The notes under the pieces were generated by a model. The model had not been told where the DNA came from, made no database searches, and worked only from the letters and a program-made list of their open reading frames with translations. DNA of 60,222 nucleotides, counting the filler, from Nitrospirae bacterium MYbin3 (GTDB lineage Bacteria; Nitrospirota; Thermodesulfovibrionia; Thermodesulfovibrionales; Dissulfurispiraceae): NCBI GenBank assembly GCA_002753335.1. It is 4 parts of 4 records of this genome, joined end to end, with 100 filler letters (N's around TTAATTAATTAA, not from the genome) between each part and the next. Parts side by side here need not be neighbours in the genome. Positions count along the whole stretch, not along the records: positions 2,733 to 33,055 come from PEAD01000033.1; 3 more parts are not named here. One strand, 5' to 3'. Of this stretch, positions 1 to 60,222 are shown piece after piece. The translations under genes and the position numbers were made by a program. Within the stretch, counting starts at the first letter, position 1, and every line of letters starts with the position of its first letter.

Positions 1-1
1 A

Positions 2-1477
2 AAATGGGGTGTATTGCGGGAAAAGCTGTTTGATATGGACGCACACAAAAACCCCCGCGTCGTCGTCAGCGTTTTAATGTTGCGCGAGGGCTTTGATGTC
101 AACAATGTTTGCGTGATAGTTCCTTTGCGGTCGTCACAGGCGCGGATTCTTCTTGAACAAACGATAGGCCGTGGCTTACGCCTGATGTGGCGTGGTGACG
201 AACGATACGATGAGATGAGGCGCAACAATCGCAATCTTCTCAAAGAACATAAGTCGCCGGAAAGCCTGATTGACGTTTTGTCTATCGTTGAGCATCCGGC
301 CTTTCAGCAATTCTACGAAGACTTGATGAATGATGGGCTGGCTGGAGAAGACACCGACGGCCCCGACCCAAGCCCAACTGGTGATCTGATCTCCGTGCCG
401 TTGCAAGACGGGTATGAAGCCTATGATTTTCACTTTCCGTTTATCTTACAGGAACGGGAAGAGAGCCTTTTTCTACAAGGTATTGATATTGCCTCTCTTG
501 AACCTTTTTTTGGTTTTACGCTGGCACAGTTGAAATCATTAATCGGTAAAGGTGAAAAATTCATTTCCGAAGATGTACAGACCAGTACCCGTTTTGGCGA
601 TTATCGCGTGGATGGCGGTGTTATGACGGCCACAGGATACAACGATTATATCGGTCGCCTTGTGCGCCGTATTGGGGAATTGTTAAGCCATGATTTAACC
701 AAAAGCTCTAAGGTATTTGCCAATCAAGGGCAGTTTCCACATCTGCAAGTCAACAAGCCTCAACTTGCCGCGTGGGCTGATGATTATATTCGGCAAAGGC
801 TTTTTGAAACGGCTTTTGATCCGATGATAGATGAAAACTGGCGCGTGTTGCTGGTGGATATAGTTACGGAGTACATCATCAAAATTATGGCACGAAAGCT
901 GTTAGAGGTTGAAGAAAAAAGACCCGACGGCGAAACAGAAGTAGCGTACCGCAGTTTGTCAGAGGTCGAGCGAATTACTGTCCGCGAGAAATTTTCTGTC
1001 CCTGTAGAGAAGTGTATTTACAGTCGATTGCCTTATCCTTCGCGCAATGGTGAATTGGAAAAAAAATTTATCGAAATGGCGGATCATGACGGGAATGTTA
1101 AGGCTATCTGCAAAATCAGCGAGCATAAGCACGATTTTGTCAGGCTACGTTATATCAAAGACGAGGGTTTACCTGCCTTTTATTCTCCTGATTTTGTTGT
1201 GCGAACCGATACCGCTATTTATCTGGTCGAAACGAAGGCGCAGGATCAGGTAATTCACCCGAACGTCAAGCGCAAACGCCGCGCCGCCGTGTCGTGGTGC
1301 GACAAGATCAACGGCCTATCACCACAACAGCGTAGCAATGCCGAATGGCATTATGTTTTGCTTGGCGAACAGGTTTTCAAAGAATGGCGCGACAAGGGCG
1401 CTTCTGTCCGTGACATACTCGACTATGCCAAGCTGCGGCCAGTAGATGAACAGGTGCAACCAACGTTTGACTTTTGA
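2..1477 (+). CDS. Type III restriction enzyme Res-subunit-like SF2 helicase/endonuclease, C-terminal part (5' end outside window)
   Basis: Frame is open from the window start. Helicase motifs V/VI (MLREGFD, EQTIGRGLR) and a C-terminal PD-(D/E)xK nuclease (YSPDFVV...LVETK). Confidence 0.8.
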   Translation, partial: KWGVLREKLFDMDAHKNPRVVVSVLMLREGFDVNNVCVIVPLRSSQARILLEQTIGRGLRLMWRGDERYDEMRRNNRNLLKEHKSPESLIDVLSIVEHPAFQQFYEDLMNDGLAGEDTDGPDPSPTGDLISVPLQDGYEAYDFHFPFILQEREESLFLQGIDIASLEPFFGFTLAQLKSLIGKGEKFISEDVQTSTRFGDYRVDGGVMTATGYNDYIGRLVRRIGELLSHDLTKSSKVFANQGQFPHLQVNKPQLAAWADDYIRQRLFETAFDPMIDENWRVLLVDIVTEYIIKIMARKLLEVEEKRPDGETEVAYRSLSEVERITVREKFSVPVEKCIYSRLPYPSRNGELEKKFIEMADHDGNVKAICKISEHKHDFVRLRYIKDEGLPAFYSPDFVVRTDTAIYLVETKAQDQVIHPNVKRKRRAAVSWCDKINGLSPQQRSNAEWHYVLLGEQVFKEWRDKGASVRDILDYAKLRPVDEQVQPTFDF

Positions 1478-1594
1478 ACTTGGCCGAGAAAAAGAACACC
1501 CAAGGGGAAGGACTCGCTGTGTAAACCGCTTGTGCTAAAGCGTAAGTAGAGGCCACCGCGAGACACTTACGGGGAACGGGATATTTTTCATGAA

Positions 1595-2419
1595 TCAGAC
1601 CTCGACATCAGAATATAATTTTTCTAAAATTGAATCAAGTTTTTCATAAGATTCATTATCTCCTATACATTCATAAAAAAAACCAAGCGTCATAATTGTG
1701 TTTATCATGACTTTTTGCGCACAGGGCAAACTCGTTGCTTGCATATAATGAAAACCTCCTATCCTTTCAAAATCAAAATCTTTAGTATACACATTATAGG
1801 AATCAAGTAATGCGGCGTAAGAAATATGAATATATTTCGACAGAATATCATAGATGCTGTCTTTAATGTCTTTGATTGGAAATTTACCTATTTTTTTATT
1901 TACTAAATCTTGCATAGCCTTTCTTGTTTTTGCATTGCCAACAATATCGCCGACAAACCATTTTTTTAGATCAGGGTTTGCATTGTTCTCACTCATCAAG
2001 TAAGTTATCAAATCAGCCGCCTCGATTATTGATCGCAAAGACCCAATTGTTTCATAATGAAATCCGCCTCGCATAAGTATGAACAGCGCCTGCCATGTTT
2101 GAAAAATTTTACCAAAGATAAAATAGCTTGCTGTCAACTTATTTTGCTCATCAAGAACAATCCCAATGTGTTCCCGTATTTTACGTATATATTGCGATAT
2201 TTCATTAAATACTCTCTCCAGTTTTTCCACTTCCTCAGTAATATTTATTTTATCATTTTCAAGTTGTCTGTAATGTCCCATAGCATCGTTCCTCAAAAAG
2301 TCATTGATAAAAGGTTCATTCTTCTTGAAATCACTTATACGATTTTTAATAAATTGCTCTGTTTCCATTTTATATGGATTCACAGTTTTATTATTTTTGT
2401 TTTGTTTGTGTTTCTTCAT
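1595..2419 (-). CDS. Hypothetical protein, DUF5677/HEPN-like
   Basis: 274-aa AT-rich ORF with LRSIIEA and YDILSKYIH motifs typical of DUF5677-like helical proteins. Confidence 0.5.
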   Translation of the reverse strand: MKKHKQNKNNKTVNPYKMETEQFIKNRISDFKKNEPFINDFLRNDAMGHYRQLENDKINITEEVEKLERVFNEISQYIRKIREHIGIVLDEQNKLTASYFIFGKIFQTWQALFILMRGGFHYETIGSLRSIIEAADLITYLMSENNANPDLKKWFVGDIVGNAKTRKAMQDLVNKKIGKFPIKDIKDSIYDILSKYIHISYAALLDSYNVYTKDFDFERIGGFHYMQATSLPCAQKVMINTIMTLGFFYECIGDNESYEKLDSILEKLYSDVEV

Positions 2420-2585
2420 TCGTTAGCCATTAAACAGGTTTGGGTAAAACTACCCAATCACACCTAATACCATTATTCATATAGTGTATCATTTAGTATT
2501 GTATTAAGTAAAGCTATTATAAACACGCCGTGTAAGTAGGCGTTTTTATAAAGTAATTTAAGTTGATAGCCAGAGAAGGCCAGTT

Positions 2586-2632
2586 TGGGACAGACCAGTA
2601 ATGGGGACAGTAATGGGGACGGGGGGACAGTA
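2586..2632 (+). repeat. Short GGGACAG/GGGGAC(A/G)G repeats at contig end
   Basis: gggacagaccagtaatggggacagtaatggggacggggggacagta runs into the linker. Confidence 0.5.
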
Positions 2633-2732
2633 NNNNNNNNNNNNNNNNNNNNNNNNNNNNNNNNNNNNNNNNNNNNTTAATTAATTAANNNNNNNNNNNN
2701 NNNNNNNNNNNNNNNNNNNNNNNNNNNNNNNN
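2633..2732. other. Artificial contig linker
   Basis: N44-TTAATTAATTAA-N44 (stops in all six frames), identical at three places. Confidence 0.98.
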
Positions 2733-2897
2733 GGGCTCAGCATTACAAAGCAGTGTGATCTGCTTAGCATTAGCCGGTCATCTTGGTATTACGAAGCATT
2801 AGGGGAATCAGCCGAGAATCTTAATTTAATGAGACTTATCGACGAGCAGTTTATGAAGGAGCCGAGTTACGGAGTCAGACAGATGTCGTTTTCATAG
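2733..2897 (+). pseudogene. IS3-family transposase OrfB N-terminal fragment
   Basis: Manual translation GLSITKQCDLLSISRSSWYYEALGESAENLNLMRLIDEQFMKEPSYGVRQM resembles the OrfB start; stops prematurely. Confidence 0.75.
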
Positions 2898-2998
2898 CGA
2901 CATAGGTGTCGCTGGCTATGTTTGAATACGAGTCGGGATAAAATTAGAGCAGTCCAATAAATTTCTGGCGGACACCGACTAAATATAAATTGTTTGCA

Positions 2999-3079
2999 AA
3001 TCAGTCAGTTGTACCCATAGAGTACGACAGTTTCAAGAAGGTATAAGTTTCTCATGTCGTAACGACAGTGTCGTACGAC
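2999..3079. promoter_or_regulatory. IHF-consensus site plus cluster of ACGACA/TGTCGT palindromes (putative operator)
   Basis: AATCAGTCAGTTG matches WATCARNNNNTTR. TACGACA at 3023; overlapping TGTCGTAACGACA, ACGACAGTGTCGT and GTCGTACGAC at 3055-3079. Confidence 0.45.
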
Positions 3080-3216
3080 TCATACCCATATTTGTATTTC
3101 ATCTTGTTTCAGAAGGCTACAAGTAAAAAAATTGGAATGCCAAACAATAAAAATCATTTAAAGGAGCTTAATAAACAGGCAAATGAAGCTGAGATTTTGA
3201 ATATAGGGGGAACGCA

Positions 3217-4017
3217 ATGAAAGACTTTAAAATGGCGCTAAAGAAAATTCTGCCTAAAATACGAGACGCAAAAGAGAGGGCATTAAACGAAGCAGACACA
3301 CGTATGCGAATACGCCTGTTGCTTGCGGATGTTCTCGGGTACGATCTGCTTGATGAAATCACGCAAGAACATATGATCCAAGGCCACTATGTTGACTTTG
3401 CTGTAAAGGCGCCGATGTGGAATAAAAAAGCGGGGAAATATACGCCTGAGATTGTTTTCCTCGTAGAAGCAAAATCGGTTGACACTAATCTCAAAGATAC
3501 TCACGCCTATCAGGTCAATAACTACGCAGCATCAGCAGGTGTAAGCCTTAGCTTGCTGACAAACGGAGTTGATTATAAGCTCTATCATTTAACATGGGAC
3601 AAGAACAAGGGCGTAGAAAACAACCTGATCGTATCCTTTAATATTCTTGATGATGATACCAACGAAGTTGTGAAAAAGCTCTATTTGATTTCAAAAGAGA
3701 GCTTCAAAAAAGGAGTCATAGATAAATTTATTGCTGAAACAACATCATTGAGCGAAAGGAATCTGATAACGGCCATGCTATCAGAAAGGGTTTTAAACGC
3801 AATCCGCCTTGAGCTTAAAAACATCACCGGCCACAGCATAAAAAACGAAGCAGTAGAACAGAGTATAAGCCAGTTGTTTGCAACGGAACTATACGAAGCG
3901 GCGAAAGACTGTCTAAAAAAACAGGCTCGAAAGATATCAAAACCAGAAATAAAACCTATTATGGAAAATACAGAGACAGCGCTTATACCCGACACTATTT
4001 GTTCTGACCAGCAATAA
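3217..4017 (+). CDS. Type I restriction HsdR N-terminal-domain (PD-(D/E)xK) protein, stand-alone
   Basis: NEADTR...LGYD...EITQE...VDFAV...VEAK...Q...YA...LTNG pattern; GGGGG RBS. Confidence 0.8.
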   Translation: MKDFKMALKKILPKIRDAKERALNEADTRMRIRLLLADVLGYDLLDEITQEHMIQGHYVDFAVKAPMWNKKAGKYTPEIVFLVEAKSVDTNLKDTHAYQVNNYAASAGVSLSLLTNGVDYKLYHLTWDKNKGVENNLIVSFNILDDDTNEVVKKLYLISKESFKKGVIDKFIAETTSLSERNLITAMLSERVLNAIRLELKNITGHSIKNEAVEQSISQLFATELYEAAKDCLKKQARKISKPEIKPIMENTETALIPDTICSDQQ

Positions 4018-4041
4018 AACATTAAAACCGGAGGCCTCGCT

Positions 4042-4518
4042 ATGTGGGTAATGTTATGGATCATCGGCATAATCTTGGCAGGCATCATAGCAAACAATAA
4101 AAAAAGGTCAGTAGTAGGTTGGGTTTTCGGCAGCATTTTTCTAAGTCCTTTAATTGTACTGATTCTTTTGGCCCTTCCAACAATGGAAGAAAAACCGGAA
4201 CATCAAACAGGCAAGCTAACAACATACAAAAAGAGCGATACAAAGAAATGCCCATACTGCGCTGAATTTATAAAGGCAGAAGCCAAGCTTTGCCGGTATT
4301 GCGGTAAGGAACAGACAGAGCAGCTCGGCGACAACAAGCCAAGCGCAAAGGACCTTTATCAAAAAGGCTATGATCTACAAAATAAAACACAAGACATGAA
4401 TGCAGCTACGGTGATCTATGAAAAAATAATCGAAGACTGGCCCGACAGTCAGGAAGCTCGCTATTCAGCAAACCGGTTGAATGAAATAGAGGCACGGAGA
4501 GCAGCGCGGTTGAGCTGA
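4042..4518 (+). CDS. Membrane protein with zinc ribbon and TPR-like C-terminus
   Basis: Two N-terminal hydrophobic helices, CPYCAE...CRYCG, and helical YEKIIEDWPDS; GGAGG RBS. Confidence 0.7.
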   Translation: MWVMLWIIGIILAGIIANNKKRSVVGWVFGSIFLSPLIVLILLALPTMEEKPEHQTGKLTTYKKSDTKKCPYCAEFIKAEAKLCRYCGKEQTEQLGDNKPSAKDLYQKGYDLQNKTQDMNAATVIYEKIIEDWPDSQEARYSANRLNEIEARRAARLS

Positions 4519-4546
4519 TAATCTATCCAAGAGGAGACATTAAGAA

Positions 4547-5380
4547 ATGGCTAATAAAACATGTTTTGTGATATGTCCGATAGGGGATGAAGGAACCTTA
4601 ACAAGGGAACGATCAGATTCATTCTTGGACAATATTATTAAACCTGTCGTCAGTGAATTTGGATATGATGCTATTCGAGCAGATCAAATCAATGAATCAG
4701 GAGAAATCCCGGAACAGATAATCGACCAACTATTAAATTCAGAACTGGTGATTGCCGACCTTACAGGGCATAATGTAAATGTATTTTATGAACTTGCAAT
4801 AAGGCACGCAACAGGCAAGGCTTTCATTCAGATGATAGAACACGATAACGATCTTCCTTTTGATGTGTATGGTATTAGAACTATAAAATTCTCTCTCATT
4901 ATTCATAAAGTCACGAAAGCCAAAGAATCCCTTAAGGCTTACATAGAAAGCTTAGAAAAAGACCCTCAAGTTAGAACACCAATACGTAGAGCTTTAGATA
5001 TATCAACATTGCGTAGTGACGACCCCAAAGATGAGATGTTAAGAGATATTATTGGCAAATTGAATGATCTATATGATTATATAATGAATCCATCAGAGCA
5101 TGGTTTCGTTATGCCCACACCATCAGCTGGGTATTCCGGATACTCTGGAGCTGGACTCATGTCTCTTGCTTCCGCTACGGTGCCATTTGTAAATAAATCT
5201 AAGCTAGCACCGCGAAAAAAGTCTCAAATCATGGGTATCCCCACTGATAAAACTTCACAGATAATGGGGGTTCCAACTGATAAGATTTCACAGATTGTTG
5301 GTATCCCAATGGATATAAATTCTCAGACTAATAGCGAGCCAGCAAAAAATTGTAGCGACTACAGTAAACCAAATAAATAG
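4547..5380 (+). CDS. Nucleoside 2-deoxyribosyltransferase-like Rossmann-fold protein
   Basis: CFVICPIG...IRAD...VIADLTGHNVNVFYELAIRHA...LPFD motif set. Confidence 0.7.
   Translation: MANKTCFVICPIGDEGTLTRERSDSFLDNIIKPVVSEFGYDAIRADQINESGEIPEQIIDQLLNSELVIADLTGHNVNVFYELAIRHATGKAFIQMIEHDNDLPFDVYGIRTIKFSLIIHKVTKAKESLKAYIESLEKDPQVRTPIRRALDISTLRSDDPKDEMLRDIIGKLNDLYDYIMNPSEHGFVMPTPSAGYSGYSGAGLMSLASATVPFVNKSKLAPRKKSQIMGIPTDKTSQIMGVPTDKISQIVGIPMDINSQTNSEPAKNCSDYSKPNK
5222..5326 (+). repeat. 33-bp (11-aa) tandem repeat x3 inside CDS
   Basis: SQIMGIPTDKT / SQIMGVPTDKI / SQIVGIPMDIN. Confidence 0.85.
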
Positions 5381-5394
5381 GAGGTATTTATATC

Positions 5395-5667
5395 ATGACA
5401 AAGCAGGAACTCATCGAAAAAGTAGCAAAGTCAGCAAATATTTCAAAGGTGTCGTCAGAAAATGTCATTGATGCGACAATAAATGCTATCAAGACATCTC
5501 TTAAGAAGGGGCAAAAAGTAATTCTTGTTGGCTTTGGCACTTTCTCGGTATCGAAAAGAAAGTCAAGAAAAGGTCGGAATCCAAGAATTGGCGAAGAAAT
5601 TAAGATAGCTGCTTGCAAAGTTCCCAAATTCTCAGCTGGGAAAGGTTTGAAGGATGTGGTGAGGTAG
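5395..5667 (+). CDS. hup: HU family DNA-binding protein
   Basis: MTKQELI...GFGTF...RKGRNPRIGE...PKFSAGKGLK; AGGAGG RBS. Confidence 0.95.
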   Translation: MTKQELIEKVAKSANISKVSSENVIDATINAIKTSLKKGQKVILVGFGTFSVSKRKSRKGRNPRIGEEIKIAACKVPKFSAGKGLKDVVR

Positions 5668-5682
5668 TTTGTCTTCTTTCTC

Positions 5683-5857
5683 GGATATTATTCGTGTTAA
5701 TTGAATGACCACGCCGTTCTTATGCCCCGCGAGTTGTCGCGTGGGAACCTTGAATCTCCGCGGAGTCGAGCCGGTACAGTATAGCGTTGGGCCGGCGAGG
5801 TTTACTAACATTGCAAAAAGAGTATTAGAGAGAAACTATACTAACGCCGCGTTGGGC
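5683..5857 (+). other. Putative attI-like recombination site, copy 1 (with ~96-bp extra segment)
   Basis: Shares GGATATTA.TCG.GTTAATTGAATGAC and TAACATT.CAAAAAGAGTATTAG.GAGAAACTAT with 19606-19683; ends in CTAAC-5bp-GTTGGGC. Confidence 0.5.
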
Positions 5858-5886
5858 ATCAAAATAAAGCTAAATCAAGGAGAATT

Positions 5887-6975
5887 ATGTTTAAGTCAGC
5901 AGTAAATCAAGAAAATAGAAGAATAATATCATTTTTTACAAAATGGTTCTATATTGGGTTTGGGGTTCTTCTTTTAGGAATTACTTTGGAGTCATACAAG
6001 CAAAATATAATCAAAGAATGGATGTTTGCCTATAGTATTGCCATCGAGTTTTTAAAAAATATAGGTATTGCAATAATTATTTCTAACATTTTTTCATACA
6101 TATTAGGCACTCAAGAATTCATGAGTTATTTAAGGCAAAAATTAATAGAAATAGTTGTTTCTAAAGATTTCCTTCATAAATTAAACAGGGAAGAAAGAAG
6201 AGAGATGCTGAAAATAATTTTGAAACCTACAAAAGAGTTGTCAGAAATATATTCAGGCATAAATCAATACTTTAGTAGATATATTGAAGACTCCATGAAC
6301 CTATTCCACGCTCATTTTAGAAGCGGATACATGATTGTAGCAGAAGCATCTATGGATTCCGAAACCAATCGTGTCAAGGTTGTAAGTGAAATGGATCATC
6401 GAATTTATAGAGTCATGGGTGAATATGAGAAATTGCCAGTCGGCTTTGAAGATGAAGATTCAAAAATGCTTTCAACAAAGCTGTTTTCCCCTAACGGCGA
6501 AGAACAATCATCCATTGATTGTAAAGTTGTGAACAAGGCTGAATTGAATGATGATATATTGGCAAAAGACCCTGCCTTAATAAACGGAACTTTATCGGAA
6601 ATTCCAGAATCATTTAAGAAATACACACAATTAGATGTCAAAAGAAAACTTGTAGAATATGGCGTTGATCATTGGCACTTATACACTTACAGAGCAAAAA
6701 CACCATGTGATAAACTAAACATTAGTCTTATGTGCAGAGATGGTCTCGAAGTTAAAAAAGTTGTCACTTATGGGCGTGGATCAAATTTCAAAATTGATAA
6801 AAGCACAGATAATTCAAGGGTTACTGTGTCTTGCAATGATTGGTTAGAACCCGGTTTTGGTGTTGCTATTTTGCTTGCAAAAAATACTCGCCAATTGCCT
6901 CTCGCAAGTGAAGTACCACTTGATGCTTCATTAATAAATGCAACCCAACAATCAAATCCAGCGGACGGGGTATAA
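5887..6975 (+). CDS. Hypothetical two-TM membrane protein carried as an integron-type cassette
   Basis: Two N-terminal hydrophobic helices and a beta-rich C-terminus. Bounded by GTTGGGC (5851) and ACCCAAC (6943). Confidence 0.75.
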   Translation: MFKSAVNQENRRIISFFTKWFYIGFGVLLLGITLESYKQNIIKEWMFAYSIAIEFLKNIGIAIIISNIFSYILGTQEFMSYLRQKLIEIVVSKDFLHKLNREERREMLKIILKPTKELSEIYSGINQYFSRYIEDSMNLFHAHFRSGYMIVAEASMDSETNRVKVVSEMDHRIYRVMGEYEKLPVGFEDEDSKMLSTKLFSPNGEEQSSIDCKVVNKAELNDDILAKDPALINGTLSEIPESFKKYTQLDVKRKLVEYGVDHWHLYTYRAKTPCDKLNISLMCRDGLEVKKVVTYGRGSNFKIDKSTDNSRVTVSCNDWLEPGFGVAILLAKNTRQLPLASEVPLDASLINATQQSNPADGV

Positions 6976-7030
6976 ACGTGTTTGATTTTTCACAGCCCCC
7001 CCAGCCCGCTACTGATTTAAGGCGTTTGCT
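6943..7030 (+). other. attC site (slightly degenerate)
   Basis: ACCCAAC-aatca-AAT[C]CAGCGGACGGG...CCCGCTACTGATT-taaggc-GTTTGCT: R''/L''/L'/R' layout with extrahelical C. Confidence 0.65.
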
Positions 7031-7056
7031 AATAAATGGAATAGATATGGTCAACC

Positions 7057-7668
7057 TTGATTTTTGGTTTTAAGAGAAGAGGAGCTTCAAGATACAATCT
7101 TGAGAGATACGTATATTTGAAAGGACGGCATAAGATAATTTTTGTTGGGGGAGTCCATGGGGTCGGAAAAACCACATTGTGTGCGTCCTTGTGCTCGAAA
7201 TTCGGTATCGAACACTATTCTGCAAGCAGTTTCATTTCGAAAATTAAACAGGTCAAGTTTTCCTCTAAAAGAACCTCTGATATCGAAAGAAACCAAGACA
7301 TTCTGATCACTGCTCTTGATGAATTCACAGGTTATGATAAATATTTTCTCTTGGATGGGCATTTTGTTTTGATCGACAACAAGGACAACATTATCAGAAT
7401 CCCATACTCCACATATGCTGCGATGTCGCCTGCGGCCATTGTTTTATTGAATGATACGCCGGAGGCAATTTTTCTGCGACTTAAAGAGCGAGACAAGGAG
7501 AAAATTACTGTTGAACAATTAAGAGCTTTGCAGGAAGAAGAAATCGGCTATTCAAAAGAAGTAGCATCCGCTTTAGCGATACCTTATCTACTAACCAATC
7601 CCTTGACCGAAATAGAATTGATTTCCGATTTTGTGGACAAACTGCTTGCAGAAGGAGGCGTTAAATGA
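7057..7668 (+). CDS. Adenylate/nucleotide kinase-like P-loop protein (AAA_17-like)
   Basis: IIFVGGVHGVGKTT Walker A, LLDGHF, RLKERD. Start may be TTG at 7117. Confidence 0.8.
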   Translation: MIFGFKRRGASRYNLERYVYLKGRHKIIFVGGVHGVGKTTLCASLCSKFGIEHYSASSFISKIKQVKFSSKRTSDIERNQDILITALDEFTGYDKYFLLDGHFVLIDNKDNIIRIPYSTYAAMSPAAIVLLNDTPEAIFLRLKERDKEKITVEQLRALQEEEIGYSKEVASALAIPYLLTNPLTEIELISDFVDKLLAEGGVK

Positions 7669-9176
7669 GAGCACTTTTAGACACCAACATCCTTATTCAC
7701 AGAGAGGCAAGCAGGGTCGTAAATGAGGAAATAGGAACTCTTTTTAATTGGCTGGACAAGCTGCACTATGAAAAATGTATACATCCTCTTTCGCTGGACG
7801 AAATAAAAAAGCACCAAGATGCCTCCGTTGTGAAAACAATTCATACAAAACTTAAGAACTATAACACGTTGAAGACGGAGGCTCCAGAAGACGCTGAGAT
7901 TGCGGCTATAAGAAAAAAATATGACAGCAATGAAAACGACAGTATCGATACATCGCTGCTTAAAGAGTTATTTGCCAAAAGAGTAGACTGCTTGATAACA
8001 GAAGATAGAAAGATACATATCAAGGCTGCCGACCTTTGCATCTCTGATCGAGTCTTTACGATTGATGATTTCTTGGAAAAGATTACAGCGGAGCATCCAA
8101 GCCTTTCTGAATACAAGGTCTTATCTGTAAAGAAGGATTATTTCGGAAACATCTCTATCAACGATCCGTTCTTTGATTCATTCAAAGCGGATTATGATGG
8201 CTTTGAGGAGTGGTTTAATAAAAAGGCTGACGAGGTCGCATACATTTGCCAGTCAGAAAATAAGACTTTACTTGCATTTCTATACATTAAAATAGAGAAT
8301 GCAGACGAGAATTATAGTGATATTGCGCCAGTATTAGCTCCAAAGAAACGCTTGAAAATAGGTACATTCAAGGTAATTTCCAACGGATATAAGCTGGGCG
8401 AACGATTCCTGAAAATTGTCTTCGATAACGCTCTGAGAAATAACGTTGATGAAATTTATGTGACTATTTTCCACACGAGGGAGGAGCATATTCGTCTAAT
8501 CGGCCTGATAGAGGATTGGGGTTTTAGATATCATGGTATTAAACATTCCCCCTCAGGCGACGAGAAAGTGTTCACCAAAGATTTTAGGCCACCCCCGGAA
8601 AGTGAAAATCCCAAGAAAACGTATCCATTCATATCGAGAACCCGGCGATATTTTATCGTCCCAATTTATCCAGCATATCACACGGAATTGTTGCCTGATT
8701 CGATTCTGAACAATGAGAGTCCGTCAAATTATATTGAAAGTGAGCCGCATAGAAATGCCATCCAGAAGGTATATGTATCTAGGTCAATATTCCGTGATTT
8801 GGTCCCTGGGGACATCATCCTGTTTTACAGAACTGGCGGCTATTACGAAGGTGTTGTGACCACGATAGGAGTTGTTGATAGCGTGGTGACTGATATAAAA
8901 AATGAAGATGATTTTATACGACTTTGTAGAAAAAGAAGCGTTTTTAGTGACACTGAATTAAGAAGACACTGGAATTATAGTAGTAATAGACCGTTTATCG
9001 TCAATTTCCTGTACTTATATTCTTTACCGAAGCGGCCGAATTTGAAGACTCTTATCGAAAAAGGGATAATAAGGGATGTTGAAAGCGCTCCAAGAGGTTT
9101 TGAACAGTTAAGCGCTTCTAAATTTAATGAAATACTAAGGATATCTGAGACCAATGAAAGTTTTATTATCAATTAA
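7665..9176 (+). CDS. PIN + GNAT acetyltransferase + PUA/EVE-like fusion protein
   Basis: PIN: LLDTNILI...ITEDR. GNAT: KIGTFKV...GYKLGERFL. PUA-like: IVPIYPAYH...PGDIILFYRT. ATGA overlap with the kinase gene. Confidence 0.8.
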   Translation: MRALLDTNILIHREASRVVNEEIGTLFNWLDKLHYEKCIHPLSLDEIKKHQDASVVKTIHTKLKNYNTLKTEAPEDAEIAAIRKKYDSNENDSIDTSLLKELFAKRVDCLITEDRKIHIKAADLCISDRVFTIDDFLEKITAEHPSLSEYKVLSVKKDYFGNISINDPFFDSFKADYDGFEEWFNKKADEVAYICQSENKTLLAFLYIKIENADENYSDIAPVLAPKKRLKIGTFKVISNGYKLGERFLKIVFDNALRNNVDEIYVTIFHTREEHIRLIGLIEDWGFRYHGIKHSPSGDEKVFTKDFRPPPESENPKKTYPFISRTRRYFIVPIYPAYHTELLPDSILNNESPSNYIESEPHRNAIQKVYVSRSIFRDLVPGDIILFYRTGGYYEGVVTTIGVVDSVVTDIKNEDDFIRLCRKRSVFSDTELRRHWNYSSNRPFIVNFLYLYSLPKRPNLKTLIEKGIIRDVESAPRGFEQLSASKFNEILRISETNESFIIN

Positions 9177-9528
9177 ACCGGAATACGCAGAAAAAATTCT
9201 TGACGGTGAAAAAAAATATGAATTTAGACGAACAGTATTTAGAGACACTTCGATAAAAAAAGTTGTTATTTATGCTTCAAGTCCAATTAAAAGGGTTATT
9301 GGAGAATTCGAGATTGATTCTATTATAGCCCTTGGTATAGATGCCCTTTGGAAAAAAACAATGCATTGCGCTGGCATAGAAAAAGATTTCTACTATAATT
9401 ATTTTTATGGTAAAAAAATCGGCTATGCTATCAAAGTAAAAAAGACAAGAAGATACCGTAAGCATATAGGATTAAACGAGTTAAATGTTAAATATCCGCC
9501 CCAATCTTTCTTATATCTTACGGCTTAA
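9154..9528 (+). CDS. ASCH domain protein
   Basis: LLSIKPEYAEKILDGEKKYEFRR...IYASSP...PPQSF; overlaps the upstream gene. Confidence 0.88.
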   Translation: MKVLLSIKPEYAEKILDGEKKYEFRRTVFRDTSIKKVVIYASSPIKRVIGEFEIDSIIALGIDALWKKTMHCAGIEKDFYYNYFYGKKIGYAIKVKKTRRYRKHIGLNELNVKYPPQSFLYLTA

Positions 9529-9595
9529 CTGATGTATCGATAGTCGTAAGCTAAAACAAACAGATATCTTGGCGAATGCACTACACATCTTCTTC

Positions 9596-9874
9596 CTATG
9601 CGTCAACTGATATATCAATCGCAAATACCAGAACGCAATTGCCGAAATGTTTATGACTTATAACAGTTTTTTTATACCCTTTCCATTTCTTGCGAAGAAT
9701 TCGACTTGTGTCTCCTTTTTTAGGGTATCCAAGCAACAGATGGATTTCAGTATATTCTCTATTATGCAACCTAAGTCCCCAATAATCATTACAAGTACGA
9801 TATTCTTCTGTTTTGCTACCATTACGAATAGCTTCCCAATATTCACGTTTTAGGTGAAGAATAAGTGGTTTCAT
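9596..9874 (-). CDS. Small ASCH/PUA-like protein
   Basis: LHLKREYWEAIRNGSKTEEYR matches the GxKxxExR motif; GAGG RBS. Confidence 0.75.
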   Translation of the reverse strand: MKPLILHLKREYWEAIRNGSKTEEYRTCNDYWGLRLHNREYTEIHLLLGYPKKGDTSRILRKKWKGYKKTVISHKHFGNCVLVFAIDISVDA

Positions 9875-10321
9875 AATTTATCAACCTCGATGATTCCATA
9901 TGGTGTACCGATAGTCTGCGACATAACTTCATGATCGAAAAATCCTGTTAGTTTCTTCATGATATATATTACTTTCAGGAGTTATTTAAAACGACAGCGA
10001 AATGAGTTGAGTACTTTTTATTACGACAAATCCGTATTCTCCTTTATATAGGCTCTGTTATCAATATAAAACCTACTTTTAGCATACCACTGCTTTCAGT
10101 TTAAACTCAGCCTACGTAAATCTCTTTGCGGCAAGTCGTGGGGGCATAAGAAAGCGTGGACAAGTATGCTCAAAGATTTATTACAACAAATTTGAGCCCA
10201 TTTCTAGTAGGGGCCATTCGTACTAGCCTTGGCGTACTGTTGCCGAAGCCTGATTGAACCGCGCTCTAACCCTTCGTTGTCAATGAAGTTCGTATATATA
10301 TCATATTATGGAGGAACGAAA

Positions 10322-10549
10322 ATGGAACGATATGCAAATCGTGGAGGTGACTCTTCAGTAGAAGGTTATGAAATTGAACATGACTCAATAACTGTACAAT
10401 TTCGAGACGGCTGGAAATATCTCTATACCTATCAAAGCACTGGGGCCGAGGATATTGAGCGAATGAAGTTATTGGCAATCTCAGGTCATGGATTAAATAG
10501 TTTTATCACTCGTGTCATAAGGAAAAGATTCGCTTCAAAGTTTCGCTGA
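10322..10549 (+). CDS. Small KTSC-like protein (75 aa)
   Basis: GGAGG RBS then MERYANRGGDSSVEGYEIEHDSITVQFRDGWKYLYTY...GHGLNSFI. Confidence 0.65.
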   Translation: MERYANRGGDSSVEGYEIEHDSITVQFRDGWKYLYTYQSTGAEDIERMKLLAISGHGLNSFITRVIRKRFASKFR

Positions 10550-10831
10550 TAGATTTTTGAGGCCGACTTAACCAGACGCAAAGACAAACGTGGACAAAAT
10601 TCGCCTATTAGAGATCTTCAACTAAGGAAGGACACTAACGACCACATGAACAGGCTATGAAAAGGAGTATTTTCGGATGTTTCATAGTACCCTCTCAGAA
10701 TATCTGGATTATAAACATTGGGACAAGCAGCCAAGCCGCTTAGCGCCGCGATTAATTAATATGGCGCATCCGACTTCTTAGTGGGTCTATACAATACATA
10801 CCGGATACGCCTAAATAATATAGAAAGCTAA

Positions 10832-11464
10832 ATGGGAGCGATGCCAACATCAGACATGCCAGGCCATGTAAAATTGCACGATCGAGTTTATAACGCCTTA
10901 GACCATTGTCAAGAATCGAGAAGTGTCGATTTTAAAGCCTCATCATCATGGGATGATTTGAAATTGAAGATCGTTCGAACCGTTATCGGAATGGGCAATC
11001 TACGCGATGGCGGCATTATTATAATAGGGGCATCAGAGAATGGGGATTCATGGGACTTGACTGGGATAACAAACAACCACCTCAGCACATATGATGTCGA
11101 TGATATTATTGACTCGGTAAATAAGTATGCTTCGCCTCCAATAAAGATAGACATAGTATTAGTTAAATATAGGAATGACGAAAAGTTTCTTGCCTTTCAA
11201 GTTCATGAATTTAGCAATACCCCGTTTGTTTGTAAGAAAAATACGCCTGATGGCAACAAAATACTTTGTGCGGGTGAATTTTATGTAAGACCGGCAGGGA
11301 AGCCCAGAACTATTAAGGTGTCATCCGCAGAAGATATGCATGACCTTCTCGAACTTGCTGCAGAAAAGCGCGCGCGTAGGATTCTTGAAGTTGCTCATCG
11401 AATTGGTCTCAAACCTACAGAAACAGCAAGCCAACGATTTGATGAAGAACTGGGAGGGTTATGA
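10832..11464 (+). CDS. Schlafen/AlbA_2 domain protein
   Basis: ESRSVDFK...GMGNLRDGGIIIIG...FYVR motifs. Confidence 0.85.
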   Translation: MGAMPTSDMPGHVKLHDRVYNALDHCQESRSVDFKASSSWDDLKLKIVRTVIGMGNLRDGGIIIIGASENGDSWDLTGITNNHLSTYDVDDIIDSVNKYASPPIKIDIVLVKYRNDEKFLAFQVHEFSNTPFVCKKNTPDGNKILCAGEFYVRPAGKPRTIKVSSAEDMHDLLELAAEKRARRILEVAHRIGLKPTETASQRFDEELGGL

Positions 11465-12201
11465 AAGAAAAAATCGAACTACCTGTGCCAGTTCTCGATA
11501 ATCCGCATTGGCGCGTCAATTTTCGCCTTGCGGAATATAAAGAACAATTAGTCCCATCTCTTGGAAATTGTTTTGAAATTATAGAAAAAAATAAGTTGAG
11601 TTTGCGGGGATGGGATTATCCACATCTTAGCAGACGTGACGCAGATCGGGGTTACGGCAAAAATTGGATTGCCTCTTGGTCAGATTTCTTGGGTCACTAT
11701 GAATATTGGCGCTTCTATCAAAGTGGTCAATTTCTACATTTGTTTAGTGTTAGAGAAGCAACGGAAACAGAATGGAGAAAAAAGCTCGAAGCTGAAATGA
11801 GGTCTCATCTTTCATCTATGAGTGATATAGATTGGGAAACCGTACCTGGCTTCATCTCCATAGTGAACTTTACTTATAACGTAACTGAGATTTATGAGTT
11901 TGCGGCTCGGTTATGTCAATCTCAAGTTTATCAGGGACCCATAAATATCAAAATTGAACTTAGGGGGATAAAAGGGTTTGTTCTCTCTGCGCCGTGGAAA
12001 AGAGCATGGTATAGTTATTATGCTGCAAGTGAAGATATCCTCGAAAGAACAGCCGATTATGAAAGCGACGACCTTGTAGCCTCCAGCAAAGAAGCGGCCT
12101 TAGAATCAATCGTTTGGTTTTTTGAAAGGTTCGGATGGCTTAATCCTACGCCAAGTGTAATATCAAATGATCAAGAGAACTTAATAAAGGGACGATACTA
12201 A
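11461..12201 (+). CDS. Hypothetical partner of the AlbA_2 protein
   Basis: Translationally coupled (ATGA overlap); LRGWDYPH...WRFYQSGQF. Confidence 0.7.
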   Translation: MKEKIELPVPVLDNPHWRVNFRLAEYKEQLVPSLGNCFEIIEKNKLSLRGWDYPHLSRRDADRGYGKNWIASWSDFLGHYEYWRFYQSGQFLHLFSVREATETEWRKKLEAEMRSHLSSMSDIDWETVPGFISIVNFTYNVTEIYEFAARLCQSQVYQGPINIKIELRGIKGFVLSAPWKRAWYSYYAASEDILERTADYESDDLVASSKEAALESIVWFFERFGWLNPTPSVISNDQENLIKGRY

Positions 12202-12238
12202 ACACTAACATGTGAATACGTAGCAATCATAATTGGTT

Positions 12239-12273
12239 TGACACTTTGTCACACTATAGATGACAAGGTGTCA
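12239..12273. promoter_or_regulatory. Tandem palindromic upstream activator sites TGACA-N3-TGTCA
   Basis: TGACACTTTGTCA (12239-12251) and TGACAAGGTGTCA (12261-12273), centres 22 bp apart, about 80-115 bp upstream of the predicted sigma54 start. Confidence 0.65.
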
Positions 12274-12326
12274 TATAATTTAGTCAGTTAATCACTATTT
12301 CCATGTATTTTCCCCTTCAAGACATA

Positions 12327-12342
12327 GGGTACAACAATTGCA
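12327..12342 (+). promoter_or_regulatory. sigma54 (-24/-12) promoter
   Basis: GGGTACAACAATTGCA has exact GG-N10-GC spacing and is close to TGGCAC-N5-TTGCW. Confidence 0.7.
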
Positions 12343-12421
12343 AAGCTGTTTATTAAGAGGCTGCCTGGCTTTATGGTATTATATGCCTCTTAACTAAATA
12401 GCCGTTTCTTGTGGGGGAAGA

Positions 12422-14302
12422 ATGGGGTATATTAGTCGCTGTTTGGCTTGTGCAGTGTTTTTTCTGGCGTTTGCATTTCCGACTTCAATCGTAATTTCCG
12501 GAGAGATGTCTGAGCAGGAAAAGAAGCTTCTGAAGCTGTATTTCAGCGAAGACGAACTTGTTGAATCCACTACCCGTAGTCTCAAACTGGCAACACAGGC
12601 CGCAGAAAACATAATCGTCATAACGTCCGAAGACATAGAGCGCACAAACGCCAAGACCCTCGCAGATATAATGAACAGCATAACTGGCGTACAGGTTTTC
12701 ATGACCGGATGGGGCGCAAGCTCTTCAGCTCTTTATATACAAGGCTCTGAACAGAGGCATGTGGCAGCTTACCTTGACGGAGTTCTCCTGAATACTGTGG
12801 GCAGCAATGCTGTTGAAGCTGGCAGTATACCCGCTCAGATGATAGATAAGATAGAGATAATCAAAGGCCCGGCATCTTCATCATGGGGATCTTCTTTAGG
12901 CGGAGTTATAAATATCTTCACCAAAACCGGAGTATCCTTCGGAAAAGCCAATGGCACGCTAATTGCAAATCAGGGAGAGAAGGGCACGGGCGACTATAGG
13001 TCCGAAATTTACGGAGAACTCGGCAACTTCAACTACTATATGACGGGCGGTAAGATGATAAGCGACGGATTGACACCAAATAGCGGTAATGACGGCAGAA
13101 ACTTCTACGGCAAGTTCGGTATGAAGTTCTCACGAGACATGAAGCTTTCTTTTACTTCGTTGTATGCAGATGCCGACCGTATGGGCGGGGAAAGCGAGCA
13201 GATGAATATACGCATGGAAAACCCTTTCAAAAAATCCCTTCAAACAGCTTCTTTGGATATTAGACCTGCCAAAGAAATCAAGATTAATGCCTCAGTAAGA
13301 ATGTCCAATTTTTATGTCAGGTCTATAACCAGAAGAAGGAGTACAGGAGTCGACATCCAAAACTTGTCATCAAAAGATTCAGGGTATGGAGCTAGCTTAA
13401 AGGCATCTTATCAAAGCGGAATGCACAATGCAGTCCTAGGCACAGACTTAGACGCAAGATTATATGAAGACGCAAATATAGACAGTGGATTAAAGAAGCA
13501 GAAAAGATGGTCAGCTTTTTTGAATGATACTGTATCTTATGGCGACATTGCGGTTACCCCTGGATTAAGGTATGACCATGTCGGAACTGCCAATCCATAT
13601 GTTTCTTCAAGTCTTGGTATAGCCTATAAAGCCTCGCCTTCTACAGTATTAAGAGGGTATATGTCAAAAGGTTTCAGCACTCCACCTATGAGCTACACTT
13701 TTGCTCGCACAACTGTCTTCGTCCCTAACAAAGATCTCAAAAACGAACAGGTGACGTCTTATCAGGTTGGTGTTGAGACTATAGCTCCCAAATACTTCTG
13801 GCTCAAGCTTTCGGGCTTCAGGCACGACATAAAAGAGTCTATAACTACAGAGCAGGTACAGACGACCAAGTTTACTTACGCGAACAAGGAAAGACGCAGA
13901 AGAGAGGGTGTTGAGGCCGAGATTAAAACCCTTCCGGTCTTTGACACAGCATTGATATTCGGCGGCACGTTTATGGACAACCAGAATCTCGAAACACGCA
14001 AGGTGCAGAAAAATATTCCGCGCTATACATATGACGCGGCCCTCAAATACGACGATAAGAAGTCTATGAACGCCATGCTCAGGGGGCATTACATATGGTG
14101 GGAGGCGGATGCTGCGACCGGAGGACAGTACAACGACACGATATTCGATTTCATAGCCCACAAAACCATATACAAACAGAAGGATTCCAAGATTGAAGCT
14201 TATGGTTCGGTGAACAACCTTCTTAACGGTAAGCAGTGTGGTGTCGGATACTACCCCAATCCGAAACGATGGGTTGAGGTGGGGATGAAGTATTTTTTTT
14301 AG
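12422..14302 (+). CDS. TonB-dependent outer-membrane receptor
   Basis: Signal peptide, plug domain (IDKIEIIKGPASSSWG...GGVINI), beta-barrel, C-terminal Phe. Confidence 0.93.
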   Translation: MGYISRCLACAVFFLAFAFPTSIVISGEMSEQEKKLLKLYFSEDELVESTTRSLKLATQAAENIIVITSEDIERTNAKTLADIMNSITGVQVFMTGWGASSSALYIQGSEQRHVAAYLDGVLLNTVGSNAVEAGSIPAQMIDKIEIIKGPASSSWGSSLGGVINIFTKTGVSFGKANGTLIANQGEKGTGDYRSEIYGELGNFNYYMTGGKMISDGLTPNSGNDGRNFYGKFGMKFSRDMKLSFTSLYADADRMGGESEQMNIRMENPFKKSLQTASLDIRPAKEIKINASVRMSNFYVRSITRRRSTGVDIQNLSSKDSGYGASLKASYQSGMHNAVLGTDLDARLYEDANIDSGLKKQKRWSAFLNDTVSYGDIAVTPGLRYDHVGTANPYVSSSLGIAYKASPSTVLRGYMSKGFSTPPMSYTFARTTVFVPNKDLKNEQVTSYQVGVETIAPKYFWLKLSGFRHDIKESITTEQVQTTKFTYANKERRRREGVEAEIKTLPVFDTALIFGGTFMDNQNLETRKVQKNIPRYTYDAALKYDDKKSMNAMLRGHYIWWEADAATGGQYNDTIFDFIAHKTIYKQKDSKIEAYGSVNNLLNGKQCGVGYYPNPKRWVEVGMKYFF

Positions 14303-14354
14303 GCCGCGGCGCGTCTTCCGTCAAGGAGGGCATTTCAATAAATGGAGGTGCTGA

Positions 14355-14438
14355 ATGGAAATAGTAAGCACAGGCATAGGAGAGAAGGATATAGAATTTT
14401 GCTGTCCCAGCGCAGACATTATATTTCTTATCTGGTAG
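14355..14438 (+). CDS. 27-aa RiPP precursor peptide MEIVSTGIGEKDIEFCCPSADIIFLIW (geopeptide-like)
   Basis: Not in the ORF track. GGAGG RBS at 14344, acidic leader, Cys-Cys core; directly upstream of the rSAM/SPASM gene. Confidence 0.8.
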   Translation: MEIVSTGIGEKDIEFCCPSADIIFLIW

Positions 14439-14457
14439 GGGCAGACTAGTATCAACC

Positions 14458-14484
14458 GAGGGTTCGGGCTAGCACGAACCCCTC
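14458..14484 (+). terminator. Stem-loop between precursor and maturase (stability/attenuation hairpin)
   Basis: GAGGGTTCG-ggctagca-CGAACCCCTC inverted repeat without a U-tract. Confidence 0.55.
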
Positions 14485-14495
14485 AAATAAGGTTA

Positions 14496-15803
14496 TTGGT
14501 AAAAACAATGATTTCAAACTACTGCACAGTAATGGAGCATAAAGAGCGGCCTGACAAGAGCATACTCTTTTCTGCAAAGAGGGCATCTACTGTCATAATG
14601 CCTACCGACATGGCCAGATCTATAACAGAAGGAATTGTGCCTGATGAAAACCGGCAGGCTCTTTATGACTTGAGAATGATCACCGACAGCCCCGAAGACG
14701 AAAAGAGAGAGATGAGGGGATTTATCGAGCGATTCAATACATCAAGCGACAAATGGGGTGCGCTTCTTGTGCTTACGCTTGATTGCAATCTGGCCTGCAA
14801 ATACTGTTTTGAGGACTATGGTGGGTCGCAAAAGGGTGATTTTTACATGACAAAAGAAATAGCCGAAAGGTTCATCTTCTTTGCGGTCGAAAAATCCAGA
14901 CACAAAAAACAGATAAGCGTGACCTTCTACGGAGGGGAGCCTCTTCTCTGTATGGATATAATAGAGTATGTTTCCAAATACATAAGACTTTATGCAGACT
15001 CAAACGGCAAGATATGTTCTTTTTCTGTAATAACTAACGGTTCCTTGCTTACCGAAAAGAATGTTGGCAAGCTAGTGTCTTTCGGGGTCAAGTCAGCCAA
15101 GGTCACACTTGATGGCCCGGCATTGACGCACAACCATTACCGTCCTTTCAGAAACGGAGGGGGTTCATTCGATTCAATTATTAGAGGCATCAAGCATGCT
15201 TGTAATTTTATGCAGATACAGATAGGCGGCAACTACACCGAATCAAGCTGGCGGCAGTTTCCTGAACTGCTTGATTACATGATCGGAGAAGGCCTTACCG
15301 GAGACAAAGTTGCTGTTCGGTTCAGTCCAGTACTGGGCAAGGGCATGACCTCTATGCTTTCGGATTTCAATGAGGGCTGCCTGACCGCAAACGAGGAATG
15401 GGCGATAGAGGCAGGCATATCCTTGAGGGAAGAGGTTTTGAAGAGGGGGTACAGGATGAGGCCTGTCCGCCCGTCGCTTTGCGTTATAGAATCGGACGAT
15501 GCCTTTACGGTCAACTATAACGGAGACCTGTACAAATGTCCGGGCATGCTCGGCATAGAAGGTTTTTCGATAGGGACATTGACTTCAGATGTTCACGACT
15601 ATAGGCAGATATATGATATGGAAAACTGGAAGAACGAGGAATGTCTCTCATGCTCATATCTGCCTCTATGCTTTGGAGGATGCAGGTATGCAGGATATCT
15701 GAGAAGCGGCAAGATGTCTGGTGTAGATTGCAGGAAGGGTTACTACGACAAAGCACTGGTTGAGCTTGTCAATCAGGATATAAAATACAAGCTGCATATA
15801 TAA
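14496..15803 (+). CDS. Radical SAM/SPASM peptide maturase (geopeptide-maturase-like)
   Basis: CNLACKYC, FYGGEPLL, SPASM C...GDLYKC...CLSCSYLPLCFGGC...C. Start may be ATG at 14508. Confidence 0.9.
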   Translation: MVKTMISNYCTVMEHKERPDKSILFSAKRASTVIMPTDMARSITEGIVPDENRQALYDLRMITDSPEDEKREMRGFIERFNTSSDKWGALLVLTLDCNLACKYCFEDYGGSQKGDFYMTKEIAERFIFFAVEKSRHKKQISVTFYGGEPLLCMDIIEYVSKYIRLYADSNGKICSFSVITNGSLLTEKNVGKLVSFGVKSAKVTLDGPALTHNHYRPFRNGGGSFDSIIRGIKHACNFMQIQIGGNYTESSWRQFPELLDYMIGEGLTGDKVAVRFSPVLGKGMTSMLSDFNEGCLTANEEWAIEAGISLREEVLKRGYRMRPVRPSLCVIESDDAFTVNYNGDLYKCPGMLGIEGFSIGTLTSDVHDYRQIYDMENWKNEECLSCSYLPLCFGGCRYAGYLRSGKMSGVDCRKGYYDKALVELVNQDIKYKLHI

Positions 15804-15816
15804 CAAATAATCCCAG

Positions 15817-16722
15817 ATGAGTTCAATACTAACAAACATACTATCTGCATTGGCGCTTCTGCCTGTACTCATGCATGTAACGGTCTTGCATGCTCAGTCC
15901 TGCGACGTGGTCGCGGTGAGAAGCTTCAACTCCACACCTTACACTAACGCTATAAAGGGTTTTGAGGCATCATCTAAATGTTCGGTTTCGATAATAGATT
16001 CCGATGCCGGAAGGGCGACCATCCTGAGAGAGGTAAGGGAGAAAGAGCCCGATGCGGTATTAGCCGTCGGACAGGACGCGCTTAAAATAGTTCAATCAAT
16101 TACAGACATTCCGGTTTTTTTTACGATGGTTGTCGTATCGGAACTGCAGGCATCACGATTTCCGTCCAATTTTCATGGTCTGAGCATGGAGCCCAATCCT
16201 GAAAGCCACGCCAAGACACTTTCTGAGCTGTTTCAGAAGGGGTCTATGGTAGGAATCCTTTATGACCCGCAGCACTTGAAAGAATTTGTTGTAGAAGTAA
16301 AAGGTTATCTTGAAGACAGAGGGATGAAAACGACATTCAAGGAAGTTACGAACGCAACGTCTGTAGCATCGGCAATAGAGTCTCTTAAAGATAGGATAGA
16401 TGTGCTTTGGATGCCGGCCGATACGACAATAGCAAACGAAGAGACCATGAGGGCGGCAATGCTTTTCTCGATCAAAAACCGCATTCCTGTATATACCTTT
16501 TCAAGGAAATATGTAGAAAAAGGGGCCTTTGCCGCACTTCAGACCGCGCCATACGACTTAGGGTTGCAGCTTGGTGAAGCTGCCGCTAAAGTTATAAAAG
16601 GAAAGACACTTTCAAGGCGGTTTGATTATCCGGTCAAACACACACTTTTGCTGAACAGGAAGATGGCCAAGCGGTTTGGGATTGATCTGAATATGACCAG
16701 AAAGACGGCATTTGTGGAATGA
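15817..16722 (+). CDS. Periplasmic ABC-type substrate-binding-like protein
   Basis: Signal peptide; VLAVGQDA, GILYDP, DVLWMPAD, IPVYTFS...VEKGA motifs. Confidence 0.85.
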   Translation: MSSILTNILSALALLPVLMHVTVLHAQSCDVVAVRSFNSTPYTNAIKGFEASSKCSVSIIDSDAGRATILREVREKEPDAVLAVGQDALKIVQSITDIPVFFTMVVVSELQASRFPSNFHGLSMEPNPESHAKTLSELFQKGSMVGILYDPQHLKEFVVEVKGYLEDRGMKTTFKEVTNATSVASAIESLKDRIDVLWMPADTTIANEETMRAAMLFSIKNRIPVYTFSRKYVEKGAFAALQTAPYDLGLQLGEAAAKVIKGKTLSRRFDYPVKHTLLLNRKMAKRFGIDLNMTRKTAFVE

Positions 16723-18215
16723 CCGGAATAATTAATAGACTTAAAGCTCAATACAATAACAGCCTGAGTGTGAGGCTGATAATTCTTTTTGTAGGTGTTT
16801 CTCTGTCAGTCGTTGTGGTTTTCACCGGGATGCTTATATACCACCAGAAGAATGAGGCAAAAAGAGAGCTTATAGGACTCGGGAGACTTCTTGCTTCGGT
16901 CACCGCATCGGAACTCAAGGTGCCGGTATTTACAGGAAACAAGCAGGAGACGGCCGCGGTTATATCTAAGATACTCACACGCAAAGACGTAGTCTCTGCA
17001 ACGCTTTATGACTCTTCACTGAATATACTCTATAATCATGGAGTAGCGGAAAAGCCCGGGAAGATTAAAGGTTTGGACAAACTCCATGTAGATGATATAG
17101 CTGTTCATGAAAATACCTTTGACCTTTCTTTCTTGTCTCCAATAACGGTTGAGTCTTCTGTATCAGATGAAGGTATCTATTTTGAATCTAAAGATGCGCG
17201 CAAAAAGCATTTGACGATTGGATACTTGAGGATAGTGTTAAGCCGCAATGCAGAGTTCGATGAAATACATTCGGTGCTTGCCGCCAATGCAGCAATTGCG
17301 TTCACTCTTTCTCTGCTCGTCTCTGCGGTTATATTCTTTGCCGTACGCAAATCCCTTTCTGCTCTTTCGGACCTTTCGGGGGCCATGACATCACTTGGCA
17401 AAGGTGATGAGATAAAAACCGTGCCGGTCCACTCCGGAGATGAGATAGGAAGGATAGCGACAGCGTTCAACAAAATGGTTGGTGACAGGGTCAGGCTTGA
17501 AGAACAGTTGATATTGGTCAAAAAGCTCGAAACCGTTGCGGGCTTTGCAAAAGGAATAGCCCATGACTTCAATAATCAGCTAAGCACCATACGCGGGTTT
17601 GTATACATCCTTGAACAGTCAGTGCCTCAGGGCAATAAGGCTCACACCTACACCGAATATTTAAAAGATACTCTTACAAAGATGGAGCAGCATGTTCAGT
17701 CTCTGCTTGATTTCAGCAAGAATCAGGAGCTGCATATGCAAAAGACGGAACTCGGTGAGTATCTGTCCTACCTTGCCCCTGCTGCCAAACAGGCTGTAGG
17801 GGCGCATATTAAGTTCAGATATGAAGCTCCCCGTGAATCTCTGTATGCATCGATAGACAGAGTTCATATGGAAAGGGTGTTGAACAATCTTGTGCTTAAC
17901 GCCAGGGACGCCATGCCTGACGGCGGTGAGCTTATAATAAAAGCAGATATTTATAATCCGGACCTAAGGCAAAACGGGAACAGTCGGCCGGTACGCATAT
18001 CGGTATCAGATACCGGAATCGGTATGGACGAAGAAACAAAAGAAAGAATGTTTGAGCCCTTCTTTACCACAAAGGATGAGGGCAAGGGGACGGGCCTTGG
18101 TCTGTCAATAGTGTATGGGATAATAGAGCAGCACAAAGGAATCATAGATGTTGATACGTCGCCCGGCAAGGGAACCAGGTTCAACATCTATCTGCCGGCT
18201 GCAGGGGAGGACTAA
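16719..18215 (+). CDS. Membrane sensor histidine kinase (periplasmic domain, HAMP, HisKA, HATPase)
   Basis: Two TM helices, DEIG HAMP, AHDFNNQL H-box, NARDAM, DTGIGM, PFFTTK, GTGLGL. Confidence 0.95.
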   Translation: MTGIINRLKAQYNNSLSVRLIILFVGVSLSVVVVFTGMLIYHQKNEAKRELIGLGRLLASVTASELKVPVFTGNKQETAAVISKILTRKDVVSATLYDSSLNILYNHGVAEKPGKIKGLDKLHVDDIAVHENTFDLSFLSPITVESSVSDEGIYFESKDARKKHLTIGYLRIVLSRNAEFDEIHSVLAANAAIAFTLSLLVSAVIFFAVRKSLSALSDLSGAMTSLGKGDEIKTVPVHSGDEIGRIATAFNKMVGDRVRLEEQLILVKKLETVAGFAKGIAHDFNNQLSTIRGFVYILEQSVPQGNKAHTYTEYLKDTLTKMEQHVQSLLDFSKNQELHMQKTELGEYLSYLAPAAKQAVGAHIKFRYEAPRESLYASIDRVHMERVLNNLVLNARDAMPDGGELIIKADIYNPDLRQNGNSRPVRISVSDTGIGMDEETKERMFEPFFTTKDEGKGTGLGLSIVYGIIEQHKGIIDVDTSPGKGTRFNIYLPAAGED

Positions 18216-18220
18216 AGGAT

Positions 18221-19561
18221 ATGCTAACCGTATTATTGGTTGACGACGAGACGGCACTTCGCAAGATGACCGTTGGCGTACTTGAAACGGATAACATTAA
18301 TGTTATCGAGGCCGAAAACGGAGAAATTGCAGTTGAGAAATTCAGGTCTCAAAGGCCGGATCTGGTGCTGATGGATATCAGAATGCCCAATATGACGGGC
18401 GACAAGGCTCTAATTGAAATGAAAGCTATAGACCCGACAGTGACGGTGCTTATGATGTCAGCATACAGCGATTTGAATGTAGCGGTTGAGTGCATGAAGA
18501 ACGGGGCTTACGATTTCATCCATAAGCCTATCCAGTATCCTCAGCTCATGGCCGTAATAAAAAGGATCGCTTCCGAAAAAATGCTGATGCGTGAAGCCGA
18601 GGAGGCAAAATCATCACTCAAAAATTCCTTGGCGCATCAGTTCGGTTCAAGCGTTCCAATGAAAGAAGTCATAAACATGGTCATTAAGGCCTCCAAAACA
18701 AAATATTCAGTCATTATCCAAGGAGAGACCGGAACCGGAAAGTCGCTTGTAGCGAGAACGATACATGATATCGGCATGCGGTCAAACGGCCCGTTCGTGG
18801 TTGTGGACATAGGTTCAATCCCAGAGACGCTTGTTGAGAGCGAACTCTTTGGACATGAGAAAGGCTCTTTTACCGGAGCAGACAAAAAGAAGAAAGGCTA
18901 CTTTGAAGCAGCTGATGGTGGAACGATATTCATAGACGAAATACATAACATACCCCTTCACACGCAGGCCAAGATATTGCGGGTTGTCGAGGAAAAGAAG
19001 GTCTGTCCTGTAGGCAGCCATGTTCCTGTGGAAATAGATGTCAGGGTGATTGTAGCCACAAACATAGACCTCAAAAAAGCCGCTAAAGAAAAGAAATTCA
19101 GGGAGGATCTTTTCTTCAGACTGAATGAGTTCATGATAAACATCCCGGCTTTGAGGGAAAGGGTTGAGGACATCCCTTTGTTCGTAGATAAGTTCCTTTG
19201 TGAGGCAGCAGATGATCAAGACAAAAGATTGCTGAAGGCAGATGAACAGTCGATTGGTATTTTAAAGTCTGGCAAATGGGAAGGCAATATAAGAGAGCTA
19301 AGGAATGTCGTAAAGAGATCGGTACTGATGTCAGAAGGCGATACCCTTGACCCAGAACAGGTAAAAAAGTTGATGGGATCGGAAATTATGGATCTTTCCT
19401 ATGAGGATGATTTGTCTGTCACAATGACATTGAAGGAATTAGAGACCCAGATAATCAGGGATGCGCTGTCTAAGACCAAAGGAAACAAGAGAAAAGCGGC
19501 CGAGATTATAGGCATGAACTATCGGACTATGATGAGACGGTCGAAGGAGTTGGGGAAGTAA
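18221..19561 (+). CDS. sigma54-dependent response regulator (NtrC family)
   Basis: Receiver domain, GETGTGKS, ESELFGHEKGSFTGA, C-terminal Fis-type HTH. Confidence 0.95.
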   Translation: MLTVLLVDDETALRKMTVGVLETDNINVIEAENGEIAVEKFRSQRPDLVLMDIRMPNMTGDKALIEMKAIDPTVTVLMMSAYSDLNVAVECMKNGAYDFIHKPIQYPQLMAVIKRIASEKMLMREAEEAKSSLKNSLAHQFGSSVPMKEVINMVIKASKTKYSVIIQGETGTGKSLVARTIHDIGMRSNGPFVVVDIGSIPETLVESELFGHEKGSFTGADKKKKGYFEAADGGTIFIDEIHNIPLHTQAKILRVVEEKKVCPVGSHVPVEIDVRVIVATNIDLKKAAKEKKFREDLFFRLNEFMINIPALRERVEDIPLFVDKFLCEAADDQDKRLLKADEQSIGILKSGKWEGNIRELRNVVKRSVLMSEGDTLDPEQVKKLMGSEIMDLSYEDDLSVTMTLKELETQIIRDALSKTKGNKRKAAEIIGMNYRTMMRRSKELGK

Positions 19562-19605
19562 GCAAATTCAGTTAAAGATGTTCTATCGGGCTAATATGAT
19601 ATTTA

Positions 19606-19683
19606 GGATATTAGTCGCGTTAATTGAATGACTAACATTACAAAAAGAGTATTAGCGAGAAACTATCTAATAACTGGTTATTT
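19606..19683 (+). other. Putative attI-like recombination site, copy 2
   Basis: Repeat of the 5683-5709 and 5806-5857 segments; ends in CTAAT-5bp-GTTATTT. Confidence 0.5.
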
Positions 19684-19712
19684 TATTAAATATAGCCCTT
19701 AGTGAGGTCCGA

Positions 19713-21512
19713 ATGAGATTGCCATCTTTCCGCGTACAGAACCAAAGAAGCGTTTTCCTAGCTGAATGTCTCGTTGTTCCAAAACTAATGGTGATTGCCG
19801 GCCCTAATGGCACAGGAAAATCTACATTGCTAAACGCGCTTCGTACTAGCTCTGGCGATGGTCCGATTCTTTATGTTGGACCTCATCGGAATGCACGACG
19901 CCAGGTTGTACAATGGAGACATTTACTCTCTACGCCAATCTCTTTTCAAGAACTTCTGACACGTTCAGATATCCCCGGTTATGAAGGAGTCGCTCTTGTT
20001 ACAGGGACGCGCGATCCTTGGAGCTTCGATGATTCCGCAAATTACTTAAAACATGGCCTCTGTCAGATTGAAGTTGATAGAAAGGATGCTATTGCCCAGC
20101 TATATGATAACCAAAAAGAGATAGGGAAAAACTCACTTCCAGATCCTTGGGCTCCATTAAAAGAGCTAACAAATAATTTACTCCCACACATGTCGTTCGA
20201 ACGAATTGATTCTACAAATAGAAATCAAGTTAGAGTGTTATGGCGGGTTCACGCTAAAGATACATTGGTAGATTTAGATGATCTTAGCTCAGGCGAAAAG
20301 GCAATAATTCAAATATTTTATCCTCTAGTTGAGGCAAGAACCAAAGATATACTTCGTCAGATTCAGCATGCTGATGGTGCACAAGCCCAGCCGGAAGTGT
20401 GTGTGTTAATAGACGAACCAGAATTGCATTTACATCCTAATTTGCAAATAAAGGTTTATGATTATTTAAGGTTACTTGCATCAAATGGGAAAACGCAAGT
20501 CATAATAGCTACGCATTCACCAACAATTGTAGAGTATGCTAATTTTGAAGAACTTTTTCTACTCCGACCGTCAGAATCTATTACGGCCGGCGAAAATCAA
20601 TTAGTTCAAGTTGCTACGGATGAAGAAAAACTTGCCTTCTTGCGCGGGGCTTTCGGAACAACCTCAAATCTGACGGCAATGCAATCGGTTGTAGTCGTTG
20701 AGGGTATCACACAAAATGATAGTTCAAAGACAGTTTCAGATCGTAAAATTTATCGTGCCTTGCATCCGGGTTTTGATCGTGTCACTCTTGTTTCAGGTGG
20801 TGGCAAATCCGAAGCTATTCGGTTAAGGCTACATATTCAAGAAATATTGCGGTCATTTTCATCGAATGTTACAGCGGTTGCTCTTCTTGATCGCGATCTT
20901 AGCTCAGATGCACCACCGGAAGGAGTGGTATACCTTCCCGTTTCCATGATCGAAAATTTACTTATTGATCCTGTTCCGATTTGGGAGTCTCTTCAAAGTG
21001 TTATTGAGAAAACACCTTTTAAATCACTTGATAACATCAATGCAGCCATAGATGAGATTCTAACCGAATTGACGGACTCCGAAATCCATCGCCGTGTTAT
21101 AAAGCTTCTTGGTTCGGTCTATTTTAGGCCATCAACGCCACTCTCGGAAATTCCGAAGCAAGCCCAAGATTATATCGACCAGATTCGTGTAAATTATTCT
21201 GAAAAAGCCATTGAAACGTATCGTACGAAAGCGGTTGCGGATGTCGATGAGTTAAGAAAGACGACACAAAGGCGTGAATACTTCCATGGCAAAGATGTTA
21301 TCGCATTATTTTCCCAAAAGTATCTTCATAAATCCGGAATGCCTCTAGGCATATTCAGGTATGAAACTGCACGTCACGCTAAATCAAGAAAAAAAGTAAC
21401 TAAATTTTTTGATGAATTCTTCTCTACTTATCTCCCTCACGTCCAGGCGCCGATAGTTGCCGAGAATAAAGAGGTTGTAGCTGCCGTGCCTGATAAAAAA
21501 CAAGGCGGCTAA
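19713..21512 (+). CDS. ABC-type ATPase + TOPRIM/DUF4435-like nuclease fusion (OLD/PARIS-like)
   Basis: GPNGTGKS, LSSGEK, LIDEPELHLHP, IATHSP; then VVEG...D, DRD and IEN motifs. Confidence 0.8.
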   Translation: MRLPSFRVQNQRSVFLAECLVVPKLMVIAGPNGTGKSTLLNALRTSSGDGPILYVGPHRNARRQVVQWRHLLSTPISFQELLTRSDIPGYEGVALVTGTRDPWSFDDSANYLKHGLCQIEVDRKDAIAQLYDNQKEIGKNSLPDPWAPLKELTNNLLPHMSFERIDSTNRNQVRVLWRVHAKDTLVDLDDLSSGEKAIIQIFYPLVEARTKDILRQIQHADGAQAQPEVCVLIDEPELHLHPNLQIKVYDYLRLLASNGKTQVIIATHSPTIVEYANFEELFLLRPSESITAGENQLVQVATDEEKLAFLRGAFGTTSNLTAMQSVVVVEGITQNDSSKTVSDRKIYRALHPGFDRVTLVSGGGKSEAIRLRLHIQEILRSFSSNVTAVALLDRDLSSDAPPEGVVYLPVSMIENLLIDPVPIWESLQSVIEKTPFKSLDNINAAIDEILTELTDSEIHRRVIKLLGSVYFRPSTPLSEIPKQAQDYIDQIRVNYSEKAIETYRTKAVADVDELRKTTQRREYFHGKDVIALFSQKYLHKSGMPLGIFRYETARHAKSRKKVTKFFDEFFSTYLPHVQAPIVAENKEVVAAVPDKKQGG

Positions 21513-21525
21513 AAATCAACCAAAT

Positions 21526-21585
21526 AAACAACCAGAGGCTCGACTGCGACGCGACCGAAGGCGGCGCGTCAGCCGCGTGTTATCT
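21526..21585 (+). other. attC site (60 bp)
   Basis: AAACAAC-cagag-GCT[C]GAC[T]GCG...CGCGTCAGC-cgcgt-GTTATCT with two extrahelical bases, just after the stop codon. Confidence 0.7.
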
Positions 21586-21708
21586 TGCTTTCTTCCTGCT
21601 ATACGTAACAAAGGGTATTTTTGATTCTCCTCTTACGTTCATACAAATCACAAGAGATCAAAACCTAATCGTATATTGTCCGTCAGCTCAAGTCATGGCA
21701 ACTACATA

Positions 21709-22452
21709 TTATCTGCTGTTTCCCTCAAAACCCTTATCCATTCTTGCCAAAGCAAGGAAGGACTGAGAAAGTGCTCCTATTTCTTTCGCGCTTAATTTGG
21801 TGCTTTTTTTATTTTCAACAATGTAATCATAAAGCTGCTCATCTTTAATGCAATGGACATAGCCAGTTGAACCCCATTTTGCTTCGAGATACGCTGATGG
21901 AAATACAAAAATGCCCTGAACATAAGTATCCAAAGATGAAAGGATTTTTGCTTTTTCTTTGATGGCCATGATCCTACGAGTAAAATTCTTGATCTCTGGT
22001 TTATTTGTAGACTTCCCATTAAGCAAGAGTTCCCCGCTGCCATCTGAGCTTACGATTCCTTTCCAATTTTTTGTGTCTATGACAAATGCTCCGGTAGGTC
22101 CTATAACAATATGATCAATATTGCCATAAGGCGTAGATAGGTCATGTATTATCCTGAAATCATCAGGAAATCCATCAAGTAGAAACCCAACTAAGGCCTC
22201 TCCAGTTGCTCCTTTACGAAAGGCCAGCCGTTCCTTTTCAATTGATTTAATTTTCTTTGAGAGATATTTCCAAACAAGTATAGCCACAACAATAAAAATT
22301 AAAGTCAGATAGTTTTGATTGACTCCAATCACATAGCCGCTAATGAATGCGAGAATAACAGCAAACAAATACAAAAACAGAAATATTCTAAGAAATTTAT
22401 CTGTAGACTGTTCTGTTACATACCTGCCTGTTTCGCCTAAAACCTTAGCCAT
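21709..22452 (-). CDS. NERD nuclease-related domain protein with two TM helices
   Basis: GATGE...HDL...NIDHIVIGPTGAFVIDTKNWKG. Confidence 0.85.
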   Translation of the reverse strand: MAKVLGETGRYVTEQSTDKFLRIFLFLYLFAVILAFISGYVIGVNQNYLTLIFIVVAILVWKYLSKKIKSIEKERLAFRKGATGEALVGFLLDGFPDDFRIIHDLSTPYGNIDHIVIGPTGAFVIDTKNWKGIVSSDGSGELLLNGKSTNKPEIKNFTRRIMAIKEKAKILSSLDTYVQGIFVFPSAYLEAKWGSTGYVHCIKDEQLYDYIVENKKSTKLSAKEIGALSQSFLALARMDKGFEGNSR

Positions 22453-22473
22453 GATCTTGTAATTCCTCAGCAG

Positions 22474-23361
22474 TTATAGAACGCCCGGCGGCAGAGTGAT
22501 GCGGCCGGAAAATGCACGCTTCAACTCTACCACATATTCGTACCATTGCCGTTCAATCTGGTCGATGTTTCCAACGTAGAATTCAAAAGCTCTGACACCG
22601 CAATCGCTTTTGAGCAACGCAATCAAGCCTGGCTTATACTTGCCGTTTTCGTAGTGCATTAGAAAATGTGTCAACGACCACCAGTGGAGATAATACAGGT
22701 TGAAATGCTCGTTTATATTCGGTCCTCCTTGACCTGCTATTATTGCACGCAGAGGAATAATACTGGTGTTGACTTTGTCAGTTTCTAAGTCGCCGGATTG
22801 GGCAATACTATAAAGCCACCAAATAGGGTATGCGTTAGTGTCTATCTCACCTAAGGCAAGTCTATTTTCGATGATACGACTGCTTCCAAAGTATGTAGCG
22901 ATACCTTCATCTATCCATTGAGGAAGAACCCACCCCGCTACTTCAGCATTTAACTGGTGTGTTGCTTCGTGCATCATCCAGTGATAAGGATTGACCGTCT
23001 CTGCTGAGTAATATTGGTAACAGTAGGGTTTGCGGTAAAACGCCTCCATCCATCCAATATCGCTATTGCATAGGCGAAATTCTTTCCGGTCTTTGAATAA
23101 CTTGATCTTTAGTTTCTCATGTCTTAGAGGAGCTATCATGAGTTGTTCAAGAAACTTCATATAACCTGCATATTGTATTTCGGCAACGAGGCCTATTTTT
23201 TGAGTTTGGTCAGGAGTGGCTGTAGAATAGATTGTGTAATGGTCTGTTTCAATGGTAATCTTTGGCGACCAGATACGACGGGCGCGGTCCCATGCGAAAA
23301 CTGCGATAAGCACAGCAAAGCATATTAGAAGTATTTTTTCTCTTCGGCTAAGTCTTCTCAT
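22474..23361 (-). CDS. DUF1570-like zincin metallopeptidase, membrane-anchored
   Basis: HEATHQL...PQWIDEGIATYF; N-terminal hydrophobic helix. Confidence 0.75.
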   Translation of the reverse strand: MRRLSRREKILLICFAVLIAVFAWDRARRIWSPKITIETDHYTIYSTATPDQTQKIGLVAEIQYAGYMKFLEQLMIAPLRHEKLKIKLFKDRKEFRLCNSDIGWMEAFYRKPYCYQYYSAETVNPYHWMMHEATHQLNAEVAGWVLPQWIDEGIATYFGSSRIIENRLALGEIDTNAYPIWWLYSIAQSGDLETDKVNTSIIPLRAIIAGQGGPNINEHFNLYYLHWWSLTHFLMHYENGKYKPGLIALLKSDCGVRAFEFYVGNIDQIERQWYEYVVELKRAFSGRITLPPGVL

Positions 23362-23460
23362 TTTTATATCCTACCTGATTTTTATAACCAGCCCTTAAAA
23401 GGCTCTCTTACATTAATATCTCTAAAATAATCTCGTTAATAAATTATACACATTCGTATC

Positions 23461-24789
23461 TCACCGTAGCGTAAGACTTTCTTTTGCATGTTTTATCAGC
23501 GGCGAGAGGAAGAACTCTATGATCCTTCGCTTGTTCGTTTTTACCTCTACGCTCACTGTCATGCCCGGCGACAGCATCACATCCCTGCCATCAACATTGA
23601 TTTTTAGTCTCTCGGGTTCGACCCTCATCTTATAGACGGTCCCCAGCTTTTCATCCTCCACCGCATCGGGACTCAACCACACCACCCTACCGTTTATGGT
23701 GCCGTATTTTTGAAACGGAAAGGTGTCGAGTTTTATCTCGGCATCCTGTCCCGGCTTCAGGAACCCGATATCCTGATTCGATACAACAGCCTCTATGACA
23801 AGCGGCGTATCAAATGGCACGATGGTTACTGTTGGCTGTGCCGGTGTCACCACTCCGCCTATTGTATAAGAAGCCAGTCCATGGACCGTGCCGTCAACAG
23901 GTGAGCAGAGCTTTTCGAGCTCGTATTTCTTTTTGGCCTTCACAGCCTCAGCAGACAACGAGGTTATGTTCTTTTCTCGGTCAACGATATCGCTCAGTAT
24001 TATCTTCTCCCTCTCCCGCATCAGTGCGTCCAAGCTTTTCTTTGATTCTTCGAGGCTGTCCTTGTACTGTTTCACCGTTTTTTTCTGGGCCTCAAACTCA
24101 TGCAGAGTCGTATAGTAGTCTCTCTGCTTGTCAAGGTAATCCATCTTTGCGGTAAAACCTTTTTCAAAAAGGCTCTTGTACGCAGTCTCCTGTTCTTTGG
24201 ATATGGATGTCGTCTTTTCGAGTTTGGCAAGTATGGATTCAGCAGCGTGAAGAGCGTTTTCCTTTTGGGATATCACGAGTCGTAATGCCTCTTCTTTGGC
24301 CTTGTATTCAGCTTCTCTGGCGTTTTTAAGCTTCTTTTGAAATTCAAAGATATTACCGCTGTTGCGGTCGGACATGTCCCCTTTATGCAGTTCCGCCACC
24401 AGCCTGTCCCTATCGAGTTTATGAATGGACAACGCCTTTTCGGAGCTGTCAGCATCGGCCTGTTTGATAGTCGGATCAAGGTCTATAAGTACTTCTCCTT
24501 CCTTCACCCGCTGCCCTTCTTTGACATGTATCGCCCTGATTATACCGGTCTCCATAGGCTGCACTACTTTTACTCTTCCGTCCGGTATTATTTTGCCCCG
24601 CGCTACAGCCACCTCATCCACCATTCCGAAATAAGACCATAGAAAGACCGAAAGGGTAATGACAAGTATCAGCCAGATAAGCGCAACCTTGAGCGGCGGG
24701 GACGGTGTGCTCTCTATCTCAAGCGCAGGCGGAAGAAATTCGTATTCAAGATCATCGCTTTTGAATATGTCTCTGAGCCGTTTGATCAT
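23461..24789 (-). CDS. hlyD: Type I secretion membrane fusion protein (HlyD family)
   Basis: EFLPPALEIESTP, TM helix, coiled coil, FPFQKYG, PGMTVSVEVKT. Confidence 0.93.
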   Translation of the reverse strand: MIKRLRDIFKSDDLEYEFLPPALEIESTPSPPLKVALIWLILVITLSVFLWSYFGMVDEVAVARGKIIPDGRVKVVQPMETGIIRAIHVKEGQRVKEGEVLIDLDPTIKQADADSSEKALSIHKLDRDRLVAELHKGDMSDRNSGNIFEFQKKLKNAREAEYKAKEEALRLVISQKENALHAAESILAKLEKTTSISKEQETAYKSLFEKGFTAKMDYLDKQRDYYTTLHEFEAQKKTVKQYKDSLEESKKSLDALMREREKIILSDIVDREKNITSLSAEAVKAKKKYELEKLCSPVDGTVHGLASYTIGGVVTPAQPTVTIVPFDTPLVIEAVVSNQDIGFLKPGQDAEIKLDTFPFQKYGTINGRVVWLSPDAVEDEKLGTVYKMRVEPERLKINVDGRDVMLSPGMTVSVEVKTNKRRIIEFFLSPLIKHAKESLTLR

Positions 24790-26957
24790 GCCTGCGCCCC
24801 TTTGTACTGCTGGCTGTAGAGATAGTGGTAAAGTCCTTTTTGAAGAAGCAATTCTTCGTGGCTTCCTGATTCAACAAGTTCGCCTTTGTCTATGACCGCT
24901 ATACGGTCGGCATGCTTTAATGTCGAAAGCCGGTGGGCTATGATTATAACTGTCCTACCGTGGCAGATCTTTTTCAGGTTGTTCTGTATGATGCTTTCGG
25001 ATTCGTAATCGAGCGCAGAGGTCGCTTCGTCGAATATCAAAAGCCTCGGGTTCATCAACAAAGCGCGCGCTATCGCCACCCGCTGTCTCTGCCCTCCAGA
25101 CAGGGCCGTGCCTTTTTCCCCGACCATGGTGTCGTATCCTTCCGGAAGTTCCAATATGAAATCATGCGCTCCGGCCAGATGCGCCACCCTGACTATGTCG
25201 GTCATTGCGGCAGAGGGATAATGGATGGCTATGTTGTCCTTAACGCTCCCGTTAAACAGAAAGTTCTCCTGAAGTACTACTCCTATCTGCCTTCTCAGCC
25301 ATGCGGGGTCTGCAAGGGATATGTCCACGCCGTCTATCAGTATCCTGCCCGCTTCTGGAATGTAGAGCCTCTGGACTATCTTTGCAAGCGTACTTTTCCC
25401 CGAGCCGCTTCTGCCAACCACTCCCAGAGTTATGCCTGCCGGTATATCAAAGGTGATGTTCCTCAGCGTCTCTGCGCCGTCAACACGGTATCTAAACCTT
25501 ACACCTTCAAATCTGACATGGCCTTGTATGGCAGGCAGTCGTGCCTTTGCCGGATTCATAGACGGTTCGGGTTTGGTGTTGAATATGTCGCCGAGCCTGC
25601 GAATCGAAAGCCCTGTCTGTTGAAAATCCTGCCACATCTGCACAAGCCTCAAAACCGGATCGCTTACTCTTCCAGATAACATCTGAAAAGCTATAAGCTG
25701 ACCCACGCTTATACTTCCATCCATTACAAGATGCGCTCCCAGCCACAATATCACAAGATAGGACAGACGTTGTATAAGCTGGCCTATCGCCCCGGCGCAT
25801 CCTGAAAGCTGATATGTCTTAAAGCTTGCCCTGATATATCCAGATAAGAGTCCTTCCCATTTCTTCTGGCTTTCGGGTTCAAGAGAGAACGATTTCAGGG
25901 TCTGTATGCCTGTGACCGCCTCCACCAGATACGACTGCGCATCAGCGCCCCGATTGAATCTCTCGTCCAGCCTCTGCCTTAGCAGCGGAGTTACAAATAC
26001 AGAAAGCGCGGCGAAGAACGGCAGCGCCGCAAGCGCAACAAGGGTCAACTTCACGCTGTAAACAAACATGACAACGATGAACACCGCCATGAACATTACA
26101 TCGAGCACCGAGGTCAGCGGCGCGCCTGTGAGGAACTGCCTGATGTTCTCAAGTTCTCTGACACGCGCCACAGTGTCTCCAACCCTCCGCGTTTCAAAGT
26201 ATCTGAGCGGAAGGGCAAGTAGATGTTTGAAAAGCCTTGAACCAAGAACTACGTCTATTTTGCTTGTGGTGTGGGTGAAGACATAGGTTCGCAATACGCC
26301 GAGCAAAGACTCAAAGATTGCTATTGCGACAAGCCCAACTGCAAGAACATTCAGTGTGGTTATGCCGCGATGCACCAGCACTTTGTCTATAATCACCTGC
26401 GTAAAAATCGGTGTTACGAGTGCAAATATCTGAAGTACAAGCGACGCTATGAGGACGTTTGAGAGGGATTTCCTGTATTTCCATATCACAGGCACGAACC
26501 ATCTGAGGCCGAATACTTCCTCCGAGCCGAAGAATCCGGCGCCTCTGTATGAAAGCAGAATGACCGTGCCTTTCCAGTCAGACGAGAAGTCCTCTTTGCT
26601 CATGACGCGGGGACTGTTCTCCGACGGATGCAGAACGAGGGCCTGCCCGGCATCGGCCTTTGCGAGGATTAGGTAGCCGTTTCCTTCCGTATGCACAATG
26701 GATGGCATAGGAAGCTTGAGGAGTTTATCGTATGTTGCGGTAACAGCCTTTGCCTTAAAACCAAGCTCTCTCGCGGCCCTTACTATTTCGGTCCCGTTCA
26801 TGCCGGATGAGCCAATGGCAAAGGCGTGTTTGATTTGGGCGGCATCAGCCGCCACACCGTTGTACTTGGCTATAAGGACAAGGCAGTGCAGTCCTGTGTC
26901 GTAATGTTCAGACTGATCAGCGCTTGCGCCGCCCCCGTTTCCCCCTGTTTCGTTCAT
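24786..26957 (-). CDS. hlyB: Type I secretion ABC transporter (HlyB family, C39-like domain)
   Basis: GRSGSGKST, LSGGQRQR, FDEATSALD; RRVGDTVARVRELENIRQFLTG. Confidence 0.95.
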   Translation of the reverse strand: MNETGGNGGGASADQSEHYDTGLHCLVLIAKYNGVAADAAQIKHAFAIGSSGMNGTEIVRAARELGFKAKAVTATYDKLLKLPMPSIVHTEGNGYLILAKADAGQALVLHPSENSPRVMSKEDFSSDWKGTVILLSYRGAGFFGSEEVFGLRWFVPVIWKYRKSLSNVLIASLVLQIFALVTPIFTQVIIDKVLVHRGITTLNVLAVGLVAIAIFESLLGVLRTYVFTHTTSKIDVVLGSRLFKHLLALPLRYFETRRVGDTVARVRELENIRQFLTGAPLTSVLDVMFMAVFIVVMFVYSVKLTLVALAALPFFAALSVFVTPLLRQRLDERFNRGADAQSYLVEAVTGIQTLKSFSLEPESQKKWEGLLSGYIRASFKTYQLSGCAGAIGQLIQRLSYLVILWLGAHLVMDGSISVGQLIAFQMLSGRVSDPVLRLVQMWQDFQQTGLSIRRLGDIFNTKPEPSMNPAKARLPAIQGHVRFEGVRFRYRVDGAETLRNITFDIPAGITLGVVGRSGSGKSTLAKIVQRLYIPEAGRILIDGVDISLADPAWLRRQIGVVLQENFLFNGSVKDNIAIHYPSAAMTDIVRVAHLAGAHDFILELPEGYDTMVGEKGTALSGGQRQRVAIARALLMNPRLLIFDEATSALDYESESIIQNNLKKICHGRTVIIIAHRLSTLKHADRIAVIDKGELVESGSHEELLLQKGLYHYLYSQQYKGAQA

Positions 26958-26968
26958 CTATCCTACGC

Positions 26969-29900
26969 CTATGACGCCCAATACTGAGCAAGCACCTGCT
27001 GCGTTTCCTGAGGTTTTTGTTGTATCGCATCGCTCCAGCTGCTCAGGTTGTTGCTTGCTGTAAACGTGGCCATCGCCTGTATAAGTTGGCTTACCTGTTT
27101 TGCCTCAAGACACATTCCGTTAGCAGCATTGAACTCTTCTATCAGGTACGACCTGTGTTCTTCATCCCTATTACATCCGCTGCCGGTTGTAGAAAACCAG
27201 TTCTCTATGGTCATGCGGTCGGATGAGCCGTTTAGCGCTATATCAAGGTCGCTGCCTGCTCTCGAATAGATCAGCTCCAGAGGATTGACCTCAAACGATA
27301 TCTCGTTTTCATAATCGTCATCATCATCTCTTTTATAGTTAGAGGAAGATTTAATAATGTCATACCCATCGCCTCTGCCGAATACTATCGTGTCTTCACC
27401 TTGACCTGTATATACGATGTCATCTCCTGCGCCACCCTGAATTATGTTCTTTCCGCTCTCCCCATAAATGATGTCATTGCCTTTGCCCCCCAAAAGGGTA
27501 TCGTCACCGTTGCCTCCGAACAAAATATCATTTCCATTTCCTCCGTCCAGTACGTCTCTTCCATTGTCTCCGTAGATTTTGTCGTTACCGACTTCCCCGT
27601 ATAAAAAATCGTTGCCATTTGATCCATAGATGATATCGTTGCTGAGTCCTGCATAAACTGCGTCATTGCCCTGATAGGCATAAACAGTGTCGTCATGCCT
27701 GCCTGTCCTGATAACATCGCTCTTTTTCGTGCCGTAAGTGGTTTTGGATTCAATGACGAGGTCCGACATGTTCATGATGCTCCCATCCGCAAATGCAATT
27801 TTCTCGATGGGCTGACTGCCGACAGATGATAGTTGTATGTCTATGCCCTCTGAAGTTTCGTTGCCTTCGGCATCAAGGAGACGTAAATGAGCAATCCCTT
27901 GCTGCATGCGAATAACGGTGTGATCAAAATCAATGCCGTTGCCCATCTGAATAGTGTCCACACCAGCGGCATCATTAATAGTGTCGAGACCGTCGCCTAT
28001 GTTGTAAACATAAGTGTCATTGCCAATCCCTCCGTTAAGGACATCGTTGTTTGCGCCGCCCCGCAATATATCATTGCCTTCTCCTGCATTGATGATATCA
28101 GCCCCGGCGCCTGCATCTATGAAATCGTCTCCCGCTCCGGATGAAATCACATCATTACCTTCGAATGTTGTGATACGGTCAACCACATTTGTACCGTTTA
28201 TTACATCATTGCCTGTAGTGCCTGTAAGGTCGAAACCCTTGGCCAATAATTGATCATATGTAAGTTTCGTTCCGTCGGCAAACTGAAAGGTCTCTATAGT
28301 GCGGGTTCCGTAAGCATCGCTTGGATTGAAATTCTCAAGATGAATCTCATCTCCGGCAATACCGGTTTTGATGAGAAGAGAGCCGAGGCTTAAGCTCAAG
28401 GAAGCCGGGGTAATACCCGCTCCGAAGACCAATGTATTGCCTTCAGTTAAGGTTGCAATGTCGTTTATACGGTCAATTCCGTCACCGGGGTTGTAGATAT
28501 ATGTGTCATTGCCCGCGCCACCGTTCAGAATATCATTGCCCATACCGCCCTGTAATATATCATTCCCTTCCGAGCCTGCTAATATATTATTTCCGGCATT
28601 ACCGATGATTATATTGTCGAGGTTGTTGCCTGTTCCCCTAGTAGCAGTATCACCGGTAATCGCAAGGTTTTCCACATTGCTGCCGAGCGTGTAATCAACT
28701 ACTGCATATACTGTGTCTGTTCCTTCGACAGCATTTTCGATTACCGTGTCTCCGGTGTTGTCTACAATGTATGTGTCGTTGCCTGTGCCACCCATCATTG
28801 TATCTGCGCCTGCCGAGCCATCGAGTCTGTTGTTTCCTGTATTGCCGATAATCGTGTTGTTCAGTTCGTTGCCTGTAGCATCGATGTTGTCCACACCAGT
28901 AAGAGTCAGGTTTTCAAGATTGGCTCCTAATGTGTAGGCCATGCTTGAATTGACGGTGTCCGTCCCTTCGTCCGCGTTCTCGGCAATCGCATCTCCTGTA
29001 TTGTCGACGTAGTAGGTGTCATCACCCAAGCCGCCCGACATTGTGTCCGCGCCTGCTCCGCCATTGATAACATCGTTGCCGTCACCGCCGTAAATTGCAT
29101 CATTCCCATCACCTGCATTAATTGTATCGTTGCCTCCAAATGCTGTGATGCGGTCAACCACATTTGTGCCGTTGATTGTGTCGTCGCCAGTTGTTCCCGT
29201 AAGGTCGAATCCCTTGGCCAATAATTGATCGTATGTAAGTTTCATTCCGTCGGCGAACTGAAAAATCTCTATAGTGCGGGTTCCGTAAGCATCGCTTGGA
29301 TTGAAGTTTTCGAGATGAATCTCATCTCCTGCATTTCCGGTCTTGATGAGCAAAGAGCCGAGGCTTAAGCTTAGAGACTCAGGCGTGATGCCTGCACCGA
29401 AGGCCAATGTATTGCCTTCGGTTAAAGTTGCAATATCGTTTATGCGGTCAATTCCGTCTCCGACATTATAAATGTATGTGTCATTGCCTGCGCCGCCGTT
29501 AAGTATATCGTTGCCTTTGCCGCCGATTAACGTATCAGCGCCATCTCCACCCGTAATGGTATCATCGCCCGCCGTTCCGTTATTGTTGTCAACCGATTCA
29601 AACAGGTTGCCGGTGCGAGCATAAGAAGCCGCGTATTCTCCACCTGCAGCAGAAACCGTACCGGTCAATTCAAAAGCAGAAGTCATATCGCTTGCCAATT
29701 GAACAGGAGCATCGGAAGATGAAGACAATATCTCATTTTGTAATGCCTGCACAATGCCGCCAAGATCAAATATGCGGGTCCCGCCTTCACCGATAAACTG
29801 AACACGCAGTTGTGCTTGGGGGTACTCCTCAAAATTTCCTGAGTCGCCCATAGCAAGCCATGGGATTGTAATGCTGTCCTGAGTTCCGTTTATAGACAAT

Positions 29901-32900
29901 ACCAGATCATACGAATAGCCGGATCCGTTTGCATAGAGTGATATATCATCAGCCGTTATATCATTGCCGAAAGAGATGGTGTGAACGTTATCCGGCGTAC
30001 TATAGTACCTGTCAACAAAATCATTCCCATCGCCCCTATTAAAGGCATATACGTCGTTGCCGGACATTCCAACAAGATAGTCATCTCCCTTCCCCCCGGC
30101 TATAACATCGTCGCCTTCTCCGCCTTCTACATAATCATTCCCTGAACCAGCGCTCAAGGCATCATTGCCGGCTTCGCCGGATAAAAAATCGGCCCTGCCG
30201 AGTGCGTCTATCTTGTCGTCACCGCCGCCGCCCAAAATAAAATCCTCCGCAACGCTTCCACGCAATAAATCGGCATCTTCGGTGCCAAACTGGTCGCCTA
30301 CGATACCGCCATCGGCCTTGCCCAATATTTGGTCAAGCGTCAATTCCTGTCCATCGGCAAAAACAAAGCGCTGCATCGCAAGGTCGGATATAGACATATT
30401 TGCACCTTCTCCGCCATCCCCTCTGATAATCGCTCCTTCCTCATTGCCTATTCCGATAGCAACCCTCGGACCGCTCCAGCCGTTAGGATCACTTGTCTGA
30501 ATGCTCAAATCCTCAGGCGTAATCCCCTCGCCAAACGCAATGGTATTGTATCCGCCACTTGCGCCCATGCCGGTCTGAATAGTGTCGAAACCGCCGCCTC
30601 GTTCTACAATGTAAGTGTTTTCCGAATAAGGCCGACTCCAAAAATAATCATCCCCAGCCGTACCCCTCACGATTTTTAAATCGTCCCTGCCGTCTATCTC
30701 GGCTGAGGTTAGCACCGTGCCGTCCGCAAACTCAAAGTTCTCTATTTTTGATCCGCTCTGCGTATCAAACCAGTCGCCTATAACAATCTTATCCGCCGAG
30801 TCTCCGAGGCTTATCACAAGATTGTAATCCTGCCTGCTGAGAACGAGTTCGTCTTTTGTGATCCCCTCGCCGAATTTGACCTTATCTATATCGGTACCAG
30901 TCCAATCTTCTTCACTTATGAAGTCCTCTCCGTCTCCCCTGTTAAAGACATAGATATCGCTGCCTGAGCCGCCGGATGTATAGTCATTACCTGTTCCGCC
31001 CTCCAAATAGTCGTCACCCGCATCTCCGTAAAAAACATCATCTCCGTCGCCGCCATCAAGTATGTCGCTGCCTGAGCCGCCGTAAAGACTGTCGGAATCC
31101 GCGCCGCCTATAAGAATATCATCGTCCGAACCTCCGGAGAGCGTATCATTTCCAGCTCCCCCATTCATATAATCATTGCCGTTATCTCCTTGATAGCTAA
31201 TGTCCGAAAGCCAGTCGTCCCCGTCATCTCCATAAAGCCGGTCATCCCCTATGCCGCCATTAAGGGAATCGTTGCCCTCTCCGCCCATAAGAAGATCATT
31301 TCCAGCTTCGCCGTAAAGCCCAAAACCGCAACCCGTGTCATCCCCTGCTCCCCCATTTATTGTGTCGTCTCCTTCGCCGCCCATAATTAAATCGGTGCCC
31401 GCACCGCCGTTCATTACGTCGTTGCCTGAGTTTCCCGCCATTGTGTCGCTGCCTTCGTGACCCAGCATCTCGTCGTTGAACTTGGAACCGGTCAAGATGT
31501 CATTGTCAGCTGTGCCGAATACCTTGTAGCCTCCTGCGTCAATATCCGGAGAACTCAATACTGTTCCATCGGCAAATCTGAACTGTTCTGCCCGATACCA
31601 TCCGCCGTTAAACCAACTCTGTATCGTCAGGCTGTCGGTCGTGCCTTTGAGGGATATTTTTAAGTCCCAGTCCACTTTGATGAACTCCACATCGTTACGG
31701 GTTATGCCCGCTTCAAACTCTATCGCATCTGAGTTCCCATCATAATCCCAGATGACGTCCTGCCCGCTGCCTATGCTGAAGATATATGTGTCGTTGCCGG
31801 ATTCTCCATAAAGCCAATCATTGCCGCTTCCCCCGCTGATTACATCGTTTCCGGTTCCGCTCCATATTTGGTCACTGCCGGAATCACCGTAGATTGTATT
31901 GATTCCGTTGCTTGCCACTATAATGTCATCGCCTGCGCCGCCTTCTACATAGTCGTCACCCGATCCGCCCTGTATCTGGTCGTTGCCATCGTCTCCGTAT
32001 ATAGTGTTAACGCCATCTCCCGCAACTATAACATCGTCGCCTGAGCCTCCCTCTACATAGTCGTCGCCGCTTCCGGTTAAAACTTGGTCGGTTCCGTCAT
32101 CGGCATATATCGTGTTAGCGCCTTCGCCCGCAGTTATAGTGTCATCACCCGTTCCGCCTTCGATATAATCGTTGCCTGCTTCTCCGTAGATTTTGTCGTT
32201 GCCTTCGTCTCCGTACAGATCGTTGTTTCCTGTTCCGCCCCAGATTTGGTCTGATCCGTCGCCGCCATATATCTCGTCATCCCCGTCGTTGCCTGCAAGT
32301 TTGTCGTCGCCAAGGCCGCCTTCCATGCTGTCATTGCCTGCGTCGCCCTGTAATCCGTCGTTACCATCGCCACCGTACATTTGATCGCTACCTTCGCCAC
32401 CGAGCAGTGTGTCTTTGCCTGCTTCTCCGTCCAAGTAATCGTCGCCGCTGTCGCCTTGAAGCCAGTCATCTCCATCCCCGCCAAAGACTTCATCATCACC
32501 GGCCTGTGCCAATAAAGTATCGTTGCCAGCCTCGCCATCCAAGTAGTCGTTGCCTGATCCTACTGCTCCGTTGTCTCCCTCTATGTTATCGTTTCCGTCT
32601 CCACCGAAAAGCGTATCGTTACCGCCGTATCCGACAAGTCTGTCGTCGCCTGCTTCTCCGTCGAGATAGTCGTTGCCTTGTTCGGCAATTGCAGTATCAT
32701 TCGAATCACCGTGCAGGTTGTCGTTGCCGTCGCCGCCGAAGATGGAGTCAGACCCGGCAGTTCCTAAGATGGTATCCGTATCCGCTTCTCCATCAAGGTA
32801 GTCATCACCGTCATCGCCTTGAAGGTAGTCATTGCCATCACCTCCAAACAGGTCGTCCGATCCGGCATATCCGTAGATGGTGTCGTTTCCTGCTCCACCG

Positions 32901-33055
32901 TCTATGTAGTCGTCTCCTTGTTCGGCAAGGGTAGTGTCATCGGCATCGCCATACAGTGTGTCATTACCCGCTCCGCCGTCTATGAAATCATTTTTTCCTT
33001 CACCGATTACAGTATCATCCCCATCTCCCGCATATACTTCATCGTCGCCGCCTAG
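26969..33055 (-). CDS. Large RTX calcium-binding protein, T1SS substrate (5' end lost at contig gap)
   Basis: Many GGxGxD nonapeptides and C-terminal QLIQAMATF. The frame stays open upstream of 32542 to the contig end (LGGDDEVYAGDG...). Confidence 0.92.
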   Translation of the reverse strand, partial: LGGDDEVYAGDGDDTVIGEGKNDFIDGGAGNDTLYGDADDTTLAEQGDDYIDGGAGNDTIYGYAGSDDLFGGDGNDYLQGDDGDDYLDGEADTDTILGTAGSDSIFGGDGNDNLHGDSNDTAIAEQGNDYLDGEAGDDRLVGYGGNDTLFGGDGNDNIEGDNGAVGSGNDYLDGEAGNDTLLAQAGDDEVFGGDGDDWLQGDSGDDYLDGEAGKDTLLGGEGSDQMYGGDGNDGLQGDAGNDSMEGGLGDDKLAGNDGDDEIYGGDGSDQIWGGTGNNDLYGDEGNDKIYGEAGNDYIEGGTGDDTITAGEGANTIYADDGTDQVLTGSGDDYVEGGSGDDVIVAGDGVNTIYGDDGNDQIQGGSGDDYVEGGAGDDIIVASNGINTIYGDSGSDQIWSGTGNDVISGGSGNDWLYGESGNDTYIFSIGSGQDVIWDYDGNSDAIEFEAGITRNDVEFIKVDWDLKISLKGTTDSLTIQSWFNGGWYRAEQFRFADGTVLSSPDIDAGGYKVFGTADNDILTGSKFNDEMLGHEGSDTMAGNSGNDVMNGGAGTDLIMGGEGDDTINGGAGDDTGCGFGLYGEAGNDLLMGGEGNDSLNGGIGDDRLYGDDGDDWLSDISYQGDNGNDYMNGGAGNDTLSGGSDDDILIGGADSDSLYGGSGSDILDGGDGDDVFYGDAGDDYLEGGTGNDYTSGGSGSDIYVFNRGDGEDFISEEDWTGTDIDKVKFGEGITKDELVLSRQDYNLVISLGDSADKIVIGDWFDTQSGSKIENFEFADGTVLTSAEIDGRDDLKIVRGTAGDDYFWSRPYSENTYIVERGGGFDTIQTGMGASGGYNTIAFGEGITPEDLSIQTSDPNGWSGPRVAIGIGNEEGAIIRGDGGEGANMSISDLAMQRFVFADGQELTLDQILGKADGGIVGDQFGTEDADLLRGSVAEDFILGGGGDDKIDALGRADFLSGEAGNDALSAGSGNDYVEGGEGDDVIAGGKGDDYLVGMSGNDVYAFNRGDGNDFVDRYYSTPDNVHTISFGNDITADDISLYANGSGYSYDLVLSINGTQDSITIPWLAMGDSGNFEEYPQAQLRVQFIGEGGTRIFDLGGIVQALQNEILSSSSDAPVQLASDMTSAFELTGTVSAAGGEYAASYARTGNLFESVDNNNGTAGDDTITGGDGADTLIGGKGNDILNGGAGNDTYIYNVGDGIDRINDIATLTEGNTLAFGAGITPESLSLSLGSLLIKTGNAGDEIHLENFNPSDAYGTRTIEIFQFADGMKLTYDQLLAKGFDLTGTTGDDTINGTNVVDRITAFGGNDTINAGDGNDAIYGGDGNDVINGGAGADTMSGGLGDDTYYVDNTGDAIAENADEGTDTVNSSMAYTLGANLENLTLTGVDNIDATGNELNNTIIGNTGNNRLDGSAGADTMMGGTGNDTYIVDNTGDTVIENAVEGTDTVYAVVDYTLGSNVENLAITGDTATRGTGNNLDNIIIGNAGNNILAGSEGNDILQGGMGNDILNGGAGNDTYIYNPGDGIDRINDIATLTEGNTLVFGAGITPASLSLSLGSLLIKTGIAGDEIHLENFNPSDAYGTRTIETFQFADGTKLTYDQLLAKGFDLTGTTGNDVINGTNVVDRITTFEGNDVISSGAGDDFIDAGAGADIINAGEGNDILRGGANNDVLNGGIGNDTYVYNIGDGLDTINDAAGVDTIQMGNGIDFDHTVIRMQQGIAHLRLLDAEGNETSEGIDIQLSSVGSQPIEKIAFADGSIMNMSDLVIESKTTYGTKKSDVIRTGRHDDTVYAYQGNDAVYAGLSNDIIYGSNGNDFLYGEVGNDKIYGDNGRDVLDGGNGNDILFGGNGDDTLLGGKGNDIIYGESGKNIIQGGAGDDIVYTGQGEDTIVFGRGDGYDIIKSSSNYKRDDDDDYENEISFEVNPLELIYSRAGSDLDIALNGSSDRMTIENWFSTTGSGCNRDEEHRSYLIEEFNAANGMCLEAKQVSQLIQAMATFTASNNLSSWSDAIQQKPQETQQVLAQYWAS
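28153..29520 (-). repeat. Internal ~390-bp duplication in the RTX gene (approx. 28153-28545 and 29128-29520)
   Basis: Near-identical blocks GDGIDRINDIATLTEGNTL...ENFNPSDAYGTRTIE...GTNVVDRIT, offset 975 bp. Confidence 0.85.
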
Positions 33056-33155
33056 NNNNNNNNNNNNNNNNNNNNNNNNNNNNNNNNNNNNNNNNNNNNT
33101 TAATTAATTAANNNNNNNNNNNNNNNNNNNNNNNNNNNNNNNNNNNNNNNNNNNN
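33056..33155. other. Artificial contig linker
   Basis: N44-TTAATTAATTAA-N44. Confidence 0.98.
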
Positions 33156-33227
33156 AAAGTGGACACCAGTAAAATAAGAGGAGGTGTCAAATGGAAAGGG
33201 TTCCTAACGGGAAGTACACGAAGGAGT
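33156..33227 (+). mobile_element. Fragment of a second, non-identical IS3 copy (left end plus orfA start)
   Basis: aaagtggacacc...ATGGAAAGGGTTCCTAACGGGAAGTACACG resembles the reverse complement of 34389-34467. Confidence 0.8.
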
Positions 33228-33261
33228 TGAGCTGTGATGTCAATAGTGGACACCAAATTCT

Positions 33262-34125
33262 TCATGCCACAGTCCTTTTTTCATAGAGTTGTTTTTCATA
33301 AGCGGAAGGGGATAGGTATCCGAGCCGAGCCTGAGTTCTCTGATGGTTATAGAAAACCTCTATATATTCAGTGATGTCATCAATAGCTTCTTGCCTGGTT
33401 TTGTAATGGCGATGGTAAACAAGTTCGTTTTTAAGCGTTCCCCAAAAACTCTCCATCGGCGCATTGTCATAGCAATTGCCCTTTCTACTCATTGAAGCCA
33501 CAATGCCTAACTGAGCAAGCAGCCTTCTGTATTCATGTGCACAGTACTGGCTTCCACGGTCTGAATGATGGATAAGACCCTTGCCAGGTCGTCTGGAGGC
33601 CACCGCCTTAAACAACGATCGGCTGACAAGTTCCTTTTTCATGCTGTCGGACATGGCATATCCAACAATCTTGCCGCTGCATATATCCTTATGTGCTGCA
33701 AGGTATAACCATCCCTCCTCAGTCGGTATATAGGTGATGTCTGAGACCCATACTTGATTTAGCACAGTTGCCTCAAAACGCTGATTAAGAATATTTTCTG
33801 CCACAGGCAGTTTATGCTTGGAATCTGTAGTGGCTTTAAACTTCTTCTTCTGTTTACATCTTATGCCGAGTTTTTTACGAATACGCCTGATTCGGCATAT
33901 CCCAACCTTAACTCCTTGTCCCGAAAGGTTATCTTTCAGACGCACAGGTCCATATGTCCCCCGTGTCTGCTTGTGCGCCGCCAGTATGTATATCTCCAGT
34001 ACTGCTTCTTCCTTTGCCCTCACTGAAGGCTCCCTGTTAAGCCATGCATAATATCCGCTGGCAGAGACCTTCAATACTCGCCTAAGAGATGGCACTGGAT
34101 ACCGGAGCCGTAATTTCTCTATCAT
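33262..34125 (-). CDS. IS3 transposase OrfB (DDE integrase core)
   Basis: WVSDITYI, HHSDRGSQY, GNCYDNAPMESF. Confidence 0.92.
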   Translation of the reverse strand: MIEKLRLRYPVPSLRRVLKVSASGYYAWLNREPSVRAKEEAVLEIYILAAHKQTRGTYGPVRLKDNLSGQGVKVGICRIRRIRKKLGIRCKQKKKFKATTDSKHKLPVAENILNQRFEATVLNQVWVSDITYIPTEEGWLYLAAHKDICSGKIVGYAMSDSMKKELVSRSLFKAVASRRPGKGLIHHSDRGSQYCAHEYRRLLAQLGIVASMSRKGNCYDNAPMESFWGTLKNELVYHRHYKTRQEAIDDITEYIEVFYNHQRTQARLGYLSPSAYEKQLYEKRTVA

Positions 34126-34424
34126 CGCGCACCTCGCTGCGACTCCTTTGCAAAGTACGCTGCCGCTTTATGTCTCGCTCCATCTTAACCTCAGCAAGTT
34201 CACGTTTCAGCCTAGCCAGCTCCACCTCTTCCTCGCTCAGTATCCGATGCTTCTTGCCTACATCTCCGAGCTTCCCGTTTGCCTTTACCCAGTTGCCTAT
34301 GCTTGATGGTGGCACCGATAACCTCCTGCCAACCTCCGGTATCGATAGTCCACTCTCTTCCACCAAACTTTGCCGCCTCTTCTCTAAACTCCTTCGTGTA
34401 CTTCCCGTTAGGAACTCTTTCCAT
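34122..34424 (-). pseudogene. IS3 OrfA, frameshifted
   Basis: MERVPNGKYTKEFREEAAK shifts frame at about 34366 (AAGTTTGGTG). The A-rich slippery site near 34170 also appears shortened. Confidence 0.75.
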
Positions 34425-34597
34425 TTGACAACTCCTCTTAATTTTACTCTTTTTTGGTGTCCACTTTATTTCAGCTTACCTCAGGCTTATTTTGATGGTG
34501 GATTTAGGGCACCACCATATGTTGACATTACCTGCTGATAAATGCTTTGCTATAGTGTATGCCGAGGTATGCTATATAAAATATGCGAGGTAAGTTT

Positions 34598-35050
34598 ATG
34601 AACATATCGGGCGGTTTGCCAAAGACTGAAAGGGTGGCTGAAAGGCTGGGAGCAGCACCGCGTAAACCAGACTCAGAAAGGGGGTTTACCCTCATCGAGA
34701 TACTCATAGTTGTAATGATAATCGGTCTTATTGCTTCTTTAATCGCGCCGAATATTTTAAACCGCTTTGAGAGTTCGAAAGAGCAGCTTACCACCGCCCA
34801 GATAGAGCTTCTGTCAACGTCTGTGCAGTCATTTTATCTTGATGTCGGCAGGTGTCCAACTACCCTGAATGAGCTGATTTCCTCTACAGATAAGCACTGG
34901 CGCGGCCCATATCTGTCAAAGCAGGTTATCCCCCAGGACCCCTGGCACAGAGACTACCAGTATAAGTGCCCGGGTGAGCATGGCCGTTTTGATATCTTCT
35001 CTCTCGGCCCAAACGGCAAGATTGATGACAAGATCATCAAGAACTGGTAG
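34598..35050 (+). CDS. gspG: Type II secretion major pseudopilin G
   Basis: RGFTLIEILIVV prepilin site, WRGPYL, DPW...YQY, SLGPNG. Confidence 0.9.
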   Translation: MNISGGLPKTERVAERLGAAPRKPDSERGFTLIEILIVVMIIGLIASLIAPNILNRFESSKEQLTTAQIELLSTSVQSFYLDVGRCPTTLNELISSTDKHWRGPYLSKQVIPQDPWHRDYQYKCPGEHGRFDIFSLGPNGKIDDKIIKNW

Positions 35051-35083
35051 CCCCAACCCAAGCTCCCACCGGGGTGTTATCAA

Positions 35084-35675
35084 ATGCTCATAGGGCAGCT
35101 ATTATCTGAGCTCTTCGGTATCGGTAGCAGCGAAATAGATAAGGCCATCGAACTCCAAAAAGAAGTTGGCGGCTACATAGGGCAGATACTGATCAGCATG
35201 GGGGCGGTTAATGAAATCCAGCTTATGGCTGCCCTGTCTAAGCAACTGGGCATCCCTCTGTTTGATAAAGAATCTCATTCTGAGATAAATACAGATTTTT
35301 ACGCAAAGATTGCCGGTCTAATAGATACCGAATATCTCTTAAGGCAAAACTACCTGCCCATCGCGGCTGAATTCACCGAAGGACAGGAGGACACACCCAT
35401 CAGGTGCCGCTCTATTGTCTTTATCACCAATGATCCACTGAAGTCATCAGTCTTAGATTATGCCTCAAAGGTGCTTGGCTGCTACCCTGTCCTTATGCTT
35501 GCACCCGGGCAGGTGATAAACGAGCTGGCAAGGCCGCTTCATTCGTTTGACAAAGACCTTGTCTCGCTTACCGTTGACGACAACCCCGAACTGCTCAGGG
35601 AAATGGCCTCAGAGGCACCGGTGATTAAGTTTCTGAACAATGTGCTCAGTAATGCCGTAGAGCTTAGGGCGTCGG
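35084..35675 (+). CDS. gspE: GspE/PilB-type secretion ATPase, N-terminal part (truncated by gap)
   Basis: LIGQLL...IGQILISMG N-domain; EMASEAPVIKFLNNVLSNAVELRAS; follows gspG. Confidence 0.8.
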
Positions 35676-35775
35676 NNNNNNNNNNNNNNNNNNNNNNNNN
35701 NNNNNNNNNNNNNNNNNNNTTAATTAATTAANNNNNNNNNNNNNNNNNNNNNNNNNNNNNNNNNNNNNNNNNNNN
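35676..35775. other. Artificial contig linker
   Basis: N44-TTAATTAATTAA-N44. Confidence 0.98.
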
Positions 35776-36162
35776 TCATTTGCGTTAGACGCTTCACAAT
35801 ATCTTATAGCCTTTTCAATATGTTATCAATCACAACCCCTAATGGCGGTCATTAGAAATTATCCACTAACGACTTTTCTGGGTTTAATAAAGAATTATCT
35901 TCAACAAATTCACGACTAATCTCGCAGGCTTGTTTTTTGCAACTCTCTCCACCCGAGAAATATGTAAACTCCAGAGTTTTTTGTAAAAAAGCTTCTTTCT
36001 CATGAATTTCTCTGTTCATTGGTATCACCAGAAAACAAATACCGAAATAATCAGATAGCCAGATAATAAGTCCCTCCATAACAAATGAGTGTAAGGATAT
36101 CCCTATCGATATATCCCAAATTTGACTTCATATCATCCATGCTACATACTAAAAATCAACAT

Positions 36163-36948
36163 ATGGACAGCATTATTCAGATAGACAATCTCGTCACCCA
36201 CTATGGTGACAGGCAAGTCCTAAAGCATATTTCTTTTTCTGCTCCTCGCGGCAAGACAACCGTTATATTGGGCGGAAGCGGCTGCGGCAAAAGCACGCTG
36301 CTCAAGCATTTGATAGGGCTTTTAAAACCTTCATCAGGCCGAATACTGATAAACGGCAAAGACATAACCAGCCTTGACGAAGAGGGATTGAACGCAGTTA
36401 GAAAAAAATTGGGCATACTGTTCCAAGGCTCGGCATTGCTAAATTCCATGACCATAGCAGACAATGTGGCGCTGCCGTTGAGAGAGCACACAAAACTTGA
36501 AGAATCGACCATCGGAATAATGGTTAGAATGAAGCTTGATCTTGTGGGGCTTTCGGGATTCGAGCATTTTTACCCGTCCCAACTTTCGGGTGGAATGAAG
36601 AAGAGGGCCGGACTTGCAAGGGCTATTGCACTTGAGCCTGAGCTGCTTTTTTTCGATGAACCGTCAGCAGGCCTCGACCCTGTAACTGCAGCAGGCCTTG
36701 ATGAACTGATAATCAAACTCAGGAATGTTTTTCATATGTCGATAATCGTTGTAACACATGAACTGCCGAGTGTATTCGCCATTGCTGATTATGTTATCAT
36801 GCTTGACGCAGGACAGGTCATATTCGCAGGAACACTCGATGAATTCAGAGTTTCAAATCAGGACAGGATAAAAATGTTTCTTGAGCGCAGACCTGAATCG
36901 GCTGCATATTCCCCTGACGATTATTTCAGGTTTATAGCTGGCAACTAA
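36163..36948 (+). CDS. mlaF: MCE-system ABC ATP-binding protein
   Basis: GGSGCGKST, LSGGMKKRAGLARA, FDEPSAGLDP; start chosen at ATG 36163. Confidence 0.88.
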   Translation: MDSIIQIDNLVTHYGDRQVLKHISFSAPRGKTTVILGGSGCGKSTLLKHLIGLLKPSSGRILINGKDITSLDEEGLNAVRKKLGILFQGSALLNSMTIADNVALPLREHTKLEESTIGIMVRMKLDLVGLSGFEHFYPSQLSGGMKKRAGLARAIALEPELLFFDEPSAGLDPVTAAGLDELIIKLRNVFHMSIIVVTHELPSVFAIADYVIMLDAGQVIFAGTLDEFRVSNQDRIKMFLERRPESAAYSPDDYFRFIAGN

Positions 36949-36962
36949 CGGAGGAATTTCTT

Positions 36963-37871
36963 TTGGCGTATCTGAAAGAAGAGATAAAAGCGGGAGCAAT
37001 AATCATAGCTGCCATTCTGATATTAAGCGGTTTTGTGATATTCATAGGCGGAAGCGGCCTTTTCGAAAAGTTCGACACCTATTACGTTAAAGTTACAAAC
37101 TCTGCGGGGCTTGAAGAAGGCGCTCAGGTCAGGCTCGGCGGTGTGCGAGTGGGAAGAGTGCTGAATATCAAAACTCCTGAAACTGCCGGAGAGCCGGTTG
37201 CAATTACCTTAGGAATAAAAAAAGGCACCCCGGTTTTTAAAGACAGCAAAGCCGTAATTACTCAAATCGGATTGGTCGGAGACCTCTATTTATTGCTTAC
37301 GCTAGGCAATGCGGGAGCCGAAAAGCTAAAGCCCGGAGACCTAATCCCTGCCGAAGAGCAGATGCAGTTCGGAGAAATGATGGCCAAGGTAGGCGGCATA
37401 TCCCAATCGGTTGACTCTTTGATAAAGGATGTCAACGGCATCTTCAGCAAAAAGAACAGCCAAAATATCGAGAAAATCATTGATACAGCAGATAAGACGC
37501 TCGCATCCGGCTCATCAAATCTCGACAAGATAGCGACCTCTCTTAAAAATACTAACGACAAACTCAGCCGCATTCTCGGCGAACTTGAAGATATTATAAA
37601 AGAAACCAAAGGGGATGCAACTAACTTGCTTAAAAAAGCTAAGGACGGAATAGACAAGGCAAACGTCATGATGAAAGCTATAGAGAATGCGGCCTCTGAT
37701 GTAGGAAAAACATCAAAGGCGGTAGGAGTTTCAGTTGATCAGCAATCAAAAAATATAGAGGCATTAATACTTACACTTCAAAAAACAAGCGAAGACCTGA
37801 GAGATGTAATGCATGAGATTAAGAATAAACCGTGGAGCATAATTCATAAAGAAAGGAGCGGAAATGAATAA
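36963..37871 (+). CDS. mlaD: MCE/MlaD family protein with helical extension
   Basis: TM helix, GLEEGAQVRLGGVRVGRV, long coiled coil. Confidence 0.88.
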   Translation: MAYLKEEIKAGAIIIAAILILSGFVIFIGGSGLFEKFDTYYVKVTNSAGLEEGAQVRLGGVRVGRVLNIKTPETAGEPVAITLGIKKGTPVFKDSKAVITQIGLVGDLYLLLTLGNAGAEKLKPGDLIPAEEQMQFGEMMAKVGGISQSVDSLIKDVNGIFSKKNSQNIEKIIDTADKTLASGSSNLDKIATSLKNTNDKLSRILGELEDIIKETKGDATNLLKKAKDGIDKANVMMKAIENAASDVGKTSKAVGVSVDQQSKNIEALILTLQKTSEDLRDVMHEIKNKPWSIIHKERSGNE

Positions 37872-38460
37872 ACGAAAACTTTTCATTTGCGCATTATTTT
37901 TATTGGTCTTCACTTTTGCAGCATGCAGCATGCCAGAAACCAAGATTTACAGCATCGGTTATTCAGGGCAGATTATCTCAGGCAGCGCAAAAAGCAGTGC
38001 AACAGCATATTTGACCATAGATGCCCCGCGCCATCTTTCACAGCCTTACATTGTTCACAGGACATCCCCCTATGAACTCACGATTTCAAAATATTCCAAG
38101 TGGGATTCTCCTCCAATAGAGACTATAAGGGATATTGTAAAAGACTCTCTGATCGCCACAGGCGAGTTCAGTGAAGTAAAAAGTTCGCTGGCATCACCTG
38201 CAGGAAAGTACGAAGCAAAAATTTATCTCAGAAAATTCGAGCGTTTTGACGAAGCTGAAATATCGTACGCGGAGCTGCTTTTTGACATCTCTTTGATTTC
38301 TCCGGAAGGCAAAGAGGTTTATAAAAAACGCATATCAAAACAGATTAAACTTGCTGACAAATCATTATCCATCCTTGCCAAAGCCTTGAACAATGCGGCT
38401 TTGGAGGCGGCCAAAGAAATTACGAAGAATATAACCGAAGCACTCTCGTCACCGCGTTAA
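37864..38460 (+). CDS. PqiC-like ABC transport auxiliary lipoprotein
   Basis: Lipobox FAAC; SKYSKWDSPP; follows the MCE gene. Confidence 0.8.
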   Translation: MNKRKLFICALFLLVFTFAACSMPETKIYSIGYSGQIISGSAKSSATAYLTIDAPRHLSQPYIVHRTSPYELTISKYSKWDSPPIETIRDIVKDSLIATGEFSEVKSSLASPAGKYEAKIYLRKFERFDEAEISYAELLFDISLISPEGKEVYKKRISKQIKLADKSLSILAKALNNAALEAAKEITKNITEALSSPR

Positions 38461-39177
38461 CAAATCTACGGCCACGCTGTCCAGTTTTTTTATGGCTTCC
38501 TTGGCGGCTGTCTGCTGTGCTTCTTTTTTGCTTTTACCCTTGCCCTTTCCCCCTAAAATTCCTTTTATGTAAACCTCGGCCGTAAACACCTTTTGGTGCT
38601 CCTCACCTTCCTGCTTTACGATGCGATAATCGGGCAGCAACTCGAACTCGGCCTGACACCTTTCCTGAAGCTCACTTTTAAAATCATAATCTTCTTTTAA
38701 ATATACAACTGAATGAACATTCTCCCTTAGAAGCTCCTCGACAACTTTATAAGCGGCTTTGTATCCGCCATCCAAAAATACAGCTCCCAATATGGCTTCT
38801 ACAGCATCCGACAAAATAGATTTCTTCAGCCTTCCACCAGAAATTTCCTCACCCTTGCCGAGCCTTATAAATTTTCCAACAAAGATCTTTTCTGAAACCT
38901 TATGCAGCACATTCTCATTTACAAGACAGGACTTCATCTTGGACATTTCTGACTCGCTGAGCAGCGGTGTCTTGTTAAAAAGAATTTCAGAAATAGCAAG
39001 GCCAAGCACAGAATCACCAAGGAATTCCAGGCGTTCGTTATAGCTCTTTGCCTCTAATGGGTTTTCGTTCTGGAATGATTTGTGGGTGAGGGCTTCTACT
39101 AAGAGGCTTTTGTCCTTAAAGACATAGCCCAGCGAATTCTCAAGCCCCTCTGTATTTTCTGAAAAGGAGGCAGGCAT
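38449..39177 (-). CDS. rnc: Ribonuclease III
   Basis: [12 protein letters not shown] and a C-terminal dsRBD. Start estimated at ATG 39177. Confidence 0.95.
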
Positions 39178-40390
39178 TGGTTCCGCCAAAACCGAAAGAG
39201 TTTGACATGGCGCATTCGACATCCACCTGCCTTGCTTTGTTGGGTATGTAGTCAAGGTCGCACTCTGGGTCCGGCTTTTCGAGGTTTATAGTAGGAGGCA
39301 CCATATTATTAAAAAGGCTTAGTATCGAGAATACCGCTTCAACGCCGCCTGCAGCCCCGAGCAGATGCCCGGTCATAGACTTTGTCGAACCCACGCAAAG
39401 TTTGTAAGCATGGTCTCCGAATACGGTTCTAATCGCAGCAGTTTCGAGTTCATCCCCATATTTTGTGGAAGTGCCGTGGGCATTGATATAGTTAACACTC
39501 GTGAGATCTACGCCCGCATCTTTTAGAGTCGCTTTCATACACCTGACCGCGCCCTCTCCTGCCGGAGCAGGTGTTGTTATGTGATAGGCATCGCTCGACA
39601 TTCCGTAACCGAGGATTTCTGCGTATATCTTAGCGCCTCTTTCTAACGCGCTTTCGAGAGTTTCGAGCACCATAATTCCTGATCCCTCACCCATTACAAA
39701 ACCGTCCCTGTCTGAATCAAACGGTCTGCTAGCCCTTTGCGGGTCGTCATTTCTTGTGGATAGAGCCTTCATCACAGCAAATCCTGATATTCCGAGGGGA
39801 GTTATTACCGATTCGGTTCCGCCAGCAATCATAACATCAGCTTCACCACGCTGGATTATTCTGAAGGCATCACCAATCGAATGGCTTCCGGTGGCGCAGG
39901 CAGTCACGGCAGCAGAATTGGGCCCCTTTGCACCGTATTTTATTGATACATTGCCCGACGCAAGATTTATTATTATCATAGGTAGGAAGAAAGGGGATAT
40001 TTTTCTGGGTCCCTTTTCCATAAGTATTTTGTGGTAATGCTCTATTGCAGGCAGGCCGCCCATGCCTGCTCCTATTGTTACACCCACCCGTTCGGCATTA
40101 TCTTCGGTAACCTTAAATCCGGAATCGTCCATCGCCATAGTTGCTGCAGCCATGGCAAAATGGATAAACCTGTCCATCTTTTTTATTTCTTTAGGCTCGA
40201 TATAAGGAGCAGGATCAAAATTCTTGACTTCACCAGCAATCTGCACCGGAATCGGTTCAGGATCGAACAGAGTAATTCTGTCTATGCCCGATTTCCCGGC
40301 TAAAGCGGCGTTCCAAGACTCTTCAACCCCGATACCTATTGGGGTCACAAGACCGAGTCCTGTGACTACAACTCTTCTTTTGGAGATCAT
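39140..40390 (-). CDS. fabF: Beta-ketoacyl-ACP synthase II
   Basis: [21 protein letters not shown]. Confidence 0.97.
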
Positions 40391-40617
40391 CCTACCTTGT
40401 TCTTAATGTAGTCGATAGCGTCTTTTACTTTAGTGATCTTTTCTGCGTCTTCGTCCGGGATCTCGATATTAAAGGACTCCTCAAAAGCCATGACGAGCTC
40501 AACAGTATCTAGAGAATCTGCGCCCAAATCATCCACAAAAGAGGCCTCTAACGTAACCTCAGACTTATCCACCCCAAGCTGCTTTGCGATAATATCGCTT
40601 ACTTTTTCATCTACCAT
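40387..40617 (-). CDS. acpP: Acyl carrier protein
   Basis: [26 protein letters not shown] before ATG 40617. Confidence 0.97.
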
Positions 40618-40665
40618 TGTACCCTCCAAAATTGTTTTTAAACCCGAGCTTAATAAGCTTGTTTT

Positions 40666-41400
40666 CTACATATACATCCCGCCGTTTACGTGTATAACCT
40701 GTCCTGTTATGTACGACGTATCAGGCGAAGCCAGAAATGCAACCGCGTTTGCTATGTCTTCAACGCTTCCGAATTTTCCCATAGGAATTGCCTTCATCAT
40801 TTCCTGCTTTACATTGTCACTTAAAACATCTGTCATGGCTGTTGTAATAAAACCGGGCGCCACCGCATTAACCGTTATGCCCCTGCTTGCATACTCTTTT
40901 GCTATCGATTTCGTAAGCCCTACAATGCCGGCCTTGGAGGCGCTATAGTTCGTCTGCCCTGCGTTTCCTATAAACGCAACTATTGAGGTTATGTTTATAA
41001 TCCTGCCGTAGCGCTGTTTCGACATTAATTTAATCGCCTCTTTTGAACAGAGAAAAGTTCCTTTGAGATTTGTGTCTATCACAGAATCCCAATCCTCTTC
41101 TTTCATGCGCAGCAGAAGCCCATCTCTCGTAATGCCTGCATTGTTTACAAGTATATCAACCCTGCCGAATTCCGCGACCGCTTTTTCGAATAAAGCAGAA
41201 ACATCGCTCGACTTGGCTATGTCGGTCTTGACCGCAATGCTTTTCACGCCAAAGCCTATCAAAGCGGCCGAAGTCTCTTCAGCAGCCTCGAGCTTAGTTG
41301 CGGCAACAACCACATTAATGCCACGCTTGGCAAGGCATTCTGCAATCCCTTTGCCTATTCCCCGGCTTCCGCCCGTTATTATCGCTGTATGTCCGTTCAT
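40666..41400 (-). CDS. fabG: 3-oxoacyl-ACP reductase
   Basis: TGGSRGIG, NNAGITRD, YSASK. Confidence 0.96.
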   Translation of the reverse strand: MNGHTAIITGGSRGIGKGIAECLAKRGINVVVAATKLEAAEETSAALIGFGVKSIAVKTDIAKSSDVSALFEKAVAEFGRVDILVNNAGITRDGLLLRMKEEDWDSVIDTNLKGTFLCSKEAIKLMSKQRYGRIINITSIVAFIGNAGQTNYSASKAGIVGLTKSIAKEYASRGITVNAVAPGFITTAMTDVLSDNVKQEMMKAIPMGKFGSVEDIANAVAFLASPDTSYITGQVIHVNGGMYM

Positions 41401-41496
41401 GGTTTAGAAATGCCCTCAAAAAGCAGAAATCATTTTAACAGAGAGTATATTTGATTTTCCAGTCAATAAAAAATAAAAGCGCTGCAACAAATCTGG

Positions 41497-41507
41497 TGTG
41501 GTATAAT
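41497..41507 (+). promoter_or_regulatory. Extended -10 promoter element
   Basis: TGTGGTATAAT (TGn-TATAAT), 11 nt upstream of ATG 41519. Confidence 0.5.
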
Positions 41508-41518
41508 TAATCTGCAAA

Positions 41519-41680
41519 ATGACTCAGGTTAACACCCCAAAAAAAACTGCAAGAACAAATCCAAAAAAAGATACAACGGCTCAATCTCGGGCTACGCTAT
41601 GTTCAAATACTGAATGCAAGTTAAGAAAACAGGGCTGTAAAGGCTTCGAGGGATGCCCCGGATTTAAAAGCCGCAACTGA
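41519..41680 (+). CDS. Small Cys-rich protein (53 aa)
   Basis: Below the ORF-track cutoff; ends CSNTECKLRKQGCKGFEGCPGFKSRN with four Cys. Confidence 0.5.
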   Translation: MTQVNTPKKTARTNPKKDTTAQSRATLCSNTECKLRKQGCKGFEGCPGFKSRN

Positions 41681-41755
41681 ACATTTCGAGGTCTTGCAAT
41701 CTTTTAAGAAAAAGTTTTATCCTCATAACTCATTTACTATCAATTCATATACACC

Positions 41756-43117
41756 ATGGAGACCAGCATGACTGCACGTTATATCCTATACATATTATTA
41801 TTGGTTCTTTCTCTTGCGGGTTGCGCTACCGTTGATGTAATACTATCTGAAGAAGCTGATGAAAAAATGGTGGCCTCTGTTTCGGGTTCTGGAGAATTCT
41901 GGCATTCCAGGTCTTGCCGGGGCTGCCACAATAAAATTTATATCCAATATGCCGGGTCTATGCATGACAAGTCCTTCGATAACCCGGTGTTTCAGGCTCA
42001 GTATTTTAAAGAGGTGGTTCCGGCTATAAAGGATAATGCGACGATGGTTGAAGAAGCAAAAAAATGCACCGCCTGCCATACGCCAATATCCTATATCAAA
42101 AACAATGGACACATCACTTCAAAAGATCAGGTTAAGCCCGGAATGGCCGGAGTAACATGCGATTTCTGCCATACAATGACAGGATTCATAGGAAAAGAAC
42201 CGGGCAACGGAAACTTTTCCTCTACTCCTGGGGATATAAAATACGGACCAATCCCTACTATCCGTGACCACCACAAGGACTACTCCGATTTTTTCAATAA
42301 AAGCGAATTCTGCGCCGTCTGCCACAACGCAACCAACCACAACGGAATAGAGATTAAATCAACCTTCACCGAATGGAGGCAAAGCGATTACGCAAAGAAA
42401 AATATTCAGTGTCAGGACTGCCATATGAATATAAAAGGATATCTGACAGGAGGGCAGGCTTTGTTCGAATCGGGCAAAGTTGGAGAAACCAACTGGATTC
42501 ATTTCAAAGATTACGCGAAGCTTTATACGCACAGATTCCCCGGTGCTAACGACAAGAAACAGGTTGAAGCTGCAGTTTCTGTTACGATTGACAATTTTAC
42601 CGTTGAGGGAGAAAATGCAATCGTCACAATTTTGGTTGATAACACCAACGTGGGCCACATGATGCCTACAGGAAGCGCTGAATTAAGGCTCTTATGGCTT
42701 GAGGTTCAGGTAAAACTGGACAATACGGTAATACAGATTCCGGCCCTTTCTTCGGTGGCAGCAGGTGAAAAGTTTGACTTATCCGGAGGTTCGGCATCTG
42801 ATGCCGAAATAATCGGGGATGACATACCACGCGGAGCACGAATATACAGAACTGTTTTTACCGACAGCCAAAACAAACACACTTTTTCTTCTTATAAGGC
42901 TGTAAAAATCGTTTACGACAACAGGCTGCTTCCTTCAGAAGTGAGAAGAGAAACTTATAAATTCAAGATGCCCAAACAGGCAACCAGCAAGATGACTGTG
43001 GTTGCAGACCTGAAATATCTGCCTTACCCCACATCTTTTACATCCAAGCTCGGCGTTAAAAGTGCTTCGCAGTACAGCTTATTCACAGCAGAAAAAACCT
43101 TGCAGCTAAAACAGTAG
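41756..43117 (+). CDS. Multiheme (5 CxxCH) cytochrome c lipoprotein, c554-like
   Basis: Lipobox LAGC; CRGCH, CTACH, CDFCH, CAVCH, CQDCH. Confidence 0.88.
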   Translation: METSMTARYILYILLLVLSLAGCATVDVILSEEADEKMVASVSGSGEFWHSRSCRGCHNKIYIQYAGSMHDKSFDNPVFQAQYFKEVVPAIKDNATMVEEAKKCTACHTPISYIKNNGHITSKDQVKPGMAGVTCDFCHTMTGFIGKEPGNGNFSSTPGDIKYGPIPTIRDHHKDYSDFFNKSEFCAVCHNATNHNGIEIKSTFTEWRQSDYAKKNIQCQDCHMNIKGYLTGGQALFESGKVGETNWIHFKDYAKLYTHRFPGANDKKQVEAAVSVTIDNFTVEGENAIVTILVDNTNVGHMMPTGSAELRLLWLEVQVKLDNTVIQIPALSSVAAGEKFDLSGGSASDAEIIGDDIPRGARIYRTVFTDSQNKHTFSSYKAVKIVYDNRLLPSEVRRETYKFKMPKQATSKMTVVADLKYLPYPTSFTSKLGVKSASQYSLFTAEKTLQLKQ

Positions 43118-43216
43118 AGTTGACTTGCAAATGTCTTTATAGTGTGGTATTTTTTAAGCATCAACCATTGAAAAAATCTTTTTGCTAATACAAACAAAAC
43201 AAATCAGGAGGCGTTT

Positions 43217-44428
43217 ATGTCGATCAAAAAAGTAGGAATCATCACAAGCGGAGGCGATTGCGGAGGTCTTAATGCAGTAATCAAGGGAGTTGCACGTTTT
43301 GCATATTCACTTGGAATAGAGTCTGTGGTTATTCCTAATGGCTACGCAGGGCTTTATAATCTTCTCGAACTTGACGCGGTTGTTACACTAAACGCAGAAA
43401 GGGTCAGCCGCATTGAAGCGTCCCTTGCAGGATCAGAGGCAGGACACTCCAGAGTTAAAATAAGCAAGATTAAAGATGACAATAAATACCAGCGAATCAA
43501 GGATGGGTTAAAGAAATTCGGAATTGACGCGCTCGTCATCAGCGGCGGAGATGACACCGGAAGCGTTGTTGTTGACCTATCGCAACAGGGAATCCCATGC
43601 ATACATGTTCCGAAGACAATGGACTTAGACCTTCAGCCCTACAGCGTAGGAGGAGACTCCGCAATAAACAGGATATCTGTATTCACAAGGGATTTAAAGA
43701 CAACCGGCTTAAGTCATAACCGTGTCATTGTAGTAGAGGTCTTCGGCAGATATGTAGGACATACAGCCTTCCGGGGTGGAGTGGGAGCCGAAGCCGACTG
43801 CATACTTATCCCTGAGATTCCGGTTGATTTTGATGTGGTCTATGAGCACATGAAGACCACCTATTCTGGACGTGTGCTTCGCAGTGATGTTAAAGCAGGC
43901 ACCTATATTATAGTTGTTGCTGAAGGTCTCAAGATGGCAAATGGAGAGATGCTGTATGACGAGTCGGCCGGCATTGATGCATTCGGCCACAAAAAACTTG
44001 CAGGCGCAGGCAAATTTGTCAGGCAGCAGCTCGAGAAACGACTAAAAGCTGATCCGGAAATAAAAGAGTTCATGAAAAAGACAGGAATGTACGCTCCGGG
44101 TATTTATGAGGTGCCTGAAGTAAGGGAAGTGACTCCGGGACATCTCGTGCGCTGCGGTTCATCATCAGCATTTGATGTTAATTTTGGGCACAAGGCCGGC
44201 TCTGCAGCCATACTTCTTCTGCTCGAAGGCAAGTCAGGCACCACCGTTGTAAATGTTGATGGCGACAAGGTTTCTTACATGCCAACAACCGAAGCAATCA
44301 AACACAGAACTGTTGATACAAAAGAAATAGCGCTCTTTGAAAGCTTGGGAACATGTTTCGGCAGGAAACCGGAACAGTACAAAGCATCATTTAACGAAGT
44401 AAAAGATAAGGTAGAAAGACATCTATAA
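43217..44428 (+). CDS. 6-phosphofructokinase, probably PPi-dependent
   Basis: TSGGDCGGLN, GGDD, PKTMD, EVFGR. Confidence 0.88.
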   Translation: MSIKKVGIITSGGDCGGLNAVIKGVARFAYSLGIESVVIPNGYAGLYNLLELDAVVTLNAERVSRIEASLAGSEAGHSRVKISKIKDDNKYQRIKDGLKKFGIDALVISGGDDTGSVVVDLSQQGIPCIHVPKTMDLDLQPYSVGGDSAINRISVFTRDLKTTGLSHNRVIVVEVFGRYVGHTAFRGGVGAEADCILIPEIPVDFDVVYEHMKTTYSGRVLRSDVKAGTYIIVVAEGLKMANGEMLYDESAGIDAFGHKKLAGAGKFVRQQLEKRLKADPEIKEFMKKTGMYAPGIYEVPEVREVTPGHLVRCGSSSAFDVNFGHKAGSAAILLLLEGKSGTTVVNVDGDKVSYMPTTEAIKHRTVDTKEIALFESLGTCFGRKPEQYKASFNEVKDKVERHL

Positions 44429-44438
44429 TATCCGCCAT

Positions 44439-44480
44439 AAAGACAGCGGCTGTCTATAAAATCGGACAGCCGCTGTCTTT
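44439..44480. terminator. Bidirectional intrinsic terminator
   Basis: AAAGACAGCGGCTGTC...GACAGCCGCTGTCTTT perfect inverted repeat between convergent genes. Confidence 0.85.
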
Positions 44481-47400
44481 ATCTTTTTTTGATAAATCTG
44501 TCCTGCAGATCATCGAAGATATCGTAGGCTGCAGGCACAACTATCAGCGTAAGAAAAAGTGAACTCAGAAGCCCGCCTATTGTGGCTATAGCCATAGGCG
44601 CACGCGTTTCTGCACCTTCACCAAGACCGAGCGCTATCGGCATCATTCCTAATATCATCGCCACCGTAGTCATAAGTATCGGCCTGAGTCTAATAGGTCC
44701 TGCCTGTAGTATCGCCTCTCTCCTGCTCATGCCCTGCCCTCTCAGCGTGTTTGTATAATCCACAAGCAGAATAGCATTCTTCTTGACTAGGCCCATTAGC
44801 AATATGAGTCCTATAAGGCTGAAAATATTCAAAGTATTATTTGTCAGCAGCAAAGCTCCAAATGCTCCGATAAACGAAAACGGCATTGCAAGAAGTACGG
44901 TCACAGGATGCACAAAACTTTCGAACTGTGCCGCCAATATCATGTAGGCCATTACAACGCCCAGCACCAAAGCGAATATCAGATAATAAAAAGATTCTCC
45001 CATCATATCTGCCGCGCCTTTGTATGCTGTGGTGTAGTCCGGCGAGAGCGTTTTGGCCGCAATAGCATCAAGCTCTTCCTTGGCCTGGCCAAGCGGCTTT
45101 TTTTCGAGATTGGCAAACATCATCACGGCCCGCTGCCTGTCAACCCTGTTTATAACACTAGGCCCCCCGCCTTCCTTTATTCTTACTATGTTCGAAACCT
45201 CAACCAGCTTTCCGTCTTTTGCCCTCACATACAACCTGCCTATATCGTCGGGGTTTGTCCTGTCGGATGGATTAAGCCGCGCCCTTACATCATAACGCCG
45301 CCCCTTAGCAGTATCCTTGAACTTTGTCACATCCACTTCACCGCCGATAAGAAAGTTTATCGCTTCGGCAACAGTCGCTGTTTCAACACCTAAGTCAGCT
45401 GCCTTATCCCTGTCTATAAAAACCTTCACTTCCGGTTTCCCGGCTTCAAGTGATGAGTCAATATCAACTATTCCGGGCAGCTTAGAAAATTCTGTCGATA
45501 TTTTATCCATATGTTTTTCGAGCATCGAGAGGTCTCTGCCTCTTATCACATACTGTATCGGCACATTCCTTATGCCGCCGCCTATGAGAGAGATATCTTC
45601 TGCACTCGCCTTTAGGCCAACTATATTTTTGAGGATCTTGCGCATCTCTGCCTTAACCTGCTCCTGACTTTTCTTTCTGTCCGACTTAGGTTTAAGCGCT
45701 ACAAACATCGTGGCTTTATTCGTCGGTCCAAAAAATCCCTGTGCATAAAATACAGACACCACTTCAGACATCTTGCTTATAGACTGCTCTGCCTGCATAA
45801 ACATTTTATCCGCCTGCTCAACAGAATAGTCTATAGGTGCCTGAAGCCTTACAGCCACCCTGCTCTGGTCTTCGGACGGCGCAAACTCTTTGCCTATAAA
45901 TTTTGTTATGAACAGGCTAAAGACAAACACAAGCAACGAAATCACCAGCACTTTAACCCTATGCTCTATCGAGTAGAAAAGGAGCTTCCTGTAAATTTCT
46001 TCTATCCGCATATACATTCGTTCGAGCATGTCAGAAAGCCTGCCGCAAAAGCCTGTGCTGCCGGTCAGTTCATGACAATGCCTTATTTTATCTATCCTCA
46101 AGTATCTCGAAGCCATCATCGGAGTCAGGGTAAAAGAGACAAACATCGATACCAAAACAGCAAAAACTACGGTGAAAGCAAACTGCACAAAAAATCTGCC
46201 CACAAGCCCCTTCATAAAAGCCACCGGCAAAAATATCGCTACGATTGCGAGAGTTGTGGCCATTACGGCGAGACCTATTTCTTTTGTTGCTGTGGAGGCG
46301 GCTTCCATAGGCTCTTTGCCGGCCTCTATATGCCTGTGGATATTTTCGATTACGATTATAGCATCGTCAATAAGTATTCCTATCGATAGAGAAAGCGCAA
46401 GCATAGTCATATTATTGAAGGTAAAACCAAAAGCGTTCATTATGGCGAATGTCGAGATTATGGATGTAGGAATCGCCAAAGCGCTTATTAAAGTTATTCT
46501 CAGACTCTTAAGAAAAATAAGCACCGCAAGTGTTGCAAAAAATCCTCCGTAAACAAGATGGTGCTGAACTTCGTTAATAGAGCGCTTGATGAAAACCGAC
46601 TGGTCAAAGCTAATATCCAGATTCATGCCAGGAGGCAGGTTTTTTCGTATTTTTTCGAGTTCTGCCTTGACCCTGTCTATAACCTCTACGGTATTAGTGC
46701 CTGACTGTTTTTGCACTCCCATGCCCACGGCATTTTTTCCACCAAACCTGATAATAGAGCGCTTCTCTTCCATCCCGTCTTCAACCCTTCCGATATCGCG
46801 AAGCCTTACCGGCGCTCCTTTTGCGTAAGCCACTATCAGATTATTAAACTCCTGAGGGTCTGCAAACTCGCCCTTAATCTTGACCGAATATTCCTTAGTG
46901 TTGGTTTCGATCCTGCCGCCAGGCAGCTCAACATTCTCCTTCTGAAGCGCCCTGATTATATCGTGAGCCGTGATTTTGTAGGCATTCATTCTGGCCGAAT
47001 CGAGCCATATCCTGACCTGTCTCAGCCTCAAACCGCCTGTTCTTATAGACCCAACGCCGTTAACTTTCTGAATCTGCTCTTTCAACACCTCATCAGCATA
47101 AGTGGATATCTCTCTCACCGATCTATCGCCCGACAGAGCCATCCACAAGACAGGAGCGGCATCCGGATCAACTTTTTCTATGATAGGTTCATCAATATCT
47201 CGCGGCAGTTTGCCCCGAACAAGAGAAATCTTTTCTCTGACATCCTGAGCTGCAAGCTCTATATCCCTTTCGAGCACAAACTCTACAGTTACTGTTGATA
47301 CCCCTTCAATGCTCACTGACGTAAGGGTTTTGACGCCATTTATGGTATTTACAGCCTCCTCTATTTTGTCGGTAACGTCAATGTCCATTATCTCAGGGCT

Positions 47401-47562
47401 TGCGCCTTTGAGCTTTGTGGTTATGTTGATAATAGGGAACTCTACTTTAGGAAAGAGGTCAACTCCGATATTGGGGTAACTGACCACGCCTAAAAGCACG
47501 ATGGCAAGTATCACCATCGTTGCAAAAACAGGGCGCTTTATAGATGTGTCAGAGAGCCACAT
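44479..47562 (-). CDS. RND efflux transporter permease (AcrB/AcrD/AcrF family)
   Basis: SIKRPVFA, GILIDDAIIVIENI, KKNAILLVD, RLRPILMTT. Confidence 0.95.
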   Translation of the reverse strand: MWLSDTSIKRPVFATMVILAIVLLGVVSYPNIGVDLFPKVEFPIINITTKLKGASPEIMDIDVTDKIEEAVNTINGVKTLTSVSIEGVSTVTVEFVLERDIELAAQDVREKISLVRGKLPRDIDEPIIEKVDPDAAPVLWMALSGDRSVREISTYADEVLKEQIQKVNGVGSIRTGGLRLRQVRIWLDSARMNAYKITAHDIIRALQKENVELPGGRIETNTKEYSVKIKGEFADPQEFNNLIVAYAKGAPVRLRDIGRVEDGMEEKRSIIRFGGKNAVGMGVQKQSGTNTVEVIDRVKAELEKIRKNLPPGMNLDISFDQSVFIKRSINEVQHHLVYGGFFATLAVLIFLKSLRITLISALAIPTSIISTFAIMNAFGFTFNNMTMLALSLSIGILIDDAIIVIENIHRHIEAGKEPMEAASTATKEIGLAVMATTLAIVAIFLPVAFMKGLVGRFFVQFAFTVVFAVLVSMFVSFTLTPMMASRYLRIDKIRHCHELTGSTGFCGRLSDMLERMYMRIEEIYRKLLFYSIEHRVKVLVISLLVFVFSLFITKFIGKEFAPSEDQSRVAVRLQAPIDYSVEQADKMFMQAEQSISKMSEVVSVFYAQGFFGPTNKATMFVALKPKSDRKKSQEQVKAEMRKILKNIVGLKASAEDISLIGGGIRNVPIQYVIRGRDLSMLEKHMDKISTEFSKLPGIVDIDSSLEAGKPEVKVFIDRDKAADLGVETATVAEAINFLIGGEVDVTKFKDTAKGRRYDVRARLNPSDRTNPDDIGRLYVRAKDGKLVEVSNIVRIKEGGGPSVINRVDRQRAVMMFANLEKKPLGQAKEELDAIAAKTLSPDYTTAYKGAADMMGESFYYLIFALVLGVVMAYMILAAQFESFVHPVTVLLAMPFSFIGAFGALLLTNNTLNIFSLIGLILLMGLVKKNAILLVDYTNTLRGQGMSRREAILQAGPIRLRPILMTTVAMILGMMPIALGLGEGAETRAPMAIATIGGLLSSLFLTLIVVPAAYDIFDDLQDRFIKKR

Positions 47563-48658
47563 TAACTTTTACCCCTTCGGCTAAATTCTGCTGTCCTACA
47601 ACTACTACCTGCTCAGCATCTTTAACACCTTCGATTATTTCGACAAAATCACCGTGCTTCGCACCTGTCTTAACCTTGCGAGCCCTTGCCTGCTCTCCCT
47701 CAACAACATAAACTGTTACAGACTCTCCTTCATATAAAAGCGCGGTTGCCGGCACAACAACGGTTTCCTTTGAAGAGCCTGTAAACGCCGTGACCTTAGC
47801 AAAAAAGCCAGGCTTCAATATTCCTGAAGGGTTGGGAATATGCGCCTCTATCTGAAGAGTTCTTGTTTTGTCGTCAAGGCTCGGGAATACGGCTGCAACC
47901 TTACCGGCAAATTCCTTTTCGGGCAATGCATCCACTTTCAGAGAAATATCCTGTCCTGTTTTTATTTTAGAAACATCTTTTTCGGATACCGAAAAATAAA
48001 GCTTAAGCGGATTGGCCTGTATCAAAACGAGCATGGGAGAGCCGCTCCTCACAAAATCCCCCTTCGAAGACCTCTTCTCTTTTACTGACCCTTCAATTGG
48101 CGACTGAATTTTCGTCTTGGACAATTTATGCTTTGCTATGTCGAGGGCAGATTTTGCCCTGTCAGCCTCGGCTTCGGCAATATTAAGTCTTGTTGCAACA
48201 TCGTCCATCTGCTGCCGGGGAACAAGTTGTTCTTCAAACAGGGCCCTCTTTCTTCCAAACTCGACCTTGGTATTTTCTAGCGTGGCCTTGGCCTGCTTCA
48301 GCGCTGCTTCTGACCTGCCCGCTTCGAGAGAGTAGTCTGTTTCGTCAAGCGCTGCGAGCAGCATGCCTTTTGATACAAAAGATCCCTCGCTTACCTTCAG
48401 CTCCTTAATTATGCCCTCTATTTCTGCGCTGACAACAACCTCTTCAAAAGGCGCCAGTGTTCCCACCGCTTCAACCATAGGACGCAGATGCTGCTTGCCT
48501 GCAGGCTGTACCGTTACATTTATTCTTCTTTCAACAGCCTGTTTCTCGGCTTTTTTAGTGCATGAAACAAAAAATATCAAACTCATCAAAGCGCATGAGA
48601 TATAGCAAATTTTAAACATGATACCTTGAGTCTTCATGAAATATATTCTCCTTCTCAT
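47549..48658 (-). CDS. RND periplasmic adaptor (MFP)
   Basis: Lipoyl halves flanking a coiled coil, LKPGFF; adjacent to the RND permease. Start uncertain. Confidence 0.9.
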   Translation of the reverse strand: MRRRIYFMKTQGIMFKICYISCALMSLIFFVSCTKKAEKQAVERRINVTVQPAGKQHLRPMVEAVGTLAPFEEVVVSAEIEGIIKELKVSEGSFVSKGMLLAALDETDYSLEAGRSEAALKQAKATLENTKVEFGRKRALFEEQLVPRQQMDDVATRLNIAEAEADRAKSALDIAKHKLSKTKIQSPIEGSVKEKRSSKGDFVRSGSPMLVLIQANPLKLYFSVSEKDVSKIKTGQDISLKVDALPEKEFAGKVAAVFPSLDDKTRTLQIEAHIPNPSGILKPGFFAKVTAFTGSSKETVVVPATALLYEGESVTVYVVEGEQARARKVKTGAKHGDFVEIIEGVKDAEQVVVVGQQNLAEGVKVNVAL

Positions 48659-48757
48659 TTTTTTAGCTGAAGCTAAATGTAAGTGGTTACTAACATTCTA
48701 AAAGAGTACGCGTTTATTGTCAACGATGACAACACGATTAACAATAAAGAAGTGGGA

Positions 48758-49564
48758 TCAACCAAATAGATAAAATACGGCCGTAAAAAAAAGGTCAAAC
48801 ACAATAACTAAAAATATAGAAGCTACAACCGATGCTGTTGTGCGCCTGCCCACCTCTTCAGCCCCGCCTTCAACCTTAAAACCCTGATACGCGCCGACAA
48901 GCGTGATGGTAATACCGAATGCAACCGCCTTGACCAGCCCTGTGAGCACATCCTTCACAACAAGCGCATTTGCGGTCTGCTGCAGATAACTGGAAGGGTG
49001 TATTTCAAATGCTGTTATCGAAATCAAAAAACCTCCAAACAACCCGATGATGTCAGAAAACAGGGTGAGCGCCGGTAGCATGACTATCATCGCAAGCATC
49101 TTGGGAGCAACCAAAAACCTGATGGGATTAATTCCCATGCTGGTAAGGGCGTCAACCTCCTCTGCCGCTTTCATAGAACCAATCTCTGCAGCATATGCAG
49201 AACCGCTCCTGCCCGCAACGATTATGGCGGTAAGAATAGGCCCCAACTCACGAGTTATAGAAACCCCGACAAGATTGGCAATATATATCAAGGCCCCTAC
49301 TTTCTTTAGCTGATATGCAGACTGAAGAGCAAGGATTATGCCCACAAATAACGATATGACCGACACAATAGGAACAGAATTGTAGCCTGCCCTTACCATC
49401 TCTGAAACGACCGCTTTGATGCGAACAGGCATGCCTTTGAAAGGGGAAATAAAAGTCCAATAAAAAACAGTGTTAATCAGACTTGCTGCAGAATGGCTGA
49501 ATTTAAATACCGATAAGCCCTTGCGCCCTATAGCTCCGAACAGGCTGTCAGCTATTGCAGGCAT
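48758..49564 (-). CDS. mlaE: MCE-system ABC permease
   Basis: RELGPILTAIIVAGRSGSAYAAEIGSMK...EVGRRTT. Confidence 0.92.
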   Translation of the reverse strand: MPAIADSLFGAIGRKGLSVFKFSHSAASLINTVFYWTFISPFKGMPVRIKAVVSEMVRAGYNSVPIVSVISLFVGIILALQSAYQLKKVGALIYIANLVGVSITRELGPILTAIIVAGRSGSAYAAEIGSMKAAEEVDALTSMGINPIRFLVAPKMLAMIVMLPALTLFSDIIGLFGGFLISITAFEIHPSSYLQQTANALVVKDVLTGLVKAVAFGITITLVGAYQGFKVEGGAEEVGRRTTASVVASIFLVIVFDLFFTAVFYLFG

Positions 49565-49877
49565 CTTCTATGGTTCCGTATATGTCAAAAACCTTGTCGA
49601 GTTTAGAAAAACTGAATATCTCCATTATCGCTGGCCTAAGACCGAACATCTTCATTTTGCCTCCGAAAGACATCACTCCCTTGAGCCCTTCTACAAAGGT
49701 GGCGATGCCTGAGCTGTCTATGTACGACACTCCTCCAAAATCTACAATCAGCAAAGATTCTTTTTTCTTTACAAAAAACATAAGCTGATTTCTCAAAAGA
49801 GGCGATGAGTAAAGATCTATCTCTCCCAAAACCTCTATCACCTTGCCGCCTTTATATTCTCGGATATTTATTTCCAT
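49548..49877 (-). CDS. STAS anti-sigma-factor antagonist (RsbV/SpoIIAA-like)
   Basis: GEIDLYSSP...YIDSSGIA with the phospho-acceptor Ser. Confidence 0.9.
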   Translation of the reverse strand: MEINIREYKGGKVIEVLGEIDLYSSPLLRNQLMFFVKKKESLLIVDFGGVSYIDSSGIATFVEGLKGVMSFGGKMKMFGLRPAIMEIFSFSKLDKVFDIYGTIEDACNS

Positions 49878-50302
49878 TTACCATCCTTTCTCTGTCTGAC
49901 AAGGTGGAGCCTGTTGCCTTTCTTTTTTCGAGCATCAAACTTAACAATGTCAAAAGCCCTGCGTATAAAATGCGTTCCCAGCCCTCCCGGTTTAACTTTA
50001 CTTAAATCCCGTCCCTTTATTTTTTCGGGCGCTGCCTTGAGCCCTTCGTCATCAATGACCACCTCAAAACCCTTTTCTGAAACTTCATAGCGTATCCCTA
50101 TATTTTTCCCTGAATCGCCTCTATAGGCATGTCTTATGACATTAGCGCAGGCCTCGTCCACCGCAAGTTTAACATGCTCCCGGACAGACTTCGGCATTCC
50201 GCTTATCTCAGCAACCGTAACGGTTACGGTTCTTACCAGAGCAAGATATCTAGGATGCGACAAAACCTTGATGGTAACTCTTATTTTGCCTGTATCAGCC
50301 AA
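49868..50302 (-). CDS. Anti-sigma factor Ser kinase (RsbW-like HATPase)
   Basis: LAVDEACANVIRHAY, DEG, GGLGTHFI; start estimated at TTG 50302. Confidence 0.88.
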   Translation of the reverse strand: MADTGKIRVTIKVLSHPRYLALVRTVTVTVAEISGMPKSVREHVKLAVDEACANVIRHAYRGDSGKNIGIRYEVSEKGFEVVIDDEGLKAAPEKIKGRDLSKVKPGGLGTHFIRRAFDIVKFDARKKKGNRLHLVRQRKDGKWK

Positions 50303-51587
50303 GCCATTTAACCTCAAGCAATGTAATGTCATCGGCCCTTTCCACGCCTTCAGAGAAGCTCTCAACATAATCCGTAACCATCTTTATAAGATTCTCCTCA
50401 TCTTTGTTTTTTGAAACAAAGTCAACAAAAGCATCAAAGCCTATTCTAAAGCCATCCTTGTTTTTTGCTTCATAAACCCCGTCCGTAAAAATAAGCAGCC
50501 TGTCTCCTTTTTTAAGATGCATTATGGTCAGCGGATACTCTACAGGTAAAATGCCGATTGGAGGAGCCCCGAGCAGGTCTTCAACATATACGCCTTCATT
50601 GCTAATCCTCAGAAACGGAGGATGCCCAGCAACAGCAGCTCTAAGCTCCCCTGTGTTCACATCAGCAATAATATATACGGCAGTAAGAAACATTCCCCTC
50701 GGAGCATTTGTGAGCATTGCGTTGAGCCTGTTGAATGCTATCCCAGGAGAATCGCTCTGCATCGCAATATAGCGAAAATCGCTTATTATCTTTGCCATGT
50801 ATAAAGCCCCCGAAACTCCCTTGCCAGATACATCACCAATAAAAACGCCTATCTTGTCGTCAGACGTAACAATAAAATCATACAAGTCTCCGCCGACCTG
50901 TTTGGCAGGTATATTGACTGCAGATACCAAGACATTACCTTTGCCGAATACAGGCAGTTCGGGCAGAAAGCTTTTCTGGAGCGCTGCCGCTATATCAAGC
51001 TCCTGCTTAAGTTTTTCCTGCTCTACAACTTCTCTGTGAAAGAGCGCATTTTCTATCGCTATAGCAAACTGGCCGCAGAGTATATTAAAAACCTCTATGT
51101 CATAATCTGTCTTGCGGGGGTTAATAAGCTCAGCTACTCCTATTAAACCGCCTCTACCAACAAGAGGCACAGCAATAATGCTCTTTGTGATGAAGCCGGT
51201 CAGTTTGTCCGCATCCGCAAAAAAGCGAGAATCGGAGCTGACATCGTTGATCACAAGAGGCTTCAAATTTACCGCAACCCAGCCTGCAATGCCCTGCCCC
51301 ATATCGAGGACAATCTTCTTTTTCAAAATATCCGAAGCGCAGTCCTCTGAGCATAAAGCCACCTCAAACTCAAGCTTATCCGTATCCTTGTTGTAAAAGA
51401 GAATCGAACAGGCCTCTGCATCCAGCTCCTGCTTGGCCTTTTCCATAACAAGATTCATTAAATCATCAAGCTTTAATGTGGAGGAGATAATGGACGACAC
51501 ATTAATAAGCGTCTCGTAATCCGAGAGCTTTCTCTTTATGTCATGCAAATATTTTTCGGAAACCGTTATGGCCGGCTCGGTTGTCAT
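50295..51587 (-). CDS. GAF + PP2C (SpoIIE/RsbU-like) phosphatase
   Basis: GAF domain; VGGDLYD, IGDVSGKG, FTDGVYE, DDITLL. Confidence 0.92.
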   Translation of the reverse strand: MTTEPAITVSEKYLHDIKRKLSDYETLINVSSIISSTLKLDDLMNLVMEKAKQELDAEACSILFYNKDTDKLEFEVALCSEDCASDILKKKIVLDMGQGIAGWVAVNLKPLVINDVSSDSRFFADADKLTGFITKSIIAVPLVGRGGLIGVAELINPRKTDYDIEVFNILCGQFAIAIENALFHREVVEQEKLKQELDIAAALQKSFLPELPVFGKGNVLVSAVNIPAKQVGGDLYDFIVTSDDKIGVFIGDVSGKGVSGALYMAKIISDFRYIAMQSDSPGIAFNRLNAMLTNAPRGMFLTAVYIIADVNTGELRAAVAGHPPFLRISNEGVYVEDLLGAPPIGILPVEYPLTIMHLKKGDRLLIFTDGVYEAKNKDGFRIGFDAFVDFVSKNKDEENLIKMVTDYVESFSEGVERADDITLLEVKWLG

Positions 51588-51730
51588 ATCTTATTGAATA
51601 ACAGATTTTTACGAATCTTTCAAGCAAAATCGTGAAGACAAAAATAAAAACAAAAATAAAAATATGTTGTCTTTTTAATTTCTTGGTGATACTATTGTTC
51701 ATTATCAGCCTTTCTGAAGGGAGAATGTTT

Positions 51731-54205
51731 ATGGCCAAGCAACAGACTAAACCACCTCAAAAATCCGGAAAAAATGAACTTAAAGACAATCCGCTCAGAG
51801 AGAATCTGCACAGGCTTATCAGCACAATGCTCGGCAATGATTTTTATCCTCCAAGGAAAGACACCTTTTATAACGGAATAGCCTATTACGTTCGTGAGCG
51901 GCTTATCGACAGATGGCTCACAGCCCAACGTTCTTATTACCATACAAAGGCAAAACGGGTGTATTACCTCTCTATGGAATTTCTCCCTGGCCCTTTCCTG
52001 CAAAACTACATCATCAACCTTCAGATGGAAGAGGAATGCAGAAAGGCGCTTGAAGACTCAGGCTTTGATTTGTTTCAACTGGCTGAAGAGGAAAGCGACC
52101 CCGGCCTCGGCAACGGCGGACTGGGAAGGTTAGCGTCGTGCTACATGGACTCCCTTGCCTGCCTCGATATCCCCAGCTATGGCTATGGCATCCGTTACGA
52201 TTATGGTATTTTTCAGCAGAGCATCGTAAATGGGTACCAGATAGAAATGTGCGACAACTGGCTCATGAACGGCAACCCATGGGAAATAACACGAAGAAAT
52301 TTTCTCTACACAGTAAAATTCTACGGACGGTCAGAGCAGTACACAGACGGACAAGGAAAGCAAAGGCGCAGATGGGTAGATACAGACAATGTAAGCGCGA
52401 TGGCCTGCGATACCCTCATCCCCGGATATGGCACTAACACCGTGAACAATATGCGCTTGTGGGCAGCCATGTCGAGTAAAGACTTCAATCTACAGTTTTT
52501 CAATCATGGTGATTACATGAAAGCTATGGAGGCTAAGGTGCTTACCGAAAATATTTCAAAGGTACTGTACCCTAGTGATGAAGCGGAACAGGGAAAAGAG
52601 CTCAGACTGAAACAGCAATATTTCTTTGTGGCGGCGACTTTCCAAGACATCATGCGGAGGTATAAAAAGAAGCACGACTCCTTTGATGACCTGCCAAACC
52701 TTGTGGCGGTGCAGCTTAACGATACACACCCATCTATCAGCATTGCTGAACTGATGCGTATTCTGGTGGATGATGAGGGGATTGAATGGGAAGCAGCGTG
52801 GAATCTGTGTGTCAGAACATTTGCATACACCAACCATACGGTGCTGCCGGAGGCCCTCGAAACATGGCCGGCAAGCCTTTTGGGCAGACTGCTGCCACGC
52901 CATCTTGAAATAATATACGAGATAAACCACCGCTTTCTTCAGGAAGTAGAAAAACGCCATCCCGGAGATGACGCTATGCTTTCGAGAATGTCCATTATTC
53001 AGGAGGGAGCAGAGAAATATGTGCGCATGGCCCATCTTGCTATTGTGGGCAGCCATTCGGTAAATGGCGTTGCTGCCCTGCACACAAAAATCCTGAAAAC
53101 AGATCTGTTTAAAGAGTTTGATATGTTTTTCCCCGGCAAGTTCAAAAATATAACAAACGGAACCACACAGCGCCGCTGGCTTTTGCAGGCCAATCCCGGG
53201 CTCTCAAAATTTATCACATCAACTATAGGGGCTGGGTGGGTGCGCGACCTTTATGAGTTAAAAAAACTGATCCCCCATGCTGACGATAAAAAATTCCGCT
53301 CTTCTTGGAGAAAGATTAAACTCGAAAACAAAAAGCTGCTTGCAGATTATATCCTCAAAAAAACCGGCGTCAAAGTGAATGAACATTCGATGTTCGATAT
53401 GCAGACAAAACGCATACACGAATACAAACGCCAGCTTCTGAATCTGCTCCATGTGATAACGCTTTACAACCGCATAAAAGAAAATACCGCATCCAGCTCT
53501 GTTTCAAGAACCGTTATATTTGGAGGCAAGGCAGCCCCTGGATATTTCATGGCAAAGCTTATTATAAAACTGATAAATTCTGTTGCTGCTAAAGTTAATG
53601 CCGACCCTGATATAAAAGAAAGGCTGAAGGTGGTTTTTTTGCCTAACTATTGCGTTTCACAGGCCGAAAAGATCATCTCTGCCGCAGATCTTTCGGAACA
53701 GATTTCAACAGCCGGGCTGGAGGCTTCGGGTACAGGCAACATGAAGTTCGCCCTTAACGGAGCCCTGACAATCGGGACGCTTGACGGCGCAAACATCGAA
53801 ATAATGGAAGAGGTTGGAGAGGAAAATATATTCATCTTCGGCCTCAAGGTTGATGAAATTGAAAGCCTAAAAAATAACGGATACAATCCTTATGAGTATT
53901 ACGAGCATGATCCTGAACTGAAAAAAGCTGTGGACATGATCGCTTCCGGTTATTTTTCACCAGAAAAGACCGACCTTTTTGTGCCTGTAAAAAAAGCTTT
54001 GCTGGATTACGGAGACAGATATTTCTTAATGGCTGATTACCGTGATTTCATAGACTGTCAGGAGAAAGTTAATAAGGTTTATACCGATAAAGAAGTATGG
54101 ACGCGCAGATCAATTATGAATACGGCCAATATGGGGAAATTTTCGAGCGACCGCGCAGTCATGGAATATGCAAACAACATCTGGAATGTGGGCAAGATAA
54201 AATAA
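51731..54205 (+). CDS. glgP: Glycogen/starch phosphorylase
   Basis: GLGNGGLGRLA, QLNDTHP, EASGTGNMKF; start chosen by GGAG RBS. Confidence 0.96.
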   Translation: MAKQQTKPPQKSGKNELKDNPLRENLHRLISTMLGNDFYPPRKDTFYNGIAYYVRERLIDRWLTAQRSYYHTKAKRVYYLSMEFLPGPFLQNYIINLQMEEECRKALEDSGFDLFQLAEEESDPGLGNGGLGRLASCYMDSLACLDIPSYGYGIRYDYGIFQQSIVNGYQIEMCDNWLMNGNPWEITRRNFLYTVKFYGRSEQYTDGQGKQRRRWVDTDNVSAMACDTLIPGYGTNTVNNMRLWAAMSSKDFNLQFFNHGDYMKAMEAKVLTENISKVLYPSDEAEQGKELRLKQQYFFVAATFQDIMRRYKKKHDSFDDLPNLVAVQLNDTHPSISIAELMRILVDDEGIEWEAAWNLCVRTFAYTNHTVLPEALETWPASLLGRLLPRHLEIIYEINHRFLQEVEKRHPGDDAMLSRMSIIQEGAEKYVRMAHLAIVGSHSVNGVAALHTKILKTDLFKEFDMFFPGKFKNITNGTTQRRWLLQANPGLSKFITSTIGAGWVRDLYELKKLIPHADDKKFRSSWRKIKLENKKLLADYILKKTGVKVNEHSMFDMQTKRIHEYKRQLLNLLHVITLYNRIKENTASSSVSRTVIFGGKAAPGYFMAKLIIKLINSVAAKVNADPDIKERLKVVFLPNYCVSQAEKIISAADLSEQISTAGLEASGTGNMKFALNGALTIGTLDGANIEIMEEVGEENIFIFGLKVDEIESLKNNGYNPYEYYEHDPELKKAVDMIASGYFSPEKTDLFVPVKKALLDYGDRYFLMADYRDFIDCQEKVNKVYTDKEVWTRRSIMNTANMGKFSSDRAVMEYANNIWNVGKIK

Positions 54206-54238
54206 GACTTTATACAAAGAAAGTTTGAGGATACTACA

Positions 54239-55189
54239 ATGAGAAAACGTATTATTGTTACAGGCGGCGCAGGGTTCCTTGGGTCTCACCTCTGCGAGAA
54301 GCTATTAAAAGAGGGCAAGGACATCATCTGCGTTGATAACTTCTTCACCGGGAGCAAGCATAACATTAAACATCTTATGGACAATCCCTATTTCGAAATG
54401 CTCCGGCACGATATTACCTTTCCTCTTTATTTGGAGGCTGATGAAATTTACAACCTAGCCTGTCCTGCAAGTCCTGTTCATTACCAATTCGATCCGGTGC
54501 AAACCACAAAAACAAGTGTTATGGGCTCAATCAACATGCTCGGACTCGCAAAGCGGCTTAAAATAAAGGTTCTGCTCGCATCCACCTCTGAAGTTTATGG
54601 CGACCCTGAAGTCCATCCACAGCCAGAATCCTACAAAGGAAGCGTAAACCCAATCGGACCGAGGGCCTGCTATGATGAGGGCAAAAGATGCGCCGAAACC
54701 CTGTTTTTTGACTATAACCGCCAGCATAAATTAAAAATAAAGGTGGTCAGGATTTTTAATACTTATGGTCCATACATGCATCCCAACGACGGACGGGTTG
54801 TGTCGAACTTCATAATGCAGGCGCTTCAAAACAAAGACATCACCATCTACGGGGAAGGCACTCAGACCAGAAGCTTCTGCTATGTGGATGACCTTGTTGA
54901 TGGACTGGTCAAAATGATGGATTCAAGGCATGATTTAACCGGCCCCATCAACCTCGGCAATCCTGACGAATTCACTATGCTGGAACTTGCCCAAAAGGTT
55001 ATAGAGCTTACAGGGTCGAAATCAAAGCTGGCATTCAAGCCTTTGCCTGCAGACGATCCAATGCAGCGCAAGCCTGATATAACTCTTGCCCGCAAAGAGC
55101 TGTCATGGGAACCTAAAGTAAAACTTGAAGAAGGCCTGAGAAAAACTATCGCCTATTTTGACGAACTTTTGAAAAACGGCAGTATCTGA
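54239..55189 (+). CDS. UDP-glucuronate decarboxylase (UDP-xylose synthase family)
   Basis: [37 protein letters not shown]. Confidence 0.92.
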
Positions 55190-56394
55190 TCCATAACACC
55201 CGGATTACAGTCGCCTATTGCAGGCTTCTTGCAGCGCTTACCATCTATCCACACAGCATTGGTAAGCTCCGTCTTTTTAAAAGAAGCATCTTTTATATTT
55301 GCCCCTTCAAGCAAGGCATCCGTAAGATTAGCCTCCGATAAGTCAGCGCCGCCAAGGTTAGCTCCTTTCATGTTCGCCCCCGAAAGGTTTGCGGCTTTTA
55401 GATCGGCCTTATTTAAACTAGACTTGGCTAGATTTGCCCCTGTAAAAATCATTTTTGATAAATCCTTGCCCGCTAGATTGGCGCCAGAAAGCAAAGCCTC
55501 ATTAAGATTTGCTCCGGTTACATTAACAGATGACATATCCTTGCCTGTTAGATTCACACTTTTCATAGCTGCATTTTTAAAATCAGCAGATGAAATATCC
55601 GCATTGCGCAGGTCAGCAGAAATAAGGTTGGCGCTGTTCAAGCGAGCCCTTTTTAAAACAGTACCTTTAAAATACCCAGCTCTCATATCTGCTGATATAA
55701 GACTCGCATCGGTAAAATCAGCTCCACTTAAATCAGAATTAAACAAACTTGCTCCATTAAGGCTGGAGCCTACAAACATGGCATTCTGAAGGTTTGCCCC
55801 GACTAAATAAATCCCGTCAAGACTCCTTCCGCTGAAGCTTGCGCCCTTAAGATTAGCGCCAGACATAACGGCCCCTGCAAGTTCAGCGTTCGTCAAGTCC
55901 GCTCCGGACATGGCAGCATTGGAAAGATTAGCATTGCCAAGGTTTATTCCTGACATCTTGCAGCCGGATAGATTGGCATTGCTCATGTCTGCATTAAAAA
56001 AAACAGCTCCTGTAAGATTAGCTCCGGTCATGTCAGAATCAGAAAGCTTTGCCCCCTTTAACGAGGCTCCATTAAGATACGAACCAATCATCTTTGCACG
56101 GTTTAATTTTGCGTTATTCATAGAGGCGTTGCTAAAATCAGCATCGCTCAAATCAGCCCCTCTTAGGTCGATTTTTGACATGTTTGCACCGCTAAGAACA
56201 GCCCCGTTCAAGTTTGCGCCTGCCAGTTCCGCATCGGTAAGGTCTGCATTGCTTAAATCGCATTTAGAACAATGCTTGGTCTGCTGAAGTCGTGCTAAAT
56301 GGGCAGGATCAAAAGAATAAGCATCATAAGAAAAAAACAAAAAACAGACTATATAAGATAAAACCGAGATTCGAGCCAACTTAAATAAAATCAA
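55153..56394 (-). CDS. Exported pentapeptide repeat protein
   Basis: Signal peptide, CSKC cap, long A(N/D)LxG repeats, C-terminal WIDGKRC...GDC. Confidence 0.9.
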
Positions 56395-57760
56395 AAAGAC
56401 TCGAACTCATAAATTCTGCCGAAAGCTTTCTCAGACTCACCATAGACTGCTCTTTTAACTGCACCTGCAATCCAAGCTGTGTATAATCAAGCTCCTGAAC
56501 ATCCCGTATATCAGAAAGGTTGGTTGTTACTGTAGCCTCAGTGCTTATTTGAAAATTTTCCTGCACCTTTATCATATCCATTCTTGCGCCTATATCTATC
56601 TGCTTGCTTTTAAGATTATCAAAAATATTTGTGAGATAATCAGAGCCTCTTGATATCCTGCGAGTGTCATCGTTATCCATCGCCTCTCTTATAAAATGTA
56701 CAGCCCTAATAAAATTATTTTCGTTGAGGTAATTATTATTAAAACTGTAATAGTTGGCATTTGACGGATCAGTTATATAGTTGTAATTAGTTATGTTTGT
56801 TCCTAATGTCATGCCGGACAAGCTGTTAAGTTCAACCCCAGCCGCATCGCCGCTGACCACAGAAATGACAGCCTTGCTGATTTCCTGCGTTTTTGATGTT
56901 GAGCCCAAAACCAACCTGTAATCATCATTGGCAGCATCACCGGTAGTATTGAAGTTTATGACAGCAGCCTTAACTTCGGTGCTTGCATTGCTTGCATTTA
57001 TATCAGCAGCTACACCGTTTAGTGTTCTGCCGGCTGCAATTGCAATTGCAGTTCCGTTAATCGTCACTGTACCGCCGTTGGTTGTAAAAACATCAGTTCC
57101 TGCTGTAAAGCCTCCTGCTGCAGTATAAAATCCTCCTTGTGAATCAGCATCGTACTCTGTTATAGCGCCGCCATTATCCCAGTTATAGGTCGGCATTGTA
57201 CTGCCTGATGGTCCTCCGCTAAAACTAAAAATCTGGTTGCCCGGAATATTTGTTTTAATCTTGACCCCATCACCTATAATAGCCTCAACATAATCTGAAC
57301 CGCCTTTATATACGCCTGTTGTCCTTTCAATGGCAGGAGAATCTGCATTTTGGCCTGAATATATATATTTATCGCCTGACTTTGTGTTTGCCATATCAAT
57401 TATTGAGGACATTATACTGTCCACTGTATCTGCATACGCCTTCCTATCAGTAGCATTCATGCTGATAGTTTTGGCAGCAACACCCTTTGCAAGAACAGCC
57501 GTATCAGAAAGTCCTTTGAGTGTTGTTTCAAAAGCTTTTAACTCCATTTTTACATCACTCATTGTCCTTTTATATTGGGTAATATTTGATATCTGAACAT
57601 TGTAGTTCATTATCATCGACATGCCTGTAGGATTATCAGAAGGCCTGTTGACCTTTTTACCGCTCGCAATTTTCTCGTAAATAGAAGCCGTACTTTTCAT
57701 AGTATCCTGCATTGAGTTCAGGATGGTGTCATAAATCATTTTTGTTGTTACTCTGCTCAT
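56381..57760 (-). CDS. flgL: Flagellar hook-associated protein 3
   Basis: RVTTKM...IASGKKVNRPSDNP; ends SLFDFI; follows flgK. Confidence 0.92.
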   Translation of the reverse strand: MSRVTTKMIYDTILNSMQDTMKSTASIYEKIASGKKVNRPSDNPTGMSMIMNYNVQISNITQYKRTMSDVKMELKAFETTLKGLSDTAVLAKGVAAKTISMNATDRKAYADTVDSIMSSIIDMANTKSGDKYIYSGQNADSPAIERTTGVYKGGSDYVEAIIGDGVKIKTNIPGNQIFSFSGGPSGSTMPTYNWDNGGAITEYDADSQGGFYTAAGGFTAGTDVFTTNGGTVTINGTAIAIAAGRTLNGVAADINASNASTEVKAAVINFNTTGDAANDDYRLVLGSTSKTQEISKAVISVVSGDAAGVELNSLSGMTLGTNITNYNYITDPSNANYYSFNNNYLNENNFIRAVHFIREAMDNDDTRRISRGSDYLTNIFDNLKSKQIDIGARMDMIKVQENFQISTEATVTTNLSDIRDVQELDYTQLGLQVQLKEQSMVSLRKLSAEFMSSSLFDFI

Positions 57761-57764
57761 AGTA

Positions 57765-59903
57765 TCACCTGCCTACAGAATTGATAAGTGTTGCAAAAAG
57801 ATCGTCAGCAGCAGATATTATCTTGGCAGCTGCCTGAAACTGCTTTTGATACTTTACAAGGTTTATCGCCTCCTCATCGAGGCTGACTCCTGAGGTTTCC
57901 TGTCTTTTTGCTTCGAGCTGCTCAACAAGGTTCTTATAGAAAGTACTGTTGACATTGGCTGAATTAGCCTCAATAGCAACATCATCAACTATTGTCCGAT
58001 AAAAAGTTATTGGATTGTATCCATTCAAAAAATTGGTATCACTCGCAATACCTGCTATCAATCCGGCATTTATGTTATCTCCCGCCTTGTTTGTGGAAGA
58101 TAATCTGGGATACACAGCAAAATCGCTCGTACTGCTTCCGGCAACTGCAATCGGTGAATAATTTGTGGTGTAAAAGCCCAATGCTCCGGCTGCAGTGGAT
58201 ATTGAGCTCTGCCAATCAAGAAGTATGGGATTGGCGTTTCCGGCATCATTGGTAATCGTATATTTTTTCGTAGCAGCGCTGTACGCTACCGTATACGTAT
58301 TAGCGGTTGCCGTATCAGCCCCTTCAAGTGCTGTCTTGACGGCAGCTGCAAGTTGATATCTTGTGTAGTTTCCGGCCGCGATTTTTGCGGTCTTATAAGA
58401 GATCGGGGATGCTGTTGTATCTTCGGTAAAACGAATCGTATCATTTGATGAATCAATCGTTACCCAATCTCCTGCTGCTGCTGCAATGAGATTGGGACTA
58501 TTTATCTTAACAGCCATATTCATGGCTGCGTTTTTATTCTGGTTAATAGTGAATGTTCCGGTAAGGGCATTTTTAAGGCTTCCAGCCACTCCAACCGCTC
58601 CTTGAGCTCCATCAATTCTTACACTTATTCCTTGAAATGAAAGAGTCCGAAAATTTGGCGTCTCATTGCTATCATTGGTTAAAGTAACGCTTGCTACCGG
58701 AACATCAGCAATCGCGTTCCAGGTTTGTGTAGTGCTGTTCCATGTGGTTTCTCTTACTCTCCAGTAAATTCCTGAAGTCCCCTCCTGCTGATAGCCTGCC
58801 CCTGCTGCGTTGCTGTAATCAATTGTATATTGTGTGTGCATATCAGTAGTAAAAGCATCCGAATCCGTAACATTGAAACGGGTAATCGTGCCGGCAGCCG
58901 GATTCGTCGTAGTAACAAGAGCGTTGTTTACCTTAAAAAACTCGTTCCCTGTGGAACCATCCAGAGCATATCCCTGCTTCTGATAAAAGTTGACATAATC
59001 AGAAATATTTATAGCAAGCGCATTAAGTCGGTTTTGCTTGTCAATTATTATGGTATCGCGAAGGTCTATGTTTGATTTAAGCTGCCCGCCCTCGATACTC
59101 GATGTTATCTCCCTTAAAGGTTCTGTTGATGAAAGCTCAATTTTAAAATGCATTATACCAACAGCATCCTGTGAAGCGCTCATATCATACGAACGGGCAG
59201 CGTCCACTATAGGGATACCGCCGACAAGCACCGTATATTTATTGCTGCTATCCGCAAATGTGCTTACTTTCACAATCTTGTTAATGTTTTCTACCAGATT
59301 ATCCCGCTGATCCTGCAGATCATACATTCCGGGATTGGAGGCTATTTTATAGTTTAAAGTCGATATTTCTGTGGTAAGTTTATTTACTTCAGAAACAAGT
59401 GTCTGGCTGCTGCTTAAAAGCTCATTACGCTCATTATTAAGGTTAGCTCCTGCAAGAGCTATCCTGGTTGACAAAAATTCGCTCTTATTCAGCAATAACG
59501 ATCTTTCTGCATAGCCCGTCGGATTTTTATACACGTCATTCCAGGCAGCAAAAAACTCATTAATATTTGATCCTAGTCCATCATCATTGGCCTCGTTGAA
59601 CACACTTTCTACACGCATCATTCCTGTTTTATATTCTTCCCAGTATGCAAGATTCGATTTTTCGGTTCTTATCTGGAAGGTATTAAATGAATCATACATT
59701 CTGCTGATTTGGGCAACCCTAACGCCTCTTCCTGATGCCCCTGTATTAGATGAAGCACTGGCAGAAACGCTCTCGAAAACAATATCCTGTCGTGTATAGC
59801 CCGGCGTTGCGGCATTCGCTACATTATGTCCCGCAACTTCAAGAGCTCTTCTTGTAGAAATAAGCCCGGATCTTGCTATATCAAACAAACCGCCAATAGA
59901 CAT
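57765..59903 (-). CDS. flgK: Flagellar hook-associated protein 1
   Basis: GHNVANAATPGYTRQ; SGVSLDEEAINLVKYQKQFQAAAK. Confidence 0.95.
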   Translation of the reverse strand: MSIGGLFDIARSGLISTRRALEVAGHNVANAATPGYTRQDIVFESVSASASSNTGASGRGVRVAQISRMYDSFNTFQIRTEKSNLAYWEEYKTGMMRVESVFNEANDDGLGSNINEFFAAWNDVYKNPTGYAERSLLLNKSEFLSTRIALAGANLNNERNELLSSSQTLVSEVNKLTTEISTLNYKIASNPGMYDLQDQRDNLVENINKIVKVSTFADSSNKYTVLVGGIPIVDAARSYDMSASQDAVGIMHFKIELSSTEPLREITSSIEGGQLKSNIDLRDTIIIDKQNRLNALAINISDYVNFYQKQGYALDGSTGNEFFKVNNALVTTTNPAAGTITRFNVTDSDAFTTDMHTQYTIDYSNAAGAGYQQEGTSGIYWRVRETTWNSTTQTWNAIADVPVASVTLTNDSNETPNFRTLSFQGISVRIDGAQGAVGVAGSLKNALTGTFTINQNKNAAMNMAVKINSPNLIAAAAGDWVTIDSSNDTIRFTEDTTASPISYKTAKIAAGNYTRYQLAAAVKTALEGADTATANTYTVAYSAATKKYTITNDAGNANPILLDWQSSISTAAGALGFYTTNYSPIAVAGSSTSDFAVYPRLSSTNKAGDNINAGLIAGIASDTNFLNGYNPITFYRTIVDDVAIEANSANVNSTFYKNLVEQLEAKRQETSGVSLDEEAINLVKYQKQFQAAAKIISAADDLFATLINSVGR

Positions 59904-60222
59904 TTATGCCTCCACGGACAATTTTTGTCTCGGTTTAATATCAAACGTATTTAAAAAATTATATGATGTTTTGAGATAGTAAAGTGACTTCTCTATTAAA
60001 AGACTGTTGAACTTGTTCAGCTCGGTTATGCTTTGTATTACGGACTTAAAACGGACAGCTATATTACTGACACTGGTCTTATACTCATCCTCAGCTATCT
60101 CGGCAACTTCAGAAATCGTCATTTGTGCAAAGCCAAGATCGCGCAGTATTCTTTCCCTGCGCACATCGCACATGCGTATCTTTTCTGAGATTTCCTGCTT
60201 GTTAACCAAAAGATCTTCAAGC
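59904..60222 (-). CDS. flgN: Flagellar export chaperone FlgN, C-terminal part
   Basis: Helical ELNKFNSLLIEKSL segment immediately upstream of flgK; 5' end outside window. Confidence 0.7.
   Translation of the reverse strand, partial: LEDLLVNKQEISEKIRMCDVRRERILRDLGFAQMTISEVAEIAEDEYKTSVSNIAVRFKSVIQSITELNKFNSLLIEKSLYYLKTSYNFLNTFDIKPRQKLSVEA

Follow-up and report, generated by a model that had tools for sequence, protein, structure and literature searches.

Gram-positive peptide quorum sensing, as in agr and com, groups precursor, maturase, kinase and regulator together, and in LuxP/LuxQ a binding protein feeds a kinase. The geopeptide system consists of a small precursor and a radical SAM maturase, recognized by the models TIGR04229 and TIGR04280, which were reportedly defined by Haft and Basu 2011 and to which no function is assigned. 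A search by names and concepts in sources other than subscription journals and supplements found no literature study of this system. Streptide is a quorum-controlled rSAM-RiPP (PMC9389541), and loss of the SCIFF ranthipeptide alters agr expression (PMC8102284); as far as the excerpts of these two papers go, the rSAM product figures as an output or a modulator and not as a demonstrated signal. The general principle of a kinase fed by a binding protein is stated in the available part of PMC10443332.

The locus studied here lies in a window of 60,222 nt, the whole stretch of DNA that was analysed and along which all coordinates count, from the uncultured Nitrospirae bacterium MYbin3 (G000); the operon is on the part derived from PEAD01000033.1 (2,733-33,055). 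Six co-oriented genes had been described in an initial annotation, and all are on the + strand at the positions claimed, separated by 52, 69, 13, -4 and 5 bp in gene order. Domain profiles identify the first as a TonB-dependent receptor (TBDR) of 626 aa with plug and barrel (12422..14302), and it is followed by a 27-aa precursor peptide with a Cys-Cys pattern and a GGAGG ribosome site (MEIVSTGIGEKDIEFCCPSADIIFLIW; 14355..14438), a geopeptide radical SAM/SPASM maturase of 431 aa (14508..15803) and a PF04392 solute-binding protein (15817..16722) that has no ABC permease or ATPase in the operon. The last two genes encode a sensor kinase with a sCache_4-like periplasmic domain, HAMP, HisKA and HATPase (16719..18215) and an NtrC-type regulator (18221..19561), whose REC domain, sigma54 AAA+ domain with GSFTGA and Fis HTH with a genus-restricted helix confirm the earlier assignment as a sigma54 activator. 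An RNA hairpin is predicted on the + strand between peptide and maturase (14456..14484), and a structure is also predicted there in the sister species (G347) from different letters. The nearest gene upstream runs in the same direction, up to 12201, and leaves no divergent gene. Within the order, 64 of the 317 genomes have the maturase, and no plasmid copies were found at E 1e-40.

The maturase matches TIGR04280 over its whole length (490.4 bits against a cut-off of 400) and carries CxxxCxxC at 93-100 and a C-terminal Cys cluster, whereas the precursor gave no match to TIGR04229 at the locus. The suggested link with the geopeptide family is upheld for the maturase and falls short for the precursor. 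The same CC and leader pattern recurs in the peptides of 55 of the 64 full loci, where CC is invariant, the leader is kept and the tails are highly variable, from aromatic to basic. Leader distance tracks maturase distance (partial r = 0.38 and 0.31, P = 0.001), core distance weakly tracks the receptor (partial r = 0.15, P = 0.02), and core and binding protein show no covariation (partial r = 0.01, P = 0.41), with kin not independent in any of these comparisons. We infer that the peptide is modified by the maturase.

If the peptide were sensed as proposed in the initial annotation, the sensing genes should co-occur with precursor and maturase in homologous loci, and they do so in most of the 64 fully visible Nitrospirota loci: 63 have the receptor, 57 the binding protein, and 54 the complete sensing set with the kinase. 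The output regulator varies among these loci (NtrC-type in 20), and kinase cores and regulators are exchanged from cassette to cassette, whereas the kinase sensor domain stays. The binding protein has no recurrent ABC permease or ATPase as neighbour. The operon itself contains no exporter or protease; of 99 loci, only about 12 have an MFS gene next to them, and an unlinked MFS relative is present in G000. The downstream HlyB/HlyD genes were not assigned as peptide exporter because they are on the opposite strand, have their own RTX gene and are absent beside the sister cassette.

Upstream of the receptor, both TGACA-N3-TGTCA palindromes reported earlier are present (12239..12251 and, 22 bp from it, 12261..12273; unstranded), and the pair occurs in none of 3000 dinucleotide shuffles of the intergenic region. 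They are predicted activator sites on the basis of pattern, sister comparison and genome-wide motif counts. The GG-N10-GC promoter claimed with them exists as a single upstream copy (GG at 12328), but the pattern alone appears in 910 of 3000 shuffles and was rejected as stand-alone promoter evidence. The full candidate sigma54 -24/-12 promoter (12327..12342, + strand) agrees with 7 of 9 consensus positions, a score reached by 95 of 3000 shuffles, and rpoN is present in G000. This site is not kept in the sister species, where a 10-bp gap at the homologous locus (L001) removes the -12 box and the operon copy of the motif pair has no usable sigma54 site by score. There both palindromes read TGCCA-N3-TGGCA, changed in both arms, and these perfect palindromes adjoin a divergent HU-like gene without a sigma54 promoter. 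With regard to autoinduction, palindromes precede the operon in both species, the sigma54 promoter in one.

A sigma70-like extended -10 box (TGGTATTAT; 12374..12382, + strand) lies within a stretch of 25 bp that is unchanged in the sister species, and such boxes precede 18 of 68 receptors, against 6.9 expected; it is likely the basal promoter of the operon. Across cassettes, a sigma54 site scoring at least 7 was found in 1 of 19 of the NtrC type and in 1 of 37 others, so that general sigma54 autoactivation of NtrC-type cassettes was rejected; paired palindromes occur in 3 of these 19, the third overlapping a probable terminator hairpin. Sigma54 self-induction, put forward as the design of the circuit, finds no support as a general rule, given the lost -12 box, the 1/19 count and the conservation of the sigma70-like -10 box instead. 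For this strain alone, positive feedback via the sigma54 site at 12327 is plausible.

A search for the motif in other genomes had been proposed in the initial annotation. Among 317 genomes the paired motif is near-exclusive to G000 (3 copies) and G347 (7 copies); elsewhere only single matches were found, in 2 of 315 other genomes, and the backward-read motif used as control gave 0 in both. Half-sites are of the TGACA type in 10 of 12 cases in G000 and of the TGCCA type in 25 of 28 in G347, in which motif pairs also stand on both flanks of the operon. A sigma54 site of at least 7/9 lies within 250 nt of 8 of the 10 copies, compared with a background of 5.8-6.7%. Recurrence and nearby sigma54-like sites support the proposal that the palindrome pair behaves as a true sigma54 enhancer, and also support its marking a wider regulon beyond the operon, which had been missed before. 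Behind the motif are genes for teneurin-like, CheW-CheR-MCP, transglutaminase-like and Zn-PLC-like proteins. Each of the two genomes has one teneurin-like RHS gene, downstream of a motif pair, and the two are 68% identical. Teneurin-like proteins are bacterial polymorphic toxins according to PMC13018210, in the available part of which no regulation of their expression was found. An obligate link between teneurin-like genes and the cassette is not supported, as the cassette is present for 6 of 14 such genes and the other 8 are in genomes without it (P = 0.04, Fisher's exact test; P = 0.15 with genus counted once). A LuxR-type cassette subtype is preceded by a palindrome of its own in all 5 loci; one copy in another genome (G091) precedes an RHS-like gene, and the box is also found in genomes without a maturase match. 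The maturase family had already been named; enhancer and regulon are the new element of the present work.

The operon's own regulator, presumed earlier to bind the palindromes, is the best candidate by HTH restriction and by the joint shift of motif and helix. Only G347 gave a close match to its HTH (E = 2e-17, against 4e-10 for the next), its recognition helix changes from N to T between the two species, and the TGACA to TGCCA shift accompanies this change, a covariation of two genomes. The activators at C46, C57 and C64 are also shared by both species, but their helices are identical between them, and they therefore do not explain the base shift in the motif. From these comparisons, it is probable that the operon's own activator binds the palindromes. 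Its AAA+ loop reads GSFTGA, as in 4 other activators of G000, and GAFTGA in the sister species. No third close ortholog was found among the 80 metagenome loci kept (best 47%), and a low-depth relative in run X1 gave short contigs only, with no promoter differences listed.

Because a peptide, its enzyme, a predicted importer and sensor, and palindromes recurring before a toxin gene come together here, the cell is likely to sense the peptide it makes. The operon, with basal expression from the sigma70-like promoter, would make a radical-SAM-modified Cys-Cys peptide that may be exported by a route unlinked to the operon, retaken through the TonB receptor and sensed as ligand by binding protein and kinase; the kinase's activator would then bind the paired palindromes and turn on sigma54 promoters, the output being a small competition and surface regulon that includes the teneurin-like predicted toxin. 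That peptide sensing drives a competition regulon is our leading reading, held with about as much belief as doubt. More tentatively, geopeptides may be radical-SAM-made peptide pheromones of diderm anaerobes, with TonB import, a binding protein relaying to a Cache kinase, strain-specific types, and swappable NtrC/LuxR outputs to polymorphic-toxin and surface regulons.

Other explanations account for parts of these data. The signal read by binding protein and kinase could come from outside, for instance an aromatic amino acid or a molecule of a competitor, with the peptide as a regulon output, e.g. a narrow antagonist. The lack of covariation between core and binding protein and the motif common to operon and predicted toxin gene agree with this, as do the recorded PF04392 ligands, the solved proteins in the available part of PMC10443332 binding Trp, Tyr and Phe. 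However, these solved binders share little identity with the protein here (E about 1e-14), the cassette has no conserved immunity or export genes, and the persistence of receptor, binding protein and sensor domain alongside precursor and maturase would be left unexplained, so that we regard an outside cue as unlikely. Rather unlikely, too, is a methanobactin- or PQQ-like role, in which the receptor retrieves the modified peptide, as a metal chelator or small cofactor, and the kinase responds to it in loaded form. The invariant CC would fit, and the receptor is the only PF00593 gene found in G000, its closest models (B12, siderophore and heme receptors) all scoring far under cut-off; methanobactin operons also join RiPP, TonB importer, binding proteins and signalling (PMC3621798, in part). 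Yet no ABC uptake, metal-homeostasis gene or dehydrogenase recurs at the cassette, peptide tails range from aromatic to basic, and the targets of the regulon fall among toxin, chemosensory and surface genes. Fur control is not supported, since 15 of 68 upstream regions reach 13/19 matches, against 13% of ordinary promoters, and these matches are scattered and poorly palindromic; no riboswitch or known RNA other than tRNAs was found in 10 loci.

The peptide might also be sensed while the operon palindromes exert no positive feedback, being repressive or neutral at the sigma70 promoter, serving a divergent gene or bound by another activator, for which those at C46, C57 and C64 are possible. The sister species, with perfect sites beside the HU-like gene and no sigma54 promoter, is in line with this, and so is the palindrome-to-promoter gap of 53 nt in G000, the shortest among the motif copies. 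In this strain, however, the upstream gene is on the same strand, a 7/9 sigma54 site follows the pair, and the unchanged C46, C57 and C64 helices leave the base shift unexplained; absence of feedback appears quite improbable.

If sensing of the peptide is right, a named but unstudied RiPP family would gain a function, and anaerobic environmental bacteria a route for peptide signalling across the outer membrane, with a peptide sensor linked to teneurin-like toxin expression; the pheromone reading would make this a case of quorum or kin sensing by peptides across that membrane. With the motif and ten sites defined, a single purified activator plus a reporter would be enough for a direct test of the idea. 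Compared with described systems, the locus resembles the geopeptide system in a maturase above the TIGR04280 cut-off with a small CC precursor directly upstream, and departs from it in a precursor short of TIGR04229. Like methanobactin operons (PMC3621798, in the part available), it combines RiPP, TonB importer, periplasmic binding protein and predicted self-regulation in a diderm host, but it has no MbnB/C, MATE exporter or ECF sigma/anti-sigma pair, uses a two-component kinase instead, and has no metal genes among its motif targets. With the PEP-CTERM PrsK/PrsR regulon, as far as described in the available part of PMC1569441, it shares an upstream motif with a -24/-12 site and a distribution matching one kinase/NtrC-type pair; here the activator is below the PrsR cut-off (TIGR02915, 343.2 against 502.6 bits), the targets differ and the motif is restricted to one genus. 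A transporter-less binding protein adjoining a Cache-type kinase recalls the LuxP/LuxQ type, although the binding protein belongs to another family and comes with a TonB receptor and a RiPP. Gram-positive agr and com are matched in the precursor/maturase/kinase/regulator unit, the variable tails and the predicted competition output, whereas the present host has two membranes, a predicted TonB importer with a periplasmic binding-protein relay, and no linked exporter or protease.

The cassette lies wholly within contig C32 (window 2733-33055; the N-run joints between contigs are at 2633-2732, 33056-33155 and 35676-35775, one of them seen to contain a short linker) and consists of six co-oriented genes at 12422-19561 with intergenic gaps of 52, 69, 13, -4 and 5 bp. 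They encode, in order, a TonB receptor (PF00593 and PF07715), a 27-aa Cys-Cys peptide, a radical SAM enzyme that passes the geopeptide maturase model TIGR04280 (490.4 bits vs a cut-off of 400), a PF04392 binding protein, a HAMP-HisKA-HATPase kinase whose periplasmic part is sCache_4-like, and a REC-AAA+-HTH activator; these domains, their order and the tight spacing bear out the six genes described in the initial annotation. In the profile search at the locus, the peptide fell below the precursor family TIGR04229. In the window genome and the sister species alike, its gene has GGAGG as ribosome site and is followed by a predicted hairpin; between the two peptide genes, eight codon differences are non-synonymous and three synonymous. 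No PF00593 gene other than the receptor was found in the 94%-complete window genome, which has TonB and rpoN genes. Low-GC flanks (36-41%; 5887-12201 and 19713-22452) hold defence-island-like genes (weak PIN and ASCH matches, Schlafen/AlbA_2, AAA_15/AAA_21 ATPase, NERD), and the sister cassette stands in a different neighbourhood. On the minus strand at 23461-33055, type I secretion genes (HlyD-type, and HlyB-type with a C39 domain) lie behind a large repeat-rich protein, RTX-like by eye and cut at the contig end.

Searches detected the maturase in 33 genomes out of 301 for the phylum and in 64 out of 317 for the order. We analysed 99 loci: the window, the sister locus (L001, identical with contig C145 of that genome and counted once; cassette proteins 76-85% identical to those of the window), all 37 other places from the phylum search and 60 of those 71 that the order search added, the 11 omitted being mostly fragments or contig-edge cases. 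Among the 64 full loci (>3 kb of upstream and >4.5 kb of downstream sequence), a receptor is found in 63, a binding protein in 57, a kinase in 54, a CC peptide in 55 and an NtrC-type gene in 20, counts in which related loci are not independent and divergent kinases can be cut by short upstream flanks. Receptor, binding protein and kinase occur together in 54, the co-occurrence with precursor and maturase that the initial signalling proposal implied. Other cassettes carry LuxR-type regulators or hybrid kinases instead, with the sensor-domain motifs kept. Beside the cassette, the 99 loci show no recurrent ABC permease, dehydrogenase or metal gene, and an MFS gene in about 12 of them; a metallophore role of the peptide found no support in Fur boxes, riboswitches or neighbouring genes.

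Many precursors, from at least ten loci, have long Lys/Ala-rich, histone-like repeat leaders before the CC core, and two cassettes (L221 and L240) hold a tandem precursor pair. Thirteen cassettes of one family adjoin an ATP synthase beta-subunit gene, which is their common insertion site. Eleven genomes have at least two cassettes, which often differ in peptide tail and in regulator type, as if these were separate channels.

The two TGACA-N3-TGTCA palindromes before the operon (12239-12251 and 12261-12273) did not arise as a pair in any of 3000 shuffles. Both are kept in the sister species, 22 bp apart, with each arm changed to give TGCCA-N3-TGGCA. With one mismatch allowed, the search found three copies of the pair in the window genome, seven in the sister species and one each in 2 of 315 others, vs a backward-read control with none in the first two and one palindromic match in each of two other genomes. 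A sigma54 site (at least 7 of 9 positions) lies within 250 nt of 8 of the 10 copies vs 5.8-6.7% of random places, a post hoc count in that the -12 C was allowed to vary after TTGT and TTGA forms had been seen. Under the strict GG-N10-GC rule, all three window-genome copies pass, vs about 2% by chance, and one of seven does in the sister species. Judged from sequence, the pair is a real sigma54 enhancer. In the sister species, the sigma54-like promoters after the motif mostly read TTGT or TTGA, not TTGC, at -12 (five loci), and two enhancer sites (L073 and L076) have near-identical flanks, which suggests that the motif spread there by duplication.

The initial annotation was right about the pair, and its sigma54 promoter is not kept across relatives: the candidate site at 12327-12342 (7 of 9 positions) has lost its -12 box to a 10-bp gap in the sister species, whereas the block containing TGGTATTAT is identical. 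When promoters were scored with the general sigma54 and sigma70 consensus motifs, extended -10 boxes preceded 18 of 68 receptors (6.9 expected), and a good sigma54 site was present in 1 of 19 NtrC-type cassettes, namely that of the window. Because sigma54 sites are few and the -10 box is kept, the usual condition of the cassettes is probably basal expression from sigma70. Sigma54 feedback is at best local, and the self-inducing sigma54 loop fails as a general design.

The window genome has 21 activators, 20 of them with orthologs in the sister species. Leaving the operon activator aside, 16 of 19 have an ortholog of at least 58% identity in G202 or G288, two genomes without the motif. The three on C46, C57 and C64 have no such ortholog there, but the two species do not differ in the recognition helix of any of these three. 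The helix of the operon activator differs at its first polar position (GMNYRTMMRR to GMTYRTMMRR in the sister species); a few of the remaining activators show differences elsewhere in the helix. The half-sites go from TGACA-type (10 of 12) to TGCCA-type (25 of 28; P = 2e-5, the sites sharing ancestry). A close match to the operon-activator HTH was found among 317 genomes only in the sister species, which agrees with how the multi-copy motif is distributed, and that species has one pair before the operon and another after the activator gene. These two genomes point with good confidence to the operon activator as the binder.

The window genome has two further pairs. On C49, a pair stands before a 197-aa ORF, after which comes a teneurin-like RHS gene; on C56, a pair stands before a Zn-dependent phospholipase-C-like gene, with uncharacterised and RTX-repeat genes after it. 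Genes for large serine recombinases lie close to both. In the sister species, pairs stand before the ortholog of the teneurin-like gene (68% identical, small ORF downstream), a CheW-CheR-CheW-MCP cluster, a DUF3857 transglutaminase-like gene, an amidohydrolase gene, an ORF6N/WYL gene pair and a contig end. At L281:2305-11767, a pair before ORF6N and WYL genes lies directly upstream of a cluster that is type I-C cas-like by eye. Each of the two genomes has one teneurin-like gene; PMC13018210 describes proteins of this kind as polymorphic toxins that are accompanied by immunity genes. Of 14 teneurin-like genes, 8 are in genomes without the cassette, so the link is not obligate.

All five LuxR-type cassettes with the helix concerned carry CTACCCGAACGGGTAG, a 16-bp palindrome, 150-320 bp before the receptor. 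In family f21 (18 of 64 genomes; noted in five loci and six genomes), it marks a second regulon, of LuxR type, whose targets are RHS-like, teneurin-like, transglutaminase-like and CARDB genes; other copies stand before an RHS-like gene (G091) and a teneurin-like one (G115). Since the phylum search of 301 genomes gave no maturase match in G115 and five more multi-copy genomes, the box follows the regulator, not the peptide. The pattern runs parallel to that of the palindrome-pair regulon.

Going by what is known of these protein families, the SPASM enzyme would cross-link the precursor near its cysteines, and the modified peptide would leave the cell by a route unlinked to the operon and return to the periplasm by TonB import. 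There the binding protein would present it to the kinase, and the phosphorylated activator would open sigma54 promoters. A comparison of 43 loci shows that the leader varies with the maturase (partial r 0.38 and 0.31) and that the core varies weakly with the receptor (0.15) and not with the binding protein (0.01). This covariation fits specificity that is set at import, while the periplasmic step reads a moiety common to the peptides. It also fits a ligand unrelated to the peptide, because solved PF04392 proteins bind aromatic amino acids, according to PMC10443332. Literature searches by names, accessions and concepts, supplements aside, returned nothing relevant to this cassette. The initial annotation stands as observation and in part as interpretation. 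The parts, their co-inheritance, the motif, its promoter link and the targets are observed. We put at about even the chance that the geopeptide-maturase cassette, in its working, most closely resembles a circuit for peptide sensing that governs a competition regulon; it is a candidate, as yet unproven, quorum-sensing system.
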